Both the position numbers and the translations under genes were made by a program. This document shows positions 1 through 64,000 of a stretch of DNA of 64,000 bases, piece by piece. The notes beneath the pieces are model-generated. The model ran no database searches. It saw only the letters and a program-made list of their open reading frames with translations, and was not told the origin of the DNA. The stretch spans positions 4,256,001 to 4,320,000 of the forward strand of contig OY970067.1 in assembly GCA_963705305.1 (NCBI GenBank). Direction: 5' to 3'. Positions within the stretch are counted from its first letter, which is position 1. The number at the start of each line of letters is the position of its first letter. The stretch is from an uncultured Methylomirabilota bacterium. GTDB taxonomy: Bacteria; Methylomirabilota; Methylomirabilia; Methylomirabilales; 2-02-FULL-66-22.

Positions 1-74
1 CCTCCTTCCGGTCGACGCCGAGCGCCGCCTCGCAGCCGCCCGGCAGGGGTGCGCAGCGCTCCGGCCCCTGAGTC

Positions 75-1268
75 TCAGCGTCCCTCGGTCTTGCCGGCCC
101 CGCTGCCGGTCGGAGCGGCCCACACCTGCTCGAACCATCCCTGCACGTCTCCGCCCGGCTTGGCGACATAGACCACGTAGGGCGATCTCACCAGGTCGCC
201 GCTCTTGTCCCAGCGCTGCCGTCCCAGCACCCCGTCGAAGGCGGTGGCGTGGATCGCCCGGATGACCTTCTCCAGCTCTTCGGGGCTGTTGTTCCGCGGC
301 CGCCCCACAAGAATGGCGTGCAGCAGAACGCTCACCGCGTCGTAGGTGGTCAGGACGTACGGTCCCAGCGATCCGTACTCCAGCTCGAACCGGTGAATGA
401 CCGCCTGCGCCGCGGGAAGCCGCTGCGGGTCGGGGGCGAAGGTCAGGTAGGTTCCCTTGGCGGCCTCTTCCCCCGCGATCTTGACGAATTCCGCGTCGAG
501 GGCCGCGTCGTCGCTGACGAAGGAGGCCGTGAGCCCGGCCTGCCGCATCTGCCGGACCAGAAATCCGGCCTCGCGGAAGACCCCGCCAAAATAGACGGCA
601 TCAGGCTTCAGGGCGGCCATCTGCGCCGCCAGCTCGCGGAAGTTCCGATCTCCCTGCGCGATCTCCTCGACCGCCAGGATGCGGGGCCCCCTGCGGCGCT
701 CCAGGGCGCGGATGAAGGCCTCCGCCAGCATGCGGCCGTATTCGGTGCGGTCGTGCACCACCACGATGCGCTGCGCGCGCAGTCGGAGCAGCACGAACTC
801 GGCCGCCGTGAGCGCCTGCTGGTCGTCGCGGCCCGTCACCCGGAAGACGTTGTCGAATCCCTGCATGGTGAGGCGCGGGTTCGTGGAGGTGGGGCTGACC
901 ATGGGGATGCCCGCCTGGTGGTACACGGCCGAGGCGAGAATGGACGAGCTGGAGTAGAAATGGCCGACGACGCCCCACACCCCGTCCTGCACCAGCTGCT
1001 CGGCCGCGCGCTTGGCCTGGCGGGCGTCGAACTCGTCCTCCTTGACCAGCAGCGCGACCTGGCGTCCGAGCGGGCGGCTCCAGTCGCCGACGGCCATCCC
1101 GGCCGCCCGCCGCATGCTCTCCCCCACGCCGCCCATCTCGCCCACCATGGGGACCACCAGGCCCAGCGTGACGGGGGCCGGATTCGCAGCGCCGGCCGGA
1201 GCCGCCGCACATGCGGCCAGCATCATGCTGAGCAGCGCACACGGCCAGCCCAGGCGGTTCCTCCTCAT
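75..1268 (-). CDS. Branched-chain amino acid ABC transporter substrate-binding protein (LivJ/LivK-like)
   Basis: ATG at 1268 (MRRNRLGWPCALL... signal peptide); motifs VVGHFYSSSS, SPTSTNPRLT, FRVTGRDDQQ, YDAVSVLL typical of periplasmic binding protein type 1. Confidence 0.9.
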   Translation of the reverse strand: MRRNRLGWPCALLSMMLAACAAAPAGAANPAPVTLGLVVPMVGEMGGVGESMRRAAGMAVGDWSRPLGRQVALLVKEDEFDARQAKRAAEQLVQDGVWGVVGHFYSSSSILASAVYHQAGIPMVSPTSTNPRLTMQGFDNVFRVTGRDDQQALTAAEFVLLRLRAQRIVVVHDRTEYGRMLAEAFIRALERRRGPRILAVEEIAQGDRNFRELAAQMAALKPDAVYFGGVFREAGFLVRQMRQAGLTASFVSDDAALDAEFVKIAGEEAAKGTYLTFAPDPQRLPAAQAVIHRFELEYGSLGPYVLTTYDAVSVLLHAILVGRPRNNSPEELEKVIRAIHATAFDGVLGRQRWDKSGDLVRSPYVVYVAKPGGDVQGWFEQVWAAPTGSGAGKTEGR

Positions 1269-1300
1269 CCGATCCTCATCGAGAGAGTCCGCAGCGCCCG

Positions 1301-1937
1301 TCAGGCCGCGCCCACCTTGGCCGCCAGCACCCGCTCGCGAAAGGCCCGCGCCGCCCCGGCGATGTCCCGGGCCGCCACGACGGCGGAGATGACAGCCGGG
1401 GCCGTGGCGCCGGCCCGGATGACGCCGGCGACGTTGTCCAGGGTGATGCCGCCGATGGCCAGGATCGGCAGATCCACGGCGGCCCGGACCTCCCGCAGCA
1501 AGTCCAGGCCGCGCGGCGTGTAGCCTGTGTCCTTGGTGCCCGTCCCGAACATCGGCCCGAAGCCGATGTAGTCGGCTCCCGCCCGCGCCGCGGCATCCGC
1601 CTGCCGGCCGTCGTGGGTGGAGACTCCCAGCAGGCGCCCCTCCCCCAGCAGGCGCCGCGCCGCCTCGGCCGGCAGGTCCTCCTGGCCGACGTGGGCCCCA
1701 TCGGCCCCGGCGGCCAGGGCCAGGTCGACCCGGTCGTTCACGATGAAGGTGGCCCCGTGGGCGCGGCACAATGCGCGGATGGCCCGGGCCTGCCGCAGGA
1801 GGTCGTGCAGGTCCCCCCCTTGTCCCGAAGCTGGATCATGTCCGCCCCGCCGGCCAGCGCCTCGCGGGCCACAGCCAGATGATCCTTGCCCGGGGCCAGC
1901 AGCGCATCCGTGATCACGCACAGGTGCCAGGATCGCG

Positions 1938-1941
<4 letters not shown>
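1301..1941 (-). pseudogene. thiE: Thiamine-phosphate synthase, frameshifted at a G7 run (probably an assembly error)
   Basis: GTG at 1941 overlaps the accC stop. N-terminus (LCVITD...GGADMIQLRDK) is in one frame; the rest (IVNDRVDLALA, GAHVGQED, GVSTH, DYIGFGPMFGTGTK, AIGGI) is in another. One extra G at 1813-1819 would restore the frame. Confidence 0.88.
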
Positions 1942-3284
<1,343 letters not shown>

Positions 3285-3335
3285 GGGCAGGAATGGGCGC
3301 TCGAGGTTAGTGTTCCGAGTGTCGGCCCGCCGGCG

Positions 3336-3791
<456 letters not shown>

Positions 3792-3800
3792 CCCGCCCCC

Positions 3801-4364
3801 TCAGGCGCGCTCGATGTAGGCCCCCGTCCGCGTGTCCACGCGCAGCCGATCCCCCACATTGATGAAGAGGGGCACCTGGATGACCGCGCCGGTCTCCAGC
3901 GTGGCCGGCTTGGATCCCCCCGAGGCCGTGTCCCCACGGACGCCCGGCTCGGTCGCGGACACCGCCAGCTCCACGAACGTCGGCACCTCGACCGTGAGGG
4001 GCCTCCCCCCGTGGGAGACGATGGTCACCACCATCTCTTCCTTGAGGTACTTCTGCGCACCCCCCAGCTGATCCTCCGGCAGGAAGAACTGCTCGTAGGT
4101 CTCCGTGTCCATGAAGTGGTACTCGTCGCCGTTCCGGTACATGAATTGTACCTGCCGCTCGTCCAGCTCGGCCCGCTCGAGCTTCTCCTCCGTTCGGAAG
4201 GTGCGCTCGATGACGGCGCCCGTGCGGAGGTTCTTGAGCTTGGTCCGCATGAAGGCGCCGCCCTTGCCCGGCTTCACCCACTGGAAATCGGTGACGACGA
4301 ACGGGACGCTGTCCAGCTCGATTCTCACGCCTGGTCGCAAATCTCCGCCGAGGATCACTGCCAT
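3801..4364 (-). CDS. efp: Elongation factor P
   Basis: [40 protein letters not shown]. Confidence 0.97.
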
Positions 4365-4407
4365 CTACCCCTCTGTCGCTCTCCCCCCCGAGCCCCAACC
4401 GGCCCGC

Positions 4408-5082
4408 TCACATCTCCCCCAGCTCATCCAGCGTCTGCCGCACCGCCTGCCGCATCTGGCCCCCGACCCCCTCGGAACCCGTCTCCAGTCCGCACACGAG
4501 ATCGCCGCGGCCGAAACCCAGGACCAGACGCCAGCCGGCCCCGCGCAGGCTCAGCGTACGCAGCTCGCCCCATCCGGATGTCTCCGCCACGGCGCGGACC
4601 TCGCGGACCACTCCGGCGCACTCTCCCGCCGCGGTCTCCGCGTCGCCCGGCCCCCCATGAGACGCCTGGGCCACGAGCATGCCTTCGCGATCCATCACAA
4701 ACGCCGATCGCCCTCCCCGGACCCCTTCGATCAGCCCGGTCAGCTTTGCGGTCATATTTCCCGTCACCGTCACCGGACCTCCGGCCGGCCCCCCGGCGCC
4801 TCTCGCCGAGCTTGAAGGCGTCTCGCCGGCTGCCGCCCCGTGCTGGCCCGTCGCCTTTCGCCCGTCCGCCCACCCCTTCCCGAGCTGCCGACGGATCGCC
4901 TCCGCCCGCGCCGCATCCCCTTGCGCTGCATAAAGCGCCGCCAGCGTGGGGCTGGCCAACGGATCCACCTCGGGCGCAGCCAGCCTGGCTGCAAGGGGCT
5001 CCCCGGTCTCGCCGAGGATGACAGCCGGGGGCTCGTCGCCTTCCCGCACTTCCGAGGATTCAGGTCCCGTCTTTTCAGTCAC
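4408..5082 (-). CDS. Roadblock/LC7-domain protein with an N-terminal TPR-like helix
   Basis: N-terminal SPTLAALYAAQG..A motif; C-terminal IEGVRGGRSAFVMDREGMLVA roadblock-like pattern; lies between aroB and efp. Confidence 0.6.
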   Translation of the reverse strand: MTEKTGPESSEVREGDEPPAVILGETGEPLAARLAAPEVDPLASPTLAALYAAQGDAARAEAIRRQLGKGWADGRKATGQHGAAAGETPSSSARGAGGPAGGPVTVTGNMTAKLTGLIEGVRGGRSAFVMDREGMLVAQASHGGPGDAETAAGECAGVVREVRAVAETSGWGELRTLSLRGAGWRLVLGFGRGDLVCGLETGSEGVGGQMRQAVRQTLDELGEM

Positions 5083-5148
5083 GGCTGAAGAGCGTGCGGC
5101 CGGGCATCGGGCATTGATCGCAGGAACGAACAGCCCGATTCCAACCGA

Positions 5149-6288
5149 TTACGACAAAGACTGGAGGGACTCCCGGATCTCCGTCAAGTCGGAAACCGGC
5201 GCGAGGGTAACACTTCCCACCCCACGTGTCAATACGAATTGGATCACTCCGTCCTGCATCTTCTTATCGCTAACTATGTATTTTTCCAACGATTCCAGCG
5301 GTGGAATGGGCGCCGAAAGGAGCCCGAGTTTGCCCAGCAGCACCCGCAACCGCCCGGCATCCGCCCGTGGGCACAGGCCGCGTCGGACTGACAGCTCCGA
5401 CGCGAGCAGCATGCCGAAGGCCACGGCCTCCCCATGGGTAACGTTTCCGTAGCCCAAGGCGGCCTCCAACGCATGGCCCACCGTATGGCCGAAGTTCAGA
5501 ATGGCGCGGATCCCCCCCTCTCGCTCGTCCGCCTCAACCACCCTCGCCTTGATGGCGCAGGAGCGCGCCACCAGCGGTTGCAGGACCGCGGGGTCTCGCG
5601 CCAGGATCCGGCCGGTTTCCACCTCCAGGCTGGCAAAGAGCCGCGCGTCCGCGATCATGGCGTGCTTGACGACTTCGGCCATGCCCGAGCGAAACTCCCG
5701 ATCCGGCAGGGTGCGCAGCGTCAGCACATCGGCCACCACCAGCCGAGGCTGATGGAAGGCCCCCACCAGATTCTTGCCTTCCGGGAGGTTGACGCCGGTC
5801 TTCCCCCCGATGCTGCTGTCCATCTGGGCCAGGAGCGTGGTAGGAAGGTTGATGAAGGGGATACCGCGGAACAGGATCGCGGCCACAAACCCCGCCAGGT
5901 CCCCGACGACCCCGCCGCCCAGGCCGAGAATCGCCGAGCCGCGATCCAGGCGGGCAGCGACCATCTCACGGGCCAGCCGGCCCGCCTCGTCCAAGGACTT
6001 GCTGGCCTCGCCCTCGGGGACGCAGGCGACATGGGTCTCGTAACCGGCAGCGGCCAGCGAATCCAACACCCGCGGCGCGTAGCGGAAGCTATCCAACAGG
6101 ATCGGATGCGTCACCAGCCCGAGGCGGCGCCCAACCCCGAGCGGCCGGATCAGATCCCCCAGCCTCTCCAGCAGGTTCACCCCGATATGGATCTCGTAGG
6201 AGCGGCTGGCCAGGTTCACCGGCACAACCTCCGATCCGGCCGGCGACCTGTCGGAGCCAATCATAGCGTGCGGATCGAGGGCGGTCAT
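5149..6288 (-). CDS. aroB: 3-dehydroquinate synthase (start uncertain)
   Basis: GGGVVGDLAGF, PTTLLAQMDSSIGGKTGVN, LNFGHTVGHALE, HGEAVAFGM. Confidence 0.96.
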   Translation of the reverse strand: MTALDPHAMIGSDRSPAGSEVVPVNLASRSYEIHIGVNLLERLGDLIRPLGVGRRLGLVTHPILLDSFRYAPRVLDSLAAAGYETHVACVPEGEASKSLDEAGRLAREMVAARLDRGSAILGLGGGVVGDLAGFVAAILFRGIPFINLPTTLLAQMDSSIGGKTGVNLPEGKNLVGAFHQPRLVVADVLTLRTLPDREFRSGMAEVVKHAMIADARLFASLEVETGRILARDPAVLQPLVARSCAIKARVVEADEREGGIRAILNFGHTVGHALEAALGYGNVTHGEAVAFGMLLASELSVRRGLCPRADAGRLRVLLGKLGLLSAPIPPLESLEKYIVSDKKMQDGVIQFVLTRGVGSVTLAPVSDLTEIRESLQSLS

Positions 6289-6477
6289 GGATGCTCCACC
6301 ACCTTGCTTGTCAAGAGCCCGCTGCGACGTGTCGATGCCGAATCGGCCCGGGCAGGGCCCCGAGCGGAGTCGCGGGGCCGAGAGATCGACACCCAGGATG
6401 CCCTTCCGTCATTCCGGCGCCATACACTAGCAGGGGACCGCCCTCTTGTCGACCCCATCGAGGCAACTTTGCCGTCT

Positions 6478-7347
6478 TCACTGCCCGCCCTTCCCCGCTT
6501 CCGACTCCGCATCTGCCCGCATCGGCTTTGCGGAAACGAAAAGGCGCATCCGGGGGAGCTCCGCCGGCGACACCGCCTGCATGCCGCTCCGGCCTCTGCC
6601 CGCAATTGCTTGATGAACCGCCTGGACGCGTGGGAGAAAGTCGTCGCAGTCCAGCCCCAGGACCTCCCCCCGAAACCCGGCCGTCTTGTCCAATCCCTTC
6701 GCCAGCTGATTGAGCGCCCCCTCATAGCTGCCCCGGACGGCGTGATGGAAGCCAACGCTGATCTGGATGATGCCCTGAAGAAACCGTCTCACCGGTCCTG
6801 CCGGCTCTGCCCACCAGACGCCTTCGAGGTACTCGTGAGCCTCGAAGAACAGTGCCGCGTTGAAGCACAGACCCGCCCGCAGCATGGCGTCGTGCAGCGG
6901 AGGCCGTCTGGCGGTGGTGCGGTCGATCGCTCGAAGCTCGGCGAGGACCTGCGCGTAGGCTCCCACCTGCCGCCGCAGCTCCTCCATGCCCGCGCCGACA
7001 GCCGGCCACAGCTCGACCGGGCAGGCGTCATCCCATCCCCCCGGTGGATCCGCTCCTGCGGGAGCGCCACCACCCCCCGCAGCGCGCAGGCGAAGCGGCC
7101 CGCCTGGCCCGACCAGGGGGGCCAGCGCCGCCCGCGGGTCGGCTGCCGGGAGCGCGGCCGCACTCCCGGCCTCGGCCAGATCCGCCATAGGTATCATCAG
7201 GGTGCCGCGCACCTCGCACACCCGAAAGTAGAGCCACAGCCAATCGATCGCGGTCCGTCCCTGAGGATGTTCCATGGCCGCCAGGAACAGCTCGATCAGG
7301 TGCCTTTGCACGCGGCGCGCGGCCGCGGAGATGCCATGGTCGCTCAT
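6478..7347 (-). CDS. DUF309-domain protein with N-terminal extension
   Basis: FNAALFFEAHEYLEGVW...FLQGIIQISVGFHH matches the DUF309 pattern. Confidence 0.75.
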   Translation of the reverse strand: MSDHGISAAARRVQRHLIELFLAAMEHPQGRTAIDWLWLYFRVCEVRGTLMIPMADLAEAGSAAALPAADPRAALAPLVGPGGPLRLRAAGGGGAPAGADPPGGWDDACPVELWPAVGAGMEELRRQVGAYAQVLAELRAIDRTTARRPPLHDAMLRAGLCFNAALFFEAHEYLEGVWWAEPAGPVRRFLQGIIQISVGFHHAVRGSYEGALNQLAKGLDKTAGFRGEVLGLDCDDFLPRVQAVHQAIAGRGRSGMQAVSPAELPRMRLFVSAKPMRADAESEAGKGGQ

Positions 7348-7469
7348 GTGTAGGAATGGAATACCACGCGAACCCGGCGCTGCAAAGCATGATTGTTCCG
7401 GCCGCGCGGGGCTCGAGGCCCTCAGGGCCGAAACTTGCGCCCCCCCGGTTGGCATCCTATACTCGAACC

Positions 7470-8072
7470 ATGAAGTACCGGTTGTTGCTTTCCGTCTCGT
7501 TGCAGCAACTCATAGCCTGGCTGATCGTGTATAAATATATGATTCTCTTTCCCATTCTGGTCTTCGAAGGGCCGATTACTACGGTGATTGCGGGATTTCT
7601 GGTCTCCCTAGGTCGCTTGAACTTCCTTATCGTCTATATCACCGCCGTGACGGCGGACCTCGTTGGCGACACTCTGTACTATCTGGTCGGACGATTCGGG
7701 CTCCCGCTGCTGGCATCCCGCTGGGGGGGCCATGTGCGGATGGACACGTCGCAAATCGAGCGGGTGAAGCGGCAGTTCGCCCGCCACGTCGGCAAGACAC
7801 TCCTAACCGGGAAGCTGACCCATGGTGTCGGCGGCCTGATCCTGTTTACCGCCGGGGCGGCCGAGATCCCCTATTCCACGTTCATGTGGTACAACACGCT
7901 GGGGACCCTCCTGAAGTCGATGGTGCTGCTTCTAGCCGGATTCTATTTCGGGCATGCCTATCAACGGATAAGCGATATCCTCGACGGTCTGGCGGCGGGC
8001 ACCGTAGCGCTCTTCCTGCTCGTGCTGACGGCGCTGCTCCTCCACAACAGGCGCCACGAGCGGAGGGCGTGA
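7470..8072 (+). CDS. DedA/VTT family membrane protein
   Basis: Hydrophobic; FEGPITTVIAGFL, ADLVGDTLYYLVGR, LLTGKLTHG, FMWYN. Confidence 0.85.
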   Translation: MKYRLLLSVSLQQLIAWLIVYKYMILFPILVFEGPITTVIAGFLVSLGRLNFLIVYITAVTADLVGDTLYYLVGRFGLPLLASRWGGHVRMDTSQIERVKRQFARHVGKTLLTGKLTHGVGGLILFTAGAAEIPYSTFMWYNTLGTLLKSMVLLLAGFYFGHAYQRISDILDGLAAGTVALFLLVLTALLLHNRRHERRA

Positions 8073-8264
8073 CGGGAAGGGGAACGGCGCGTCTGAAGCT
8101 GCAACCCGAATGGCCGGCGCGCGGCGCCGTCGTTCTTCGAGCGACCTCCAACGGCGGGCCCGCCTGCAGATATCCGGCGGTGGATGGGCGGCGCCCGACC
8201 GAGCAAGGAGGCCCTGACTCTCTGCGGGCGCAGGGGGACAGGGCCGTTGTCATTGGGCGTCCGC

Positions 8265-8933
8265 ATGGCGCACGCAATGAAAAACGTGAAGGCGATTGCC
8301 GACGAATACAGGGTGTGTCTGACCGACCACACGTTCCTCAGGTCGTTCAGCGTCGGCTTCCTCTACCTTCTCGGCAGCCTGATCATTAATTATCTGGCGG
8401 GCACCTATGCCTCTCTGCACGCCGGCAAGCCCGTGCGCGATCTCATCCTCGATCATGTCCCCACCTTCCAGGTCGACGATCTGTTCGTCTACGGCGCGTT
8501 CCTCATGTGGCTGTTCGTGCTGCTGGTCCTTCTCTACGCGCCCCGCACGTTTCCGTTTGTCTTCAAGGCCCTGGCCCTATTCATCGTCATCCGCTCCTTC
8601 TTCATTATCCTGACGCATATCGGTGGACCGGCGCACGAGGCCCTGCTGGACCCCAATCGAGTCTTCGACAAGCTCACCTTTTCAGGCGACCTGTTCTTCT
8701 CCGGACACACGGGATTCCCCTTCCTGCTTGCCCTCATTTTCTGGGAGAGTAAAATGCTTCGCGGGATCTTTCTCGTCTCTTCCGTCGTCTTTGCCCTGGC
8801 CGTGCTGATGGGGCACTTGCATTACTCGATTGATGTGTTTGGGGCGTTCTTCATCACCGACAGCATCTTCCGGATCGCGCAGCGCTTCTTCGCGCAGGAC
8901 TACGAGCGGCTGGCCGCGCAGGTGCGCTCCTGA
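8265..8933 (+). CDS. Sphingomyelin-synthase-like (PAP2_C) membrane phosphotransferase
   Basis: Multi-TM; GDLFFSGHTG and HLHYSIDV resemble the D3/D4 catalytic motifs of SMS/IPC synthases; start 8265 or 8277. Confidence 0.75.
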   Translation: MAHAMKNVKAIADEYRVCLTDHTFLRSFSVGFLYLLGSLIINYLAGTYASLHAGKPVRDLILDHVPTFQVDDLFVYGAFLMWLFVLLVLLYAPRTFPFVFKALALFIVIRSFFIILTHIGGPAHEALLDPNRVFDKLTFSGDLFFSGHTGFPFLLALIFWESKMLRGIFLVSSVVFALAVLMGHLHYSIDVFGAFFITDSIFRIAQRFFAQDYERLAAQVRS

Positions 8934-8944
8934 GACGCGGCCCG

Positions 8945-10231
8945 ATGTCCCGTCGCGGGAGGCATGAGCGCGTGAGCGCGGGCGGGCCGTTGCGCATCGC
9001 GATGTTCTCCGACAACTTCCACCCGGAGCTGAGCGGCATCTCCGACTCCATCCTGACGCTGGCCGGCGCGCTGGCGTCCGGCGGGCACCGCTTTCATCTC
9101 TTTGCCCCCCGGTACACCGGCCGGAATTACCAGCTGTTGGGATTGCCTCAGGCGGAGCTGGACTTGGGGCCCGCGATCCGTATCACCCGCTGCTCTTCCC
9201 TGCCCTACCCCACGGGGACGCGGCAAGGGCGGCTGGCGATCCCCACGGGACTCCGCTGGCGGGCCCTGCGGGCGTTTCGGCCGGATCTGATCCACGTGCA
9301 CCTGCCGTTTACGATGGGGATCGAGGGGCTCGTCGCGGCCAGGGCGCTCGGGGCGCCCCTGGTGGGCACGAACCACACGCCGATCTCCGAGTTCCTTCGC
9401 TACAGCCCCATTCGCGGGCGGTGGCTCGAGCGGCTGGCCAACCGGTACGTGGGCTGGTTCTACCGGCAGTGCGATTTCGTGAGCTCGCCGGCGCAGTCGA
9501 TCTTGACGGAAATGGCGGGGGCGCTCCGGCGCGTCCCCTCCCGCGCGATTTCCAACCCCATCCGCCTCGACGACTTCGGTCCGCTGCCGGACACGGGCGG
9601 CCTCAAGCAGAAATTCGGCTTTCCCCCGTTCACCGTCCTGTACTTCGGCCGCCTGGCTCCCGAAAAGCGCCTCGACCTCGTGCTGCGGGCCGTCGCGCAT
9701 TTGGCGCCGGACCTCCCGGACCTGGGGGTGGCCTTTGCGGGCAGGGGATCGGCGGAGCACCACCTGAAAGCGCTCTGCCGCGCGCTCGGCCTGGATGCCC
9801 GGGTGAAGTTCCTGGGATTCGTCCCCGAGCTTTCGACGGTCGTCGAGATCTACAACGCGGCCGACGTGTTCGTCATGACCAGCACCGCGGAAACGCAGAG
9901 CATCTCGACCATGCAGGCGATGGCCTGCGGGCTGCCCGTGGTCGGGGTGCGCGCCTGGGGGCTCCAGGAGTACATCAATCCGACCAACGGGATCCTGATC
10001 GATCCGGGGGACGAGCGCGCCCTGCGGGAGGCGCTGCTCTCCCTGCACACCGATCCCGCCGCCAGGGCGCGGCTGGGACAAGGCGGCCAACGCTGCGTGA
10101 AGGCCTATTCGGTTCCGGCTATCGCCGCGGAATGGGAGGGGGTGTATCGCATGGTGCTGGATCGCTTTCAGGGACAGCCGGGGAACGAGGCTGGAGCCGC
10201 CTCTCCTCCCGGCGCCGGGAGACCCGTTTGA
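8945..10231 (+). CDS. Glycosyltransferase family 4 (diacylglycerol glucosyltransferase-like)
   Basis: IAMFSDNFHPELSGIS, VGTNHT, YFGRLAPEKRLD, ETQSISTMQAMACGLPVV. Confidence 0.9.
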   Translation: MSRRGRHERVSAGGPLRIAMFSDNFHPELSGISDSILTLAGALASGGHRFHLFAPRYTGRNYQLLGLPQAELDLGPAIRITRCSSLPYPTGTRQGRLAIPTGLRWRALRAFRPDLIHVHLPFTMGIEGLVAARALGAPLVGTNHTPISEFLRYSPIRGRWLERLANRYVGWFYRQCDFVSSPAQSILTEMAGALRRVPSRAISNPIRLDDFGPLPDTGGLKQKFGFPPFTVLYFGRLAPEKRLDLVLRAVAHLAPDLPDLGVAFAGRGSAEHHLKALCRALGLDARVKFLGFVPELSTVVEIYNAADVFVMTSTAETQSISTMQAMACGLPVVGVRAWGLQEYINPTNGILIDPGDERALREALLSLHTDPAARARLGQGGQRCVKAYSVPAIAAEWEGVYRMVLDRFQGQPGNEAGAASPPGAGRPV

Positions 10232-10280
10232 GGCTGCGGCGGCCGCGCCGCGATTTCGCCGAGGCGTGAGGTGCCCTGCG

Positions 10281-11048
10281 ATGAAGATCAGCTTCGCCAT
10301 CCCTGCTTACAACGAGGCGGCCAATATCGGGAAGTGCCTCGAGTCCATCCTGCGGGAGAGTGCCGGAAGGGCCGGAACCGAGATCCTGGTGGTGGACAAC
10401 GCCAGCACGGACGGGACGGGCGAGACCGCCCGGCGCTTTCCGGGCGTGACGGTCGTCGCGGAGCGCAGAAAGGGGATCACCTTCGCGCGGCAGGCCGGCC
10501 TGACGGCAAGCCACGGGGATCTGGTCGCCAACATCGACGCGGACACCATGCTCACACCGGGGTGGATCGACACCGTGCTGGCGGAATTCTCGCGGGATCC
10601 GCGACTGGTGTGCCTCAGCGGCCCATTCATCTTCTGCGATGCCTCGCGCTGGGTCCGGTTCTGGACCCGCCTCTTCTATTGGGCCGGCTTCGGAACCTAC
10701 CTGATCAACCGGTTCGTGATCCGAGGCGGGTCAATGGTTCAAGGAGGGAATTTCGTCTGCCGGAAGTCCGCGCTGGAGACCGCGGGGGGGTTCGACACCC
10801 GCATCGATTTCTACGGGGAAGATACCGACATCGCCCAACGCCTTCACCGGGTGGGGCGCGTCAAGTGGACATTTCGGCTGCCCATGTTCGCGTCGGCGCG
10901 GCGGCTCAAGGCCGAGGGCGTGGTCGCAACCGGGATGCGCTACACGTTGAACTATTTTTGGATTCTGCTCTTCAAGCGGCCGTTCACCAAGCGCTCGACC
11001 GATATCCGCCCCGCTGACCATCCGGGCGGCCCGGCCGCGGCGGGCTAA
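10281..11048 (+). CDS. Glycosyltransferase family 2
   Basis: ISFAIPAYNEA, VVDNASTDGT, NIDAD, GGFD...YGEDTD, SARR. Confidence 0.92.
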   Translation: MKISFAIPAYNEAANIGKCLESILRESAGRAGTEILVVDNASTDGTGETARRFPGVTVVAERRKGITFARQAGLTASHGDLVANIDADTMLTPGWIDTVLAEFSRDPRLVCLSGPFIFCDASRWVRFWTRLFYWAGFGTYLINRFVIRGGSMVQGGNFVCRKSALETAGGFDTRIDFYGEDTDIAQRLHRVGRVKWTFRLPMFASARRLKAEGVVATGMRYTLNYFWILLFKRPFTKRSTDIRPADHPGGPAAAG

Positions 11049-11094
11049 CCTAGAGTGGAAAGTATTCTCCAACCGCCGTGCGGCATGAACACTC

Positions 11095-11182
11095 CATCTA
11101 ATACAGTAATACATTACATTAACTAATATTCATTACTATATAATAACACGCAATTATTATATTACATATCTGTGAAAAATTA
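11095..11182. other. Strongly AT-rich tract between convergent genes
   Basis: catctaatacagtaatacattacattaactaatattcattactatataataacacgcaattattatattacatatc... in an otherwise very GC-rich context. Confidence 0.8.
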
Positions 11183-11271
11183 GACACCAAGACACACACC
11201 TACGCTCAGGCTATTGGAACCGTAGGGCGAGGGGAAATACTGGAAGGTTGTCCGGCTAGCAGTGCTGCAGG

Positions 11272-11442
11272 TTAGCCCTGCTCCTTCTCGTGGAAGGCGC
11301 CGCACTTCTCGCAGACCTTCATCATCCGGGGGCGGGTCATGACCACCTGGGCCCAGATCAGCTCGCCACCGCACTGGCAGGTCCCGATGGACTTCCGCGC
11401 AGCACCCTGGCGAGCCACCTTCTGTACCTTGCTCTCAGCCAT
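11272..11442 (-). CDS. Small zinc-ribbon-like protein (56 aa)
   Basis: GGAAGGAG RBS before ATG 11442; CQCGG...VCEKCG. Confidence 0.65.
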   Translation of the reverse strand: MAESKVQKVARQGAARKSIGTCQCGGELIWAQVVMTRPRMMKVCEKCGAFHEKEQG

Positions 11443-11895
11443 TTCTAGCCGCTCCTTCCCGCTGCCTCGGGCAGCGTCTGTGGGCCCTGTAGGGCCCTTC
11501 CCACCAATTCGATCCCCATTCTGGCAAAAGGGTTCACGAGGACTCGATGGAAAAATCGCGGAATAATAGCCGGGTATTACCGTGCATGCAACAAAAAACT
11601 GACGTTCTTGCTCGCCCCGCAGCATAAGGCCTCCGCAGCCCCCCCCTCTGCACCCTACCCTTCGTCCGCGATAGAGGGGACATCGCCAGGGCTCATGACG
11701 AGCCCACCACATTGCTCCTTCCCCCGTCTCCGGCCCTCCTGCTGCCTCTCCGCACTGGTCCTCGCCCCTTTTTCCTTGACACTCAACAGGAAAATGGGAG
11801 AGTAATCGCCTCTGGAACGCGCGGGTGAGACGCGTCGCTCCGCAGAGCCGGCGCGTTGGCCGTGAGGTGCCGTCTTTACAGAAGGAGGAAAGACG

Positions 11896-13152
11896 ATGAA
11901 GCCGCGGGGCAGGAAGGCGGGGACGATTCGGCGCCGGGAATTTCTGAAGCTGGGAGGGGCGGCGGTTACGGCGGCGGCACTCGCGGGGGTCTGGACCCGG
12001 TCAAGCTGGGGCGCGACTGGCGGCGAACCGGTCCGCATCGGGGTGCTGGGCCCGCTCACGGATTTTACAGGACGAGACATCCTTCGGGCGGGTGAAATCG
12101 CGGCGGATGAGATCAACGCCGAGGGCGGGATCCTCGGGCGGCGGATCCAGCTCTTTTCGGCCGACTCTGAGGGAGTGCCGGAGAAGGCGATCCAGGCGTT
12201 TCAGCAACTGGCGGTTCGGGACCAGGTTCATGCCATTGTCGGCGGCTTCCGGAGCGGTGCCATCCTCGCCCTTGTGCCGTATGTGGCCCGCTTCCGCACG
12301 CCGTTCATCATCACTGGGGCTGCGAGTCCGGACATCCTGAAGCCGGTCGGAGAGAACTACAACAGCTTCAAGTACCTCTTCCGTGCCTGGGTGAATTCGG
12401 AGCGGCAGGCCCTCAGCCTCGCCTACGTTTGTCGCGACATTCTGCACAAGCAGGCCGGCCTCACCCGGTTCGCCCTGGACGCCGAGAACCTCAAATGGGC
12501 CCGCGATTACGCGGATGTGCTCAAAGCCAAGCTGCACGAGTACAACCTGGAGCTCGTCTACGAGACATACCACGATCCCGCCTCCACCGATTTCACCCCC
12601 GTGTTCAAGGCGGCCGAAGCGGCCAAGGCCCAGGCGCTTCTGGAGGTCATCTCCAACCAGGCGGGGTACGTGATCGTCAAGCAGTGGCACGACCAGCGGG
12701 CGCCCATGGCGTTGGCGGGCAACAACAATGCCTCCTACCTCATCTCCTCCTTCTGGAAGGACACGGAAGGCAAGTGCAAGTACGAGCTGTCCGCGTACAC
12801 CAAGGCCCCCCTGTCTACGAAATCGCTGCCCTTCTGGAATAAATTTGAAAAGCGGTACGGGGAGACCCCCTTCTACACGGGGACCGGCGCGTACGACGCG
12901 GTGTACCTCATCGCGGTGGCGGCGCAGGCGGCCAAATCCCTGGATCGGGATGCCCTGGTGGCGGCCCTGGAGAAGGTGGACTACGAGGGGGTGATTGGGC
13001 GCATCCGCTTCGACAAGCTCCACGAGGTCATCACGGGACCGGACGACGTCCCGGTCTCCTATGGCCAGTGGGTGGGCGATCGGCAGAAGGTCGCCATCTG
13101 GCCGGAGAAATTCGCCCAGGGCAAGTACCAGCCTCCCGCCTGGCTGAAATAG
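11896..13152 (+). CDS. ABC transporter substrate-binding protein (HAAT family), Tat-exported
   Basis: RRREFLK twin-arginine signal; AADEINAEGGILGRRIQL; AGGAGG RBS. Confidence 0.9.
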   Translation: MKPRGRKAGTIRRREFLKLGGAAVTAAALAGVWTRSSWGATGGEPVRIGVLGPLTDFTGRDILRAGEIAADEINAEGGILGRRIQLFSADSEGVPEKAIQAFQQLAVRDQVHAIVGGFRSGAILALVPYVARFRTPFIITGAASPDILKPVGENYNSFKYLFRAWVNSERQALSLAYVCRDILHKQAGLTRFALDAENLKWARDYADVLKAKLHEYNLELVYETYHDPASTDFTPVFKAAEAAKAQALLEVISNQAGYVIVKQWHDQRAPMALAGNNNASYLISSFWKDTEGKCKYELSAYTKAPLSTKSLPFWNKFEKRYGETPFYTGTGAYDAVYLIAVAAQAAKSLDRDALVAALEKVDYEGVIGRIRFDKLHEVITGPDDVPVSYGQWVGDRQKVAIWPEKFAQGKYQPPAWLK

Positions 13153-13210
13153 GCCGCACCGGTATCGCCTGCCGGGAGGGGCGGCCCCCTGCCTCTCCCG
13201 GCGGAGGGGC

Positions 13211-14080
13211 GTGATGGAGGTCGTCCTGACCATTGTCATCTTCGGGCTCGCCACCAGCGGAATCTACGCTCTCATGGCGGTGGGGGTTGCCCTCATCTAT
13301 GGCGTGGGACGCGTCATCAACTTCGCCCACGGCGCCTTCTATACCCTGGGCGCGTACTTCGCGTATTTCTACGCCAGCGTGTTGGGGCTAGGCTGGTGGA
13401 GCGGGGCGGTCTTGTCGGTGGCCAGCGTGGCGGCGCTGGCAGCCGTGTTCGACCGGCTGCTGGTGGATCCGCTGCGTGAAAAGGAGATCCTCGTCTGGAT
13501 CATGACCTTCGCCTTCGCCTTCGCCGTGCGCGAGCTGATCGTGCTGCTCTTCGGCGCTCGCCCCTATTCGATCCCCGCCTTCGCGCCGGGGAGCGTGTCG
13601 ATCTTCGGGCAGGTCATCGGGGCGCAGCGGCTGCTCATCGTGGTGGTCTCGGCACTTGCTATCGGGGCTCTGTGGGTGTTCCTGCAAAAGTGCCGGCTGG
13701 GCAAGGCCCTGCGGGCCGTCGCTTTCAACCGGACCGGGGCTCACCTCGTAGGCATCCCGGTGCAAACAGCCCACACCACGGTTATGGCCGTCTCGGCTGG
13801 TCTCGCCGCCCTGGCAGGCATCATCATCTCCCCCATCAACGTCGTCACGCCCGATATGGGGCTCGAGCCTCTCCTGATGTCCTTCACCATTGTGATCCTG
13901 GGGGGCATCGGAAGCCTCCGCGGGAGCCTGGTTGCCGCCCTCATCGTCGGATACGCCGGCGCTCTGGTGAGCTTCCTGTGGAATCCAGAGCTGGTGACGT
14001 TCATGGCCCTGATCCTGGTGTTCGGGGTCCTCATTGTTCGGCCGGCGGGCCTCTTCGGCCTGGCGGTCGAACGGGCGTAA
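13211..14080 (+). CDS. HAAT ABC transporter permease (LivH-like)
   Basis: YALMAVGVALIYGVGRVINFAHG, LGKALRAVA, VILGGIGS. Confidence 0.92.
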   Translation: MMEVVLTIVIFGLATSGIYALMAVGVALIYGVGRVINFAHGAFYTLGAYFAYFYASVLGLGWWSGAVLSVASVAALAAVFDRLLVDPLREKEILVWIMTFAFAFAVRELIVLLFGARPYSIPAFAPGSVSIFGQVIGAQRLLIVVVSALAIGALWVFLQKCRLGKALRAVAFNRTGAHLVGIPVQTAHTTVMAVSAGLAALAGIIISPINVVTPDMGLEPLLMSFTIVILGGIGSLRGSLVAALIVGYAGALVSFLWNPELVTFMALILVFGVLIVRPAGLFGLAVERA

Positions 14081-15094
14081 ATGACCGAGGCGCGCGGCAA
14101 CTCGATTCCCCTCCTGGAGGCAACTTCTGCCCGGCGCGGCATCCGCCTCGGGCGCTACTGGGCGCTCCTGCTCCTTCCTGTGGTGGCCCTGATCGGCTGG
14201 TACGGCGGCCAGCCCGTGACGATCACCCTCATCTACGGCGCGACCTGGGCGACCTACACCGTCGGCTACGACATGTTCTCCGGCTTTTCCGGCCGGATCA
14301 ACCTGGGATACGCCATGTTTCCGGCCACGGCGGCCTACACCTCCGCCGTGCTCAGCGTGCGGTTCAAGCTCTCCCCGCTCTTGAGCATCCCTGCCGGGAT
14401 CGCGGCCGCCCTACTTCTGGCGCTGGTGGTCGGTGGCTTGACACTGCGCATCCGGGGGATCTACTTCGCTCTCTCGACTTCCATCGTGCCCCTGGCCCTT
14501 TTCCAGCTCACCCACGTTTTCGGCAAATTTTTCGGCGGCGAGGAAGGCATCTGGGGCGTGCCTCCGCTTTTCGCCGATCCGCGCCACGACCTCCTGGCCA
14601 TGCTTCTCCTGCTCGGCTGCTCCATGGCGTTCGCCCTCTGGTACGTCCACTCCAAGGCCGGGCTGGTCCTGCGGGCAATCCAGGGTGGGGAGTTGACGGC
14701 GCAGGCCTTGGGCCTGAATACGTTCCGTTTCCTCCTCGCGAGCCTGCTCGCGTCGGCGGCCGTCGGCGGCGTGGCAGGCGCCTACCTGGCCCACTTTCAG
14801 ATGCTGGTCGCCCCGGACATCCTGGACATCATCACCACCCTGCAGATCATCACCTTCACCCAGATCGGAGGCCCGGGCACGATCGTGGGGCCGGTCCTGG
14901 GAAGTTTCCTGCTCATCGTCCTGAACGAGAACCTGCGCGCCTGGACTGATCTCCGGCTCTTTGCCTATTTCGCGACGCTGGTGCTGCTGCTGCGCTTCTC
15001 GCCGGATGGGCTGCTCGTCCCCGCCGCGCGGACCGCGGCTCGGCTGCTGCGCCGTGTCGGCCCTCGCCGCCGTCCCGGAAGGGGGGGCCCGTGA
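14081..15094 (+). CDS. HAAT ABC transporter permease (LivM-like)
   Basis: SGFSGRINLG, LRIRGIYFALST, IGGPGTIVGPVLG. Confidence 0.9.
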   Translation: MTEARGNSIPLLEATSARRGIRLGRYWALLLLPVVALIGWYGGQPVTITLIYGATWATYTVGYDMFSGFSGRINLGYAMFPATAAYTSAVLSVRFKLSPLLSIPAGIAAALLLALVVGGLTLRIRGIYFALSTSIVPLALFQLTHVFGKFFGGEEGIWGVPPLFADPRHDLLAMLLLLGCSMAFALWYVHSKAGLVLRAIQGGELTAQALGLNTFRFLLASLLASAAVGGVAGAYLAHFQMLVAPDILDIITTLQIITFTQIGGPGTIVGPVLGSFLLIVLNENLRAWTDLRLFAYFATLVLLLRFSPDGLLVPAARTAARLLRRVGPRRRPGRGGP

Positions 15095-15861
15095 ACCGCG
15101 ACGCTCTGGGGTCGCCGCCCGCCCTGCAGATCGACGGCGTGAGCAAGAATTTCGGGGGGCTGCTCGCGCTGGATGACGTTTACATCCGCATCGATCAGGG
15201 GGAGGTGATGGGGCTGATCGGACCGAACGGCGCCGGGAAAACCACCCTCTTCAACGTCATCAGCGGATTCGAGCGGCCGACCGGCGGGCAGGTCTTCTTT
15301 CAGGGTCATCCGGTGACCGGCCTCCCGCCGCACAGCATTGCCAGGCGCGGCCTGGCGCGGACGTTCCAGATCGTCCGCCCGTTCCCGGGCCTGGCGGTCC
15401 TGGAGAACCTGGCCCTCGGCGCCCTCAGCAATTCGATCCTCGACTCCGGCGGGGAGCTGGCCCGGGCTCGGGCCAGCGCGCTGGAAGTCGCCAAGCGCGT
15501 CGGCCTTCTCCCGTGGGTCGACCGCCTATCCACGACCCTTCCACATGGCCTGTTGAAGCGACTGGAGATCGGGCGAGCCGTCATGATGCGGCCGTCCCTG
15601 CTCCTGCTGGACGAGCCGTTTGCGGGGTTGGGCGGGCAAGAGGTCGACGAGGTGGCCGGTGTCATCTCGGAGCTGGGCGCCGGCGGGATGACGCTCGTGA
15701 TCATCGAGCACAAGCTGCGCGCCCTCATGCGCCTGGTCCGCCGGGTGATCGTCCTGAACTTCGGACGGCTGATCGCCGACGGCACCCCACAAGAGATCGG
15801 TGCCAACCCCCTGGTCCGGCAGGCATACCTGGGGGAGAAAGGGATAGCGGGATTTGCTTGA
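15091..15861 (+). CDS. HAAT ABC transporter ATPase (LivG-like)
   Basis: GPNGAGKTT, GLARTFQ, LLLLDEP, IIEH. Confidence 0.93.
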   Translation: MNRDALGSPPALQIDGVSKNFGGLLALDDVYIRIDQGEVMGLIGPNGAGKTTLFNVISGFERPTGGQVFFQGHPVTGLPPHSIARRGLARTFQIVRPFPGLAVLENLALGALSNSILDSGGELARARASALEVAKRVGLLPWVDRLSTTLPHGLLKRLEIGRAVMMRPSLLLLDEPFAGLGGQEVDEVAGVISELGAGGMTLVIIEHKLRALMRLVRRVIVLNFGRLIADGTPQEIGANPLVRQAYLGEKGIAGFA

Positions 15862-16561
15862 GGTTCGGAGTCTTTCGGTCCATTACGAAGGGGCGCTGGC
15901 CCTTCAGGGGGTGTCGCTGCGGGTGGGCGACGGGGAGGCCGTCTCCGTCATCGGGCCCAACGGGGCGGGGAAGACCTCCTTGCTCCGCGCCATTTCGGGG
16001 CTGGTCCCCTATGACGGCGATGTGCGGTATGGGGACGTCTCGCTGCGCGGCCTCCGGCCGGATCGGATTCTCCGGACGGGGGTTGTCCACTGCCCAGAGG
16101 CCGGAGAGTTGTTCGGCGAGATGAGCGTGGCGGAGAACCTCGAGATGGGCGCCTACACCGTTCGAGACTCCCGCGTTGTCCGGGAGTCTCTCGAACGGGT
16201 GCATGTCCTCTTTCCCCGCCTTCTGGAGCGAAAGCGTCAACTGGCGGGCACCTTGAGCGGAGGCGAGCGGCAGATGCTGGCAATCGCACGGAGCCTCATG
16301 AGCCGCCCGCATCTCCTCATGATGGACGAGCCATCCCTGGGCCTATCCCCCATGATGCGTGACCGGATTCAGGAGAGCATCCAGCGCATCCACCGGGATT
16401 GGCGGGTCTCCATCATCCTGGTGGAGCAGGATTCCTCCTTGGCCCTGGAGGTGGCCGAGCGCATTTATGTGCTGGATGGCGGTCACATTGTGAAGGAAGG
16501 CTCCCCCTCGGCCGTCGCCCAGGATCGGACAATCCGCGAGGTGTACCTGGGGGTAAGCTGA
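15854..16561 (+). CDS. HAAT ABC transporter ATPase (LivF-like)
   Basis: GPNGAGKTS, LSGGERQMLAIAR, MMDEPSLGLSP. Confidence 0.93.
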   Translation: MLEVRSLSVHYEGALALQGVSLRVGDGEAVSVIGPNGAGKTSLLRAISGLVPYDGDVRYGDVSLRGLRPDRILRTGVVHCPEAGELFGEMSVAENLEMGAYTVRDSRVVRESLERVHVLFPRLLERKRQLAGTLSGGERQMLAIARSLMSRPHLLMMDEPSLGLSPMMRDRIQESIQRIHRDWRVSIILVEQDSSLALEVAERIYVLDGGHIVKEGSPSAVAQDRTIREVYLGVS

Positions 16562-16625
16562 CGCGCGCGCCGCACGCGATCCGGCGATATAGCGGGGCTT
16601 CCCCCTTCCGCCCATGCCCGCCGCT

Positions 16626-17618
16626 TCAGCCGGCCAGGACCGCCTTGGGAATCATCGCGTGGACCCCTTTGTTTCCATTCACCACCTGGGTGACCCGCAG
16701 ATCCACGGCCAGGCTGGCCAAGGTGTAGGCGTCGTCGGGAGACAGCCCCGTGCTCCTGAGAAATGCGAGTGCATCCCGGAGAGCGATCTTGGCCGCCTCG
16801 TCGAGATCCCGGTGAAACCCCATGGCGATCCAGTGGCTGGGGGTTTCGCCCATCGGCCGCTCGAGCCGCATGTCCTTGCGCACCACGAAGCGTAGTCTCG
16901 CCTCGCGCAGCGCAGTTTCGGCGGCCGTGACGTTGACCTCTCCATCCCCCTGGGCCGCGTGGGCGTCCCCCGCGGAGAAAAGGGCCCCTCGAACATTCAC
17001 GGGCAGGTAGAGGGTCGCCCCCTCACCCAGCTCCTTGTTGTCGATGTTGCCGCCGAAGTAATCAGGAACGCCCGAGGGCCGCCTCTCGCCAGGATGGGGG
17101 GCCACCCCCATGATGCCCAGAAACGGCTTCAGGCGGACCCGAATCCCCGGAGCGGGCGACACGGTCATCGTCTCCAGGTCGAATTGCAGCGTCATGATCC
17201 GGCCGTTCGGAAATTCCTCGGGCAAGCCCCCTGCTTTGAAGCTGCCGGGCAGGTGATAGTTGACCCCGCCGTCTGCCAGCAACAGCCTCCCAATTCGGAC
17301 CTCCAGAACGTCTCCAGGCTCGGCCCCGCGGACGAAAATGGGACCCGTAAGTGTGTGCGGGCCCACGCCGCGATCCACATATCCCTGCCGCAGGGCCAGG
17401 AGCTCCCCCAGGCTCATCCCGCAGCGAAGCCGCCCGTCCATGAGCATCATGGTGCTGAGAACCACTGTATCCCCCGGGTCGATGCTCAGGACGGGGGAAA
17501 GCGCGCTGTCAAAATAGCCGGTATGGACTGTCTGCGGGCCGGCAAATAGCATGTGTTCTGTTGGCCGAGCACCCATGGCAGCTTCCTCCACCATGCGCCG
17601 AGTTCGTTCCGCCTCCAC
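16626..17618 (-). CDS. Acetamidase/formamidase family protein (start uncertain)
   Basis: GPHTLTGPIFVRGAEPGD, GGNIDNKEL, GDAHAAQGDGEV. Confidence 0.9.
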   Translation of the reverse strand: MEAERTRRMVEEAAMGARPTEHMLFAGPQTVHTGYFDSALSPVLSIDPGDTVVLSTMMLMDGRLRCGMSLGELLALRQGYVDRGVGPHTLTGPIFVRGAEPGDVLEVRIGRLLLADGGVNYHLPGSFKAGGLPEEFPNGRIMTLQFDLETMTVSPAPGIRVRLKPFLGIMGVAPHPGERRPSGVPDYFGGNIDNKELGEGATLYLPVNVRGALFSAGDAHAAQGDGEVNVTAAETALREARLRFVVRKDMRLERPMGETPSHWIAMGFHRDLDEAAKIALRDALAFLRSTGLSPDDAYTLASLAVDLRVTQVVNGNKGVHAMIPKAVLAG

Positions 17619-17685
17619 CTGCCAGCGCCGTCCATCTCATTCGAAATATGAATATCACGCCCGCCTTCCGGAGCGAACCGCAAAA

Positions 17686-18758
17686 TTAGGGGACGTTGCT
17701 TCTTTATTCGCTTTATGCTACGGTGACTCTGCCATGCCGCGCCAGCCGCGCCTCGACGCCCCCGGCGTCCTCCATCACGTGATGGTGAGAGGAATCGAGC
17801 GAACGTTCCTCTTTCGGGAAGACACCGACCGCGCGGATTTCGTTGCCCGCCTGGCCGCTCTTGCCGAGAAAGGGGCCCTGATCGTTTATGCCTGGGCCTT
17901 GCTTTCCAACCACGTTCACCTGTTAGTCCGCAGCGGTTCGCGCCCCCTGTCCCGGAGCTTGCGCAGTCTTCTCACCGGATACGCCGGGGCGTTCAACCGT
18001 CGCCACGGCCGCCGCGGCCACCTAGTCCAAAACCGCTATAAGTCCATCGTCGTCGAGGAGGAGCCCTACCTCCTGGAGCTGGTCCGTTACATTCATTTGA
18101 ATCCGATTCGGGCGGAGGTCATCCCCGATCTCCATGCGCTCGCCAGCTACCCCTGGACCGGACACACTGCCCTCTTAGGAACGATCCCTCGCCCCTGGCA
18201 GGCTACCGAGGCGATCTTGGCCGAATTCGGTCCCACCCTCGGCCACTCTCGCCGGGCCTACCAGGTCTTCGTCGCCGCAGGCATCTCCCTAGGCCGGCGC
18301 CCAGAGTTCCAAGGGGGCGGCCTGGTCCGGAGCCTCGGAGGCTGGACCGCCGTCCGGGCCCTTCGCCGGGGGCGAGAGGCGTACCAGGCCGACGAGCGAG
18401 TCCTCGGCAGCAGCGCCTTCATCGAGGAGCTGCGCCAGGAGGTAGAGTCTGGCACCCCGTCTCCCACGCGGCGTCTGGATGCGACGGCCCTCGTTGCCCG
18501 CGTGTGCGAGGCACTTCGTATCGATCCGGCGATTCTCTCTCAGGGGGGCCGCCGTCCGGCCGTCTGTCGAGCGCGTGAGGGAATTGCCTACCTGGCCATT
18601 GAGCGCTTCGGGCTCCCGGGGGTGTTGCTTGCCGCGCCCTTGGGGGTGCGGCCCGTGTCTGTGTACAAGGCTGCCCAGCGCGGGCGCGCCGACAGGGAAA
18701 AATGGGACGCGCTGGCGGAATAGGGTCATAAGGATAATAAAGAAGCAACGTCCCCTAA
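17686..18758 (+). mobile_element. RAYT/Y1-transposase element bounded by a perfect 23-bp inverted repeat
   Basis: TTAGGGGACGTTGCTTCTTTATT (17686-17708) and its exact reverse complement AATAAAGAAGCAACGTCCCCTAA (18736-18758). Confidence 0.85.
17734..18723 (+). CDS. REP-associated-type tyrosine (Y1/HUH) transposase with C-terminal HTH
   Basis: MPRQPRLDAPGVLHHVMVRG, HUH motif NHVHLL, RYKS, YIHLNP, YPWTGH. Confidence 0.9.
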   Translation: MPRQPRLDAPGVLHHVMVRGIERTFLFREDTDRADFVARLAALAEKGALIVYAWALLSNHVHLLVRSGSRPLSRSLRSLLTGYAGAFNRRHGRRGHLVQNRYKSIVVEEEPYLLELVRYIHLNPIRAEVIPDLHALASYPWTGHTALLGTIPRPWQATEAILAEFGPTLGHSRRAYQVFVAAGISLGRRPEFQGGGLVRSLGGWTAVRALRRGREAYQADERVLGSSAFIEELRQEVESGTPSPTRRLDATALVARVCEALRIDPAILSQGGRRPAVCRAREGIAYLAIERFGLPGVLLAAPLGVRPVSVYKAAQRGRADREKWDALAE

Positions 18759-18773
18759 ATGAGGGAGGAGGAG

Positions 18774-19793
18774 ATGGGCACACCGGAGGCTCTTGGTAAC
18801 AGGAGGCTGCGCATTGCCTTTGCTGGGGCGGGGGTGATCAGCGTCTTCCACCTGACCGGCTGGAGGCAGATGGCCAACGTCGAGGTCGTGGCGGTCTGTG
18901 ACCCGGTCAAGGAGAAGGCGGAGGCCCGCGCGCGCGAGTTCGGGATCCCGCGCGTGTACACCGACTTCTCAGAGATGCTGGACGCAGAGCACCCCGATGC
19001 CGTGGACATTGCCACCCCCGTAGCCACGCATGCGCCGCTCACCCGCCTGGCGGCCGACCGGGGCATTCATGTCATGTGCCAGAAGCCGATGACCCCCACG
19101 GTCGCCGAGGCCGAGGCCCTCATCGCCGCCGTGGGCGATCGCGTCCGCTTCATGGTGCACGAGAACTTCCGCTACCGCCCCCACTATGTCGAGGTCAAGC
19201 GGTGGCTGGCCGAGGGGCGGGTTGGATCGGCTCGGCACGTCCGGCTGGCTGTGCGGGGCGGAAGCATGGTCTCGGCCTCGGGGGAGATCCCCTCGCTCCT
19301 CGCGCGCCAGCCCTATCTGCAGGCCTTTCCTCGGATGCTGATCTTCGAGGTCCTCCTCCACCACCTCAACGTCCTGCGCTCCCTGCTCGGTCCCCTCCGC
19401 GTGGTGTGGGCGCGCGTCGACAAGGTGAACCAATCCCTCGCCGGCGAGGACGTCGCCCTCATCGCCCTGGAGGGAGGCGAAGGGCTGACCGCCGTCGTGG
19501 ATGGGAACCTCTCCGCCCCGGGCTACCCGCCCCTGCCGGTGGACCGGCTGGAGATCCTCGGCTTGCGAGGAACCCTGATCTTCGACGTCAACCGTCTCTA
19601 TCTGGTCGGGCGGGAGAGCGCCGCCGTCGGCTTCGACCTGGCCAAGAACTACCAGGCCTGCTTCACCACCTCGATCGGCGATTTCGTCTCGGGCCTGCGG
19701 ACCGGCGCGCCCTTCCAGACGGACCGGCTGGATAACCTGGAGAGCCTGCGCCTGATGGAGTCGGCCTACGTCGCCGCGGGGGTGCGATGGTGA
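18774..19793 (+). CDS. Gfo/Idh/MocA family oxidoreductase
   Basis: GAGVIS, VDIATPVATH, HVMCQKPM, HENFRY; GAGGAGGAG RBS. Confidence 0.92.
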   Translation: MGTPEALGNRRLRIAFAGAGVISVFHLTGWRQMANVEVVAVCDPVKEKAEARAREFGIPRVYTDFSEMLDAEHPDAVDIATPVATHAPLTRLAADRGIHVMCQKPMTPTVAEAEALIAAVGDRVRFMVHENFRYRPHYVEVKRWLAEGRVGSARHVRLAVRGGSMVSASGEIPSLLARQPYLQAFPRMLIFEVLLHHLNVLRSLLGPLRVVWARVDKVNQSLAGEDVALIALEGGEGLTAVVDGNLSAPGYPPLPVDRLEILGLRGTLIFDVNRLYLVGRESAAVGFDLAKNYQACFTTSIGDFVSGLRTGAPFQTDRLDNLESLRLMESAYVAAGVRW

Positions 19794-19923
19794 TTGACAG
19801 AACCCCGACGCTATAGCCGAACGGGAACACATCCCATGAAAACACCGCGGCCGCACCGAGAATTCCCGATGCGGCCGCAGCCGTTCCACTCCATCGCCTC
19901 CCGACGATCGGCCGGGGCGGCGT

Positions 19924-20551
19924 TTACTTACAGTACTTCTTGAACCGGTCGTTGATCCGGCCCCAGTGGAGCCCGGCCAGGAAATTGTCGATGTACTTCG
20001 CGCGGGCCGGGCCATCCTTGTGGTAGTAGGCGTGCTCGAACACGTCGCAGGCGATCAAGGGAATGCCGCCCCAGATGGCCCCGTACTGGTGCTCGTCCAC
20101 CAGGACGTTCAGCAGCCGCTGCGACATCAGGCCGTCGTAGACCAGCAGGCCCCATCCGCTCAGCTTGGCTGAGACGGCCGCCGCCTTGAAGTCGGCCTTC
20201 CAGGCGTCGAAGCTGCCGAAATCCCGCTCGATGGCCTTGTGGACCTCGGGCCCCTTCTTGGCGTCGCCGTCACCGCCCAGGACCTCCCAGTAGAACGTCG
20301 TGCAGCAGGGTCCCGGAGTGGTTCCAGGTAAACCGCCGCTTCAGCTCGCCGATGACGCTGTAGTTGCCGTTGGCCGCTGCCCGGTCGGCCGTCTCCAGCC
20401 CCTTCTCGATGTTGTTCAGCGCCGTCACGTACCCCTTGTGGTGGGTATTGTAGTGCCAGTCCGTTGTCTCCGGGCTGACGACGTTGACCAGAAGCTTCTT
20501 GGCCTCTTCATCCGAATACGGTCGCGGCTTCAGCTTCCATTCATATGCCAT
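19924..20551 (-). pseudogene. Fe/Mn superoxide dismutase, frameshifted near 20294 (probably an assembly error)
   Basis: WHYNTHHKGYV and WNHSGTLLH in one frame; YWEVL, DFGSFDAWK, SGWG, DVFEHAYY in another; one extra base in CAC GAC GTT C TAC TGG. Confidence 0.88.
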
Positions 20552-20594
20552 ATGCCCCTCCCCTCTCATCTCAAAGTGGTGTCGAAGTCTCCGG

Positions 20595-21116
20595 TCACGG
20601 ACGGAATCCCGATCCGGAGGGAGCGGGCTCGTACTGCTGGCCAGCCCCCAGGCCCGTGCCGGGCTGCAGCAGTTCCGGCCGCTGCTTGGCCGCTTCACGC
20701 AGCGGGAGCAGCAGCCGGTCCTTGCTGTAGATGAAATCGTCGCGATGGTACGAGGCCAGCTCGAACTCCTTGCCCATGAAGATGGCGTCCTCCGGGCAAG
20801 CCTCCTCGCACATGCCGCAGAAAATGCACCGCAGCATGTGGATCTTATACACCTTGGCGTACCGCTCTCCATGCGAGACGCGCCGCTCGTCGGTGTTCTC
20901 GGCCGCCTCGATGTAGATGGCGTCCGCAGGGCAAGCCACCGCGCACAGCTCGCAGCCCACGCACCGCTCCAGCCCATCCTCATCCTTCACCAGGAAGTGG
21001 CGTCCCCGGTAGCGCGGGGACAGCGGGAGCCGCTGCTCCGGGTAGGCAACGGTGACCGGCTTGCGGAAAACGTGCTTGAGAGTCGTCGCCAGGCCTTTGG
21101 CCAGTTCACTGAACAT
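20595..21116 (-). CDS. nuoI: NADH-quinone oxidoreductase subunit I (isolated copy)
   Basis: YPEQR..LSPRYRGRH, CVGCELCAVACP, CIFCGMCEEACP. Confidence 0.92.
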   Translation of the reverse strand: MFSELAKGLATTLKHVFRKPVTVAYPEQRLPLSPRYRGRHFLVKDEDGLERCVGCELCAVACPADAIYIEAAENTDERRVSHGERYAKVYKIHMLRCIFCGMCEEACPEDAIFMGKEFELASYHRDDFIYSKDRLLLPLREAAKQRPELLQPGTGLGAGQQYEPAPSGSGFRP

Positions 21117-21185
21117 GCACTCTCCTCGAGCGGTGCGCGAGCAGCGGCTCCGCGCTCCGCCGGCATGGATGGGCGGCCCGGCGGC

Positions 21186-21659
21186 TCAGCCGAGCTTCTT
21201 CACTGCTGCGGCCACCTCCTTGTAGTCCGGCTCCACCTTGGGCTCGGGAGCGACCCAGCGGTACCGAATGGTCCCCAATTTGTCGATCACGAACACCGAT
21301 CGCTTGGCCACGGTGAAGCCCTTCACCCCGGCCAGATCGTTGAAGACCACGTCGTACATTCGGATGGTCTCGCGGCCGATATCCGACAGCAGCGGGAAGT
21401 TCAAGCCGTTCTTGGCAGCGAACTCCTTGTTGGCGAACGGCGAGTCCACGCTCACGCCGAGGACGGAGGTATTGGCGCTGCCGAAGTCATTCAGCTGGTC
21501 GCGGAAGGTGCACATCTCCTTCTCGCAGACCCCGGTGAAGGCCGCCGGGTAGAACGCCAGGACAACGTTCTTCCCCGCGTAGCTCGCCAGGCTGACCGCC
21601 TTCAGATCCGTTCCGACCAGGGTAAAATCCGGGGCTTTCTGTCCAACGTCTGCCGCCAT
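21186..21659 (-). CDS. Peroxiredoxin (AhpC/TSA family)
   Basis: [36 protein letters not shown]. Confidence 0.92.
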
Positions 21660-21689
21660 GGTTTGCTCCTTTTTGGGTAAAACAGTTAA

Positions 21690-21925
21690 TCGATTCGAAG
21701 TTCTAGGTTCCTAGTTCGAGGTTCATGCGTCGCGGTTCTAGGTTCGAGGTTCTAGGTTTGAGAACCGCCAACATCGAACCGCAGCACCTACAACTGTCAT
21801 TACTCACGGTTCCGGGTTCGAGGTTCGAGGCTTTTCCCCAACTGCAGCACCTCGAACCGCAGCACGTCGAACCGCAGCACCTAGAACCGTCTTTCCCCGC
21901 ACCTCGAACCGCCGCACTTAGAACC
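21690..21925. repeat. Heptamer (GGTTCGA/GGTTCTA) plus 15-mer (CACCTCGAACCGCAG) mosaic repeat, family A
   Basis: Tandem ggttcga/ggttcta units facing inverted cctcgaaccgcagca units; related blocks at 34408-34480 and 36105-36248. Confidence 0.85.
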
Positions 21926-23270
21926 GCTCTTCCGCGGGCATCCCGTGAAGGGACCAGTCCACCAGTTCCACCGGATGCACCGTGCGGGTTGCCAGCCCCG
22001 CCTGACGCAGACCGGCCGCGATCTGCAGCAGGCAGCCGATGTTTCCCGCGGCCACGTAGGAGGCTCCCGTCTCCTGGATGTGGGCCACCTTCCGCTGCAG
22101 CAGGCGGCCCGCCATTCCGGTCTGGACCAAATTGTAGATGCCGGCGCTGCCGCAGCAGACGTTGGATTCCGTCAAATCCGCCAGCGTGAGACCCGGGATC
22201 TGCGCCAGGATCGCTCGAGGCTCCCTGCGGAGGCGCTGCGCATGGGCCAGGTGGCAGGCCTCGTGATACGCCACGGTGAGCGGCACGGATCCCAGCGCAC
22301 CGTTCCACATGACCTCGGAGAGAACCTGGGAGATGTCCCGCACCGAGCTGCTGAACTTCTCTGCGCGTGCGCGCCATGCCGGCTCGTCGCGCAAGAGCTC
22401 CCCGTACTCCTTCATGGCCGCTCCGCAGCCCGCGGCATTGGCGACGATCAGCTCGACGCAGGCCTGCTCGAATGTTTCGATCAGGGCTTTGGCCAGCTTC
22501 CTTCCCTCGCCCGGATCGCCGGCATGCAGGTGCAGCGCCCCGCAGCAGCCCTGGCCCTCGGGTGTGACCACCTCGTAGCCCGCCGCAGCCAGCACGCGGA
22601 CCGACGCGCGGTTGATGCGGGGCAGCAGGAACCGCTGGGCGCAGCCGGTCATGAAGCCTACCCGTCCGCGGAGCTTCCCCACGGCGGGCGTGACCGGCGG
22701 AAGCGGCCGGCGTTCCGCCGAAGAGGGAACGGCCGGCAACAGCGCCTCCATCTGCGCCAGCCGCGACGACAGGAGGGACAGGATCCCGGAGCCCCGAACC
22801 GCCCGCGCGATCCCCAGCCGCTGGTACCAGTACAAGAGCGGCACCAGGCGCCCCAGGCGTTCCGGGTACGGCAACAGATGCGCCAGCAGCCAGCGGACCA
22901 GACGATCCCCGCCCGGCCGCCGATAATGCTCTTCGACCTGCTCGCGCGCCGCCTCCAGCATCGACCCGTAGGGAACGCCCGACGGGCAGGCCGCCTGGCA
23001 GGCCAGGCACCCCAGGCACTGATCCAGGTGCTTGACGATGGCGCCGCTGAAGCCGGCCGTCCCTTCGTCCAGCGCCTGCACCATGCTGATGCGGCCGCGT
23101 GGAGAGGCCATCTCCATCCCGGTCACCAGGTACGTGGGGCAGGACGGAAGACACAGGCCGCAGTGCACGCAGTCCTGGAATCCTTTCCAGGACAGGTGGC
23201 CGGCGGCGGAGGAGCAGTGCGGCATATCCCCTGCCCCGTTCGCCGCCGTCATTGTCGTCGTTGTCGTCAT
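21918..23270 (-). CDS. glcF: Glycolate oxidase Fe-S subunit
   Basis: CVHCGLCLPSCPTY, CLGCLACQAACPSGV, GCCGALH, YHEACHL, CCGSAGIYN. Confidence 0.9.
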   Translation of the reverse strand: MTTTTTMTAANGAGDMPHCSSAAGHLSWKGFQDCVHCGLCLPSCPTYLVTGMEMASPRGRISMVQALDEGTAGFSGAIVKHLDQCLGCLACQAACPSGVPYGSMLEAAREQVEEHYRRPGGDRLVRWLLAHLLPYPERLGRLVPLLYWYQRLGIARAVRGSGILSLLSSRLAQMEALLPAVPSSAERRPLPPVTPAVGKLRGRVGFMTGCAQRFLLPRINRASVRVLAAAGYEVVTPEGQGCCGALHLHAGDPGEGRKLAKALIETFEQACVELIVANAAGCGAAMKEYGELLRDEPAWRARAEKFSSSVRDISQVLSEVMWNGALGSVPLTVAYHEACHLAHAQRLRREPRAILAQIPGLTLADLTESNVCCGSAGIYNLVQTGMAGRLLQRKVAHIQETGASYVAAGNIGCLLQIAAGLRQAGLATRTVHPVELVDWSLHGMPAEERF

Positions 23271-23300
23271 GGGTCCCGTCGGGTTGTGCAGCGCCGCCGG

Positions 23301-24647
23301 TCAGATGCGGCCCACGTAGCGGCCTGGATTCAAGATCCCGTTCGGGTCGAAGGCGGCCTTCATGCGCCGCATCACCCCCAGCCATTCGGGGGTCCCTCCC
23401 CACACATCGAATCCTTCGAGAGCCTCCGGCGAGGCAGCCTGGACCACCAGAAAGCCGCCCAGACCCTCCACCGCGTCCCTGGCGGCCCGCACGGCCTCGG
23501 CAAGCTCGTCGGCGGTTCGCGCGCGGACCTCTCCCCGCAGGCCGCCCGCCGCCACCGTTGCCGCGATGGCCACCTCCCCTTTCCCCCGGCAGGCCTCCTG
23601 GATCGCCTGCATGGCCTTGGCGCACTCCGACGGCAGGACGCCTGCGCGCCACACGGCGCGCTGGTCCGTTCCCCCCCGGCCGGCCCAGAACAGGTCGCGG
23701 ACGCCCTGCCAGGTGCTGTCCCGATTCTCCAGCACCGTCATTCCGACACCGGTCTGCTGGGCGAACTCCGTCAGGACGGCTTCCTGCTGCTCCAGCGCCT
23801 CGGCGATGCCCGCACAGGACACCAGCAGCGTCGCACCCTCCCCGGATCCCCCGCAGGCCCGCCAGGCCCCCGCCTCCAGCAGCTCGACCCGGCTCGGCGA
23901 AAGATGCGACCCAAGGATCCGGATGGCCAAAGCCTGGCCCGAAGTCAGGTCCGGCAGGTTGAATCGCCATTCCCGTTTCTTGGCCGGCAGCGGGTAGAGA
24001 CGAAGGGTGGCCTCCAGAATCACCCCCAACGTCCCGCAAGAGCCGAGGTAGAGCTTGGTGATGTCGTAGGCCGTGGCGTTCTTCACCACCTTGGCCCCCG
24101 CCCGTGTGAGCGTGCCGTCCGCCAGCATCACCCGGGCGCCCAGCACCAGATCGCGGGCCGTCCCGTAGCGGGTGCGGAGCGGCCCCGAAAGACCCAGGGC
24201 CAGGGCGCCTCCCAGGCTGGCCTGCTCTGCCAGCGGCGGGTCCAGAGGCAGAAATTGCCCGCGCTCGCCAAGGAGCCGCTGCAGGTCGCCCAGCCGGATG
24301 CCGGCCTGGGCCGTAGCCGTCATGTCGTCGGGCTCGTGCTCCAGCAGCCGGTTCATCCGTCCCAGATCCAGGGCGACGTCGTATCGGCTCGGCGGGTATC
24401 CCACCGTCTGGTGGCAGCCGCTCCCCCAGGGAACGATGCCCAGCCGCTCGGCCGCCGCCGCGGCCAGGATCCTGGAGGCCTCCTCCTCGTCCGCGGGAAG
24501 CACGGCCAGCCGGGGCGTGGCCGGGCCCAGCCGGTAGCGGACCAGGCCATCCTCTACGACATGCTCCTCTCCGGCGATCTCGCGGAAGGCATCCGCGATC
24601 TCGGCGGAGATCGTGCCCCCCTCGGGGTTACGCTCGCGGTACATCAT
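23301..24647 (-). CDS. glcE: Glycolate oxidase FAD-binding subunit
   Basis: LPLDPP, RYGTARDLVLG, KVVKNATAYDITKL, FDPNGILNPGR. Confidence 0.85.
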   Translation of the reverse strand: MMYRERNPEGGTISAEIADAFREIAGEEHVVEDGLVRYRLGPATPRLAVLPADEEEASRILAAAAAERLGIVPWGSGCHQTVGYPPSRYDVALDLGRMNRLLEHEPDDMTATAQAGIRLGDLQRLLGERGQFLPLDPPLAEQASLGGALALGLSGPLRTRYGTARDLVLGARVMLADGTLTRAGAKVVKNATAYDITKLYLGSCGTLGVILEATLRLYPLPAKKREWRFNLPDLTSGQALAIRILGSHLSPSRVELLEAGAWRACGGSGEGATLLVSCAGIAEALEQQEAVLTEFAQQTGVGMTVLENRDSTWQGVRDLFWAGRGGTDQRAVWRAGVLPSECAKAMQAIQEACRGKGEVAIAATVAAGGLRGEVRARTADELAEAVRAARDAVEGLGGFLVVQAASPEALEGFDVWGGTPEWLGVMRRMKAAFDPNGILNPGRYVGRI

Positions 24648-26100
24648 CTGGGAAGATCTTCCCGGGATTGCACAGGCCGGCCGGATCCAGCACCGCCTGT
24701 ACGCGCCGCATGGCCCGCAGATCCTCCGGGCCGTACATGTAGTGGAGGTACTCCCGCTTCTCCACGCCGATGCCGTGCTCTCCCGTCACGGTGCCCCCGG
24801 CCCGGATGCAGCACCGCATGATCTCCTTCTCCGCGGCGAAGGCCCGGTCCAGGTCGCCCGGAATGCTTCGGTCGTAGCAGATCATGGGGTGCACGTTGCC
24901 GTCCCCGGCGTGGAAGACGTTGGCCACCAGGACGCCGTGTCGGGCCCCGATCTCGTCGATCTCCCGCAGGACCGCCGGGAGCTTTGTCCGCGGCACCACC
25001 GCGTCCTGGATGAAATACTGGCGCGCCATCCGTCCGAACGAGCCGGCGGCCTCCTTCCGGCCTTTCCAGAGCAGCGTCCGCTCCTCCTCCGTCCGGGCGG
25101 TCTGCACCTTGAGACACCCGTGCTCGCGACAGACGGCCTCCACCCCCACCGCCTCGGCCTCGATCTCGGACCGCAGGCCCTCCAGCTCGATGAGCAGGAC
25201 CGCGCCCGCGTCCAGGGGATAGCCGGCGTGGGCGTTGGCCTCCACCGCCTGGATCGTCGGCCGGTCGATCATCTCCATGGCCACGGGGATGATCCCCTGC
25301 GCGATGATCTCCGAGACGGCGTTGCTGGCATCCTCCATGGTCCGGAACACGGCCAGGATTGTCTTGACCGCCTCCGGCAGCGGGAGCAGGCGCACCGTCA
25401 CCTCGGTGCACAGCCCCAGGGTCCCCTCGGAGCCGATGAACACCCCCAGCAGATCGTAGCCGGGCGCGTCCTGCCGCTTTCCGCCCAGCCGCAGGACCTC
25501 GCCGTCCGGGAGGACCACCGTGGCCCCCAGGATGTGGTTCGTGGTCGTGCCGTACTTCAGGCAGTGGGGTCCGCCCGCGTTCTCGGCGACGTTCCCCCCG
25601 ATGGTGCACGCCTGCTGGCTGGCCGGATCCGGCGCATAGAACAGCCCATGGGGCCGAACCGCATTGGTCAGCCAGAGGTTGATGCAGCCCGCCTCCACCG
25701 TGGCCATCCGGTTGGGGACGTCAATCTCCAGGATGCGCGTCATCCGCGCCAGCACGATGAGCACCCCGCCAACGACGGGAGTGGCGCCGCCCGAGAGGCC
25801 GGTGCCGGCCCCCCGGGGCAGGAACGGGATGCCCTCGGCCTGGCATAGGCGCACCGCGTCCGCCACCTGCCGGGTCGACGTCGGCAGAATCACCAGATCG
25901 GGCATGCCGCGGTGGTAGAAGGCGATGGCATCGCTGTCGTACACCCGCAGCTCGTCCGGATCGGAAATCACGGCCTCCGGGCCGACGATCCGCGCCAGGC
26001 CCCGGATCAGCCGCGCCCGCTTGTCGGGATCCAGTCCGTTTCCATGCATGCGATCGCTTGCCATCCTTCCGGTCGCCGAGGACGGCGCGCGGACGGACAC
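24628..26100 (-). CDS. glcD: Glycolate oxidase FAD-linked subunit (start uncertain)
   Basis: PRGAGTGLSGGA, YAPDPASQQACTIGGNVAENAGG, FHAGDGNVHP, TGEHGIGVEK. Confidence 0.92.
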   Translation of the reverse strand: MSVRAPSSATGRMASDRMHGNGLDPDKRARLIRGLARIVGPEAVISDPDELRVYDSDAIAFYHRGMPDLVILPTSTRQVADAVRLCQAEGIPFLPRGAGTGLSGGATPVVGGVLIVLARMTRILEIDVPNRMATVEAGCINLWLTNAVRPHGLFYAPDPASQQACTIGGNVAENAGGPHCLKYGTTTNHILGATVVLPDGEVLRLGGKRQDAPGYDLLGVFIGSEGTLGLCTEVTVRLLPLPEAVKTILAVFRTMEDASNAVSEIIAQGIIPVAMEMIDRPTIQAVEANAHAGYPLDAGAVLLIELEGLRSEIEAEAVGVEAVCREHGCLKVQTARTEEERTLLWKGRKEAAGSFGRMARQYFIQDAVVPRTKLPAVLREIDEIGARHGVLVANVFHAGDGNVHPMICYDRSIPGDLDRAFAAEKEIMRCCIRAGGTVTGEHGIGVEKREYLHYMYGPEDLRAMRRVQAVLDPAGLCNPGKIFPDDVPRA

Positions 26101-26153
26101 CAGCCGTCCCCGTCCGCTGTCAGATCCTCGGCCCGCCGGTCGCGTTTGCGGCG

Positions 26154-27173
26154 TCAGCTCACGACCCAGCTTTCGCCCCGCCGGAACAGGGCGTCCATGT
26201 CCCCCGCGCCCTGCTTCTGCCGGACGGCCGCAATCTGGGCGGCAATGCCCGCCTCGTACGCCTGACGATCCTCCACGTGAAAGACGCCGATGGGGGTGGG
26301 GCGCTGTAGGTGGGCCAGCATGTAGGACAGGGCGCGATTGTTCTGGTCGTGAACCAAAAGATCCGCCTCGGTCAGACCCGCGCCTAGCGTGACCACCTCC
26401 AGGCGGCCGTTCGCGCCCAGCCGGATACCTTTGTCCCGGTTTTTCCCGAAGACCAGCGGCTTGCCGTGCTCGAGCAACAGAACGTTGTCCGCCTTGGTGG
26501 TCTTATCGGTCAGCGAGTCCCAGGCGCCGTCGTTGAAGATGTTGCAGTTCTGCAGGATCTCGATGAAGGCGCCCCCCGGATGTTCGTAGGCGCGGCGGAG
26601 CATGTCCTGCAAGTGCTTCGCCTCGATGTCGATACTCCGCGCCACGAAGCTGGCGTCCACACCCATGGCTACGGCAATGGGGTTGAACGGGTAGTCGACC
26701 GAGCCGAACGGGGTGGACTTGGTGATCTTGCCCTGCTCGGAGGTCGGGGAGTACTGTCCCTTGGTGAGGCCGTAGATGCGATTGTTGAACAGCAGGATCT
26801 TGATGCCCACATTCCGGCGGAGGGTGTGGATCAGGTGGTTGCCCCCGATGCTCAGGCCGTCGCCATCCCCCGTCACCACCCACACCGACAGGTCCGGGCG
26901 GCAGATCTTGAGGCCGCTGGCGATCGCCGGGGCCCGCCCGTGGATGCCGTGAAATCCGTAGGTGTTCATGTAGTAGGGAAACCGGCTCGAGCAGCCGATC
27001 CCCGAGATGAACACGAACTTCTCCCGCGGGAGCCCCAGCTCCGGCATGACCTTCTGCACCTGGGCCAGGATGGAGTAATCCCCACAGCCCGGGCACCAGC
27101 GGACATCCTGATCCGATACGAAATCCTTCCGCGTCAACTTGGGGGCCTCGGTGGCCGTCGCCGTGTCGTTCAT
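26154..27173 (-). CDS. korB: 2-oxoacid:ferredoxin oxidoreductase beta subunit
   Basis: WCPGCGD, SGIGCSSR, GDGDGLSIGGNH, YGLTKGQYSPT. Confidence 0.93.
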   Translation of the reverse strand: MNDTATATEAPKLTRKDFVSDQDVRWCPGCGDYSILAQVQKVMPELGLPREKFVFISGIGCSSRFPYYMNTYGFHGIHGRAPAIASGLKICRPDLSVWVVTGDGDGLSIGGNHLIHTLRRNVGIKILLFNNRIYGLTKGQYSPTSEQGKITKSTPFGSVDYPFNPIAVAMGVDASFVARSIDIEAKHLQDMLRRAYEHPGGAFIEILQNCNIFNDGAWDSLTDKTTKADNVLLLEHGKPLVFGKNRDKGIRLGANGRLEVVTLGAGLTEADLLVHDQNNRALSYMLAHLQRPTPIGVFHVEDRQAYEAGIAAQIAAVRQKQGAGDMDALFRRGESWVVS

Positions 27174-27174
27174 C

Positions 27175-29034
27175 CTACCCCTCCAACAGTTCCCGGATCT
27201 TGCCGGTGATTTCGGAGACCTTGAAAGGCTGCCCTTGGACCTTGCTCAGGCCGATGGCGCCCACCAGGTACGTGCCCCGCAGGATCATCAAGAGCTGCCC
27301 CATGTTCATCTCGGGGACGAGCACCGTTCGGAACCGCCGGAGAATCCCCCCCAGGTCGGGCGGCAGCGGGTTCAGGTACCTGAGATGCACGTGGGACACC
27401 CCCTTGCCCTCCCGCCGCAGCTCGTCCATCGCCGCCGCGATGGAGCCGTAGGTGCTTCCCCATCCCACCACCAGCACGTCGCCGCTCTCCGCCCCGCGCA
27501 CGGTGGTTGGAGGAATATCCTGCGCCACGTTGGCCACCTTGCCGGCCCGGGCCAGCGTCATGCGCTGATGATTCGCGGGCGAGTAGCTGATGTTCCCCGT
27601 CAGATCTTCCTTCTCGATTCCGCCCACACGGTGCTCCAGTCCCGGAGTCCCCGGCCGGACCCAGGGGCGCGCCAGGGTTTTCGGATCGCGCAGGTACGGC
27701 GAGAAGTCCTCGATCTCGGTCCGGAAGCGGACCGGGATGGACGGGAGATCGGCAAAGCGGGGGACCCGCCACGGCTCGGCCCCGTTGGCCAGGTACCCGT
27801 CGGACAGCACGATGACCGGGGTCATGTACTTGATGGCGATGCGGACCGCTTCGTAGGCCGTGGCAAAGCAATCGCCCGGCGTCGACGCGGCCAGGACCGG
27901 AAGCGGCGAGTCGCTGTTCCGGCCGAAAATGGCCTGGTAGAGATCGGCCTGCTCCGTCTTGGTGGGCAGCCCCGTGCTGGGGCCGCCCCGCTGGATGTCG
28001 CAGATCACCAGGGGCAGCTCGACCATCACCGCCAGATTGATGGCCTCCTGCTTCAAGGCGATCCCGGGGCCGCTGCTGGTGGTGACCCCCAAGCACCCTC
28101 CGAAGGACGCCCCCAGGGCCGAGCAGACGCCGGCGATCTCGTCCTCAGCCTGAAAGGTGTACACGCCGAACTGCTTGTATTGCGACAGCTCGTGCAGGAT
28201 GTCGCTGGCCGGCGTGATGGGGTAGCTCCCCAGGAACAGGGGCAGGCCCGCCTTCTCCGCCCCGGCCAGAAGACCCAGGGCCAGGGCCGAGTTTCCGGTC
28301 ATGTTGCGATAGGTCCCGGGGGTCAACCGGGCCGGCCTCACCTCGTACTGCACGGAGAACAGCTCGGTGGTTTCGCCGTAATCGTAGCCGGCGCGGAGCA
28401 CCCGCGCATTCGCCTCGACCAGCTCCGGGGTTTTGCCGAACTTGTCCTGGATCCACTTCACGGTGGGCTCGATCGGCCGGCTGTACAGCCAGGAGCAGAG
28501 CCCCAGGGCGAAAAAGTTCTTGCAGCGGGTGGCCACCTTGTTGGACAGCTTGAGGTCGTCGAGGACTCGCAGGGTGATCCCGGTCATGTCCACGACAACC
28601 ACCCGATACTTCTCGAGGGAGCCGTCCTCCAGGGGATTCGTCGCATATCCGGCCTTTTTCAGGTTGCCCGCGTCGAACCCATCCCGGTCCGCCAACAGGA
28701 GACCTCCCGGCTTCAGGTCGCCGATGTTCACCTTCAGCGCGGCCGGATTCATCGCCACCAGGACATCGGGGTTGTCTCCCGGCGTGTAGATATCGATGCC
28801 GCTGAAATTGAGCTGGAAGCCGCTCACGCCCGCCAGGGTTCCCGCCGGCGCCCGGATCTCCGCCGGAAAATCCGGCAGCGTCCCGACGTTGTTCCCTGCC
28901 AGGGCCGACTCGGTGGTGAACTGCATGCCGGTCAACTGCATTCCGTCACCCGAATCTCCGGCGAATCGGATGACCACACTCTCCCGCTGCTCACGCGGCT
29001 TCGCGGCAGCCCCCGCCTCCGACGTTCTCGACAC
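27175..29034 (-). CDS. korA: 2-oxoacid:ferredoxin oxidoreductase alpha subunit
   Basis: [39 protein letters not shown]; the true start may be ATG 29038 with a homopolymer slip at 29010-29014. Confidence 0.93.
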
Positions 29035-29175
29035 TCATGGCCTTCGCAAACTCCTTTGGGTGCGCCAGGTGCACCCATGCAGGACGCGGCTCGGGGGTTG
29101 CCTCACCCCTTGACCTCTGCCACGTCCCTGCAGTTCATCAGACCTAGAAGAAAAGTCATCGATGTCAGTTGTTCC

Positions 29176-29742
29176 TTATTTATCAGTACGTTCCCACGGA
29201 AAGCTCACAAGATCCTTACGACTATTTCGCTCACCCTTGATCTTTTCCTGGAGCAGCATGATGCCGTGGATGAGCTGCTCCGGCCGCGGCGGACACCCCG
29301 GCACATACACGTCCACCGGAACGACCTGATCCACCCCCTGGACGATGGTGTACGTGTTGAAGACCCCCCCGCAGGAGGCGCAGGCGCCCATCGCGATAAC
29401 CCACTTGGGATCGGGCATCTGGTCATAGATCTTCCGCAGGACAGGAGCCATTTTCCGGCTGACCCGCCCCGCGACGATCATCAGATCGGCCTGCCGCGGA
29501 GACGCGCGGAACACCTCCGCCCCGAACCGCGCCAGGTCGAACCGAGAAGCCCCGGTCGCCATCATCTCGATTGCACAACACGCCAGGCCGAATGTCGCCG
29601 GCCAGATGGAAGAGCGACGGGCCCAGTTCACCACTTTATCCAGGGAGGTGAGCAGAATCCCCCGCTCGAATTCGGCCTCTTCCCTCTCCTGCTCCTGGAC
29701 GGTCTGTGCGTTTGATTGGACCGCTATCGTGTCGCTGCTCAT
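29176..29742 (-). CDS. nuoB: NADH-quinone oxidoreductase subunit B (isolated copy)
   Basis: [43 protein letters not shown]. Confidence 0.95.
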
Positions 29743-29879
29743 CGAGCCGCCTTTCCCGATTCCTCCACCCTGAATCCCGGGTGGTCATCACGCCGCCGCG
29801 CGTTCACCCCGGACGGCCCGCCCCCTGGTCGATGGCCCGGCCGTCCGGGGTGAAGCCTATCCGAAAATGCCTCGCGCCG

Positions 29880-30203
29880 CTACGCGGTAAAGCTCTGGCC
29901 GCAGCCGCAGCTCCCCTTGGCGTTGGGATTCTTCAGCGCAAACCCGGCCCCCATGAGTCCGTCGACGAAGTCGATCTCGGTCCCGTTGAGATACAGGAAG
30001 GACTTCGGGTCCACGACGACCTTTACGCCTTCCGTCTCGAAGACCTGATCGCCGGGCTGGGGAGCATCGAAGACCAGCTGATACTGGAATCCGGAGCAGC
30101 CGCCGCCGACGACCCGCACGCGCAGACCCGCTTCGCCCGGAGCCTCCTGGGCCGTCTGGATCCCCTTGATCTTCTCGGCAGCGGTGGGTGTCACTGTGAT
30201 CAT
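29880..30203 (-). CDS. A-type Fe-S carrier (IscA/ErpA/HesB family)
   Basis: VVGGGCSGFQY, NPNAKGSCGCGQSF. Confidence 0.95.
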   Translation of the reverse strand: MITVTPTAAEKIKGIQTAQEAPGEAGLRVRVVGGGCSGFQYQLVFDAPQPGDQVFETEGVKVVVDPKSFLYLNGTEIDFVDGLMGAGFALKNPNAKGSCGCGQSFTA

Positions 30204-30299
30204 TGCGCAAGTCCTCCTTCGAGTTGTCCGGTTGATGCTGCCACAAAACACCATGCGGTACGGCTCTACTCCCCGCCGGGACGCAGGCGATTGCAGCGA

Positions 30300-30794
30300 T
30301 CAGGCTGCGTCAATCAAGGCCTGCATGTGCAGCGGCACCGCCTGCCTCCCCATGATGACAGGGCACTTGCCGCAGACCTCTGGTCCCGGCTCCAGCGAAC
30401 AGTGGCTGCAGCGATTCAGGATCGTCAGCGTCTCCCGCACCGACTCCTGCATGGCCCGGTACTGCGACATCCGGCTGTCCATCTCGACCAGTTGCTGCCG
30501 GAGGATTTGTTGGATCCCGGGGGCGATCTCGGAAGCCGCGCGTCCGCGCTGGCGCTCGTCAAACAGGGCCTTGACCTGCGCCAGGGGGATGTCCAGGTGC
30601 TGCAGATTTCGGATCAGATGAAGCTTTCGCAGCTCGTCCTCCTCGTAGAGTCGGAAGCCTCCTTTGGTCCGTCCCGCCGGCGCGATCAGGCCCCGCTCTT
30701 CGTAGTAGCGAATGGTCCGGAGCGTGGTCCCGGCCTTCTTGGCCAGGTCCCCGATGCGCATCAGATTCTTGCCGTTTCCGTTGCCCTGACCCAT
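30300..30794 (-). CDS. MerR-family regulator with C-terminal 4-Cys motif
   Basis: MRIGDLAKKAGTTLRTIRYYEERGLI HTH; C-terminal CSHC-x8-CGKC. Confidence 0.9.
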   Translation of the reverse strand: MGQGNGNGKNLMRIGDLAKKAGTTLRTIRYYEERGLIAPAGRTKGGFRLYEEDELRKLHLIRNLQHLDIPLAQVKALFDERQRGRAASEIAPGIQQILRQQLVEMDSRMSQYRAMQESVRETLTILNRCSHCSLEPGPEVCGKCPVIMGRQAVPLHMQALIDAA

Positions 30795-30822
30795 TGAAAA
30801 TACCCCGAATCAGTCCTGGATT

Positions 30823-30851
30823 AAAGTAGCAAAACATGACGTAAACGTCAA
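30823..30851 (-). promoter_or_regulatory. Candidate sigma70 promoter with overlapping palindromic operator upstream of merR
   Basis: Minus strand TTGACG-17 nt-TACTTT; dyad TGACGT-AA-ACGTCA at 30837-30850. Confidence 0.65.
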
Positions 30852-31086
30852 TGTGTTTCCTGCGATATTTCCTGATTATTCGATAGCTGGCAGGCGATCA
30901 GGATGCATGGATAAGTTCTTGAGAATACAGTGTCTATTTTTGAATTGGTATTCCTTGACAAAAAGGAGATCACCTGGCTCTGGATTCGAATGCTGGTACA
31001 TGTTCCGACCGGTCGGTTTTGGCGCAATTGGCAAAGAGCATGGTGCATAGGGCAGTAGGCGCTGAGGCGCAAGGGCGCAGGGGGGC

Positions 31087-32606
31087 CCCTAATCTCCGGC
31101 TAAGAAGTTGAGGGGGATCGCGAATCACGCAGCGGCCCGCAGTGCGCGCGGCCCGCGGGGTTGGCATCGGCCTTGCTTGGTTTCACCCAGTGGGTGCAAA
31201 CACCACAAGGAGGAGAGCGATGCCCGACACCTCGCCCCGGTTGCCGTTCGAGATCGATGACGCGATCGACCCCACGCTGGTCACGGGCCGGGCCGGGGTC
31301 CCGCTCGTGATCGAGCTGTTCCGCCAGCTCGGGGTGGCCCAGGCCGTCGACACCCACGTTGCGGTCAAGCAGCGGCAGCGCGGATTACCCCCCTCGCAGC
31401 TCGTGGAGAGTCTCGTCGCGTTGTGGACGAGCGGCGGGGACCGCTGCCAGGACCTCACGACGCTCCGGGAGGATCAGGCCCTGGCCACGCTGCTCGGCTA
31501 CCCCCTGCCGGCCGCGACCACGGTCCGGGACTTCCTCGAGGCCTTCCACGTGGAGGACGGGCCGCTCTGGGTGGCCGGGCCCGCGGCCACGGTCCCCCTG
31601 GAGTCCGCCCCCTTGGCGGGCCTCGGACAGGCGAACCGGACGCTGGTCGCGGGCGTCCAGCGCGGGGCCCGGGCGGCGACGGCCACCCTGGATGTGGACG
31701 CGACGCTCGTCGAGAGCCACAAGGACGCGGCGACCGTGGCCTACGACGGGACCCGGGGCTACCAGCCCGTCGTGGTCCTCTGGGCCGAGCACGATGTCAT
31801 CGTGCACGACCAGTTCCGCGATGGCCAGGTGCCCGCCGGGTGCGGCAACGTGCGCGTCCTCGAACAGGCGGTGGCCAACTTGCCCCAGGGCGTGGACCGC
31901 ATCTCCCTGCGGGCCGACAGCGCCCTCTACGAGACGGAGGTCCTCCGCTGGTGCGAGGAGAAGAAAATCGCCTACGCGATTAGCGCCGATATGTCCGCGC
32001 AGCTCCAGGCCGAGATCCGGCGCCTCCCCGCGGCCGCCTGGCAGCTCGAGCGGGAGGAGCCCGAGGCGATCCGGGCCTGGGCCGAAGTCCCCTACGTCCC
32101 CGAGGATGGCGATCACCGGAAGGCGCGGCCGTGCGTTCGCCGCTACCTCGCGGTGCGTATCCAGCGACGCCAGGGGAGCCTCTTCGCCGACGGGAGTAGC
32201 GTGCAGTACTTCGCCGTGGTCACCAATCGGCCGGAGGATGGGCTCACGATCCTCCGGTGGCACCGGGAGAAAGCAGGGACCATCGAGCACACCCATCACG
32301 TCCTCAAGACCGAGCTGGCGGCCGCCGCGCTGCCCAGTGGGAAGTTCGGGGCGAACGCCGCCTGGTTCCGGCTGAACGTGCTCACCTACAACCTGCTCAC
32401 CGCGCTCAAGCGGTTGACCTTACCCGGAGATCTCCGGACCGCCCGGCCGAAGCGTCTCCGGTTCCTGCTGTTCAACACCGTCGGGAAGGTCGTCGCGCAT
32501 GCCCGACGGACGCTCTTGCGGCTCTCGGGCGCCCTGCAGCACGCCTTGCTCGTCCGGGCGCGGCGCAAGATCGCCCGGCTGGCCACCGCTTAGCCGGAGA
32601 TTAGGG
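31087..32606 (+). mobile_element. IS1380-family insertion sequence, apparently intact
   Basis: 17-bp perfect TIR CCCTAATCTCCGGCTAA / TTAGCCGGAGATTAGGG; 5-bp direct repeat GGGGC at 31082-31086 and 32607-32611. Confidence 0.88.
31220..32593 (+). CDS. IS1380-family DDE transposase
   Basis: TLDVDAT, GYQP, LRADSALY, GTIEH..LK, LPSGKFGANAAWF; AGGAGG RBS. Confidence 0.9.
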   Translation: MPDTSPRLPFEIDDAIDPTLVTGRAGVPLVIELFRQLGVAQAVDTHVAVKQRQRGLPPSQLVESLVALWTSGGDRCQDLTTLREDQALATLLGYPLPAATTVRDFLEAFHVEDGPLWVAGPAATVPLESAPLAGLGQANRTLVAGVQRGARAATATLDVDATLVESHKDAATVAYDGTRGYQPVVVLWAEHDVIVHDQFRDGQVPAGCGNVRVLEQAVANLPQGVDRISLRADSALYETEVLRWCEEKKIAYAISADMSAQLQAEIRRLPAAAWQLEREEPEAIRAWAEVPYVPEDGDHRKARPCVRRYLAVRIQRRQGSLFADGSSVQYFAVVTNRPEDGLTILRWHREKAGTIEHTHHVLKTELAAAALPSGKFGANAAWFRLNVLTYNLLTALKRLTLPGDLRTARPKRLRFLLFNTVGKVVAHARRTLLRLSGALQHALLVRARRKIARLATA

Positions 32607-32872
32607 GGGGCTGCCTCCGGCCCGGGTTCCTCCCCGTAGGGGCTCGACCCCGGAGGGAGGGCCTACGGCCCGGAGGGGGGGCGGGGGCGACGGGGCGACA
32701 AGGAGAGAGGGCGAGGGGGCGACCCGGAGAGCCGGAGAAGCGGAGTCTCGGAGGAAAAACGCAGGGGTGCAGGGGTGCACCGCTGCGCCCGGGAGCAGGG
32801 GTAAAGGTGGAATATAGGACTACTGACCACTGACTACTGCTTACTGGCAATGGCGATCTTTGCGTGAGATCA
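32607..32872. repeat. Mosaic intergenic repeat block (palindromic GTAG unit plus 8-mer, 7-mer and 9-mer modules); continues at ~31030-31086 left of the IS
   Basis: cccgggttcctccccgtaggggctcgaccccggagggagggcctacggcccggaggg; ctgaccactgactac; ggcgatctttgcgtgaga; similar in reverse complement to 42632-42868 and 46546-46700. Confidence 0.8.
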
Positions 32873-32912
32873 GGTCCGAGTTCTTTCAAGCAAGGGATCT
32901 GAGCTCGCCATC

Positions 32913-33254
32913 CTATGACGATGTCAGACGCCCGGCTGCCTCGAGGTCGCCGATCTGATCGCCCAACGCCCGCAGCCGGTTGTAGCACTCGCTGATCTCG
33001 GTGTGCGGGAGGACGGGGATCGATCTGTCCATCATGTTCAGCCGATCCCCCAGCCCTCGCGCCTCCTTCAGAATCTGGACGGCGCGCTGCCGCTCCTGGT
33101 CCGGCGGCAGCCGGTCGAAGAATGCTTCGAGACCGTCCTCGTCGCACCGATCCACCAGCTCCAGGAATGTTGCCCGCTCTTCAGCCGAGAGATTGGACGG
33201 GCCCAGGCGCGAGTACACTTTTGTGCGAAATGTTCGAAATCGCAGGTCCGCCAT
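32913..33254 (-). CDS. Hypothetical protein (113 aa)
   Basis: ATG immediately follows the stop of the upstream peptidase; helical, protein-like composition. Confidence 0.65.
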   Translation of the reverse strand: MADLRFRTFRTKVYSRLGPSNLSAEERATFLELVDRCDEDGLEAFFDRLPPDQERQRAVQILKEARGLGDRLNMMDRSIPVLPHTEISECYNRLRALGDQIGDLEAAGRLTSS

Positions 33255-34397
33255 CTATACCTCCAACTCCTTTGGCAGCCGGGTCAAGTTCCGGCAACCC
33301 TCTGCCTCCACCACCACCACGTCCTCGATGCGGACTCCCCCGATGCCCGGATAGTACAGCCCGGGCTCGACGGTGACCACCTGACCCGCCTGGAGAATTG
33401 TCGGGATCTTGCCCAGGCGGGGCAGCTCGTGCACCTCCAGACCCAGCCCATGCCCCGTCCCGTGGAAGAATCCGCGCATCCGGCCGTTCACCTCGCCCGT
33501 CTTGAAGCCGCGGTCCTCCATGGCGGCCTGAACCGCCCGGTGGATCGCCTCTCCATCCTCGCCGGCCCGGATGCGCGCGAACGCCGCCTCCTGTCCTGCC
33601 AGCACCGCGCGGTACATCCGCTGCAGGTGCTCCGAGGCGCGGCCTTTCACCACCGTCCGGGTGATGTCGGCAAAGAAACGGCTGGCGGAGTCCTGCGGGA
33701 AGACATCGATGATGATCGTCTCCTCCGGCCGCAGCGGCCCGCTGCCCTCGTTATGCGGATCGCAGCCATCCTCGCCGCAGGCCACGATGGTATGCTGCGC
33801 AACCAGACCCTCCTCCAAGAGCCGTGCCGCGATGAACCGCTTGACGGTCTCGGAGGTGAGCGGTTTTTCCCGCCACCACAGGATCCCGTCGCGAATCTCG
33901 GCGGCGCGGATTACCCCGATGGCGGCCTCTAGCGCCGCCTCCGTGCGTCGCATGGCCTGAGCAATGGCCTCGACCTCCGTCTCCGTCTTGACCATCCGCT
34001 CTTCGATGAAGGGCTCGCGTTTGACCGTCAGGGCAAAGCCGCGCCCCCGCAGCCCGTCGCCGTACTCGAGAGGAAAGGTGCCGGGAACCTCCAGGCGGCG
34101 GATGCCGCGATCTTTCAGCAGCTCGGCGAGTGAATCCAAAAGCCCGGGGCGCTCGACTCCCGCCTGCTTGGCTCGCTCTTCATAGACGCGGATCGGCAGC
34201 ACCGTGCTTACGGCAGCCCGCGCGCGCGCCCGATCCAGTTCCAGGTCCGACATCAGAAGGATCTTCTCCGACCCATGCCAGAGAAAGACAAAGGCATCGG
34301 GGGCCAGGAAACGAGTGGCGTAGTACAGGTTCGCGTCTGCCTCGCTGGCGGCGATGATCAGCCGCGCGTCAGGCGCTGTTCCAGGGTCGATGTTCAT
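33255..34397 (-). CDS. Xaa-Pro aminopeptidase (M24 family)
   Basis: DPHNEG, IIIDVFP, FADITRT, HGTGHGLGLEVHE, TVEPGLY, GGVRIED. Confidence 0.93.
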   Translation of the reverse strand: MNIDPGTAPDARLIIAASEADANLYYATRFLAPDAFVFLWHGSEKILLMSDLELDRARARAAVSTVLPIRVYEERAKQAGVERPGLLDSLAELLKDRGIRRLEVPGTFPLEYGDGLRGRGFALTVKREPFIEERMVKTETEVEAIAQAMRRTEAALEAAIGVIRAAEIRDGILWWREKPLTSETVKRFIAARLLEEGLVAQHTIVACGEDGCDPHNEGSGPLRPEETIIIDVFPQDSASRFFADITRTVVKGRASEHLQRMYRAVLAGQEAAFARIRAGEDGEAIHRAVQAAMEDRGFKTGEVNGRMRGFFHGTGHGLGLEVHELPRLGKIPTILQAGQVVTVEPGLYYPGIGGVRIEDVVVVEAEGCRNLTRLPKELEV

Positions 34398-34407
34398 GGG
34401 TGGCAGA

Positions 34408-34480
34408 CCACGGTTCGAGGTTCGACGTTCTAGGTTCGAGGTTTGAAAACCGCCAACTTCAAACCACAGTACTTACTGTC
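34408..34480. repeat. Heptamer mosaic repeat, family A
   Basis: ggttcgaggttcgacgttctaggttcgaggtttgaaaaccgcc. Confidence 0.8.
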
Positions 34481-34514
34481 CCACCCTGGGTGCTTGATAT
34501 CATAATCATATATC

Positions 34515-34745
34515 ACAGCCCTTGCGGGCGACCCGAGAGACTGGACCCGCGGCTCGGCCGGTTTCGGGACGCCGTGGCTACGGATGCATCGTACTCAGCA
34601 ATCCGGCCCCGCCCACGGCGCGTCGCGCCCTTCCGAGGGCGGCGGCGCCCGGGTACCCGGCCGGGCACCCTCTGGGTGGGCTGGGTGCAGGCCGAGCGGC
34701 TCTCGACGGGTCCCAAGGCTCGGAGGGCCGGCCGCGAGGGCGGTC
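34515..34745 (+). ncRNA. Candidate structured RNA or palindromic element, copy 1
   Basis: Shares gccggtttcgggacgccgtggc and ccacggcgcg.cgcgcccttccgagggcggcggcgcc with 45625-45819; flanking stems differ in sequence but still pair. Confidence 0.45.
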
Positions 34746-34791
34746 GACCCAACACACAATCCTTATGGACGGGACACGAGAACCATATCCC

Positions 34792-35943
34792 CTACGCCTG
34801 ATGCATCGTCATAGGCTCGAGGAGGGGGGTCCCCGAGCGAAAGCGGCCTACGCCGAGCGGACTGATATCGATGCTCGGACATCCGGTCAAGAGCAGCTCG
34901 GCCATCATCTTGCCCGTGGCAGGGCCGTGCATGAAACCGTGTCCGCTGTAGCCCGCGGCCACATAGAATCCCTGGATCTCCGGCACCGCTCCCAGGATGG
35001 CATTGTTATCGGGGCTGATCTCGTACGAGCCGGCCCAGCCACGGTTGATCTCCGCCGATTCCAGGAGGGGAAGTCGCACCAGAGCCGTGGCCACGCTCTC
35101 GGCCAGGTGGTCCCAGTCTACATTGGTGTTGAATGTGCTCTCCACGTCCTTCGGCCCGGAGAACAGGCAGCCGCCCATGTCGCCCCGGAAGTACCAGTTG
35201 CGATGGTAGTCGATCGTGACTGGGGGCTCCGTCGCGAACGCGGGCACGGGGTGGGTGGTGAAGATCTGCCGCCGGAAGGGCTTGATTGGAATGTCCACCC
35301 CCGCCATCTCCCCCACCAGACCTGCCGCCGCTCCTGCGGCATTCACCACGACCGGCGCATGGATGGGCCCGTCGGCGGTTTCGACTCCCATCATCAGCCC
35401 GCTCGATTGGAGCACCCCGGTGACCGCCCGCCGCTCGTGAATCTTGACCCCGAGCCGGCGCGCCGCCGCCGCATAGCCCATCGTCACTTCGTACGGAGCG
35501 GCATACCCGTCGGTCGGACAATGGGCCCCGCCGATGATCCCGTCCACTTGGAGATAGGGGACAAGCCTCTTGATCTCATCCACCCAGACGATCCGCACGG
35601 CAATACCATAGCGCTTTTGCAAGGCCGCGTTCGCTTGGAACAACTCCATCTCTTGCGGGGTGGTGGCCATGAAGAGATAGCCCACCTGGTGAAAGCCTGG
35701 ATCCACTTCCAATTCTTCGGGCATCCGGCGGAACAGCTTCAGGCTCTCCAGGGAGAGGCGGATGTTTACTTCGGTGGCAAATTGCTGTCGGATCCCGCCT
35801 GCGGACTTCCCCGTAGAGCCGGAGCAGATGAGGTCCTTGTCCAGCACCACGACCTTGGGATTCCCCAGCGTGGCCAGGTGGTAGGCAATGCTGCAGCCCA
35901 CGATTCCCGCACCAATGATGACGATATCGGCTGTTTCTGCCAT
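34792..35943 (-). CDS. FAD-dependent oxidoreductase (DAO/sarcosine oxidase beta-like)
   Basis: IIGAGIVGCSIAYHL, GSTGKSAGGIRQQF, VVNAAG, GYSGHGFMHGPATG. Confidence 0.92.
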   Translation of the reverse strand: MAETADIVIIGAGIVGCSIAYHLATLGNPKVVVLDKDLICSGSTGKSAGGIRQQFATEVNIRLSLESLKLFRRMPEELEVDPGFHQVGYLFMATTPQEMELFQANAALQKRYGIAVRIVWVDEIKRLVPYLQVDGIIGGAHCPTDGYAAPYEVTMGYAAAARRLGVKIHERRAVTGVLQSSGLMMGVETADGPIHAPVVVNAAGAAAGLVGEMAGVDIPIKPFRRQIFTTHPVPAFATEPPVTIDYHRNWYFRGDMGGCLFSGPKDVESTFNTNVDWDHLAESVATALVRLPLLESAEINRGWAGSYEISPDNNAILGAVPEIQGFYVAAGYSGHGFMHGPATGKMMAELLLTGCPSIDISPLGVGRFRSGTPLLEPMTMHQA

Positions 35944-36104
35944 GCTGCACGCGAAATGTGAATCGGGATACACAAATGCCCGCGCGACGACCGCCGGGAA
36001 AAATACGGGGCGAGCACGGGCAGAGAATCGAAACGCTTAGCCGTCTCCGCCGATTACGGCGAGTAACTCTATCCTCCACGCAAGAGCGGTGTCAAGGCAA
36101 AGGT

Positions 36105-36248
36105 TAGCTTCGCAGTTCGAGGTTCGAAGTTCTAGGTCCGAGGTTGGAAAACCGCAGCACTTCGAACTATTTCTAACCGCCGTACTTCGCACCGTCCTGA
36201 ATCACGGTTCGACGTTCGAAAACCGCAGCACGTCGAACCGTCTTCCCC
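36105..36248. repeat. Heptamer mosaic repeat, family A
   Basis: gttcgaggttcgaagttctagg...aaaaccgcagcacgtcgaaccg. Confidence 0.8.
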
Positions 36249-37682
36249 TTAAGGAAGACTCGTCTCCCCCATCAGGAACCGGTCCACGCCCTTGGCGGTC
36301 TCCCGGCCCTCGTGGATGGCCCACACGATCAGTGACTGGCCCCGCGCCATGTCGCCCGCCGCGAACACGCCGGGCACGCTCGTCATCTTGTTCTCGTCGA
36401 CGGCCACGTTCCCGCGTGGGGTGATCTCCACCTCGAGCTGCGCCAGGACGCCGTCCCGCTCCGGGCCCAGGAAGCCCATCGCCAGAAGCACCAGGTCGGT
36501 TTCGATCTCGAAGGCGCTGCCCGGGACCTCCCGCATCCGCTGTCCCACGTTCCCGTCGGGGACGAACTCGACGCGCATGGCGTGCAGGCGCTCCACCCTG
36601 CCGCTGCCGGAGAACCGGGTCGTGGAGATGCAAAAGTCGCGCGTCCCGCCCTCCTCGTGGGCCGAGGAGGTGCGCAGGATATTCGGCCACAGCGGCCAGG
36701 GATTGTCGAGCGCCCGCTCTGCGGGCGGGGCCGGCAGCAGTTCCAGCTGGTGCACCGAAAGCGCCCCCTGCCGGTGCGCCGTCCCCAGGCAGTCGGCCCC
36801 CGTGTCGCCGCCGCCGATGATCACCACCCGCTTCCCCTCCGCGCTGATGAATCGCTCTTCCGGAATGGGATCGCCCAGGCAGCGCCGGTTCTGCAGGGGC
36901 AGGTAGTCCATGGCGAAGTGGATCCCGTCCAGCTCGCGGCCGGGAGCCTTCAGGTCGCGCGGCAGCGTGGCGCCGCCGGCCAGCAGGATAGCGTCAAAGG
37001 TCCGACGCAGGGCCTCCACCGGAATATTCTTCCCCACGTCGGCATTGGTCCGAAACGCTATGCCCTCCTGCGACAAGAGGTGCAGGCGGCGATCCAGGAC
37101 GCGCTTCTCCATCTTGAACTCGGGGATCCCATAGCGCAGCAATCCCCCGATCCGGTCCGCCCGTTCGAACACCGTCACCCAGTGGCCGGCCCGGTTGAGC
37201 TGCTGGGCCGCCGCCAGCCCGGCCGGCCCGGACCCCACGACCGCCACGCGCTTGCCGGTGCGGACCAGCGGAGGCTCGGGCGCGATCCAGCCCTCGCGAA
37301 AGGCGTGGTCGATGATCTCCAGCTCGATCTGCTTGATCGTCACCGCCGGCTGGCCGATCCCCAGGACGCAGGATCCCTCGCACGGGGCGGGGCACAGGCG
37401 TCCCGTGAACTCGGGGAAGTTATTGGTGGCGTGCAGGCGGTCCAGCGCCTCCCGCCAGCGGTTCTTGAAGACCATGTCGTTCCAGTCCGGGATGATGTTG
37501 CCCAGCGGGCAGCCCCGGTGGCAGAACGGAACGCCGCAGTCCATGCAGCGGGCGGCTTGCAGCCGGAGCTTCTCCTTGGGGAAGTCCTGGTAGACCTCCC
37601 GCCAGTCCTTGATGCGCTCTTCGACCGGCCGGCGCTCGGCCGTCTCGCGCGTATATTCCATGAAACCGGTCGACTTACCCAT
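36249..37682 (-). CDS. gltD: Glutamate synthase small subunit
   Basis: [61 protein letters not shown]. Confidence 0.96.
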
Positions 37683-40600
37683 TGCGCACCCCCAACAGCT
37701 CCTGCCAGGTCGCCTCCCGCCCTTCCTCCCTTGCCTTGGCCTGGGCGGCCAGCACCCGACGGTAGTCCCGCGGCATGATGCGGACGAACTTCGGCAGCAT
37801 CCGCTCCCAGTTGGCCAGCACCTTCTTGCCCCGGCTGCTGTGCGTCTGCTCCGCGTGCTTGCGGACGAGGTCCCACACCAGCTGCACATCCTCCGGGTCG
37901 TCCAGCGGCTCCAGGTCCACCATCTCCTGGTTGCAGCGTCGGTGGAAATCCCCTTCCTCGTCCAGGACGTAGGCCACGCCGCCGCTCATCCCCGCCGCGA
38001 AATTTCGCCCGGTCCGGCCCAGGACCACCACTCGGCCGCCGGTCATGTACTCGCACCCGTGATCCCCCACCCCCTCGACCACGGCGTGGGCGCCGCTGTT
38101 CCGGACGCCGAACCGCTCGCCGGCCATGCCCCGGAAGAATGCCTCGCCGGATGTGGCCCCGTACAGGACGACGTTGCCCGCCAGGATGTTCTCCTCGGCC
38201 ACGAAGGTGGCCGCGGCCGGCGGGAAGACGATGATCCGGCCGCCCGACAGGCCCTTCCCCAGGTAGTCGTTGGCGTCCCCCTCGAGGGTGAGGGTGATCC
38301 CGCGTGGGACGAAGGCGCCGAAGCTCTGGCCGGCCGACCCGCTGAATTTGACCCTGATGGTGTCGTCCGGGAGGCCCCGGCCGCCGTACCGCTTGGTCAC
38401 GTGGTAGCCCAGGATGGTCCCCACCGTCCGGTTGGTGTTCCGGATTGGCAGCTCCAGCGACACGGGCGTTCCGTGCCCCAACGCCTCCCGGCACAGCGGA
38501 ACGAGCTGATTATCCAGCGCGTTGTCCAGGCCGTGATCCTGCGGCTGGACCCTGCGGACGGCCACGTGCGGCGGCGCCTGGGGCTGCATCAGGATCTTGG
38601 AGAAGTCCAGCCCCTGGGCCTTCCAGTGGTCGACCGCCTTCCGCACGTCCAGGCGGTCCACCCGGCCGATCATTTCGTCCATCGTCCGGAAGCCCAGCTT
38701 GGCCATCAGCTCGCGCACCTCTTCCGCGATGAAGTGGAAGAAGTTCACCACGTGCTCGGGCTTGCCGGTGAAGCGCTTGCGCAGCTCGGGGTTCTGCGTG
38801 GCCACCCCCACCGGGCAGGTGTCCAGGTGGCAGACCCGCATCATCACGCAGCCCATGACCACCAGGGGCGCGGTGGCGAACCCAAACTCCTCGGCGCCCA
38901 GGAGGGCCGCCACCACCACGTCGCGGCCGGTCTTCAGCTGCCCGTCGGTCTGCACGACGATCCGCCCCCGCAGATCGTTCATGACCAGGGTCTGCTGGGT
39001 CTCGGCCAGCCCCAGCTCCCACGGAATGCCGGAGTGCTTGATGCTGGTGAGGGGCGACGCCCCCGTGCCGCCGTCGTGGCCGCTGATCAGGACCACGTCG
39101 GCGTGGGCCTTCGAGACCCCGGCGGCCACCGTCCCCACGCCCACCTCGGCCACCAGCTTGACGCTCACCCGCGCCGCGGGGTTGGAGTTCTTCAGGTCGT
39201 AGATGAGCTGGGCCAAATCCTCGATGGAGTAGATGTCGTGGTGCGGCGGCGGCGAGATCAGCTGCACGCCCGGTGTGGAGAAGCGCACCTTGGCGATCCA
39301 GGGGTAGACCTTCTGGCCGGGGAGCTGCCCGCCCTCCCCCGGCTTGGCCCCTTGGGCCATCTTGATCTGCAGCTCTTCGGCGTTGACCAGGTACTCGCTG
39401 GTCACGCCGAAGCGGCCCGACGCCACCTGCTTGACCGCGCTACGGCGCCAGTCGCCGTTCGCGTCCCGCGCGAACCGCGCCGGGTCCTCGCCGCCCTCCC
39501 CCGTGTTGCTCCTGCCCCCCAGCCGGTTCATGGCGATGGCCAGGGTCTCGTGCGCCTCCTGGCTGATGGAGCCGTAGGACATCGCGCCGGTGGCAAAGCG
39601 CTTGACGATGGCCTCCACCGGCTCGACCTCCTCGAGCGGGATCGGCTGCTCCGCGAATTGCAGCTCCAGCAGGCCGCGGAGGGTGGCCAGGCGCCGGCTC
39701 TGGTCGTTGACGAGCTGGCTGTATTCCTTGAAAACGGTGTACTGGCCGGTCCGCGTGGCGTGCTGCAGCTTGAAGATGGTGTCGGGATTGAAGAGGTGGT
39801 ACTCGCCGTCCTGCCGCCACTGGTACTCGCCGCCCCACTCCAGGTCGGGCTTCTGCACCAGGCGGGCGGGGAAGGCCCGCCGGTGCCGCCGCAGCGTCTC
39901 CTCGGCGATGACGTCCATTCCGACGCCGCCGACGCGCGAGGCGGTCCAGGTGAAGTAGGTGTCCACGAAGGCCTTGTCCAGGCCGATGGCCTCGAAGATC
40001 TGCGCGCCGCAGTAGCTCTGGATGGTGGAGATCCCCATCTTGGACATGACCTTGAGGATCCCCTTGTTCAGGGCCTTGATGTAGTTCTTGACCGCCTTGG
40101 CGTGGTCGACATCCGGCGGCAGCATCCCCTGCCGGATCATGTCGTCCAAGGTCTCGAAGGCCAGGTAGGGGTTGATGGCGCCCGCGCCGTACCCCATGAG
40201 CAGCGCCGCGTGATGGACCTCCCGCACCTCGCCGGTCTCGATGATCAGCCCCACCTTCGTCCGCGTGCCCTGCCGCACCAGGTGGTGGTGGACGCCGGCC
40301 GTGGCCAGCAGGGCCGGGATGGGGGCGTTCTCCAGGTCCACGCCGCGGTCCGACAGAATCAGCAAGGTGTAGCCGCGCTCGATGGCCTGGCTGGCCTTCC
40401 GGCATAGCTCGTCCAACGCCCGCGCCAGGCCGTCGCTCCCCTGCGCGGCCGGGAACAGCATCGGCAGCGTGGCGCAGCGGAAGCCGCCCACGGTGATGTG
40501 GCGCAGCTTGGCCAGCTCGTGGTTGTCCAGGATCGGGTAGGCAATCGTGATCTGATGACAGCTCTCCGGCTCGGCCTTCAGCAGGTTGCGCTCGGGGCCG

Positions 40601-42225
40601 ACCGTGCTCTCCATGGAGGTGACCAGCTCTTCCCGGATGGCGTCCAGCGGCGGGTTGGTGACCTGGGCGAAGAGTTGCTTGAAATAGTCGTACAGCATCC
40701 GCGGCCAGTTGGACAGGACGGCCAGCGAGGTGTCCGTGCCCATGGAGCCCACCGGCTCCTGGCCGTTGACCGCCATGGGGGCCATGAGGATCCTGAGATC
40801 CTCATGGGTGTAGCCGAAGGCCTGCTGGCGCCGCAGCACCGTCTCGTGGTCGGGCTCCGCCACGGGGGCCGCCGGCACGTCCTTCAGGGACAGCATGTGC
40901 TGGCGCAGCCACTCGGCGTACGGCTTCTCGGTGGCGATGGTGTGCTTCAGCTCGGCGTCGTCGATGATCCGCCCCTGGGCCGTGTCCACCAGGAACATCC
41001 GGCCGGGGTGCAGCCGCTCCTTCAGCAGGATGTCCTCGGCCGGGATGTCTAGGACCCCCACCTCGGACGCCATCACGACCAGACCGTCCTTGGTGACGTA
41101 ATAGCGCGACGGGCGCAGGCCGTTCCGGTCCAGGACCGCCCCGATTACCGTGCCGTCGGTGAAGGCGATGGAGGCGGGGCCGTCCCACGGCTCCATCAGG
41201 CAGGAGTGGTACTCGTAGAAGGCCCGCTTCTCCCGGCTCATGCTCTCGTGGCCGCTCCACGCCTCGGGGATCAGCATCATGACCGCGTGCGGCAGCGAGC
41301 GGCCGCACATCACCAGCATCTCCAGGGTGTTGTCCAGCATGGCCGAGTCGCTGCCACCCTCCCGGATGACGGGCAGCAGGTCCGTGATCCGGTCGCCGAA
41401 CAGCTCGGACTCGAACAGCCGCTCGCGGGCGTGCATCCAGTTGATGTTCCCGCGCAGCGTGTTGATCTCCCCGTTGTGGGCCAGGTAGCGGAACGGATGG
41501 GCCAGCGACCAGGTGGGGAACGTGTTGGTGCTGAACCGCTGGTGGACAAGGGCCAGCGCGCTCTCCACGGCCGGGTCGGTCACGTCCGGGAAGTAGGTCT
41601 CGATCTGGTCGGCCGAGAGCATCCCCTTGTAGACGATGGTGTTGCAGGACAGGCTGCCGACGTAGAAGAAGTGGCGCTGCTTGAGGCCGGAGGTCTGGAC
41701 GCCGTTCTCCACCCGCTTGCGGATGAGGAACAGGATCCGCTCGAAGTGGGCGGCGTCGCGGATGGTGCCGCCCCGGCCGATGAACACTTGGCGGAACACC
41801 GGCTCGCCCCGCTTGGCCGTCTCGCCGATGGGGCTGTTGTCGGTGCGGACATCGCGCCAGCCCAGGGGGACCTGGCCCTCCTCCCGCGCGATCCGGTCGA
41901 ACAGCGCCTGGCATGCGAAGCGCTCGGTGGGATCGGTCGGCAGGGAGACCATGCCAACGGCGTAGTGCTGGGGCGGAGGCAGCTCGATCCCGATCCGCCG
42001 GCATTCGCGGCGCAGAAACGCGTCGGGCAGCTGGAGCAGGATGCCGGCCCCGTCTCCGGTGTTCTTCTCGCAGCCGCAGGCCCCCCGGTGGAGGAGATTC
42101 TTCAGGACGGTGAGCGCCTTGGCGACGATCTCATGGGACTTCCGCCCCTTGATATCGACCACGAAGCCGACCCCGCAGCTGTCGTGCTCGTACCGCGGGT
42201 CGTAGAGTCCCTGCGCCTCCGGCAT
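37675..42225 (-). CDS. gltB: Glutamate synthase large subunit
   Basis: [70 protein letters not shown]. Confidence 0.97.
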
Positions 42226-42239
42226 CCCGATCTCCCACT

Positions 42240-42868
42240 CGCCCTTTCGCGCCCTCTCTCTCCCTCGCCCCTGCTCCTCAGCGCCCCTGCTCTCCACCTT
42301 ACATCCCTCCCAAATCCGACGTCTCACGCCAAGAATGCCATTTCTCAATTTCGAATTTCGAACTTCGAAATTCGAATTCTCCTGGTCGCCCCCTCGCCTT
42401 GTCGCCCGCTCGCCCCTGCCCCCCCTCCGGGCCGTAGGCCCTCTCGGGCTGCGGGCAGCTCCCCTGCGCCCCTGCAGCTCTCTGCCCTTGAGTGGCCGCA
42501 ATTTGCCAGGAAGAGACCCGGGTGTCAAGATAAGTTACGCCAAATGTTGAATATACTTTGCATAAGTTTTACTTATTTAGTATGCTCTAGCAGATGGCCG
42601 TTCCCGTGCCGCGAGGAAAGATTGGAATCTGCTCTCACGCCAAGATCGCCATTGCCAGTGTGCAGAAGGCAGCGGTCAGTGGTCAGCCTCCAGCCCGGGT
42701 TCCTCCCCGTAGGGGCTCCACCCCGGAGGGAGGGCCTACGGCCCGGAGGGTGGTCAGTGGTCCTGCATTCCACCTGCGCCTCTGCGCCTCCTCGCCTCTT
42801 CGCTCTATGCACCATGCTCTTTGCCCCCTTTCGCCCCCTCTCCCCCTGCGCCTTGTCGCCCCCTCGCC
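42240..42868. repeat. Mosaic repeat blocks flanking an AT-rich regulatory core
   Basis: ttcgaatttcgaacttcgaaattcgaat heptamers, cgccccct octamers, tctcacgccaagatcgcc, ggtcagtggtcag; palindromic unit at 42694-42750. Confidence 0.8.
42562..42576. promoter_or_regulatory. Candidate LysR binding box between gltB and the divergent lysR
   Basis: ATAAG-TTTTA-CTTAT dyad containing T-N11-A. Confidence 0.6.
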
Positions 42869-43033
42869 CAGGCTGCTCAAAAAGGCCCAGGTGCAAGGCG
42901 CCGCGCGATCCGCGGGGTGCCCACTGGAGGTGGGTCGGAGGCGTACTTAGCACGTACGTCGCAGCACCGCGGGAACGCGCGGGTACCCGGCCGTAGGCTG
43001 GGTGTCCGCAGATGGGCCTTTTTCAGCAGACTG
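42869..43033. mobile_element. MITE-like element (~165 bp)
   Basis: TIR CAGGCTGCTCAAAAAGGCCCA / TGGGCCTTTTTCAGCAGACTG (19/21 match); no coding capacity. Confidence 0.75.
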
Positions 43034-43046
43034 CTAGGAGGTGGCC

Positions 43047-43943
43047 ATGAACCTTGAGACCCTCAAGCTCTACTGTGACATCGTTCGGCTGCGCAGCTTC
43101 TCGCAAGGTGCAACGGCCAACAAGATCTCGCAGTCCGCCGCCACCCAGGCCATCCAGCAGCTCGAGAGCGAGCTCGACGTCCGGCTGATCGACCGCACCA
43201 AACGGCCGTTCATGCTAACATCCGAGGGCCAGACCTTCTATGACGGCGTCTTCGTGCTCCTCGAGAGCTATGAAAAGGTCCGCACGGCCATCGCCTCCAG
43301 CCGGACGCAGATGACCGGGATCGTCCGGGTCGCCGCCATCTACTCCGTCGGCATCCACATCATGAGCGACCACATGCAGCGTTTCATGTCCCTCTACCCC
43401 CAGGCCAAGGTGCGGCTGGAGTACCTCCATCCCCACCGGGTCGTCGAGGCCGTCTTGAACGACGAGGCGGACCTGGGCCTGCTCTCCTACCCCCCGGCGA
43501 ACCGCTCGCTCACCATCCTTCCCTGGCGCTCCGAGACCATGGTCTTCGTCTGCCACCCGTCCCACCGCTTGGCCCGGCGCAGGATTATCGGCGCGGCCGA
43601 TCTCAACAACCAGAACTTCGTCGCCTTCGATGCCAACCTCAGAATCCGGAAGGCCATCGACCGCGCCCTGCACCAGCACGACGCCAGGGTCACCGTCGTC
43701 ATGGAGTTCGACAACATCGAGACCATCAAGCAAGCCATCGGCGTGGGGGCCGGCGTGAGCATCCTGCCGCAACCCACCATTCTGAAAGAGGTAGCCAACC
43801 GCACCCTGGCGTCGGTCCCGATGGCTATCCCCGGCATGGTCCGCCCCCTCGGCATCATCCACCGCCGGGGCAAGATCCTGACCCCCACCATCAACCGCTT
43901 CCTGGAGCTCCTCCGCCAACCCGATCAGGCCCCCGGCGACTAG
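43047..43943 (+). CDS. LysR-family transcriptional regulator
   Basis: SFSQGA..ISQSAATQAIQQLESEL..LIDRTKR; MEFDNIETIKQAI..GAGVSILP. Confidence 0.93.
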   Translation: MNLETLKLYCDIVRLRSFSQGATANKISQSAATQAIQQLESELDVRLIDRTKRPFMLTSEGQTFYDGVFVLLESYEKVRTAIASSRTQMTGIVRVAAIYSVGIHIMSDHMQRFMSLYPQAKVRLEYLHPHRVVEAVLNDEADLGLLSYPPANRSLTILPWRSETMVFVCHPSHRLARRRIIGAADLNNQNFVAFDANLRIRKAIDRALHQHDARVTVVMEFDNIETIKQAIGVGAGVSILPQPTILKEVANRTLASVPMAIPGMVRPLGIIHRRGKILTPTINRFLELLRQPDQAPGD

Positions 43944-43979
43944 CCCAGCGCTGAGCTCGCCAATCTCGCGATATTGGGA

Positions 43980-44425
43980 AACGGGGTGTCGGTGAACCGG
44001 TGAGGCGGGGCTGCCATGGGCCTCGAACCTGATCTCACGCAAAGATCGCCAAGAAGAACCCCTTGTTGTTCCGGACTTTAGATCCGAACCTATCCCTGCC
44101 CGACTTTGCGACCTTTGCGTGCTTAGCGTGAGAATATTCCGAGTTGCTCGCTATGATCGTCAAACTTGCGATAGTGGGAAACGGCGAACCGGAGTGTCGG
44201 GGAACCGGTGAGGCGGAGAACCGCGGAACTGAAGGCGGGGGCGAGTGGTCAGTAGCGTGAGGAAAGCCCCGATCCTGTTCTCACGCAAAGATCGCCAAGA
44301 CAAGCTTTTCATTTCGAAATTCGAACTTCGAAATTCGAATTTTCCCCCGCGCCCTTTGCGTGAGAAATCCGAGCCCTGTCCCACGCCAAGATCGGCAAGT
44401 CAGGCTTTTCAATTTCGAATTCTCT
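43980..44425. repeat. Mosaic repeat block
   Basis: Duplicated gggaaacgg...gtcgg.gaaccggtgaggcgg; tctcacgcaaagatcgccaag and inverted ctttgcgtgaga; ttcgaaattcgaacttcgaaattcgaat. Confidence 0.8.
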
Positions 44426-44429
44426 TCCA

Positions 44430-44714
44430 TCATCTTTCGTATGCCCGGCTTCGATGGTCGGCAGCAATCAGAAGTACGAGGCCTTCTTCCTCATCGATTT
44501 CGTAGAAAAATCGCCAAGCGCCAACGCGGTATCGCCAGGTGGGCGGATCCCAGTTCTTGAGCCGCTTGATGTTAGGGCCAAAGTGGGGCTCGTCTCGGAG
44601 GCGGGGATATACCGATTCCTGGAGTTTCTCATCGAGGCGGCCGAGACCGGATTGGCCGAGTTGAGCCAGATCCTCCCGGAAGGTCGCCGTCTCGAAAATC
44701 CGGTACCTAGCCAA
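44430..44714 (-). CDS. RelE/ParE-family toxin
   Basis: PHFGPNIKRLK..PPTWRYRVGAWRFFYEIDEE. Confidence 0.85.
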   Translation of the reverse strand: MARYRIFETATFREDLAQLGQSGLGRLDEKLQESVYPRLRDEPHFGPNIKRLKNWDPPTWRYRVGAWRFFYEIDEEEGLVLLIAADHRSRAYER

Positions 44715-44949
44715 CCAGCCTGCCTTTCCTCCGCCTCGCCTCTTGGGACCCCCGCTTCAGGCGCTCCACCAGCCGGTCGTTTGCGAGGATCTCTGCCATT
44801 TCTGTGTCATCCACGAAGTTGTGTTCCTGGATGTGGGTCTTGACGGCGTTCTCGATGAAGTTGGCCACCGAGCGGTTCTCGGCCTTCGCCCGTTTAGCGA
44901 AAGCAGCGTACGTCTCATCATCCACGCGAATGCTCAAGGTTTTTGGCAC
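44707..44949 (-). CDS. RHH/CopG-type antitoxin
   Basis: KTLSIRVDDETY...ENRSVANFIE; overlaps the toxin start; AAGGAGG RBS. Confidence 0.8.
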   Translation of the reverse strand: MPKTLSIRVDDETYAAFAKRAKAENRSVANFIENAVKTHIQEHNFVDDTEMAEILANDRLVERLKRGSQEARRRKGRLVG

Positions 44950-45024
44950 GGACACCGCCTCCTTCACCTGCTATTCAATTTTATTCTATATGCTTCACTT
45001 TGATGCGTCAAGCATACAATAGCG

Positions 45025-45187
45025 CGAACCGGTGAACCGGGGCAGGGGCAGTAGTCAGTAGTCGGTGGTCAGTAGTCCTGTATCCCATCTTCGCCCCTGC
45101 GCGTCTTCGCGTCTGCGCCCTTTTCTCCGGCTCACCGGCTCACCGGTTCGCCCTGTCGCCGCCTCTCCCCCTCTCCCCTTCGCCCCC
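45025..45187. repeat. Mosaic repeat block
   Basis: gcagtagtcagtagtcggtggtcagtagtcc; caccggctcaccggtt; ctctcccc units. Confidence 0.75.
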
Positions 45188-45529
45188 TCACCCCCTCACG
45201 CTCGCTTCCCGCAGCCGGCGCTCTGCGCGAGACGCGTCGCGCCAGAACAGGAACACGAGGCCCTGGAGGAGGGAGAGAACCAGCAGGGAGACGTCATTGC
45301 CGAGGTACAGTGAGATGAATTGATGCGTAACGAGGCGGCCGACCAGCCCGATCACCACTCCGGCGGCCACGTTGATCGCGAAGAATACGATCGTCATGCC
45401 GACGCACTCGAGCATCCTTCCGACAGCGTAACGGACCGTGGCCGCCGAACGCCCCAGGACTACCCTCCCAGCCAGGTACGCCGCGACCGATGTCAACACC
45501 GCCAGAACCAAGACGAAGTATTGTTCCAT
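45188..45529 (-). CDS. Small hypothetical membrane protein (about 3 TM)
   Basis: 113 aa, three hydrophobic segments, GAGG RBS. Confidence 0.7.
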   Translation of the reverse strand: MEQYFVLVLAVLTSVAAYLAGRVVLGRSAATVRYAVGRMLECVGMTIVFFAINVAAGVVIGLVGRLVTHQFISLYLGNDVSLLVLSLLQGLVFLFWRDASRAERRLREASVRG

Positions 45530-45624
45530 GCCATTCGCCTCGCGTGAGTTTGGGTCCGGAACTTCATCTGCCCCGAATCTCCCCCCGACTTCGTGCCGTC
45601 AGGTAAAAATCACTGACAAATCGA

Positions 45625-45819
45625 GGTCCTCGGGATTGCCCCGAGCCCGCTGGGCCCGCGGGCCAGCCGGTTTCGGGACGCCGTGGCCTCCCAGGCACCG
45701 ATGCTCGCCTGGACGCAACGTCCACGGCGCGACGCGCCCTTCCGAGGGCGGCGGCGCCGGAGCAAGGCTGGCCGGTATTCGACGAGGCCCCAGGCGGGAG
45801 AGGGGCAGTCCCGAGGACC
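45625..45819 (+). ncRNA. Candidate structured RNA or palindromic element, copy 2
   Basis: Closing stem GGTCCTCGGGATTGCCCC / GGGGCAGTCCCGAGGACC; core shared with 34515-34745. Confidence 0.45.
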
Positions 45820-45860
45820 GGTGAAATTGATCGCGGACTCCCGATACGGCCCACCTCAGC

Positions 45861-46475
45861 TCAGATATATCCGGCAATGCGGTAATAGAGCCGACCCACG
45901 ATCTCCTGGAAGATCTTCCGCGTCAGCTTCAAGCGGCCTTCGGGACCGTCCGCCGCTTCGAACTCTTCATCGGACGGCGCGGGACACACCTCGAATCCGG
46001 CCCGGGCGAACAGTGCGCGGGCGCGGAGCATATGCTCTGAGGCGGTTACCAGAAGGATCTTCTTGATTCCGCGAGGACTCAACAGCGCATAGATCCGGCT
46101 GGCCTCCTCGCGTGTCGTGAATGCGTTCGACACTTCGATGATTGCGCCGGGCGGAATCCCCATATCCTGAGCCATCCTGTCACGGACCGAGGCCTCCGAC
46201 GGTCCCCGCCGGGGGGGCGGGCCCGAGACTACCAGCAGCGGCGCATACCCCTTCCGGAAGAGCACGAGTCCGTACAGCAGTCGCCGCAGGGACTCCTCGC
46301 TCAATTGGCCGGCCTCGGCGCCCGCCCCCAGGACGATGACCGCCCCGGCCGGTTGGATCTGCGGCATCACGGCCAGCCGGTAGGCCAGGATGTTTGACAG
46401 AGGCGTGAATGCCGCCACCAGGAAGCCCGCCACCCCCACCAGCCCCAGCACCTTCACTATCCGCCTCCAAGTCAT
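45861..46475 (-). CDS. YdcF/DUF218 family protein
   Basis: N-terminal TM, VIVLGAG, SEA..M, TTREEA, LLVTASEHMLRA..F. Confidence 0.85.
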   Translation of the reverse strand: MTWRRIVKVLGLVGVAGFLVAAFTPLSNILAYRLAVMPQIQPAGAVIVLGAGAEAGQLSEESLRRLLYGLVLFRKGYAPLLVVSGPPPRRGPSEASVRDRMAQDMGIPPGAIIEVSNAFTTREEASRIYALLSPRGIKKILLVTASEHMLRARALFARAGFEVCPAPSDEEFEAADGPEGRLKLTRKIFQEIVGRLYYRIAGYI

Positions 46476-46545
46476 TTGCTTTTCCCTAAGTCGCCTTCCA
46501 TCCCCACCGTCACTCGCCGTCTTCCCCTCAGGCACAAATCTGACA

Positions 46546-46700
46546 TCTCACGCCAAGACCGCCATTTCCGGTACGCAGTAGTCAGTGGTCCTGGATTCCA
46601 CCCTCGCCCCCTCACCCCCTCGCCCATGCGCCTCTGCGCTCTTTTCTTCGGTTCCCCCCTTCTCCGTCTCCCGTCTCCTCTCCGTGTCTCCCCCACAGCC
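46546..46700. repeat. Mosaic repeat block
   Basis: tctcacgccaagaccgccatt...gcagtagtcagtggtcctggattccacc...; same module order as 42632-42868. Confidence 0.8.
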
Positions 46701-46705
46701 CCTCG

Positions 46706-47054
46706 CTACAACCGAACCACCCGGATGCCCATCTTCCTTGCCGCGCGGGCGAGCTTCGCGTCCAGCGTCGCGAGCTCGAACCCCCTTCGCTGAGCTAGCT
46801 CCAGATAGGCTGCATCGTACGCGGAGAGGCCATGCTCTCGCGCCAGATTGTGCAATCGCCAGAACGTCATCGGGCATCAGTACGACGTCCGTTTGAATCG
46901 GCAGCATGCCGAACAACTCGGTAATCCGCCGGCCGTCCAGATCGGACAATCGCCCGCGCCGCTGGGCCATCGTCAGTCCATTGGCAAGCTCGTACCACCA
47001 CAACGCAGGAACCCAAAATGGATTCCCCACTGAGGTGCGTGCCAGCAGACGATC
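46706..47054 (-). pseudogene. vapC: VapC/PIN toxin, 3' part (interrupted by the Tn7-like element; also frameshifted near 46850-46890)
   Basis: DRLLART...WVPALWWYELANGL then, in another frame, LAREHGLSAYDAAYLELA...LATLDAKLARAA, stop at 46706. Confidence 0.85.
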
Positions 47055-47436
47055 TGCGACTTCCATTGAAGGGTGGCCAAGGTTTTAGGCATAAAGCGGC
47101 CACGAAAATCGCTAACGTGCTGATTTTGTTGATGGGTAATTGGGCGCTGGATTTCGGAGAAATAGGCATAACGTGGACGTGGGTCGAAATCGCAGCCATA
47201 ACGTGGCCATGAGTCTGCCAACATCTTTCTGGCGTGAGTGTGCGCCGCCCTGAGATCATGGGGTGAGGTGCGGCCGACGGGTGCCGGTCGACTGCGAGCA
47301 CGCCTTGGGTGTGCGATTCGGAAGCACTACTTCCTCGTCAGAAAAGGACGATCGAACTGAGTTGGAGAGACTCCGCTTGGGTCAAGGCGTAAGACATCCC
47401 CTGGAGGAACGCGACCTCCAGTCACGAGCTCAATGC

Positions 47437-48039
47437 TCAAGGGTTCCTTTGCGGGTGCGCGAGTGGCCGCAACCAGCGGGGAGCCGGCTCCCGTATCTCG
47501 ATGACCTTTCCATCTTCGAAGCGGGCAACGAGCCGGTACGGCGATCCCAGATCATCATTATCATACACCCAAACGTGGGGCAGCTCTGCGATGGCGGCCG
47601 TGAGATTGCTGAGCGTTCGGGGAAAGCGCGACTGAAGCTTCTCCGCGGGAACATCGTGACCGCCTCTGCTCACGCGCATCGCCACGCGCTCTTCCGACAC
47701 CTTGGGCCCGCTGATCCCGATGAAGATGAGCACCACGGTGTACCCGGCCTCCACGGCTTCTCGGAGGAATTTCCGCTTCTCTCCCACCGGATCCGAAAAC
47801 ACGGTCTCGAAAACAAAGCTCTCCCGCTGGGTGACCAGTTCCCGGCGGACGGCATCCGCCAATTGAACCGCGGTAGCCGGATCGACATTCAGGTCACGGG
47901 CCAGGACATCCGCATTGATCAGCCGCAACCCTGTCGGTTGGAGGTGGGCATAATAGAAGCTTGACTTACCCGCCCCGTTAGGCCCCGCCAGGGCCACGAT
48001 GCTCGGGCGCTGGTCCAGGTAGGGGGGCAGCAATTTCAC
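47437..48039 (-). CDS. Zeta-toxin-like P-loop ATPase/kinase
   Basis: LAGPNGAGKSS, INAD, SFVFETVFS, RVAMRVSRGGHDVP; GTG overlaps the upstream stop. Confidence 0.85.
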   Translation of the reverse strand: MKLLPPYLDQRPSIVALAGPNGAGKSSFYYAHLQPTGLRLINADVLARDLNVDPATAVQLADAVRRELVTQRESFVFETVFSDPVGEKRKFLREAVEAGYTVVLIFIGISGPKVSEERVAMRVSRGGHDVPAEKLQSRFPRTLSNLTAAIAELPHVWVYDNDDLGSPYRLVARFEDGKVIEIREPAPRWLRPLAHPQRNP

Positions 48040-48452
48040 CGCTTCGCCGTGGCGGCGTGCGACGTTCTCCGCCCGGCGGGAGCTTTCTTCATCGGCCTGA
48101 ATTCCCGATGAACGAACCGCCCGAGGGTTCGCTGGCCGGTCGCGTCGATCCGAACCAGGAGGCCCGGTGCCCCCAGCGCGGGCTCGTAATGCGGGTCCGG
48201 CTCGCTCTCGAGGTAGGCCTGGAGTCGCTTTCGCCCCTCGGAGGTCTCGACGGCGGCGAGGCATTCCGATAAGGGCGTCCTCGCGCCTGCCCGAGCCAAC
48301 GCCATCGCGTGGACGCCTTGCAGGAGCGGCTCGATGGCGCGACCCAGCCGCGCCCAGTACTCGATCTGGCCTGCAAGCGAGCGTTCGGCCGCTTCGCTAG
48401 CGAGCCGCGCATCCAGTACCAAGCTCGTCGAAAGTTTGACTGGCTGACTCAT
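48036..48452 (-). CDS. ParD-like antitoxin
   Basis: MSQPVKLS..LV.DAR...RSLAGQIEYWARLGRAIE. Confidence 0.8.
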   Translation of the reverse strand: MSQPVKLSTSLVLDARLASEAAERSLAGQIEYWARLGRAIEPLLQGVHAMALARAGARTPLSECLAAVETSEGRKRLQAYLESEPDPHYEPALGAPGLLVRIDATGQRTLGRFVHREFRPMKKAPAGRRTSHAATAKR

Positions 48453-48708
48453 CAACTCTCCCTCCCTGGCTTTTCAACATGGGATATGCTCATCTCTACT
48501 GTAGAGTAGCATTTTGCTACCTCAATGTCAAAATGTCCTTTCTCCCGTCTCGTTGCCTCCGTCCTGTTCCTACCGACACACAAACTTGAGGCGGCCTAAT
48601 CTGGTTGGCCGCGATCGCGCTCTCGCCCAGTCCTACCAGCTTGATGTTCGGAAGCTTGGCGTCGATGGAAGGCGACTATGCCGAGGGGGGTCAGGGGAAG
48701 TTCGATGG

Positions 48709-48993
48709 TCAGTTGTCGCTCAGGATCTCTCTGATCCGCTCCGCAATGTCTCGCTGGACCCATCGCAGGACGGAATCAATTCCTGGCGTCGCATAGCGGT
48801 GGGCTTTCTCGTCCTCGAAGCCGATGTGCTGTTGCACGGCCTCGAGGAAAAAATAGTACCCCGCCAGGCTCTCGTCCCAAATCCCAGCCTTTCGATCGCG
48901 GTCCAGCTCCCGCCGCGCTGCCGATAGGCCATAGTAGATCGCCATCCATTTCTCGCGATCCAGCCGTATCGGTTTGTTGGCCTCGGTTGCCAT
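48709..48993 (-). CDS. Hypothetical protein (94 aa), transposon cargo
   Basis: GAGG RBS before ATG 48993; protein-like composition. Confidence 0.55.
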   Translation of the reverse strand: MATEANKPIRLDREKWMAIYYGLSAARRELDRDRKAGIWDESLAGYYFFLEAVQQHIGFEDEKAHRYATPGIDSVLRWVQRDIAERIREILSDN

Positions 48994-49437
48994 TATTTTC
49001 CTCGTGCAGATTCCACAGCGAGTGCGCTTTCCTTCGCCCACAGCCTGCGTGGGAGCTTACCGGTCGCTCAGCTCCTTCCCATGTATGCAGCCCAACATGA
49101 CCTTGCCTACACACGGGTCGAGCTGCGGGCACATTGTCTCAAATCCTAAGCAGCGTACAGGAACATATTTCTGCTGAGCAGTGAATCCCCTCCCGGCGGG
49201 AGGTCGCCAGGCGGTCACTTGAGAGTCTCCACTTGAGTTGGCAAGTGTGGCATAGGGCCGGCGTGCCAAATCCCTCCCACTGGAGGTTCACCGCTCTGGA
49301 GCCCAAGCCCAAAGCGCTCGGAGCGTACCGGCCGATACGCTCGCAGGTTCATCTGCATACATAGAATGCCAGCCCACTGCAATCTGGCAACGAAACCCGA
49401 GCCTCTCTTGATGCCGTTTCGCAGTGAGCAATGACAT

Positions 49438-49980
49438 TCATTTCCTCTTTCGCGGCGTTGGTACTTTCAGCTGCTGCTTGGTGGTCTGTCTAGACACGTC
49501 CACGTCGATCAAAAGTAGGCCGCCACCTCTGAGCAATTGCTCAACTGTGGCCAAGGCGTTTTCGGCCGTTGCTAGGATGGCCCGAGCGATGACCCGCTGA
49601 TCGGGGGTTACCTCCTCCTCGAACGTTCGGGCTATACCCACCACCATCCGTACCGAACCAATGATGGCTGCAGCCGCCTCTGGCGTAATCATCACGTCCT
49701 CGTGCGCACGCGACTCCCGGTACCTGCGGAGGAGGGTCGCGACAGGCTCAGCATCGTCCACGTTGTCTGGGGTAGCCCGGGGATCGAGTGCGAGTAGGTA
49801 GGCTACTGGTACCTTTAGAATCTCGGCGATTTGCCGGAGATTTACTTCATCCGGCACGTTCTTTCCGGTTATCCACGTAGACACCGCATTCTTCTTCAGG
49901 CCAAGTTTTGCTGCGAGTTGGGTCTGATTCAACCTTCGTGCATCCAGCGCCCGTAGGAGTCGCTTGCCCAAGAGGTTCAT
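49438..49980 (-). CDS. XRE-family HTH regulator divergent from tnsAB
   Basis: LNQTQLAAKLGLKKNAVSTWITGKNVP...IAEILKVPVAYLL. Confidence 0.88.
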   Translation of the reverse strand: MNLLGKRLLRALDARRLNQTQLAAKLGLKKNAVSTWITGKNVPDEVNLRQIAEILKVPVAYLLALDPRATPDNVDDAEPVATLLRRYRESRAHEDVMITPEAAAAIIGSVRMVVGIARTFEEEVTPDQRVIARAILATAENALATVEQLLRGGGLLLIDVDVSRQTTKQQLKVPTPRKRK

Positions 49981-50009
49981 GCGTGAGCCCTCGCCTACAA
50001 AAGTTTTGC

Positions 50010-50038
50010 TTGACACGCGTAGTATCGCGCAGTATCGT
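50010..50038 (+). promoter_or_regulatory. Candidate sigma70 promoter towards tnsAB
   Basis: TTGACA-17 nt-TATCGT; AGTATCG direct repeat at 10-nt spacing within it. Confidence 0.6.
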
Positions 50039-50415
50039 TTCGTAACAATTCCAGGCTGCACGACCCGTTACCAACAAATTACCACAACGCAATCTTCCTG
50101 GTCAAGTTGAGATCTCTGATGACTGAAGTCGTGAGGAATAAGGCAGATGGGCCTGGGTCGAGCTGCCAGCACAGCACCGGCCAGACTGACTGTGCCAAGG
50201 CCGCCACCCCAAACGAGGGGCCAGCGTCATGCAGATCAGGGAGCCTGGCTCATGCGCGAGCGGAGTCTGATGGAGGAGCAGGTTGTGAATCGGTCCGGGC
50301 GCATACCACCCTATCGAACGAGCAAGGGAGAGACGACTGCAGACGGGGCGTGTAGGAGACCAGCACTTATCCTGGCAGCGATGCGAGAAATCTCCTTTAA
50401 GGGGAGGGCAACACC

Positions 50416-53133
50416 ATGATGACCGACGAAGAATTTGCGGAGTGGTGCCGCAAGTGCAATGTCTCGGAAGAGGCTCAGAAGATGGTGGTGGAGATTCGGA
50501 ACTCTCCGCCATCCCGACGCGTGGGCGGGGGACCAGGAGGTGTCTCTGGCCGCTTCCCCTCCCGCAAAACGCGCACGGTTCTCCAGTTTTCGAGCCATCG
50601 GGTGGTATTGCCCTTCCTGCAGCAGATGGACCTCGACCCGAAGGTCAAAGAGATATGGGATCAGCCGCCACCCATCCCCCTCGAGTACCAGAAGGCGAAC
50701 GGGCGATGGGTGAGCATCCGACAGACCGCAGACTTCTTCGTGCTCTACGAAGATCGGGCCGGGTGGGTAGAGATCCGAACAGAAGAAGAGCTCGTCAGGC
50801 TGAGTCAGGTCGCGCCCAATCGGTACCGGCGCGACGAAGACATGGGCTGGAATACGCACGATGACGGGTGCTGGTGCTGCCCGCCGGCTGAGGCCTACAC
50901 CGCGCAGTATGGCCTCGTCTACTACGTCTGGTCCGCCGACGAAATCAACTGGAATTACCAGCGCAACATCCATTACCTGGACGAGTACATCGACGCCCCC
51001 GCTCCCCCCGCCGCTGTCCAAGACCACCTGTGCAAGCTCGTCGCGGACGAACCGGGGATCACCCTGGAGGCGCTTGCGGCGAAAGCGGCGCCAGAGGCCA
51101 GCCGGGACGCGATCTACTGGATGATCACCCACGGTGCCCTCTGGGTGGATCTCTGCGCTCGTCCCATTAAAGACGACGACTTGGTTCAGGTCTTTGTGGG
51201 CCAGGACACGACCGGCGCCCAGGGGCTTGCAGTGGAGCCCGCTCGGCCCGGCCGGCCGTGCGTGGTCGACTTCACCGCGGGGAGCTCATTCTGGTGGGAC
51301 GGGCGCTGCTGGACCGTCGCCATGGTTGGGGACTCGCAGTTGATGCTCCAAGGCGATGACGAGAAGCCCCTCTTCTTGCCGCTCGCCACGCTCGAAGTCC
51401 TCGTGAAAGAGGGAAAGATCACCGGCACCACCCAGACCTCTCCGAACTCGGCCATCGAGCGCCTCTTGGTCCGGGCGAGCGACGCAGACAAGGAGATCGC
51501 CAAGCGCCGCCAGCAGTTCGTGCTCCCGCATCTCGCTGACGAGTGGGTGCCCGAGGAGGAAATGCCCGGGCGGACGCTGCGCCGCTGGGTGCGCAAGTAC
51601 CTGCGCGCAAAAGAGAAGTATGGGTGGGGATTTCTCGGGCTCCTGCCGCGGATCGCCTGGCGCGGAAACCGGGAACCGCGATTTGATGATGGCATGCTGG
51701 AACTCGTCAAGGTCATCATCGATGAGGAGTACCTCAAGCCCACGCAGAAGAACAAATTCGCCGCCTGGTCATACTTGGTGCGGGCCTGCGACGGGCTGAA
51801 CGCCCATCGCAGTACCGGCGAAAAAGAGCTCAAGCCCCCCTCTTTCGCCTCGTTCTCCCTGATGCTGGACCGGATCTCGTTGCATGAGCGCGTGCGCCAA
51901 CGTCGGGGACGGAAGGCCGCCTATCCCTACGAGCCATTTTACTGGTACCTGAGTATGACCACCCCGGTTCACGGCGACCGGCCCTGGGAGATCGCCCACA
52001 TTGACCATACCCCGTTCCCCGTCGAACTGCGGTGCTCGAAGACCCACGAAAACTTGGGCTGCGCCTGGTTCACCCTCATGGTGGATGCCTTCACCCGGAG
52101 GGTCCTGGCCGTGTACCTCACGTACGACCCGCCCTCCTACCGGTCGGTCATGATGGTCCTCAGGGATTGTGTCCGACGCTGGCGGCGGCTCCCGCGGACG
52201 ATCGTGGTCGATGGCGGGGCGGAGTTCCACAGCACCTACTGCGAGACGCTCCTGGCCTTCTATGAGGTCATCCAGAAGACACGGCCGGCTGGGAAGCCGA
52301 GATTCGGGTCGGTGGTGGAGCGCCTGTTCGGCACGACGATGACCGAGTTCGCCTACCTCCTGACCGGCAATACCCAGATGGGCGACGGCAATCTCCGGCA
52401 GATCACCCCCTCGGTCGACCCCAAACGGCTTGCGGTGTGGACCCTCGGCGACTTGTACGAGCACCTCTGCCATTACCTCTTTGAGACGTATGACACCAGC
52501 ACGCATCGGACCCTGGGTCAGAGCCCACGCGGGGCCTATGAGGCGGGGATGGCGCAGGCCGGAGCCCGCTCCCACCGGCTGATCCCCTACGACCGGGAGT
52601 TCCTGATCAACACGCTCCCGACAACGCCGAAAGGCACCGCCACGGTTCAGCCCGACGGTAGCATTAAGATCAACAATCTCCATTACTCCCAGCAGGCTCT
52701 GCGCGACGCCCGGGTCGTGAAGCGACCCGTGCCGGTGAAGTATGACCCGTTCGACGCCGGGCATGCCTTCGCGTTCGTGCGTGGCGAGTGGGTTGAGTGT
52801 TTTGCCCGCAACTATGCCGAATTCCAAGGCCGCACCGAAAAGGAATTGATGCTTTACTCGAGCGAGGTCAAGAAGCGGCTCCAGTTCTCCTCCGACGACC
52901 AACTCGAGGAGGCCCGGGAGCGGGCAGAGACGCAGGGGCGGGTCAAGGACAAGGAGGAGGCATTGGCCCAGCGGTGGCGGGACCTAGAGACCTCCCAACT
53001 CCACGACGGCCTCACGCTCCCCGCAACGCGTGCCCAGGAGACGCCCGCCGAGTTGCCTGAAGCCCACCCCCTCCCCTCACCCGAACCGCCGGCCGAGACG
53101 TCCGAAGAGCCCGAATACTACGGAGAACTCTAA
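50416..53133 (+). CDS. TnsA-TnsB fusion transposase
   Basis: N-terminal TnsA-like (SGRFPSRK, DQPP, TADF); C-terminal DDE (AHIDHT, IVVDGGAEF, RFGSVVERLFGT) and Mu-transposase-like tail (VKYDPFDAG). Confidence 0.92.
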   Translation: MMTDEEFAEWCRKCNVSEEAQKMVVEIRNSPPSRRVGGGPGGVSGRFPSRKTRTVLQFSSHRVVLPFLQQMDLDPKVKEIWDQPPPIPLEYQKANGRWVSIRQTADFFVLYEDRAGWVEIRTEEELVRLSQVAPNRYRRDEDMGWNTHDDGCWCCPPAEAYTAQYGLVYYVWSADEINWNYQRNIHYLDEYIDAPAPPAAVQDHLCKLVADEPGITLEALAAKAAPEASRDAIYWMITHGALWVDLCARPIKDDDLVQVFVGQDTTGAQGLAVEPARPGRPCVVDFTAGSSFWWDGRCWTVAMVGDSQLMLQGDDEKPLFLPLATLEVLVKEGKITGTTQTSPNSAIERLLVRASDADKEIAKRRQQFVLPHLADEWVPEEEMPGRTLRRWVRKYLRAKEKYGWGFLGLLPRIAWRGNREPRFDDGMLELVKVIIDEEYLKPTQKNKFAAWSYLVRACDGLNAHRSTGEKELKPPSFASFSLMLDRISLHERVRQRRGRKAAYPYEPFYWYLSMTTPVHGDRPWEIAHIDHTPFPVELRCSKTHENLGCAWFTLMVDAFTRRVLAVYLTYDPPSYRSVMMVLRDCVRRWRRLPRTIVVDGGAEFHSTYCETLLAFYEVIQKTRPAGKPRFGSVVERLFGTTMTEFAYLLTGNTQMGDGNLRQITPSVDPKRLAVWTLGDLYEHLCHYLFETYDTSTHRTLGQSPRGAYEAGMAQAGARSHRLIPYDREFLINTLPTTPKGTATVQPDGSIKINNLHYSQQALRDARVVKRPVPVKYDPFDAGHAFAFVRGEWVECFARNYAEFQGRTEKELMLYSSEVKKRLQFSSDDQLEEARERAETQGRVKDKEEALAQRWRDLETSQLHDGLTLPATRAQETPAELPEAHPLPSPEPPAETSEEPEYYGEL

Positions 53134-54317
53134 TGCCATCTACCTTGCCACGCTTCCCTCCCCCTCTTCTCCAGGCGCCAAGCGCCGAGCGGATTGCGTA
53201 CCTTGTAGGGTATACGATGGCACATCCGTTGCTCAAGACGGTTCTCAAGCGACTCTCGAGCGAAATCGCCGACTCCTTTCGGAACTCCCTGATCTTCGTT
53301 CCCGGCCTCACGGGGGTGGGAAAGACGACGGTCCGCAGGCTGATCGAGGAAACTCTCACACAGGAGTTAGAAGAGGATCTCAAGACTGACCGGGAGCGAA
53401 TCCCTGTCGTCAGCGTCGAAGTCGTGGCGCCAGAATACGGCAAGCTCAATTGGACCAACCACTACTTTAAGCCGACCCTCCGGGTGATTCAGGATGTGCT
53501 GATCGGTCGCAAGCGCCGCCTGGGTCCGTCCCCCAATCCCGAAGCGGCCCCATATGACTTGCTCGGCCCACGGGCGACAGGTGCCGTCTATTATGAGGCG
53601 GTTGTCGAAGGGCTGACCCACCGGCGTCCCAGGGTTGTCCTCATCGACGAAGCGCAGCATTTTCTTCGGGTCGGCCCCGGACGCAACGCGTTGGACTACG
53701 TCGATGTGATCAAGAGCATCGCCAATCGCACGCAGACCGTTCACATCCTGTTCGGGACGTTCGAGCTCCTGGGCCTTCTTGATTTAAGCGGACAGCTCAG
53801 CCGCCGGAGCATCATCGTGCCTTTTCCGCGTTATCACTGTGACACGCCCGAAGAGCAGAAGATGTTCCGCCACGTCCTTCGAACGTTTGCACTCCAGTTG
53901 CCGCTCGAAGAGCCGCCCGATCTCGCCGGAGACTGGCAATTCCTGTATGAATGCACCCTGGGCAGCTTGGGTCTCCTGAAGCAATTGCTGGTCAAAGCAA
54001 TCGCCTCGGCCTACCGGGAGAATCGCCTGGTCCTCACGCGGGCCGACTTGGAAAAGGGGGCCCTCCTCCCCGCACAACGAAACCGGATCCTCCTGGAGGC
54101 TGCTATCGGGGAGAAGCGATTGGCAGGAGGAGGAGATCTTCTGCCAGAAGAGTGCGCGATCCTGGGCCTGGTTCCCCGGGTTCCCCCTCCTCGCCCGCCA
54201 GCGCCTAAGACTCCGACACAGGACCGGAAGCTCCACCCCGGTCGACGCAAGCCAAAACGGGACCCAACGGGAGGTTCCGGCAATGGGTCTAGCAATGGGT
54301 CCGGATCACCCAGTTGA
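53133..54317 (+). CDS. tnsC: TnsC/TniB AAA+ ATPase
   Basis: Walker A GLTGVGKTT, Walker B LIDEAQH, KSIAN, QLSRRS; TAATG coupling to tnsAB. Confidence 0.92.
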   Translation: MPSTLPRFPPPLLQAPSAERIAYLVGYTMAHPLLKTVLKRLSSEIADSFRNSLIFVPGLTGVGKTTVRRLIEETLTQELEEDLKTDRERIPVVSVEVVAPEYGKLNWTNHYFKPTLRVIQDVLIGRKRRLGPSPNPEAAPYDLLGPRATGAVYYEAVVEGLTHRRPRVVLIDEAQHFLRVGPGRNALDYVDVIKSIANRTQTVHILFGTFELLGLLDLSGQLSRRSIIVPFPRYHCDTPEEQKMFRHVLRTFALQLPLEEPPDLAGDWQFLYECTLGSLGLLKQLLVKAIASAYRENRLVLTRADLEKGALLPAQRNRILLEAAIGEKRLAGGGDLLPEECAILGLVPRVPPPRPPAPKTPTQDRKLHPGRRKPKRDPTGGSGNGSSNGSGSPS

Positions 54318-54536
54318 CACGTGGTCTGATCGTGTGGCTGGGTCGTCAGGATGCGGCGTCTATCCCGTGGCAGCGCGCGGCGAGGCAAGGCAGCAATGTC
54401 GCGCGAGCGGGATCTCGATACCTGAGCTCCCCGCAAGGGTGGGACGACTGACAGGCATAACCATCACGGATGTTTCAGCTGGGACCCGGAGGAGACCGTC
54501 CGGTGCATGAGGCGATGGGACAAGGGGGGATCGAGG

Positions 54537-56396
54537 ATGCCGAATCTCTTTGATTCGTGGGACCTGACGCCCACGCCCTTTCCGCCACGGAGTCGCCTGT
54601 ATTCGTTAGGGCCAATGGGTGTGGGGACTCCCATGGTTGAGAGCTTGACCGGTTACCTGATGCGCTTGGCCATGGCGCATTCTGTTGGGGTTGGGGACCT
54701 GCTGCGTGCAGAAGTGCAAGATTGGATGTCTCCAGGGAAGCCTATTGTGCCTACGGCCATATGGAACGGAGTCAACGGGGTGGTTCGCACAACCCGGGAT
54801 CTAGTGCAGACCCTTGAACGTTTGACGCACCGGACGGATCTGGTTTACCTCACATTGCTGCCCCTTGAGTCACTCCTCCCGACTACCCGACTTATACGGA
54901 AGAAGCGGGCGTGGTGCCCGTACTGTTATGAGGAGATGGCCGCCGCCAGCGCGATTGTATATGAGCCACTCCTATGGTGCCTGCAAGCGGTCGAGGTGTG
55001 CCATCGGCATAAGGTCTGGCTGTACACGACGTGCCCCCATTGTTCCCAAATGCTCCCACCGTTGGCGGCGATGGTGAAACCAGGCCATTGTTCGCGATGC
55101 GAGGCGTGGCTTGGGACACACACGTCCCCCCTCGAGGACCCGAGCCACCGGAGAGCCACGGTCGATCAGTGTTGGATGGCAGAGGCTGCAGGAGAGCTGG
55201 TGGCATGTTGCCCTCGGATTGATCCTGCCGTACTGAAAGCCAACCTCCGGACCGCCTTATCAGCGCGTGTGGACAAGCTGGCCGGCGGCAACCGGAATGT
55301 GCTCGCGCAGGCGTTTCAGGGCTCTCGAGTATCCTTCCATGGGTGGGTTGCCGGCACGCAGATGCCTCAGCTCGGCACCCTGCTCCGTCTATTGCGTTAC
55401 CTAGGATTGCCGGTACGTTGTCTGCTCGATCCGCAGCAATTCGTGGGTGAAGCGGGGAATAGGGGCGAGCAAGCGCTTCTGACCCATCGCGCAGTGGTTC
55501 CGCATCGGAGCCCCTCCCAGATCCGCGCTGTCCTGAAGGCTGTGCAGGGGGAGCATCCTGCTCCAAGCCTTTCAGAGGTGGCACAACGTCTCGAATACAC
55601 TTCACCGAGGCGCCTCCGTGCGGTCGATCGTGCAGGTTGTCAGAAGGTCGATGAGAGGCATCGTAACGGATCCAGCGCGGCCCGAGGTAATGATCTACGC
55701 CCCCCATCTGAGATCCAGCAGGCGCTTGAGGATTCTCTGGCGTGCCCGCAGCCAATATCGGTCAACCGAATGGCCTACCTGTTTGGATACTCGAATCCCG
55801 CCTCACTCCATTGTCGGTTTCCGGAGCTGTGCCAGGCGATTGTGGTGAAGCTCGCCACATGGAAGGAAGAAAGACGCAGGGCGATCAGGCGGAGGCTGAA
55901 GGCGGCGGCCAGGGAGAAGCCGCCGCCCACTTTGGAAACGCTCACGAAGGAGTTTGGCCTCCACTCACAAAAGCCGCTCCGAAGGCTCGAGCCGGCGTTA
56001 TGTGACCAAATCATCGCACAGCGCAGGGCGTGGATCAAACGGAAGCGAGCAGAGCTTGCACGACGATTGAAGGCGGTTCTGCGAGAGGAGCCGCCTCCTT
56101 CTGCGACGGCGGTCCGGCAACGCCTCGGCATTTCGCCACGAGCAGTCTGGTACCGCGAAACCTTCAAAGCCATCGCACGGAGATACGCGATCCACAGGAG
56201 GCAACTTAAACAGGCGCGAATGAACACATCTCGCAACGAAATGCGCGAGATCGTGAACCGACTGCACCGCCAAGGTGTCTACCCGTCAAGAGGTCGGGTG
56301 ATGAAGTTGCTGAGCCCACGATGTGTCAAAAGCAAGGCATGGATTCAGAATGCAATCAGGCAGGCTCGGAAGGACATAGAGAGGCGCCAGAAATGA
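54537..56396 (+). CDS. tniQ: TniQ/TnsD-like target selector 1 (619 aa)
   Basis: VESLTGYLMRLAMAH, AWCPYC, EPLLW, CHRH, CPHC, GHCSRC; four repeated C-terminal HTH-like modules. Confidence 0.9.
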   Translation: MPNLFDSWDLTPTPFPPRSRLYSLGPMGVGTPMVESLTGYLMRLAMAHSVGVGDLLRAEVQDWMSPGKPIVPTAIWNGVNGVVRTTRDLVQTLERLTHRTDLVYLTLLPLESLLPTTRLIRKKRAWCPYCYEEMAAASAIVYEPLLWCLQAVEVCHRHKVWLYTTCPHCSQMLPPLAAMVKPGHCSRCEAWLGTHTSPLEDPSHRRATVDQCWMAEAAGELVACCPRIDPAVLKANLRTALSARVDKLAGGNRNVLAQAFQGSRVSFHGWVAGTQMPQLGTLLRLLRYLGLPVRCLLDPQQFVGEAGNRGEQALLTHRAVVPHRSPSQIRAVLKAVQGEHPAPSLSEVAQRLEYTSPRRLRAVDRAGCQKVDERHRNGSSAARGNDLRPPSEIQQALEDSLACPQPISVNRMAYLFGYSNPASLHCRFPELCQAIVVKLATWKEERRRAIRRRLKAAAREKPPPTLETLTKEFGLHSQKPLRRLEPALCDQIIAQRRAWIKRKRAELARRLKAVLREEPPPSATAVRQRLGISPRAVWYRETFKAIARRYAIHRRQLKQARMNTSRNEMREIVNRLHRQGVYPSRGRVMKLLSPRCVKSKAWIQNAIRQARKDIERRQK

Positions 56397-56621
56397 AAGC
56401 CCTCGGAGAGGGGCGGCTCGAAGATCTCTTCATGGATGGGGTTGAGGTGCGGGGCGATGGCGGGCACGAGATTGCGCCAGCTCGTTTTCATTTGCCGGAC
56501 GCTGACTGTCTGGCCATCAGCTCGTATGGCAATCGACGGGAAACGGCAGTCGGTCCGTCCGGCAGGCACATGGACATTGTCTGTCGTGGCCGGGATGCAA
56601 TCAGGCAGGGAGGAGTGGAGG

Positions 56622-58482
56622 ATGCCGAATCTCTTTGATTCGTGGGACCTGACACCCACGCCTCTTCCGCCGCGGAGCCGCCTGTATTCGTTGACGCCAA
56701 TGGGCGTGGGGACTCCCATGGTTGAAAGCTTGACCGGTTACCTGATGCGCTTGGCCATGGCGCATTCTGTTGCGGTGGGCGACCTGCTCCGGACAGAAGT
56801 CAGAGGCTGGGGGTCAGCGAAGCGGCCTACGGGGATACGGAACGCTGTTAACGGGGTGGCTCGCCAAACCCGTAACCTGGTAGACACTGTTCAACACTTG
56901 ACATTCCGGACGGACGTAGCCTGCCTCTCCTTGTTACCCTTTGCGTCATTCCTCCCGAGTACGCGGCTTGTTCGGGGGAGCCGGGCTTGGTGCGGACATT
57001 GTTATGAGGCAATGGTCGCAGACTGCGGCGTCGTCTATGAGCCCCTGCTCTGGTGCCTGCAGGCGGTCGAGGTGTGCGCCCGGCACAAGGTCTGGCTCCG
57101 CACGATCTGTCCAAAGTGCGCTCGGGCGCTCCCGCCATTGGCGACGACTTCAAGCCCTGGCCATTGTTCGCGGTGTGGGGTTTGGCTTGGGGCAACCGCG
57201 TCTTCGCAGGTCGACCCAGGACAACGGGAGCCCACGGCCGATCTGTGTTGGACGGCAGAAGCCGCGGGGGAGTTGCTGGCATGGGGTCCTCGAGTTGACC
57301 CGGCCGGGCTGAGAGCCAATCTTCGAACGGTCCTGTCATCGTGCGTGGAAGAGTTGGCCGGCGGCAACCGTTTCGCGCTCAGTCGGGTACTCCAGTTTCC
57401 CCAGACAACCTTCCATAGTTGGGTTGCTGGCAGACAAATGCCTCAGCTTGGCAGTCTCCTGACGCTATTGCGCCAACTCGACCTGCCGGTCCGCTGCCTG
57501 GTAATGCCCCAGACGTTCCGTGGGTTGCGGGAAGATTCAGTGTGAGCGAGCCTTGGCGAGCGAATTCGGAGTACATGCGTATCGGAGCCAAAGTCAACTC
57601 CGCGATGCGATGCAACCCTTTTTGCTAAAGAATCCAGCTCCAAGCCTTATGGAAGTCGCCCGGGATCTTGGTTACACCTCGCCGGACCGCCTCTATGAGG
57701 CTGATCGTGCGACTTGCGAAAAGATCGTCGCGAGGCGTCGGGAGGAATTTCGCGCTGCACGAGTCTATAGACTGTGTTCCTCGGCCGAGATCCAGCGGGC
57801 GCTCGAGGATTCTCTGGCGGAGGCCCGGCCGATACCGATCAGTCAGGTCGCACGCCTCCTTGGGTATTCATATTGTACCCCGCTCATCAGTCGGTTTCCG
57901 GAACTATGTCGAGCTATTGTGGCGAAGATTGCGGCGTGGAAAAAAGAATTATGCAGGGCGATCCGGAGGAGACTGAAGGCTGCCGCGAGAGAGAAGCCGC
58001 CGCCGCCCCTGAGGGCTCTTGCAAGGGAGTTTGAGCTGCCGACCGCTGATTTGCTCCGGGACCTCGAGCCGGAGCTGTGTCGCCAAATCGTTGCGCGGCG
58101 TTTTGCATGCATAAAGGAAGAGCGGGGAGTGCTTGCTTGCCAATTGGAGAAGGTTCTACTGGAGGATCCGCCTCCTTCCGCGAGCGCGATCCACAAACGG
58201 TTCGGCATTACGCGGTCAGTTGCCATGAAGTGGTATCACAAGACTTTTAGGGCAATTGCGCGCAGACACGCACTTTACAGGAGGCAAGTCAAACAAATGT
58301 GGTTAAACGCGTGCCGGAACGAAATCCGGGAAATCGTGAACCGACTGCACGGTGATGGCGTCTACCCGTCCGATGGACAGGTGCTGAAGTTGCTGAGCCC
58401 ACGGTTTACTAGAACAGACCGAGTGTGGGTCAATAATGAAATCAGCGAAGCTCGGAAGGGCATAGGGCGGCCGCATAAATGA
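56622..58482 (+). pseudogene. tniQ: TniQ/TnsD-like target selector 2, +1 frameshift at 57518-57519
   Basis: Collinear paralog of selector 1; TTC C GTG GGT versus TTC GTG GGT in copy 1; both halves otherwise open, so possibly an assembly error. Confidence 0.85.
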
Positions 58483-59101
58483 GCAGTCTCGAAGTAGGGC
58501 TGATGTAGGATCTCTCAGCGGATGGCGAAAGTCACGAGCTCGCCCCAGTTCGTCTTCAGCTCGCGAACGCCGAGGGTCTGGGCTCCACCCCAATTGGCAA
58601 CGACGAGAAACCGCAGTCCTGCCCCGTCCCCGAGGCAGGACGTCATGACCTGTGGCCGAAATGGGGCGGTGCTAGCTCGCACGGAGGGACTGCCTCAGCA
58701 GAGTAACTAGGCCTCCGAGTAAGCAAGTTGTCTGGGCCGGTGCAATCGGGCCGTGCGGAAATGCGTCAGGGTTGGTCCACTTTCCTCTTTGTGGTCTCCA
58801 CAGATGCCGGGGGATCATCGAAATGTCGCCGAGTCAAGGGCTCGGTCTGTAAATTGGATGAGTTCATCCTTCGCACAGTAGCGGAAAGCCTCCCCGCCGA
58901 CTTATTCTGCAGGCCGTCTTGGTGGATCCTATACGCGGGTAGGTTACCACAACCAAGAATCCTGTCGCCGCTGGATGGCTATGACATCTTGGAACCTGCG
59001 GAAACGTACGAGATCCAAGTGGCACCGGACCGATCCCGATATTCCAGGTTGGTTGGATTGGCCATTTGGCCACTTTATGCCAGAAGTCGCAGTCGCACAC
59101 A

Positions 59102-59174
59102 CCGCCTGTCTGGACCGCTCATCTGGAAGGGCCCACGCCAATGCGACTGAACAGTCCAGCACGCATTCGCTCAT
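59102..59174 (-). pseudogene. vapC: VapC/PIN toxin, 5' part
   Basis: MSECVLDCSVALAWALPDERSRQA; ATGA overlap with the antitoxin stop; joins in frame to DRLLART at 47054. Confidence 0.88.
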
Positions 59175-59425
59175 CGGCGTCGGCCCTGCGCGATTAGCTC
59201 TCGGACATTCACCTTTCCGGGGATCCGTTGTCGAATCTCCCGGAAAGCCTGCAGAGCCTCCCTGGGCGTGAGGCATCGCTCTCCCGCCCCGACGGGTGTC
59301 AAGCGGGCCACGGCCTTGCCTCGACGCTTTATCACAAAGGTGGCTCCTTGCTCGGTCGCGCGCAGCAGCTCCGACAGGCGCGTTTTCGCCTCGAAGGCGC
59401 CGACAGTGATCGTCTTACCCCTCAT
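59171..59425 (-). CDS. Phd/YefM-family antitoxin
   Basis: TVGAFEAKTRLSELL...FVIKRRGKAVARLTP...LIAQGRR. Confidence 0.9.
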   Translation of the reverse strand: MRGKTITVGAFEAKTRLSELLRATEQGATFVIKRRGKAVARLTPVGAGERCLTPREALQAFREIRQRIPGKVNVRELIAQGRRR

Positions 59426-59451
59426 CGGTCTCCTCCACTGGCAGTTGACTG

Positions 59452-59485
59452 AAACTAGTTTAACAAACCGGTCTGTTCTCGTCAA
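59452..59485 (-). promoter_or_regulatory. phd-vapC promoter with palindromic operators
   Basis: TTGACG-17 nt-TAAACT; dyads AAACTAGTTT and ACCGGT. Confidence 0.65.
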
Positions 59486-59489
59486 CGGC

Positions 59490-59605
59490 CCGATTCCAGT
59501 ATGCAGCAGACAGGGGTTAAAAGTCAGTGGTCGGTGGTCGGCGGTCACGTGAGATATGAGTTCTTCAATTTCGAACTTCGAATTTCGCGTTTCGAATTTC
59601 CCGTT
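59490..59605. repeat. Mosaic repeat block
   Basis: attccagtatgcagcag, gtcagtggtcggtggtcggcggtc, aatttcgaacttcgaatttcgcgtttcgaatttc. Confidence 0.75.
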
Positions 59606-59667
59606 TGCCTCTTTCCTCCTGGTCATGATAACTTTCCGACGTTAGACGATCCAATCCGCGACCGGCC

Positions 59668-60159
59668 ATGATCGACCTCTATACTGAATTCAAGACGGCA
59701 CTGCAGGCCCTCGAAGCGGCTGAGGTTCCCTACGCCGTGTGCGGTGGCCTTGCCTTGATGGTGTACCAGCTACCCAGGGCAACCGTTGACATCGATCTGG
59801 TCCTACCGGCCGACGCGACTGATGCTTGCGCTGCGGTGCTGGTGCCGCTCGGCTATCGGCCCCATCCTCGGCGGATGCGCTTCGCATCCAGCGGCGTCCA
59901 GATCCTTCGGTTCTACAAAGTGGAACCGGGGGGGCCGGACGCGCTGACCCTGGACTGCCTCTTGACCACTCACCCGACGATCCTCGAGACGTGGCGCAGC
60001 CGCGTTCGCGTTCCCTTCGAGGACCGGACGATCTGGGTCGTCTCTCTCGAAGGGCTGATCGCATTGAAGCAGCTGAGGGGATCGCCCCTGGACTTGCTCG
60101 ACATCCAGGCCCTGCGAGAGTCCGGCCCGAGAACACACCCGGGAGAAGACGATGCCTGA
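59668..60159 (+). CDS. Nucleotidyltransferase-fold protein
   Basis: YAVCGGLA...PRATVDIDLV; VVSLEGLIALK...DLLDIQAL. Confidence 0.8.
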   Translation: MIDLYTEFKTALQALEAAEVPYAVCGGLALMVYQLPRATVDIDLVLPADATDACAAVLVPLGYRPHPRRMRFASSGVQILRFYKVEPGGPDALTLDCLLTTHPTILETWRSRVRVPFEDRTIWVVSLEGLIALKQLRGSPLDLLDIQALRESGPRTHPGEDDA

Positions 60160-60487
60160 GGCGGATCAGCGACTGCGCCAAGTCGCCCAGCTACGAAGAA
60201 TCTGGCGGGCCCTTCGGGATGCGCAGGAACGACGAGAGGACGAGGAGATTGCGCGCCCCTACTACGAGAAGTTGCCGGGACCCTCTGATGTCCGGGAACC
60301 GCACCCCGCCTATAGCCGCCGTACGATTCGCGCCTTGGTCCGTCGCTGGTGGTGCGCCGGCGACTATGCAGCCATCATCCAACTCGGCCAGGGCCTCGAC
60401 CCCGTCCTCCTGGACGAAGAGCCGCTGGTCCGGGTATATCTCGACGAAGCAACGGCGGCTCTTTCCCTCGACCATCTCCATCCTTAG
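60152..60487 (+). CDS. Hypothetical protein coupled to the nucleotidyltransferase
   Basis: 8-nt overlap with the upstream gene; 111 aa helical. Confidence 0.55.
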   Translation: MPEADQRLRQVAQLRRIWRALRDAQERREDEEIARPYYEKLPGPSDVREPHPAYSRRTIRALVRRWWCAGDYAAIIQLGQGLDPVLLDEEPLVRVYLDEATAALSLDHLHP

Positions 60488-60533
60488 TGCTTAGCGGCCT
60501 AAATTCCACGACGTATCCATTGACCGCTTAACC

Positions 60534-60778
60534 TCCCGGTCCCCTGGGCCGACCCGAGACGCCGCGCCACACCCATCCTCCGGATGGGTACCCGGCGAGC
60601 CGGTCCGGCGGGCACCCGTTGCGCTCTCCCCATGCAACGGGTCGGGCCACCGTTCTGTGGTGGCCGACCCCGGGTACCCGGCCGGGTAGGCTGGGTGCAG
60701 GGCGAGCCGGCATCGGGTACCCGCCCGCAGGGTGGGTGCAGGCGCCAAGCGTCCGAGGGGCGGCCCGGGGGACCGGGA
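60534..60778 (+). repeat. GC-rich palindromic element with three GGGTACCC hairpin modules
   Basis: Closing stem TCCCGGTCCCCTGGGCCG / CGGCCCGGGGGACCGGGA followed by acccgag as in 34515 and 45625. Confidence 0.6.
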
Positions 60779-60884
60779 TACGTCGCCGCAATTACGGCCA
60801 GGAGTACTTAGGTCCTCTGCCGGAAAAACTAAACGGCACGTCGATCCCTCGGCCCGGCGCCGTTGTGCGGCGAACGACCTCAAT

Positions 60885-61272
60885 CTCTCACGCCGAAATC
60901 GCCGTCGGATGAAACAGTGAACCGGGCTATCGGTGTCCGTTCTCTCTCCGGGACTCCGTTTCCCCGATACTCCGTTTCTCCGTCTCTCCGTTTCTCCGTC
61001 TCTCCGGTTCGCCCCCTCACCCTCTCTCCTTGTCGCCCGCTCTCCCCTTCGCCCCTTCGTTCCGCCCTGCGCCCTTTGGGTGCTTTGCGTGAGGCGCCTG
61101 TTCTTGCCTTCTCGTACGCTCGTACGGTCTTGCACTTTCGCCTCAGCACCCCTGCACTCGAGCGCAGCGGTGCTCCCCCTCCCTCCGGGGTGGAGCCCCT
61201 ACGGGGTGGAACCCGGGCCGTAGGCTTGACTCCTGCCCCCTTGCCCTCTGCCCTATGCGCCATGCTCTTTGC
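60885..61272. repeat. Mosaic repeat block
   Basis: ctccgttt/ctccgtct octamers, cgcccc(t) octamers, ctttgcgtgag, palindromic unit 61177-61225, ctatgcgccatgctctttgc. Confidence 0.8.
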
Positions 61273-61273
61273 G

Positions 61274-62083
61274 CTACTCGAGTACCTTCTTCTTCCTTTC
61301 GTTCTGCACGCATTCGAGCTGCGAGACTTGGCTATACCCGTTGAACTTCAGCGAGGCCCGCACCCGCCGCAGCAACTCCGCCCGATCCACGCTCCCCTTC
61401 GCGTCCCGCAGGTGTTTGCAGAAGTAGTACGAGAAAGCCCCGTTGAAGCTGCGGTTGATGTACGCGTCCGCTGACGTTCGGTTGTCCCGGCAGCCGGCAA
61501 ACAGCACGTGATTCATCGGGTTGGTGCCTCGAAGCAGCTTCGTCACCTCCATGTCATCATCCGCCCGGCACGCAATGTCCACAGGCGGTGGGAGAAACCG
61601 GGGCTTGAACGAGAGCTCCTGCGGAAGCCCGGCGATGACCGTCAGCTCACGCGTGCCCGTCCCCGAATGGCAGGCGTCCAGCAAGATCTCCAGGTTCACC
61701 CCCTTGGGCAGCGACCCGAAGGCCTGGCGCAGCTCGTCATCCACGATGTAGGTCCCGTATCAGTCCATGTCGTGCGGGCACAGGATCTCGTCCATCTTGT
61801 CCTTCGGCTCGTCCCCGTCCTGGTCCACGATCTGCGAGCCATGGCCCGAGAAATGGAACAAGAGCCTGTCCCCTGCCTTGGCCTTGGCCGTCAGCCAGCC
61901 GATCTTGGCCATGATGTTCTTCTTGGTGGCCCGGCCGTCCGTGAGAACCTGGATTTCCGTGGCGATGAAGCCGAAGTACTTGAGCAAAATGTCCCGCACG
62001 TTCGTCACATCGTTGACGCACCCGTTGAGATCCGCCCCCTCCATCTTGTACTTGTTCACCCCGACCAGCACCGCCTTGTTCAT
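61274..62083 (-). pseudogene. Caspase-family (peptidase C14) protein with in-frame TGA at 61760-61762
   Basis: KAVLVGVNKY, LNGCVNDV, FHFSGHGSQ, then HDMD*YGTYIVDDEL, LLDACHSGT, GAFSYY in the same frame. Confidence 0.88.
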
Positions 62084-62094
62084 TCCCTCCTCCT

Positions 62095-62350
62095 TTCCTT
62101 TGCCCTTGCCCTTTCCTCTTGGCTCCATGCCCTATGGTCTTCGCCTCTGCGCTTTTCCCCGACTCTCCGTCTCCCCGGTTCCCCGTCACTCCGTTTCTCC
62201 GGCTCTCCGATTCGCCCCCTCGCCCCCTCTCCTTGTCTCTCCCTCGCTCGTGCTCCTCCCTCCGCACCGCAGGCTGACCCCTGACCCCTGACCTCTGACT
62301 ACTAATCTTTGCTCCATGCCCTTGGCCCCTTGCCCCATGCCTCTTGCCTC
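62095..62350. repeat. Mosaic repeat block
   Basis: ctccgttt-type octamers, ctgacccctgacccctgacctctgactact, tgccccatgc units. Confidence 0.78.
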
Positions 62351-62651
62351 TTTATCTTTTCTTTACACTATCTGAAATACCACATTCCTCACGCCCCGTC
62401 CAGCCGCACGGGGAGCCGTTCCATTCCGGACCATGTGCACCATCACAGGATGAAATCAGCTCAACTGGGTCCGATGCCAGGACGGGGATAGCTTTGATCA
62501 GGTGAGGGGATAGGGAAGGAAACTAAGAGGGGTGGGTCGATCCGATCTCGGCAGGTGCCCTGACCGCGCATTCGGCGGGATGGCAAGGCGGTATCGGAAT
62601 CAGGAGGGGCCGCGCTTGGCGCTCTGCTCTATGCTCTTCGCCCTGTGCGCC

Positions 62652-62813
62652 TCAACGCGAGCCGATCAGGTCCAGGATCCTGCGGGTCACGGCCTCTTCG
62701 AGCAGCACTTCGTCCGTCAGCAGATCCACGAGGACCGGTACCTGCTCCACAATGGTCACTTTCCCGCGGACGGTGAGGGAGATCGTTCGAACATCGCACC
62801 GCAGCTCGCTCAT
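62652..62813 (-). CDS. Small YgiT/MqsA zinc-finger-like protein lacking the Cys pairs (53 aa; not in the ORF track)
   Basis: AAGGAGG RBS; MSELRCDVRTISLTVRGKVTIVEQVPVLVDLLTDEVLLEEAVTRRILDLIGSR. Confidence 0.5.
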   Translation of the reverse strand: MSELRCDVRTISLTVRGKVTIVEQVPVLVDLLTDEVLLEEAVTRRILDLIGSR

Positions 62814-63003
62814 CTCCGCGGCCTCCTTCCACGAAAATCTGCGCTCCAGCGTTCCGGGTGAAGATCTGGCCGGTAGGTTGTCACCAACTTCACTCGCTCA
62901 CGAACAATCCCGAACGCCATATGCCATGGTCGCCCCCCGTTTCTCGCTTTCGCCGACTCTCCGGCTCTCCGCACCAAAACACGGAACCCAGCGCGCCGGT
63001 CCC

Positions 63004-63252
63004 CTATTCCTGTGTGTAGAATTCTCTTCGAAGATCATCCTGGGGAACGAAACGGCTCGCCTGCCGAATGATCGCCTAGAGGGTGCCCACATCCAATTCT
63101 CTGTGCTGCGGGAGAGTCAATGTCTGCACGCTCCCCGAAGGTGCCACTCGTCTCAGCTTTACGTGACTCCCTCGTTGAGCGTGGACCCGAAAGCCAAACC
63201 GGGCGAGAATGGTGATCACGTCGTCGCCGGACAGCCGTCTAAGCTTGGGCAC
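63004..63252 (-). pseudogene. hicA: HicA toxin with premature TAG at 63076-63078
   Basis: MPKLRRLSGDDVITILARFGF...QRGSHVKL...LPQHRELDVGTL*AIIRQAS. Confidence 0.85.
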
Positions 63253-63475
63253 CGGCCGGCTCCAGCTCCATGGTCACCAAGATCGTGGGGTGCGGGACGA
63301 GGCCGAAGTCAGCGGCGTTTTCCCCTTCGAGGTGGAGGGCGACGGCCTCCTGCAGGTTTGCAAGGGTTTCGTCTACCGTCCTTCCCTGGGTTACGACAGC
63401 CAGCTCCATGCATTCGGCGACATACCAGTCGTCGCCCCGGCGAAGCAAGGCCTTCACGGTGTGCTGCAGCGTCAT
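63239..63475 (-). CDS. hicB: HicB antitoxin (short form)
   Basis: WYVAEC.EL.VVTQGRTVDETLANLQEAVALHLE. Confidence 0.88.
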   Translation of the reverse strand: MTLQHTVKALLRRGDDWYVAECMELAVVTQGRTVDETLANLQEAVALHLEGENAADFGLVPHPTILVTMELEPAGAQA

Positions 63476-63629
63476 AGCTTTCTCCGCTCTCCTCTCAAGT
63501 GCTCTTGCCGTGCCCCCGCTCGCGACCGACCAACGGAACTGTCATCGCTTCTTACGCGTGCCATCGGAGTCTTCAGCATTATAAGCCATCCCGGCCCAGT
63601 CGCAAGGTTCTTCCTCCAGCCGCTCCTCT

Positions 63630-63815
63630 TCCTCAGCACCCCTGCTCCCGAGCGCAGCGGTGCGCCCCCTCCCTCCGGGGTGGAGCCCCTACGGGGTGGA
63701 ACCCGGACCGCAGGCTGACCCCTGACCTCTGACCTCTGACTACTAGTTTTTGCGCCATGCCCCCTGCTCTCTGCCCTCTGCTCTTTGCCCCGTGCCCCGC
63801 GCCCTATGCGCTTCG
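63630..63815. repeat. Mosaic repeat block
   Basis: Near-identical to 61141-61225 (cctcagcacccctgc...ggagcccctacggggtggaacccgg), then ctgacccctgacctctgacctctgactact as at 62274. Confidence 0.82.
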
Positions 63816-63911
63816 CAATCTGGTCAAAAACGTCGAATGTCCCCTAAATTCACAGGTTGGGGACGGTCTTGAAGTCCACCTGGATGGAGCGTGGTCCCAG
63901 CATGGATGCCC

Positions 63912-63959
63912 TTGACCTGTGATAAGAGGGCTGGTACTGTCTTGACCGTCTAGACGGTC
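63912..63959 (+). promoter_or_regulatory. Candidate sigma70 promoter followed by a perfect 16-bp palindrome
   Basis: TTGACC-17 nt-TACTGT; GACCGTCTAGACGGTC at 63944-63959. Confidence 0.6.
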
Positions 63960-64000
63960 TAGGCAGCCTTAGTCGTCTTGGGGGGCGTTCAGATGAAACC

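Follow-up and report, generated by a model that had tools for sequence, protein, structure and literature searches.

A probable MITE family of Methylomirabilota with IS630-like ends and an interior that appears to be selected as a single-stranded fold

A GC-rich repeat that recurs in a 64,000-nucleotide stretch of Methylomirabilota DNA (the window, contig OY970067.1) belongs to a family that is very probably an IS630-type MITE, and it is probable that the family's fold is selected on one strand. The two parts joined, an IS630-type MITE family whose interior keeps a one-strand selected fold, make up the reading that we favour with fair confidence. The family is new; precedents for such repeats exist in RUP, bcr1, and REPINs. 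The first-pass annotation, made from two copies and a related element, had offered a new structured RNA or folded mobile DNA. It is the second option that IS630-related ends and TA/CTAG flanks favour, and since the ends match those of an insertion-sequence family, the reading as a structured RNA gene taken alone is not upheld.

Three copies in the window and the family they represent

The three copies in the window all lie on the + strand. The first (c1) has an A-type frame and spans 34476..34777, its ends being read against other A-type copies, between a TA at 34474-34475 and a decayed TA, now GA, at 34778-34779. Its neighbours are a DAO oxidoreductase gene and an M24 peptidase gene (Pfam), both on the - strand. 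The covariance model placed the core of c1, a GC-rich multi-stem fold of the long form with two central hairpins, at 34517..34742 on the + strand (G000:4290517-4290742, 65.2 bits), where the fold energy is -141.6 kcal/mol for the + strand and -131.9 for the - strand. In its 3' arm, a small hairpin module, GGGTACCC...GGGTG, is inserted at 34651..34678 on the + strand (regex census). The second copy (c2), with a B-type frame at 45593..45854, was delimited by comparison with B-type copies of the same genome (G000 5383067, 3625055, 258481, and 2382577); its terminal repeats are decayed, and the flanking dinucleotides are TC and CT instead of TA. It lies between a 113-aa ORF, to which no identity is assigned, and a DUF218 gene (Pfam), both on the - strand. 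Its core, at 45625..45819 on the + strand (177.1 bits), served as the reference sequence of the covariance model.

The third copy (c3), with a D-type frame, occupies 60487..60808 as judged from the identity end points among four genome copies and from the sequence, and has TA on both sides (60485-60486 and 60809-60810). Its interior, at 60534..60778 on the + strand, has the outer stems and conserved bulges of c1 and c2 and is linked to other copies by blastn. The central hairpin is short with a GTTCTGT loop, and extra hairpin modules are found at 60570-60593, 60672-60697, and 60715-60738 (regex census); c3 was not reported by the covariance model at E<=1e-3. Each of the three folds more favourably than dinucleotide shuffles (z -3.0 for c1, -7.1 for c2, and -6.6 for c3), and by blastn they match one another and about 20 further loci of the genome (E 1e-18 to 1e-57). 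The core common to c1 and c2 and the stems first quoted from them are present as written, namely GCTCGGCC/GGCCGAGC versus GGCCAGCC/GGCTGGCC, and GGACCCG/CGGGTCC versus GGGCCCG/CGAGGCCC. The extent of about 200-230 nt given for the element describes a real core, but the copies run 30-50 nt further on each side, through the terminal inverted repeats to the TA.

Overall, a copy consists of a GC-rich core of 145-245 nt between imperfect terminal inverted repeats of 30-55 nt; full copies measure 260-320 bp and have no ORF. Covariance-model matches fall into core size classes of about 145, 172, 194, and 213 nt, which differ by non-multiples of three and thus make a conserved reading frame improbable. 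One common interior is surrounded by at least five frame subtypes. The genome and its relatives were searched with the covariance model, as the first-pass annotation had suggested, and 134 matches were obtained in 18 of the 21 genomes of one Methylomirabilota genus, ranging from 0 to 29 per genome with 17 in the genome of the window; no family match was obtained in 133 genomes from other genera of the phylum (E<=1e-4). The statement that the repeat is no known family agrees with the Rfam scan of the whole window, which gave no match at gathering thresholds. Lenient Rfam scans (E<=1 to 5) of c1 and eight related loci gave chance-level matches and an unrelated tRNA gene beside one copy. Small hairpin modules number 105 across the window's genome, 21 of them within 25 family copies (regex census). 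We found no literature on repeats or transposable elements of Methylomirabilota or on IS630 in Methylomirabilis.

For no copy examined was synteny found between species. The DAO-M24 intergenic region is 394 nt long with c1; of the 15 relatives examined, 10 have less than about 80 nt there (tblastn coordinates). Therefore, the copies represent insertions and not ancestral sequence. Genome G005 has three near-identical full copies, each between CTAG, at different sites, and G010 shows the same pattern; this indicates recent activity. Four G010 copies have 145-nt cores that are 100% identical, with frames that differ at a few positions each. When contigs of three DNA runs were compared with window positions 33000-47000, the pieces were at most 462 nt long, no joint across c1 or c2 was among those listed, and the comparison gave no empty site.

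Ends, target sites, and resident IS630 elements

All five frame subtypes have imperfect inverted ends; in the D-type, the inverted part comprises only about five terminal bases and a subterminal block. The copies are flanked by TA, mostly within CTAG or a close variant. CTAG stands on both sides in 28 of 99 copies, compared with 1 of 2000 random window pairs, and eroded termini are common, with 41 of the 99 copies having no recognisable YTAR end on either side by regular expression. The target preference of IS630 is CTAG. Because the target itself is CTAG, a 2-bp duplication is indistinguishable from a 4-bp one.

The genome of the window carries 12 DDE_3 (PF13358) matches, and CTAG stands at both ends in nine of nine copies of its element IS630a and in two of two copies of IS630b. 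Out of 30 bases, the C-type ends share 22 with the IS630a left end and 20 with IS630b, and the B-type ends share 21 with the IS630a left end. In a null set of 3000 CTAG-anchored 30-mers the mean was 10.6; the fraction reaching 22/30 was 0.001, and the fractions reaching the observed scores of 20-22/30 were 0.0007-0.0017. Family elements also adjoin other CTAG-flanked elements at one common CTAG.

The proposed movement of the family can be described as follows. IS630-family (DDE_3) transposases of resident insertion sequences most likely move the copies in trans and would insert them at TA, mostly in CTAG or a close variant. Indirect signs of such mobilisation are that identical copies occur at different sites and that relatives lack the element at the orthologous site. 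The longer copies with a transposase gene that had been envisaged were not found: neither the pairing of end motifs within 4 kb nor blastn with the element ends revealed an autonomous partner with the same end pair around a transposase gene, and tblastn of three IS630-type transposases against the flanks of the fetched copies gave a single match. This candidate was rejected, as it is a copy that abuts IS630b at a shared CTAG, and IS630b does not carry the core inside. A second CTAG-flanked MITE family is also present in these genomes.

The fold of one strand

One strand of the element folds into a long irregular hairpin with three outer stems, one or two central hairpins, and optional small modules. 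In an alignment (A2) fitted to the covariance model, which also picked the strand, both steps being biased towards structure, standard pairs occupy 93.2% of the cells of 94 distinct copies versus 76.9% in shuffles, and none of 500 shuffles reaches the observed value; slid partners give only 38-52% in the same copies. Double changes occur in 45 of the 58 model pairs (727 cells, 94 distinct copies), with a covariation score of 0.388 versus 0.044-0.070 for slid partners, and pairing is kept in 60 of the 91 pairs that changed among 17 D-type copies. The compensatory changes, first noticed between c1 and c2, are thus real and family-wide. The stems vary in sequence yet stay paired, and bulges and internal loops are constant on one arm only, in all subtypes and across 18 genomes.

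The two strands are not equivalent. At the family level, G-U pairs outnumber A-C pairs 264 to 51, and purine-purine mismatches outnumber pyrimidine-pyrimidine ones 214 to 63. The modelled strand is more stable in 88 of 94 copies by a mean difference of 9.15 kcal/mol (mean fold energy -118.8 kcal/mol versus -109.7 kcal/mol for the reverse strand). The D-type stem P3 reads GGCGAGCC on both arms and pairs via tandem G-A. The G-T pairs on the + strand, which had been taken as a sign of selection, carry weight only in the aggregate: single copies show G-T pairs in the folds of both strands, and the asymmetry is clear only at the family level. Since the strand asymmetry, the tandem G-A, and the one-arm bulges point the same way, selection on a single strand is supported, which bears out the earlier suggestion that the + strand fold is the selected form. 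Covariation and strand asymmetry together support a fold on one strand, as expected of a structured non-coding RNA in the generic sense, here in an alignment fitted to the model.

It is improbable that the pairing is functionless, with the arms of a foldback DNA kept alike through repair or gene conversion in hairpins or cruciforms, or with a fresh inverted duplication in each subtype, so that covariation would be a by-product. At the DNA level any stem is, by definition, an inverted repeat; the element as a whole is close to a palindrome, and the fold of its reverse strand is also very stable. The lack of a detected promoter, terminator, or orientation bias fits such an origin too, as does the gradient of conservation between core and frame, since the core is only modestly more conserved (0.081-0.100 differences per site per copy versus 0.108-0.141 in the frame, 17 D-type copies). 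Against it stand the excess of G-U over A-C and of purine-purine over pyrimidine-pyrimidine, the tandem G-A of stem P3, and the one-arm invariance of bulges and loops. A deamination bias on the exposed strand would require a bias in replication orientation, and none was found (28:20 overall).

In the genome of the window, 17 of 23 copies have the fold strand on the C-rich strand (17:6), but the split is 11:14 in G020, where 25 of 29 matches were assessed by local 20-kb GC skew, and a replication-strand bias was rejected as a general rule. The first of these ratios would suit a unit akin to REPINs or REPs that a Y1 (HUH, RAYT/IS200-like) transposase moves in the form of single-stranded DNA, a reading that we regard as quite improbable. 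Such movement would explain a strand-specific fold directly, and REPINs likewise show compensatory changes across the hairpin (PMC3116915). Y1_Tnp (PF01797) also has 16 matches in the genome of the window, including one at 17773-18096 of the window itself. However, a family hairpin module lies within 2 kb of none of the 16 Y1 genes, the G020 split does not repeat the bias, the element is 5-10 times the length of a REP, and the copies have TA/CTAG flanks and IS630-like ends. Y1 elements are not known to make a TA-type target duplication.

Expression, candidate roles, and precedents

Promoter and terminator scans found no sigma-70-like promoter or intrinsic terminator at c1, c2, or c3. Of 99 copies, 40 have a YATAAG-like A/T-rich box 4-6 nt before the first stem, versus 4 of 99 at the mirrored site, and the -35-like hexamers 16-18 nt upstream of this box have 2-3 of 6 consensus positions by eye. 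Orientation relative to the neighbouring genes is unbiased by crude gene calls (6 sense, 7 antisense, 7-8 convergent, and 1-3 divergent). A role of the core as antisense to the 5' regions of IS630a and IS630b was rejected, the values being -75.7 versus -74.9 for shuffles and -60.5 versus -61.4, respectively.

The box, the strong covariation with conserved unpaired nucleotides, and the four G010 copies with identical cores in differing frames would also suit a non-mobile, multi-copy structured RNA gene of the host, with incidental flanking inverted repeats. We consider this very improbable, as no examined copy is syntenic between species, genomes hold from 0 to 29 copies, the frames are related to insertion-sequence ends and share their target signature, and the three copies in the window gave no sigma-70 promoter.

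For the IS630-type MITE with a selected interior, element lineages are probably selected while the folding strand is single-stranded. The chances are about even that the selected form is an RNA transcribed from or through the element; single-stranded DNA is the less likely form, though it deserves some weight. The fold could help the element to propagate or to control itself, or could act as a signal for RNA stability or processing. We know of no DDE cut-and-paste transposase that requires a strand-specific fold, and the MITE half and the selected-fold half of the reading therefore stand without a mechanistic link. A rather unlikely variant is that the core is an RNA gene riding on a DNA transposon, with the frame merely as its vehicle. 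Each copy would then be predicted to yield a discrete RNA of 145-245 nt that begins at the first stem, with the YATAAG-like box just ahead of it; the constant bulges and the GUUCUGU loop would be a putative binding or catalytic site, and the RNA might, for example, regulate the IS630 transposase or be self-processing in a new way. Such an element would be a bacterial, DNA-level counterpart of the RNA-derived SINEs.

The pneumococcal RUP is a small non-coding repeat with ends like those of a resident IS630-family element, IS630-Spn1 being its proposed mover, and it inserts at TA, often in or beside other insertion sequences, according to Delihas 2008 (PMC2229807). Similarly, the present family has TA/CTAG flanks, ends with 22/30 identity to IS630a, and abutting insertions. 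Unlike RUP, which is 107 bp long and AT-rich, it is 260-320 bp long and GC-rich with a multi-stem, modular, and covarying interior, and it belongs to another phylum and has no sequence relation to RUP. Among MITE-like repeats whose fold is selected, the closest precedent is bcr1 of the Bacillus cereus group, a mobile and transcribed repeat of about 155 bp with direct-repeat flanks, whose cruciform-like RNA structure is maintained by base-pair compensatory changes, as Delihas 2011 describes it (PMC3184786). Compared by this description only, bcr1 differs in its direct repeats, which are 5-bp and not TA, and in being transcribed, whereas the present family is known here from DNA. REPINs are doublets of REP moved by RAYT. 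As single-stranded DNA or RNA they fold into a long hairpin, across which compensatory changes are common, and they act as a replicative unit (PMC3116915). The family resembles them in its long one-strand hairpin with compensatory changes. REPINs have no TA duplication or IS630-like ends and lie near RAYT genes, whereas the family shows no link to the 16 Y1 genes. E. coli BIMEs are mosaic repeats, and the small hairpin modules of the family are inserted in a similarly modular fashion. Correia/NEMIS and ERIC are TA-flanked or mosaic intergenic repeats that form RNA hairpins when transcribed and can affect mRNA fate (PMC2229807). Correia/NEMIS, ERIC, and BIMEs belong to other organisms and have no sequence relation to the family, and an effect on mRNA is known for them, whereas the family is read from sequence.

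With 134 naturally occurring variants of a single fold, from an uncultured relative of the nitrite-dependent methane oxidisers, the family offers enough material to define the structure without experiment. It appears that selection on a single strand can act inside a cut-and-paste MITE, which textbook IS630-type transposition does not predict. If the fold acts as RNA, the element would be a mobile RNA gene; if the fold is needed for movement, a single-stranded step in MITE propagation would be indicated. The family, the second CTAG-flanked MITE family, and the hairpin modules account for much of the odd intergenic sequence in these genomes, and such repeats should be masked ahead of searches for riboswitches or small RNAs in them.

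Structure and conservation of the repeat

The three stretches described in the first-pass annotation are present in the window sequence, and the long, branched hairpin formed by each is more stable than dinucleotide shuffles (z -3.0, -7.1, and -6.6). The window corresponds to G000:C1:4256001-4320000. In the 5.65 Mb, single-contig genome of G000 (~65% GC), blastn with the three window copies found the common core at ~20 loci and fragments at ~30 more, on both strands. The repeat had been regarded as no recognised family, which agrees with Rfam: the whole window gave 0 matches at gathering thresholds, and c1 with eight related loci gave no relevant match at lenient thresholds. Once 60-90 nt of flank was added, outer inverted repeats became visible beyond the limits first assigned. 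Five frame subtypes were told apart by their end sequences: A (CTAG-YGTCCCGTCCC..., window copy c1, 34476-34777), B (YTAG-TGTCSTGAGT..GAAAT..., window copy c2, 45593-45854, whose ends have decayed), C (CTAG-TGTACTGTGTCCGAAAT..., no window copy), D (TA-(A)GTGC..., window copy c3, 60487-60808), and E (TA-TTGAT..., no window copy). The end theme TAGTGTCC..GAAAT/GAGAT..TCG is common to subtypes A-D, which look like a single diversified superfamily.

RNAalifold on 15 sequences gave 58 pairs, with compensatory changes in 23. The core fold has a 16-pair outer stem (P1), whose sequence is very variable, and a purine-rich internal loop. Stems P2 and P3 are separated by CGCGG in the 5' arm and by an GGTTCTCGACGAGG-like bulge in the 3' arm, both invariant. 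GGAGCAAGG or GGGGTAAGG forms part of a junction, and the one or two central hairpins differ by size class (~145, 172, 194, and 213 nt). In the short form, covarying stems that end in a conserved GTTCTGT loop are frequent. Among 101 matches aligned to the model, 94 of them distinct, standard pairs filled 93.2% of paired cells, as compared with 76.9% in shuffles (0/500 reached the observed value) and 38-52% with slid partners; double changes occurred in 45 of the 58 pairs (727 cells; shuffle mean 30.5), and the covariation score was 0.388 versus 0.044-0.070 for slid partners, all in an alignment that was fitted to the model and is therefore biased in favour of structure. The MAFFT-based 15-sequence result agrees in kind with these counts.

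For 17 D-type copies, drawn from several genomes, the mean pairwise identity rises from the outer ends (0.73/0.72) through the inner frame (0.81/0.88) to the core (0.89). Differences from the subtype consensus per site per copy were 0.141/0.108 in the frame; in the core they were 0.081 at paired and 0.100 at unpaired sites. The conservation of core over frame is real, and modest. Of 91 changed D-type pairs, 40 were pair-keeping double changes, 14 single changes to G-U, 6 restored Watson-Crick pairs, 6 A-C, and 25 other mismatches. In G010, of the same genus, the 145-nt core is 100% identical in four copies, and the frames differ at few positions.

The first-pass annotation had also argued from G-T pairs that the fold belongs to the + strand. 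Across the family this holds, with 264 G-U against 51 A-C paired cells; at the window copies G-T pairs occur in folds of either strand (strand difference 5-10 kcal/mol), and therefore the point applies to the family and not to single copies. Mismatches in paired cells are purine-purine in 214 cases and pyrimidine-pyrimidine in 63. D-type P3 carries GGCGAGCC on both arms, self-pairing via tandem G-A, where the other strand would give tandem C-T. The modelled strand, chosen by the model on the basis of asymmetric bulges, was the stabler one in 88/94 copies with RNA parameters and 89/94 with DNA parameters (mean 9.15 kcal/mol).

Association with IS630-type elements

IS630 elements target CTAG and duplicate the TA. 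G000 has 12 matches to the IS630-family transposase (PF13358). IS630a is present in nine identical copies of 1174 bp and IS630b in two copies of 1143 bp, with CTAG at both ends in 9/9 and 2/2, respectively. A separate 157-nt MITE lies between CTAG in three 100% identical copies (G000:C1:3786382-3786538, 4447096-4447252, and 3612534-3612690), and a copy of the studied family is inserted exactly at the flanking CTAG of one of them; abutment of elements at one common CTAG was seen in three cases. CTAG stands on both sides of 28/99 studied-family copies versus 1/2000 random window pairs, and near-identical copies lie at unrelated sites between CTAG/YTAR, three in G005 and four in G010. The left end of IS630a matches C-type ends at 22/30 bases and B-type ends at 21/30, and an IS630b end matches C-type ends at 20/30; the average for random CTAG-anchored 30-mers is ~10.5, and a proportion of 0.0007-0.0017 score as high as observed. 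Taken together, the CTAG flanks, near-identical copies, end matches, and shared-CTAG abutments tie the studied family to the IS630 system. No autonomous element with the ends of the studied family was found.

Copies showed no synteny between species. At the c1 site, the gap within the conserved pair of flanking DAO oxidoreductase and M24 peptidase genes is 394 nt in G000 and under ~80 nt in 10/15 relatives examined. Four relatives (L105, L106, L107, and L102, from G012, G016, G020, and G017) have a different insert of 0.3-0.6 kb in this spacer, with a conserved small ORF inside three of the four inserts. Among contigs from three DNA runs compared with window 33000-47000, no empty site was seen in the pieces shown, which are <=462 nt and include no listed joint that spans an element.

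In G000 there are 105 occurrences of a small hairpin module (GGGTACCC-stem-loop-stem-GGGTG, or the mirrored version), of which 21 fall inside the 25 studied-family copies at variable positions in either arm; its pairing is fully Watson-Crick in the 5'-arm form and includes G-U wobbles in the 3'-arm form. The other modules lie for the most part in a second family of CTAG-flanked MITEs, which is more abundant, with ends CTAGCAGGCTGCTGAAAAAGG... and ...CAGCATCCTGCTAG (e.g. G000:C1:812850-813320, 3170290-3170620, and 5635010-5635340) and a modular, GC-rich interior that has the GGGTACCC...GGGTG hairpin in common with the studied family. None was found near the 16 Y1 transposase genes of G000, one of which is the IS200/RAYT-like Y1_Tnp match at window 17773-18096 (+).

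Several other repeats were observed. Tandem heptamers (GGTTCGA / GGTTCTA, with complements AACCTCG / AACCGCA) occupy the intergenic stretches beside genes at window 21681-21934, 34366-34467, and 36101-36248. They resemble the short heptamers repeated in tandem in cyanobacteria, and similar runs of different sequence occupy the DAO-M24 spacer of relatives (L102-L117). C/T-rich intergenic runs with an 8-nt period (e.g. CTCTCCGT, CCCCTCGC) occur at 42252-42427, 45095-45232, 46578-46670, 60924-61077, and 62119-62272, near c2 and c3. A DDE_Tnp_1_4 / DDE_Tnp_1 transposase gene lies at 31142-32593 (+); the genome has ~26 occurrences of its 493-aa frame, all with the same score, suggesting that the insertion sequence is highly active. 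Positions 32608-32687 contain a GC-rich repeat of 80 nt that is found again at 42681-42760. The segments 54509-55424 and 56594-57500 lie ~2.08 kb apart and share several blocks with 72-85% identity (repeat families D5, D6, D8, and D15); they are probably a tandem gene duplication. Outside the window, a tRNA gene (L187:69-141; G000:C1 ~4796342-4796414) lies ~110 nt from a studied-family copy at 4796524.

Distribution and spread

DNA searches found the element in 13/20 genomes of the same genus and in 0/20 genomes of other families of the order. The covariance model R1, built on the 15-sequence alignment, gave 134 matches in 18/21 genus genomes and, with stricter filters at E<=1e-4, 0 matches in 133 genomes from 49 other genera of the phylum. 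When 185,579 species genomes were scanned with a 30-letter pattern, 33 loci matched, and for 26 of these the record title names Methylomirabilota, -ales or -ia. The seven under other titles, whose labels or binning are in doubt, comprise five clear model matches (68-165 bits), a weak one (23 bits), and a chance match.

The genus is deep (M24 peptidase amino-acid identity to G000 65-73%), yet copies of the element in different genomes are up to 78-84% identical in nucleotide sequence and IS630b DNA is 99% identical between G000 (G000:C1:1305243-1306385) and G020 (L237, G020:C3, ~237.9-239.4 kb), which makes horizontal spread of the element family and IS630b likely. In this comparison the M24 peptidase identity to G000 is only ~72%, which points to a recent horizontal transfer of IS630b.

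Nature of the fold and relation to known repeats

Neither a sigma-70-like promoter nor an intrinsic terminator was found at the three window copies. An A/T-rich YATAAG-like box stands 4-6 nt upstream of P1 in 40/99 copies versus 4/99 at the mirrored site; no convincing -35 element accompanies it, and it may be taken as a lead, not as evidence. Judged by crude gene calls (ORF and GC3), copies in G000 are randomly oriented to neighbouring genes, with 6 in sense, 7 in antisense, 7-8 in convergent, and 1-3 in divergent orientation, and 1 lacking calls. From its GC skew, G000 has its origin at about 1.2-1.8 Mb and its terminus at about 4.1 Mb. The fold strand is the C-rich strand in 17/23 G000 copies and in only 11/25 G020 copies, and a general replication-strand bias was therefore rejected. 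Since we know of no single-stranded DNA step in DDE cut-and-paste transposition, and no replication bias was found, we lean towards the fold acting as RNA rather than as single-stranded DNA.

RUP is a known MITE, proposed to be mobilised by IS630 (PMC2229807), bcr1 is a mobile repeat with an RNA fold kept by compensatory changes (PMC3184786), and REPINs are mobile repeats with a fold kept in the same manner (PMC3116915). The studied family appears unrelated in sequence to RUP, bcr1 and REPINs, and differs from them in its larger size, its GC-rich, modular make-up, and its occurrence in an unstudied phylum; no paper on such repeats in Methylomirabilota or Methylomirabilis was found. Both traits, mobilisation of MITEs by IS630 and compensatory folds in mobile repeats, are thus precedented, and the sequence family itself is new. 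Therefore, the family is placed within a known class of repeats. The feature that is unexplained, and worth testing, is a conserved, strand-specific fold within a cut-and-paste MITE.

Follow-up and report, generated by a model that had tools for sequence, protein, structure and literature searches.

A probable Tn7-like transposon of the TnsA-TnsB-fusion clade lodged in a vapC toxin gene of an uncultured Methylomirabilota bacterium

In Tn7, TnsA is a separate, active protein that cuts 3 nt outside the 5' ends of the element. The clade of Tn7-like transposons in which TnsA is fused to TnsB includes the type I-B2 and I-D CRISPR-associated transposons (PMC9881144, PMC10293859, PMC11406308). According to published work, more than 99% of insertions place the left end beside the target, the left end of TnsAB-fusion elements has sites pointing either way, and TGT/ACA termini are missing from about 20% of the clade (PMC9881144, the last in its section 21); homing 30-33 nt downstream of a tRNA has also been reported (PMC10293859).

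The window described here is the whole 64,000-nt stretch of DNA that we analysed, from an uncultured Methylomirabilota bacterium (GCA_963705305.1 OY970067.1:4256001-4320000). On balance, we consider positions 47055-59091 to be a complete 12,037-bp Tn7-like transposon of the TnsA-TnsB-fusion clade, lodged in a vapC (PIN) toxin gene. The gene order is cargo, then tnsAB, tnsC, tniQ1 and tniQ2, with a cargo set of a zeta-like toxin and ParD-like antitoxin, one family-less ORF and an XRE regulator. The tniQ-side end, which is the target-proximal end in the TnsAB-fusion clade, points to the 5' part of vapC and to phd. The features of the locus, in window coordinates, are as follows.

46706..47054, minus strand: vapC C-terminal part, codon 25 onward (PIN, E 1.9e-05, on 46706-46870; homolog alignment)
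47050..47054, no strand assigned: CGATC, presumed to be the one copy kept of the expected 5-bp target duplication (from its position relative to the terminus)
47055..47209, plus strand: cargo-side end (the "right end" of PMC9881144), aligning with relatives' U ends
47437..48264, minus strand: zeta-toxin-like P-loop kinase ORF, cargo (Zeta_toxin 4.6e-11, AAA_33 2.8e-08; true start uncertain)
48036..48455, minus strand: ParD-like antitoxin, cargo (ParD_like 3e-12)
48709..49041, minus strand: 110-aa ORF, cargo, without a family match
49438..50061, minus strand: XRE-type HTH regulator, divergent from tnsAB (HTH_3 7.6e-10)
50416..53133, plus strand: tnsAB fusion, 905 aa (Mu-transpos_C 2.9e-08, rve 3.2e-06)
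53133..54317, plus strand: tnsC, AAA+ regulator (AAA_22 1.6e-11, TniB 1e-09)
54507..56396, plus strand: tniQ1, 629 aa, long TnsD-type (TniQ 7e-16; likely start 54537)
56436..58482, plus strand: tniQ2, tandem paralog in two frames (56436-57545 and 57520-58482; likely start 56619)
59048..59091, minus strand: tniQ-side, target-proximal end (the "left end" of PMC9881144), aligning with relatives' D ends
59092..59102, plus strand: 11-nt filler GTCGCACACAC separating vapC from the element terminus, outside the element and known from the assembly alone
59103..59174, minus strand: vapC N-terminal 24 codons (frame and homolog alignment)
59171..59428, minus strand: phd/yefM-type antitoxin gene, intact (PhdYeFM_antitox 4.1e-08)

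The element is organised like other members of the TnsAB-fusion clade: a single ORF combines a TnsA-like N-terminal domain with TnsB (rve/DDE plus Mu-transposase C-terminal); directly downstream of tnsAB come tnsC (AAA+) and one or more TniQ-family genes; and the ends have multiple candidate TnsB sites, which face both ways at the target-proximal end, with a fixed distance from terminus to first site. The list above covers all larger ORFs in the element, with no cas genes or CRISPR array among its contents, and the two tniQ paralogs are its only repeat family. The element is present once in the one-contig 5.65-Mb host genome, where searches for further copies or solo ends gave chance-level short matches only (E above 1); comparison of both end sequences with viral contigs gave 0 matches.

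The minus-strand vapC gene is split between codons 24 and 25. Its start is at 59174, with an ATGA overlap with phd at 59171-59174, and its N-terminal piece, MSECVLDCSVALAWALPDERSRQA, ends at the codon GCG (59105-59103); the gene resumes at 47054 with DRLLART.... A PIN gene downstream of and overlapping a phd/yefM gene is the arrangement of the VapC/PIN and Phd/YefM families, and in comparison with intact phd-vapC pairs the vapC piece is 61-66% identical and phd 57-61%. These frames, together with the Pfam matches and intact homologs, bear out a sequence-only reading of this DNA that had described a Tn7-like element splitting vapC downstream of phd. Intact homologs read ...SRRA-DRFF... and ...SRPA-DRFL... 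across the same point with equal spacing to WVPALWWYE, so that no vapC codon is missing; no vapC base was lost or duplicated by the insertion. Near 46863 the assembly has a frameshift in vapC, where a short-read contig has one base fewer and the frame is restored. Excision does rejoin the PIN frame, as had been claimed, but with the proposed limits of 47055-59101 one surplus base remains. The frame closes only when 47055-59102 (12,048 nt) are excised, and the extra stretch on the right, which is indeed present, is therefore 11 nt rather than 10, with its ...ACA (59099-59101) lying outside the element. We found no empty-site allele: the vapC of a same-genus genome (G020) is only 65-66% identical and stands beside an IS3-like gene at a different locus.

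The same reading had proposed that the ends share a sequence and carry repeated motifs as candidate TnsB sites, and both proposals hold. TGCGACTTC occurs three times in the window against 0.54 expected (2 of 100 shuffles reach three), two of the copies sit inverted and exactly at both break points, and GGCATAA-type repeats are also present at the ends. GGCATAANGNGGCCA, with up to two mismatches, matches at 10 places where 1.67 are expected (a count reached by none of 100 shuffles), and its inward-facing copies are at 47088, 47165, 47195 and 59081-59067, which supports these motifs as candidate transposase-binding sites. The cargo-side end has the terminus TGCGACTT, followed by a degenerate terminal site (47063-47079) and by direct sites at 47088-47102, 47165-47179 and 47195-47209; a second direct site is also found in relatives' U ends. 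The tniQ-side end has the terminus TGCGACTT (59091-59084), a site at 59083-59067 and an inverted GGCCA core at 59064-59059, and relatives' D ends also carry an inverted site.

When both ends of six relatives (12 ends) were aligned with both window ends, the relatives' ends all started with TGT at one column, 20 nt ahead of a (T/G)GCC core, and both window ends fitted this alignment gap-free as TGCGACTT. Columns T21, G22, T40, G42, C43 and C44 are invariant; column 23 alone differs, with T in all 12 ends of the relatives and C at both ends of the window's element. This gap-free fit of both ends at the 20-nt spacing defines the element as 47055-59091 with its left end whole, and both termini are whole, with TGC...GCA in place of TGT...ACA. 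The left end therefore does lack TGT, as had been noted, and starts with TGC, whereas the suggestion that it had been trimmed or misassembled fails, since the ends align whole and a short-read contig matches the left junction. A scan for TGT...ACA inverted pairs gave nothing above background (best 18/28). Among the 37 credible tniQ-side termini of relatives, 36 are TGT, one is TAT and none is TGC, a count that speaks against reading TGC as a whole terminus.

Joining the vapC codons as in homologs gives ...ACGATC|CGCC... for the uninterrupted target. The left junction has CGATC, and at the right 11 unrelated nucleotides, GTCGCACACAC, replace the second copy; their first 6 nt repeat the terminal GTCGCA, and the 11-mer occurs nowhere else in the window. 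As had been observed, there is no 5-bp direct repeat at the junctions; of 20 relatives whose end pairs are clear, 14 have perfect 5-bp duplications. Read support, the check that had been called for, consists of low-depth contigs from one study of soil runs, covering the left junction and 46863. A 151-nt contig (47029-47179) has 0 differences across the left junction, which thus stands as assembled, and no contig was found over the right junction (59092-59102) or the tniQ2 frameshift. The filler is thus known from the assembly alone, and the assembly departs from short reads by at least one indel, at 46863.

What brought the element to vapC is less clear-cut. TniQ2 is 67% identical to TniQ1 over TniQ1 residues 10-314 and 54% over residues 313-629; in a quick tree the two are sisters (support 100) and fall in a clade (support 99) with the selectors of three relatives, two of whose elements (L046 and L074) lie inside an HNH-like gene at the same position, with the third (L066) beside a methyltransferase gene. 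Relatives' loci keep the tnsAB-tnsC-tniQ order with cargo upstream, and in 19 of 41 the tniQ-side end is 30-33 nt from a tRNA 3' end (ARAGORN); nine more of the 41 share a tRNA-like flank, and in the one locus tested (L045) this was beside a group I intron. The general rule invoked earlier, that TnsD-guided elements insert without disrupting genes, is too broad, as relatives lie inside the HNH-like gene and at the first codons of ssb. One long TniQ paralog may have directed the insertion by recognising either the conserved vapC 5' block or the phd end, an explanation to which we give not quite an even chance; vapC may itself be a true attachment site, which we hold with rather less than even confidence. 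Among vapC homologs, identity per 24-nt bin is 0.67-0.72 in the conserved 5' block and falls to 0.38 immediately beyond the insertion point.

An off-target hit on a look-alike site is almost as likely as TniQ-directed insertion at vapC/phd. The event could have been untargeted or off-target, with the selectors' true sites elsewhere, at a tRNA or another gene, and vapC a chance or weak look-alike site at which the insertion persisted because loss of a toxin does no harm when its antitoxin is kept; we regard this as a serious possibility, well short of even. It would agree with the abnormal junction, with the insertion of Tn5469, from the same clade, without a fixed site as described in PMC9881144, and with the lack of a second insertion in this gene family: the vapC/phd family of the window appears in 0 of 81 relatives' loci, and none of 45 vapC-matching places in other genomes (251 genomes of the phylum searched, including its own) is shown to be split, a count that includes one partial match, in G140, left uninspected. 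Against this, Tn7-like cores are generally held to be inactive without a selector (PMC11406308), the tniQ-side end faces the conserved vapC block, and the selector clade sits at protein genes, with one position recurrent. Moreover, the absence of a repeat insertion is weak evidence because no close relatives of the selectors exist: the TniQ1 type occurs in 2 of the 251 genomes, the window's own and G026, and its relatives in metagenome contigs (four loci, 31-40% identity) are too distant for a test of target recurrence. The tniQ-side end of the G026 element has a typical TGT terminus and lies between genes, upstream of an ORF resembling methyltransferases; a search over 8 kb did not reveal the other end.

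The TnsAB protein offers a possible source of the unusual right junction. Its alignment query gave 590 relatives (best 40-50% identity), of which 80 loci were kept; the best non-self database homologs are 42-46% identical and the G026 protein 45%, and a search of genome contigs by exact peptide words gave no close relatives. Homologs of about 900 aa carry PF08722, rve and Mu-transpos_C. In the window protein the N-terminus has no PF08722 match and the rve match (3.2e-06) is below the Pfam cut-off, and residues 5-297 align gapless to PDB 9bw1_M (1e-61). The TnsB DDE triad (D530, D599, E635) is intact. The TnsA part keeps D106 and E119 and has S59, V64 and R121 where 71 of 71 other homologs have E, E and K (E59S, E64V, K121R); E..E and ExK are kept in all 71 copies matched in relatives' loci. 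Our literature search found no paper giving the Tn7 TnsA catalytic residue numbers, and the choice of the catalytic glutamate, like that numbering, is provisional. Deviation is concentrated in the same region: within residues 1-330 the window protein departs from 7 of the 25 conserved columns, compared with 3 of 59 for residues 331-905 (Fisher p 0.006). From these substitutions, the TnsA part, which normally cuts the second DNA strand, looks inactive.

We tentatively propose that faulty 5'-strand processing left a flap at the tniQ-side junction. TnsB would have nicked the 3' ends and joined them to the 5-bp staggered target CGATC; the TnsA part, without the conserved motif residues, would have failed to cut the 5' strands cleanly; a short 5' flap at the tniQ-side end, either donor flank or made by repair, would then have been ligated to the target 3' end with no gap filling; and replication would have fixed the flap-carrying strand. 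Such a route would give a normal CGATC junction on the left and a flap instead of the second CGATC on the right, matching what is observed. It leaves the GTCGCA repeat in the filler unexplained, and chance alone would produce this match in unrelated donor flank about once in 4,000 cases. Lost TnsA activity, for its part, predicts cointegrates that resolve to normal duplications and not, by itself, a scar, and the TnsA changes may postdate the insertion.

Two other accounts of the junctions fare worse than a flap. It is improbable that the right junction is an assembly artefact, in which a normal 5-bp duplication is real and the 11 nt are consensus errors of a long-read metagenome. The assembly does differ by one base from the short-read contig at 46863, breaking the vapC frame, tniQ2 is also frame-split and no contig spans 59092-59102, but CGATC would have to become GTCGCACACAC, with six extra bases plus substitutions, when the error that has been shown is a single-base indel, and the left junction is exact in short reads. 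Less probable still are canonical TGT/ACA termini of the form TGTGTGCGAC-TGCGACTTC... with a CCGCC duplication and a later 14-bp deletion, which would have removed four bases of the left duplication copy and the first 10 of the left end and immobilised the element: the right end would indeed close in ACA (59099-59101) followed by CCGCC, of which one C remains at 47054, and TGT is the rule in relatives (36 of 37 credible termini), but the GGCC core would be 30 nt from the terminus, against 20 nt in 12 ends of six relatives and in the other termini collected from relatives, the deletion must end exactly where the family terminus begins, and one deletion does not explain C at position 3 in both ends.

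Combining TniQ-directed insertion with the flap route, TniQ1 or TniQ2 may home on the phd-vapC 5' block as a dedicated attachment site, with a nuclease-dead TnsAB leaving flap scars; we offer this only as a tentative model. If it is correct, insertion kills the toxin, spares the antitoxin and imports the element's own zeta/ParD-like module, and phd-vapC homing would be a "mobile-DNA" pathway, because toxin-antitoxin modules are common on plasmids and other mobile DNA, beside the HNH, ssb and methyltransferase sites of the nearest selector relatives. Our literature search for Tn7-like elements, vapC and attachment sites returned no paper linking them, and neither "toxin" nor "vapC" occurs in the main text of Faure et al. 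With its Acidobacteriota relatives, the element would represent a little-studied long-TniQ branch that uses protein-coding genes of mobile DNA rather than tRNA genes (the start of ssb, an HNH-like gene, methyltransferase genes and perhaps vapC), and long TniQ selectors have practical appeal as protein-guided tools for site-specific integration. More generally, ends in the TnsAB-fusion clade must be called by distance to the first binding site, not by TGT/ACA. The window protein is a natural TnsA-TnsB fusion with the nuclease motif altered and TnsB kept, and bears on the question, open in PMC9881144, of why PmcCAST forms cointegrates and McCAST does not.

Among known systems, the element most resembles type I-B2 (PmcCAST) and I-D (McCAST, CyCAST) transposons and their non-CRISPR kin, which combine a TnsAB fusion of about 900 aa with tnsC and a long TniQ of the TnsD type. 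In these kin, too, a second TniQ is frequent and the cargo occupies the space between tnsAB and one end; the other end, directly next to tniQ, carries sites in both orientations, faces the target and has its terminus 20 nt before (T/G)GCC. Unlike its CAST kin, the window element has no cas genes or CRISPR array, and so is not itself a CAST, and its host belongs to a small soil phylum. It also differs from TnsAB-fusion kin in its TGC/GCA termini (in place of 5'-TGT...ACA-3'), in the changed residues of its TnsA nuclease motif (E...D...ExK), in the lack of a 5-bp target-site duplication, and in its TniQs, which are close tandem paralogs rather than one large and one small. Furthermore, its target-proximal end abuts vapC codon 24, inside a protein gene, instead of lying 30-33 nt past a tRNA; in a Peltigera cyanobiont strain (L023), by comparison, the distance is 32 nt from tRNA-Val.

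With Tn7 the element shares TnsB (DDE), TnsC (AAA+), a TnsD/TniQ selector, asymmetric ends with several transposase sites, and a 5-bp stagger implied by the target geometry. In Tn7 the tnsA-side right end faces attTn7 and insertion downstream of glmS leaves that gene undisrupted, whereas here the tniQ-side end faces the split gene. Tn5469, a cyanobacterial member of the fused-transposase clade, is likewise gene-disrupting and has no known attachment site, as compared from its description in PMC9881144. Lastly, targeting of comM relies on TnsF plus a small TniQ and is seen in many genomes, in contrast to the one case here with long TniQ selectors, but the Tn6022/AbaR-type elements in comM, as reported in PMC10293859 and PMC9881144, resemble the window element in having a site inside a protein-coding gene, which is inactivated by the insertion.

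Two inverted copies of TGCGACTTC, which occurs three times in the window against 0.54 expected, lie at the break points of the element, and the motif GGCATAANGNGGCCA has 10 matches against 1.67 expected in the window, with copies facing inward at 47088, 47165, 47195 and 59081-59067; the shared ends and repeated motifs pointed out in the sequence-only reading are thereby borne out. For comparison of the ends we fetched 80 of 590 loci of relatives, from Cyanobacteriota, Acidobacteriota and Chloroflexota. All 80 have the order tnsAB-tnsC-tniQ, with the cargo placed between tnsAB and the upstream end and the final tniQ directly next to the other end, and the window element has the same layout. Clear terminal inverted repeats were found at 20 loci, 14 of them with perfect 5-bp duplications; the termini read TGT(G/C/A)ACTT, then 12 nt, then (T/G)GCC, with a second site in direct orientation at the cargo-side end and an inverted site at the tniQ-side end. 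Both window ends align without gaps to 12 ends of six relatives, the sole difference being the third terminal base, which is T in all 12 and C in both window ends. The left (cargo-side) window end carries the second direct site and the right (tniQ-side) end the inverted GGCCA core. Given this gapless fit and the side-specific sites, the element is limited by 47055 and 59091, and its left end is untrimmed; the ACA at 59099-59101, previously taken for a canonical right terminus, falls outside it. A TGC terminus is absent from 37 credible tniQ-side termini of relatives (36 TGT, one TAT). PMC9881144 gives non-TGT ends for about 20% of the TnsAB-fusion clade and describes McCAST, with TAC/GTA ends, as active.

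The genes on which the argument rests are as follows.

Genes of the element and of the split target (window positions; strand where relevant)
50416-53133, tnsAB, 905 aa, fused TnsA-TnsB transposase
53133-54317, tnsC, after tnsAB and followed by two tniQ genes
57520-57545, frameshift in tniQ2 (two overlapping frames), at the point matching TniQ1 residue ~313
59171-59428, minus strand, phd/yefM gene (Pfam PhdYeFM), with an ATGA overlap with the vapC start
59174 (start) to 59105-59103 (last codon), minus strand, vapC 5' piece of 24 codons, ...LPDERSRQA
47054 (where the frame resumes), minus strand, vapC distal piece, DRLLART... (Pfam PIN)

Intact VapC homologs from two related genomes read ...SRRA-DRFF... 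and ...SRPA-DRFL..., with the same distance to the WVPALWWYE block, and the uninterrupted DNA of a third homolog reads GCG GAT CGG; hence no vapC codon is missing. The PIN-domain frame downstream of phd can be rejoined, as had been claimed, except that it closes only when 47055-59102 (12,048 nt) is removed rather than 47055-59101, and the surplus at the right is therefore 11 nt, not 10. The distal piece contains a frameshift at 46863; since a short-read contig (46818-46969) has one base fewer there, restoring the frame and a homolog-like ...PDDVWRLHNLAREHGL..., this is an assembly indel or a strain variant, and a similar cause may lie behind the frameshift in tniQ2. An outward ATG at 47064-47066, in the cargo-side terminus, is in frame with distal vapC (MEVA-DRLL...), and could give a VapC lacking its first 24 residues and the first conserved Asp of the PIN domain. 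An AbiEii-like nucleotidyltransferase ORF (59668-60159) adjoins phd; together with phd-vapC and the zeta/ParD-like pair of the element, it makes this neighbourhood rich in toxin-antitoxin genes.

The uninterrupted target is ...CAGACGATC|CGCCTG.... At the left junction the flank CGATC directly precedes TGCGAC; at the right junction of the assembly sequence, GTCGCACACAC and then CGCC come after the terminus GTCGCA. No target bases were lost; where a second CGATC would be expected, 11 different bases stand instead, and the first six of these repeat the terminal hexamer. The lack of TGT at the left end and of a 5-bp duplication, noticed from the sequence alone, is confirmed in the assembled sequence. 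Read support, also suggested as a check at that stage, comes from low-depth short-read contigs of one study of soil runs: a 151-nt contig (47029-47179) matches the window across the left junction with no mismatch, its 26 nt on the flank being slightly under the 31-nt rule applied for bridging; none of these contigs reaches the tniQ2 frameshift or the right junction, whose 11-nt filler is thus provisional. Contrary to what had been supposed, the left terminus was therefore neither trimmed nor misassembled, given the gapless alignment and this contig. In the two Nostoc relatives L040 and L060 the duplication at the tniQ-side junction is shifted by one base (AACTA/ACTAG and ATAGG/AATAG), so small irregularities at this junction occur in natural copies.

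The closest database relatives of the 905-aa ORF are 42-46% identical and ~900 aa long, most having PF08722 (TnsA N-terminal), rve and Mu-transpos_C domains, and residues 5-297 align to chain M of PDB 9bw1. The two TniQ proteins are collinear, sharing 67% identity across their N-terminal halves and 54% across their C-terminal halves. Upstream of tnsAB, the cargo comprises a zeta-toxin-like gene paired with a ParD-like antitoxin, an XRE regulator and one ORF without a family; ORF, Pfam and repeat analysis of the element found no cas genes or CRISPR-like repeats. The genome, one contig of 5.65 Mb, has a single copy of the element, whose G+C content is 60.6% against 64.9% for the window. Kin rarely carry it: TnsAB is present in two of 61 relatives searched and TniQ1 in two of the phylum's 251 genomes. 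The element belongs to a known clade of Tn7-like transposons, the TnsAB-fusion clade, which includes the type I-B2 and I-D CASTs (Hsieh and Peters, PMC9881144; Faure et al., PMC10293859).

Within the TnsA part, an alignment of 72 homologs leaves the window protein as the sole exception at three positions, having S for E at 59, V for E at 64 and R for K at 121, with D106 and E119 retained; the E..E and ExK residues are there in every one of the 71 copies matched at the relatives' loci. Positions 59, 64, 106, 119 and 121 make up the ES..E / D / ExK motif of TnsA, whose fold is restriction-enzyme-like; a literature search for the residue numbers of Tn7 TnsA found no paper. Among 84 columns with a conservation of 95% or more across the 71 other proteins, the window protein deviates at 7 of 25 in residues 1-330 versus 3 of 59 in residues 331-905 (Fisher p 0.006), and the DDE residues D530, D599 and E635 are invariant, window included. 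From these substitutions the TnsA nuclease part looks inactive or strongly impaired, and the transposase part looks maintained. A D106A mutant of McCAST gives cointegrates, according to PMC9881144. In another Nostoc relative, L082, tnsAB has an in-frame stop within the TnsA motif region (...LFVI*TNS...).

In the usual course TnsA cuts the 5' end back to a flap of 3 nt, after which the gap of 5 nt is filled by the host. We tentatively propose, as one possible origin, that the right junction is an unfilled 5' flap ligated after unclean cutting of the 5' strand. TnsB would join the element's 3' ends to a target with a 5-bp staggered cut, so that one strand would hold the transposase-made left joint, including the CGATC complement, and on its right a free target 3' end would face the 5' end of the element. 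Were the 5' strand not cut cleanly, a longer flap could be ligated to that 3' end without filling, and replication of the strand would yield a left junction of the usual kind, with CGATC, and a right junction at which flap bases replace the second CGATC. This outcome is the observed pattern. Against it, a plain donor flank does not explain the repeated hexamer, which suggests templated synthesis during repair; moreover, the expected products when TnsA is lost are cointegrates (PMC11406308), and these resolve to normal duplications. TnsA may have decayed before or after insertion.

It is the tniQ-side end that faces the recognised sequence in relatives. A credible tniQ-side terminus is available for 41 loci, and in 19 of them it lies 30-33 nt from a tRNA 3' end (Ala, Leu, Val, Thr, Lys, Gln), the same distance as measured experimentally for CyCAST (PMC10293859). 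Nine more share a tRNA-like flank, and L045, the one locus tested, has a group I intron there, as expected for the intron-bearing tRNA-Leu that PMC9881144 notes. The remaining 13 are positioned within or at protein genes: codon 2 or 3 of ssb (Pfam SSB) in two acidobacterial MAGs (L041:16096, L072:15367), where the duplication begins with TG and the terminal A of the element thus restores the ATG; one and the same position in homologous HNH-like ORFs of two different MAGs (L046:10455, L074:13848; ...PDH|RHPKGMGGAWRDDH...), apparently an attachment site that recurs within a protein-coding gene; methyltransferase genes (L036, L066); and others. L066 and L080 have two or three tnsAB-tnsC-tniQ sets per contig, and L071 has a second family-type terminus 51 nt past its tniQ-side end, arrangements that suggest tandem or nested insertions at one site.

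We lean, short of thinking it probable, towards vapC/phd being a cognate site. A quick maximum-likelihood tree of TniQ proteins, from which L064 was left out for its masked residues, pairs TniQ1 with TniQ2 (support 100) and puts the pair in a clade (support 99) that includes the selectors of L066 and L046/L074; tRNA-site selectors all lie elsewhere. The window's tniQ-side end faces vapC codons 1-24 and the phd end, and conservation is higher on this side of the insertion point (mean identity of six homologs in 24-nt bins, 0.67-0.72, versus 0.38 just past it). Close behind in plausibility comes an off-target insertion at a look-alike sequence. Against targeting, tabulating insertion sites, as initially suggested, placed relatives at tRNA or protein genes, with vapC or phd of the window's family at none of 81 loci. 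A split vapC was shown in none of 45 matching places outside the window in the 251 phylum genomes, a partial match in genome G140 being uninspected; 37 of the 251 have a vapC match, counting the window's own, and the tallies include the unpublished genomes G216 and G217. One match starting at residue 19 proved to be a continuous gene with a frameshift. The missing second vapC case is weak evidence, because no selector relative above 40% identity occurs in the collections searched. Other explanations take what likelihood is left.

The value of the case lies in a natural nuclease-altered TnsAB fusion, a junction scar and a selector branch using protein-coding genes. Compared with the TnsAB-fusion clade, the element departs in the TGC/GCA termini, the altered TnsA motif and the tandem pair of long TniQ paralogs, as well as in host phylum and in its position inside a toxin gene.

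Follow-up and report, generated by a model that had tools for sequence, protein, structure and literature searches.

Tandem tnsD paralogs, the second split by a frameshift, in a probable Cas-less Tn7-like transposon within vapC

The interval 54537-58482 is probably the target-selector end of a Cas-less Tn7-like transposon with a TnsA-TnsB fusion, inserted in a vapC gene, whose tnsD copy 1 serves as the working selector and whose copy 2 once provided a second specificity. Within the window, that is, the whole 64-kb stretch of DNA analysed, this element spans about 12.0 kb (47055-59091), bounded by end repeats and by the interrupted vapC toxin gene, and its transposition genes follow one another in the order tnsAB fusion, tnsC, tnsD1 and tnsD2, without CRISPR. 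In the mechanism proposed for such an element, the TniQ core of TnsD with its zinc finger would dock on TnsC and the four HTH-like units would lie along and read 40-50 bp of target DNA, as suggested by analogy with other TnsDs and by the homology of the array to the PmcTnsD C-terminal domain. In a next step TnsC would assemble on TnsD and recruit TnsAB, with insertion beside the site as the outcome. Copy 1, being intact, is the presumed working selector. Copy 2 was kept under purifying selection after duplication while many putative recognition-helix residues changed, and it most likely served a second specificity; as assembled, it is cut by a +1 frameshift where the linker joins the core to the array. 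It is plausible that the two paralogs correspond to two different DNA targets.

Gene content, ends and insertion site

The tnsAB gene (50416-53133, + strand) is intact and encodes a fusion transposase of 905 aa with Pfam rve and Mu-transpos_C matches, which aligns over residues 5-862 with the TnsAB of PmcCAST (PDB 9bw1_M, E = 7.2e-224) and is present as one copy per genome in the closed 5.65-Mb genome. It shares one operon, a hallmark of Tn7-like transposons, with the gene for the AAA+ regulator TnsC (53133-54317, + strand; 394 aa; Pfam AAA_22, E = 1.6e-11; TniB, E = 1e-9). TnsD in turn matches PDB 8v32_J with E = 7e-61, and with E = 7e-123 when the family profile is used as the query. The assignment in the initial annotation to TnsAB-fusion Tn7-like elements akin to type I-B2 CASTs is borne out by these matches, and among solved structures the type I-B2 CAST PmcCAST supplies the closest relatives by sequence, namely its TnsAB and TnsD. 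The cargo comprises a zeta-toxin-like P-loop kinase (47437-48264, - strand; Pfam Zeta_toxin, E = 4.6e-11, and AAA_33) and a ParD-like antitoxin (48036-48455, - strand; Pfam ParD_like, E = 3e-12), and an XRE-family HTH regulator (49438-50061, - strand; Pfam HTH_3, E = 7.6e-10), with its likely start at ATG 49980, is divergent from tnsAB.

The claimed lack of CRISPR-Cas was substantiated at several levels. No Cas family was found in 20 ORFs with PADLOC or in 70 window ORFs with Pfam, the ORFs of the element included, no CRISPR or other Rfam match was present in 43000-64000, and neither Cas7 (PF01905) nor Cas1 (PF01867) gave a match anywhere in the closed genome. PmcCAST differs in this respect, having the features by which a CAST is defined, namely Cascade, a CRISPR array and a short Cas-associated TniQ within the element, none of which is found in the element of the window.

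Both ends of the element were located with a weight matrix built from 26 end arms of 13 relatives, across which the end repeats follow the same family consensus as in the window's element. The left-end terminal repeat, TGCGACTTCTGGCATAAAGTGGCCAA (59066-59091, - strand), scores 15.0 against 5.8 for the runner-up and has the orientation expected for a left end. The right-end terminal repeat (47055-47080, + strand), which starts TGCGACTTC and ends GTGGCCAA, lies at the vapC break and is the sole best + strand counterpart of the left arm in the 64-kb window, such that the arms at 47055 and 59091 are mutual best matches there with 18/26 bases in agreement. Three further TnsB-site-like repeats at 47089, 47166 and 47196 (47089-47208, + strand) contain the core GCATAAMGYGGMC, which agrees with the end consensus of the 13 relatives; at 0-1 mismatch this core occurs at four sites of the window, namely these three + strand sites of the right end and a single - strand site of the left end. 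Inverted repeats are hence present, with a single TnsB-like site at the left end and with both termini reading TGC instead of TGT. Because the termini begin with TGC, the ends were found solely with the matrix from the 13 relatives: searches for TGT...ACA termini turned up no convincing candidate, either in the window or in a further 120 kb, the end motif of one relative (locus L006) had no window match at up to 3 mismatches, and scanning with 18-mers taken from upstream of tnsAB returned noise only.

The interrupted gene was recognized by sequence comparison with an uninterrupted operon. A 5' fragment of vapC with 27 codons (59092-59170, - strand) directly follows the phd/yefM antitoxin gene (59171-59626), and the rest of the gene, encoding the PIN toxin (46548-47054, - strand), is found on the other side of the element and is 61% identical to a congener phd-vapC operon (G019:C4, locus L092), which is uninterrupted. 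A 5-bp target-site duplication is absent, with CGATC before the right end and GTCGC after the left end, and the left junction contains about 10-11 extra bases relative to the congener's intact vapC, a comparison which suggests no duplicated bases; a perfect 5-bp duplication is present in 6 of the 13 relatives. The missing duplication, the extra bases at the left junction, the single left TnsB-like site and the TGC termini together suggest that the element is perhaps immobile now. DNA synteny with 20 congeners over 44001-64000 revealed dispersed repeats and phd-vapC only, with no DNA-level empty site beyond that of the congener named above. The correlation of insertion sites with repeat residues envisaged by the initial annotation did not emerge, since the flanks and junction-spanning ORFs of the 13 elements share no sequence or gene, and the six with clean duplications have no obvious target in common and yield no motif for an attachment site next to the right end.

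The tnsD copies and the frameshift in copy 2

The tnsD copies are tandem and collinear on the + strand with a gap of 222 bp. Copy 1 (54537-56396, in an ORF that opens at 54507) is intact, with 619 aa from MPNLF, and comprises the TniQ core, four repeats and a GVYPS module. Copy 2 occupies two frames: the first (56619-57545, 308 aa) encodes the TniQ core and shares 67% identity with copy 1, and the second (57520-58482, 320 aa) encodes four repeats plus the GVYPS module and shares 54% identity with it. The terminal GVYPS module that had been ascribed to both paralogs is indeed found in the copy 1 ORF and in the second frame of copy 2. The TniQ family (Pfam PF06527, gathering cut-off 27) is matched with 59.6 bits by copy 1 and 47.2 bits by the first frame of copy 2, and the PADLOC model TniQ_IB with E = 7.5e-34 and 1.4e-27 for copies 1 and 2, respectively. 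Across 40 sequences, the zinc-finger residues C137, C140, C165, H168, C176, C179 and C195 do not vary, C198 is found in at least 90%, and pairwise alignment with copy 1 reveals that all these Cys/His ligands are retained in copy 2.

Copy 2 is interrupted by a +1 frameshift near 57519-57522, where ACGTTCC stands against CAATTC in copy 1, which separates the halves 56619-57518 and 57520-58482, and the first frame stops at 57545, 6 codons past this point. Of the two collinear paralogs of about 620 aa initially described, two TniQ-family genes with an intact copy 1 are thus confirmed, but the description of two full-length selectors fails for the sequence as assembled, because copy 2 is frameshifted. 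Copy 2 is either a freshly inactivated gene or a case of base-calling error. Programmed frameshifting was rejected, as the sequence around the extra base lacks a slippery run.

Were the frameshift an assembly or base-calling error, both genes would be intact selectors of about 620 aa and would define two protein-guided pathways to two DNA sites. This reading is rather unlikely, even if several observations would fit it: although the paralogs have diverged to dS = 0.88 with dN/dS = 0.31, the 620 codons contain a single lesion, neither frame of copy 2 has a stop codon, a GGAGG-like, ribosome-binding-like site still precedes the separate ATG of copy 2, and the genome is a single closed contig, an assembly type in which single-base indels can survive. 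A tandem second TniQ match was also found in 7 of 80 relative loci, 5 of which encode two full-length TnsDs, intact and without Cas. However, the extra base lies outside any long homopolymer, in the context TTCCG, and the genome's own gene call also treats copy 2 as broken, with a single 277-aa piece (P0122) at the second frame. Contig pieces from three metagenome runs have zero depth over 56622-57805.

The preferred reading, in which copy 2 was a second selector before it was cut, draws on the divergence of the paralogs. They are 61% identical over 615 aligned residues, and the best other protein among 5.8 billion reaches at most 42%; together with the dN/dS of 0.31, this argues for an in-situ duplication retained under selection, and on the sequence evidence the tandem tnsD pair is a lineage-specific duplication. 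As the initial annotation had noted, the N-termini are nearly identical, with 95% protein identity over the first 57 codons from MPNLF; at the DNA level, identity is 93-94% over some 170 nt from the ATG onwards, and the flanking DNA on both sides is much less alike. With dS of 0.30 in these 57 residues against 0.6-1.6 elsewhere, this segment appears homogenised. The residue strings quoted for the positions right after the G(Y/L/I) turn are correct and do differ between the paralogs, but a concentration of differences at these positions is not significant, since the turn and third helix have 17/40 identical positions against 125/215 in the remaining array positions (p = 0.083, Fisher test).

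This lack of a significant focus on recognition positions would also fit copy 2 being a redundant duplicate in the course of loss, which never had a separate specificity, with the element working, now or formerly, with TnsD1 alone. The frameshift itself would agree with such a loss, as would the sufficiency of one TnsD in most relatives, given the 7 loci in 80 with a tandem second TniQ match, and the degraded look of the junctions and left end. Simple redundancy is nevertheless improbable, since a dN/dS of 0.31 without stops, at a dS close to saturation, implies long retention under selection, whereas a copy with no function beyond redundancy should have decayed much earlier.

The break coincides with the linker that joins core and array, modelled with low confidence (pLDDT 66-75 around model residues 311-340), which raises the question of whether the truncated 308-aa core could act by itself, either as an adaptor like TniQ or by competing for TnsC and thereby damping TnsD1-directed transposition, with even the 320-aa array functioning separately as part of a split selector. 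The size of the remaining core is that of CAST-type TniQ proteins (308-316 aa in loci L034 and L061, the former from Myxacorys californica, one of the element's relatives; 329 aa for PmcTniQ, 8fcu_P), and addition of TniQ was reported to lower TnsD-directed homing about tenfold in CyCAST (PMC10293859). A function of this kind is very improbable, given that no ribosome-binding-like sequence precedes the second frame and that the Cas7 and Cas1 searches of the genome reveal no Cas partner. Searching with the 320-aa frame retrieved 9 proteins, the genome's own 277-aa call and 8 on contigs of at most 3.8 kb, which are probably cut genes on account of these short contigs.

The seemingly homogenised N-terminal 57 residues could also mean a shared interface, with the paralogs forming a heteromer that binds a single composite site instead of acting as alternative selectors, which is hardly to be expected. 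The N-terminal region is the most conserved part across the whole family, PmcTnsD is a single chain (J) in 8v32 and 9bw1, and the conservation is explicable without a heteromer because, as reported for AvTnsD, HTH1 and ZnF1 of the N-terminal domain contact TnsC (10.64898/2026.06.02.729338).

The C-terminal repeats

A repeat HMM from the family alignment detects four repeats of about 57 aa in each copy (domain E-values 6e-17 to 1e-10), and profile-profile comparison with hhalign finds the four positions mutually homologous with 97.5-99.3% probability, in keeping with the four repeats per paralog noticed in the initial annotation. Among 120 homologs, 116 contain 1-6 copies (0 in 4, 1 in 37, 2 in 18, 3 in 13, 4 in 45, 5 in 1 and 6 in 2), and the repeat number rises with protein length.

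In the AF2 model of tnsD, which has an overall pLDDT of 85.2 and reaches 89.0 in the array, each unit is predicted as helix, PPPS loop, helix, loop, short helix and long helix (pLDDT about 90), and the GVYPS terminal module as three-helix. The model matches 8v32_J in Foldseek with E = 3.7e-21. Repeat 4 with the tail superposes on residues 345-461 of PmcTnsD 9bw1_J (Z 10.9, rmsd 2.1 A, 113 residues) and on 8v32_J with rmsd 2.2 A over 114 columns. Foldseek with the whole array gave nothing at E <=0.001, the best match being 8v32_J at E = 0.023, and repeats 1-3 drew no significant structural neighbour in a wide search whose rows beyond 9bw1_J cover residues 234-300 only; apart from PmcTnsD, the structural searches returned generic three-helix bundles with Z <=7. 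The idea that the repeats fold as an HTH array is accordingly supported by the confident helical units and by the fit of repeat 4 and tail to PmcTnsD, but repeats 1-3 lack a significant match of their own. Pfam HTH matches to the tnsD copies are all under the cut-offs, and the HTH label is based on these sub-threshold matches, on the PmcTnsD match and on precomputed HTH families in homologs. Past the TniQ core, the proteins have the long HTH-type C-terminal extension characteristic of TnsD, in the form of four units and the three-helix module, and in the main reading every repeat would bind DNA.

A broader idea, which is quite unlikely as a whole, is that the PPPS-x-LG(Y) unit represents a DNA-reading module variable in copy number from 1 to 6, each unit reading a few bp through its post-turn residues, and that specificity evolves by gain, loss and re-coding of units according to a partly decodable code. 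If such a repeat code were true, the young 4 + 4 pair would be a natural swap experiment for decoding and retargeting a Cas-free Tn7-like integrase.

Relation to known systems

PmcCAST TnsABCD, known from the TnsD-TnsC-DNA complex (PDB 8v32) and the TnsABCD-DNA transpososome (9bw1), likewise has a TnsA-TnsB fusion, TnsC and a TnsD core followed by a C-terminal unit and GVYP module. It differs in that PmcTnsD (462 aa) has one repeat unit, by alignment to the family profile, against four in the TnsDs of the window, and in that its reported target is a tRNA gene, whereas the window's element sits in vapC and the 64-kb window contains no tRNA gene; identity is only 28-30%. In a related TnsD, a C-terminal HTH is reported to read the tRNA attachment site and HTH loss to accompany target change (10.1101/2024.10.13.618069). 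The cyanobacterial TnsABCD elements that target tRNA genes or CRISPR arrays (Mob DNA 2025; 10.1101/2024.10.13.618069) similarly combine a TnsAB fusion with gain and loss of the C-terminal HTH upon target change. As described there, they are mostly minimal elements without cargo, with a single TnsD and one or no C-terminal unit, while the element of the window carries two paralogs with four units each, as well as toxin-antitoxin cargo located between right end and tnsAB.

TnsD of Tn7 and of the type I-B1 AvCAST is also reported to consist of a TniQ core followed by HTH domains which read tens of bp beside the insertion point, with extra domains lengthening the footprint, and six HTH domains of AvTnsD read about 50 bp through base contacts tested by mutation (10.64898/2026.06.02.729338). 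These proteins are distant in sequence and gave no match in PDB sequence searches with the window's TnsD; the available text on AvTnsD does not present its HTH domains as repeats of a single unit, whereas the four units of the window are clearly homologous.

Faure et al. 2023 reported 1,048 tandem tniQ/tnsD loci, including two-tnsD loci, arising via in-situ duplication (PMC10293859), and in these dual loci the selectors likewise stand in tandem after tnsC, are mutually closest and have diverged after duplication. The pair of the window has the same tandem arrangement of mutually closest genes, though copy 2 is frameshifted, and the clade may be listed in the supplementary locus tables of that study. 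What sets the pair apart is its uniform 4 + 4 architecture and youth (61% identity) with one copy frameshifted, as the five dual-TnsD relatives have 2 + 4 or 2 + 1 repeats and are 36-47% identical. Tandem pairs of tnsD, the duplication from which they arise and DNA-reading HTH arrays have all been published already. As it stands, the locus is therefore mainly another example of tandem tnsD by in-situ duplication, which has been surveyed at scale. If both selectors work or once worked, the element would be a compact Cas-free relative of I-B2 CASTs with two protein-guided arms on one repeat scaffold, and the pair would be handy for finding the residues that set the specificity of the TnsD HTH unit. 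That the C-terminal units are true sequence repeats present in 1 to 6 copies is a small, useful point for engineers of TnsD-guided insertion. The locus also extends the range of the clade into a phylum where it is rare, homologs having been found in 1 of 250 other genomes of the phylum searched.

The tandem tnsD pair and its frameshifted second copy

The tns operon consists of four genes in a row on the + strand, namely a tnsAB fusion ORF (50416-53133, 905 aa, Pfam rve/Mu-transpos_C), a tnsC-type ORF (53133-54317, 394 aa, AAA_22/TniB), tnsD copy 1 (ORF 54507-56396, 629 aa, TniQ, with the family-conserved start MPNLF at the ATG at 54537) and tnsD copy 2, which begins with the ATG at 56619 and likewise matches TniQ. 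Among solved structures, the 905-aa protein matches over residues 5-862 the TnsA-TnsB fusion of the type I-B2 element PmcCAST (chain 9bw1_M, E = 7.2e-224), entry 9bw1 being the PmcCAST complex according to a passage in 10.64898/2026.05.29.728539. Copy 1 matches PmcTnsD (8v32_J) with E = 7e-61 when used alone and E = 6.9e-123 with a 40-sequence family profile, followed in second rank by the short Cas-associated PmcTniQ (8fcu_P). The 9bw1_M and 8v32_J matches bear out the initial annotation of a TnsAB-fusion Tn7-like element akin to a type I-B2 CAST.

The two tnsD copies share 61% identity over 615 aligned residues (core 67%, C-terminal half 54%). The near-identity of the N-termini had been correctly noticed: identity is 95% over the first 57 codons and, at the DNA level, 93-94% over about 170 nt from the ATG (54537-54707 vs 56619-56789), with a steep drop in similarity on both sides. 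The reading of two full-length selectors of about 620 aa is wrong for the sequence as assembled, since copy 2 is split over two frames, with the core (56619-57518) and the C-terminal half (57520-58482) in different frames and a stop in the first frame at 57545. Aligned to copy 1, copy 2 contains one extra base (ACGTTCC vs CAATTC), and the genome's own gene call holds just a 277-aa piece for its second frame. Contig pieces from three public runs that contain parts of this region had zero depth across 56622-57805.

In a search of 5.8 billion proteins, the highest identity of any other protein to copy 1 was 42%, and hence the copies are each other's closest relatives. Nei-Gojobori estimates for the pair gave dN/dS = 0.31 and dS = 0.88, with dN/dS in all segments at or below 0.51, and no stop codons were found inside either frame of copy 2. 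The pair is a lineage-specific in-situ duplication retained under purifying selection, and the lone frameshift of copy 2 is either recent or an error. As dS is 0.30 over the first 57 codons vs 0.6-1.6 elsewhere in the pair, this low value suggests that gene conversion homogenised the 5' end. In solved relatives, the corresponding stretch is the part near TnsC. Copy 1 has its closest homolog (41% identity) in P0002, a protein of 1,047 aa that combines TnsC (AAA_22/TniB) and TniQ domains in one chain, whether as a TnsC-TnsD fusion or through a merged gene call.

A scan for relatives, with one genome per species, retrieved 79 loci, chiefly from Acidobacteriota, Cyanobacteria and Chloroflexota, which have the gene order tnsAB-tnsC-tnsD in common and mostly carry a single TnsD. 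A tandem second TniQ-like gene is present in seven of them: in L034 and L061 a short TniQ precedes TnsD, while the remaining five loci encode two full-length TnsDs, all intact, with pairs of 536 + 629 aa in L076 and of about 510 + 455 aa in L062, L041, L055 and L059. These five pairs have 2 + 4 or 2 + 1 repeats with a within-pair identity of 36-47%, and no Cas families were found among 47 ORFs of at least 220 aa in their loci. In 12 cyanobacterial loci, a TniQ-like match on the opposite strand lies upstream of tnsAB, and 18 kb of one acidobacterial contig (L082:80-17739) hold three elements of the family (tnsAB-tnsC-tnsD) arranged head to tail.

In the passages available, Faure et al. 2023 (PMC10293859) report a single tniQ/tnsD gene in 2,905 loci and tandem genes in 1,048, tnsD pairs included. 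They also characterise the TnsD C-terminus as composed of several HTH domains, and show that the dual arrangement repeatedly originated through in-situ duplication with subsequent neofunctionalisation. The element fits their description of dual tniQ/tnsD loci as given there, but is set apart by its young pair, the identical 4 + 4 architecture and the broken second copy. The tandem tnsD feature is real and of a known kind; what the initial annotation observed is partly confirmed, and its interpretation is partly supported.

C-terminal repeats, predicted fold and target specificity

The proposal of four C-terminal repeats per paralog holds, with the unit HMM matching four times in copy 1 and four times in copy 2. 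When the 40-sequence family alignment was sliced at the four proposed repeats and the slices compared as profiles, probabilities of 97.5-99.3% and E-values of 7e-12 to 5e-20 were obtained. The repeat is a family trait of variable copy number: among 120 homologs the unit HMM found no repeat in 4, one in 37, two in 18, three in 13, four in 45, five in 1 and six in 2. Longer proteins have more repeats, from one unit at about 450 aa to four at 600-700 aa, and on the family profile PmcTnsD (462 aa) shows one unit only, with matches to both repeat 1 and repeat 4. No mention of these units as variable-number sequence repeats was found in the literature covered, which comprised text searches and passages, and novelty is not claimed.

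AlphaFold2 models based on the family alignment reached mean pLDDT values of 85.2 (copy 1) and 89.0 (array alone). Each predicted unit opens with a helix and the PPPS loop, continues with helices of first 7 and then 6 residues separated by a 6-residue loop (LGYxxx), and closes with a long helix extending into the following unit. Foldseek with the whole-protein model retrieved 8v32_J (E = 3.7e-21) and 8fcu_P. With the array alone, PmcTnsD was the sole standout, aligned over 114 columns with an rmsd of 2.2 A (8v32_J), and with Z 10.9 and an rmsd of 2.1 A for 9bw1_J, where model residues 184-296 superpose on chain residues 345-461. This superposition of a predicted model identifies repeat 4 with the GVYPS module as the homolog of the PmcTnsD C-terminal domain. 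The PmcTnsD structure was reportedly published by Wang et al. in Cell in 2024.

The HTH label is based on this PmcTnsD match, the classic pattern xxLxEVAxxLGYxxxxxL in the repeats, sub-threshold Pfam HTH matches of the tnsD proteins and HTH families precomputed for several copy 1 homologs. The view of the repeats as an HTH array is supported for repeat 4 and the tail, but repeats 1-3 are barely covered by structural matches, since all matches other than PmcTnsD had Z of 7 or less and were confined to the terminal three-helix bundle. In the passages available, the C-terminal unit of McTnsD is an HTH reading part of the tRNA attachment site, consistent with the PmcTnsD cryo-EM, and is lacking in CRISPR-array-targeting relatives (10.1101/2024.10.13.618069), and in AvTnsD about 50 bp of glmS are read by six HTH domains, whose base contacts were probed by mutation (10.64898/2026.06.02.729338).

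The residue strings initially quoted after the G(Y/L/I) turn of each repeat are correct. The proposed focus of paralog differences there is right in direction, with 17/40 residues identical in the turn and third helix vs 125/215 across the other array positions, but falls short of significance (Fisher p = 0.083). Across the family, the turn and third helix likewise vary somewhat more, with a mean major-residue frequency of 0.53 vs 0.60 elsewhere. It appears slightly the better supposition that copy 2 once had a distinct specificity; the hypothesis of two targets is reasonable, and would apply to the sequence as it stands only in the case of an erroneous frameshift.

Element boundaries, cargo and absence of CRISPR-Cas

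The end structure was learned from 13 relatives' loci by a TGT...ACA arm search, which yielded one TGTGACTTAAASCATAAYTTTGCCG-like consensus; L033 and L073, with arms unlike this consensus, were left out. The elements of these relatives measure 4.5-9.2 kb, and 6/13 have perfect 5-bp duplications. When the 26 arms were combined into a weight matrix, it gave a single outstanding match in the window at 59066-59091 (- strand; score 15.0, runner-up 5.8), whose best + strand partner is 47055-47080 (18/26 bases). Three further sites with the GCATAAMGYGGMC core lie next to the latter, and this core occurs with at most one mismatch at four places in the 64 kb.

Codons 1-27 of vapC, a PIN-domain gene, run from 59170 down to 59092, right after a phd/yefM antitoxin gene, the rest of vapC runs from 47054 down to 46548, and the phd/yefM-vapC operon is uninterrupted in the congener G019. 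Because vapC is split across both flanks and the arms lie at these junctions, the element spans 47055-59091, about 12.0 kb, with the end pairing confirmed by the flanks. The interrupted operon (46548-47054 and 59092-59626, - strand) is thus broken at about codon 27 of the toxin gene, and the downstream vapC remnant seems to go out of frame.

Both termini are TGC, the left end has one visible TnsB-type site only, and the junctions lack a 5-bp target duplication, with about 10-11 extra bases at the left junction repeating the terminal hexamer. Between the right end and tnsAB lies cargo (47215-50415) comprising a zeta-toxin/ParD-like pair, a small 110-aa ORF and a divergent XRE regulator, which could regulate the tns operon; this distance is 3,361 bp here vs 243-1,203 bp in the 13 relatives. 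Its cargo position, its termini, the one left-end site and the missing duplication with extra bases make the element unusual.

The initial annotation of an element free of CRISPR-Cas is upheld, as Cas families are absent among the element ORFs and the window's larger ORFs. An Rfam search of 43000-64000 gave zero matches, no tRNA genes were found in the window, and neither Cas7/DevR (PF01905) nor Cas1 (PF01867) was found in the whole genome, with control genomes positive in both searches.

Genome surroundings

The element is present as a single copy in the closed 5.65-Mb genome, which has only one tnsAB of its family, and homologs were found in 1/250 other genomes of the phylum. Outside the window, the family end matrix gives a score of 24 to three identical 26-mers of the TGTCATCGG...GCCGT type (G000:C1:354915, 962604 and 2106874 of the source genome), which may mark the termini of Tn7-like elements that are non-autonomous or unrelated.

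Tandem units of 8 nt (CTCCGTTT/CTCCGTCT-like) form intergenic arrays, and TTCGAAA-like units of 7 nt are present in inverted copies 15 kb apart (45095-45232, 60924-61077 and 62119-62272; also 44303-44342 and 59567-59606); neither coincides with the transposon ends. Dispersed repeats of about 250-330 nt (60483-60811 and 45594-45849), with many genomic copies and present in most congeners too (70-97% identity), look like MITEs. The segment 62659-64000 is repeated with 100% identity about 13.5 kb past the window end (G000:C1:4333480-4334821). Set among housekeeping genes are an IS encoding a DDE_Tnp_1_4 transposase and an ORF containing an IS200-like Y1 transposase domain (31142-32593 and 17551-18723), and a caspase-domain fragment is located at 61274-61744.
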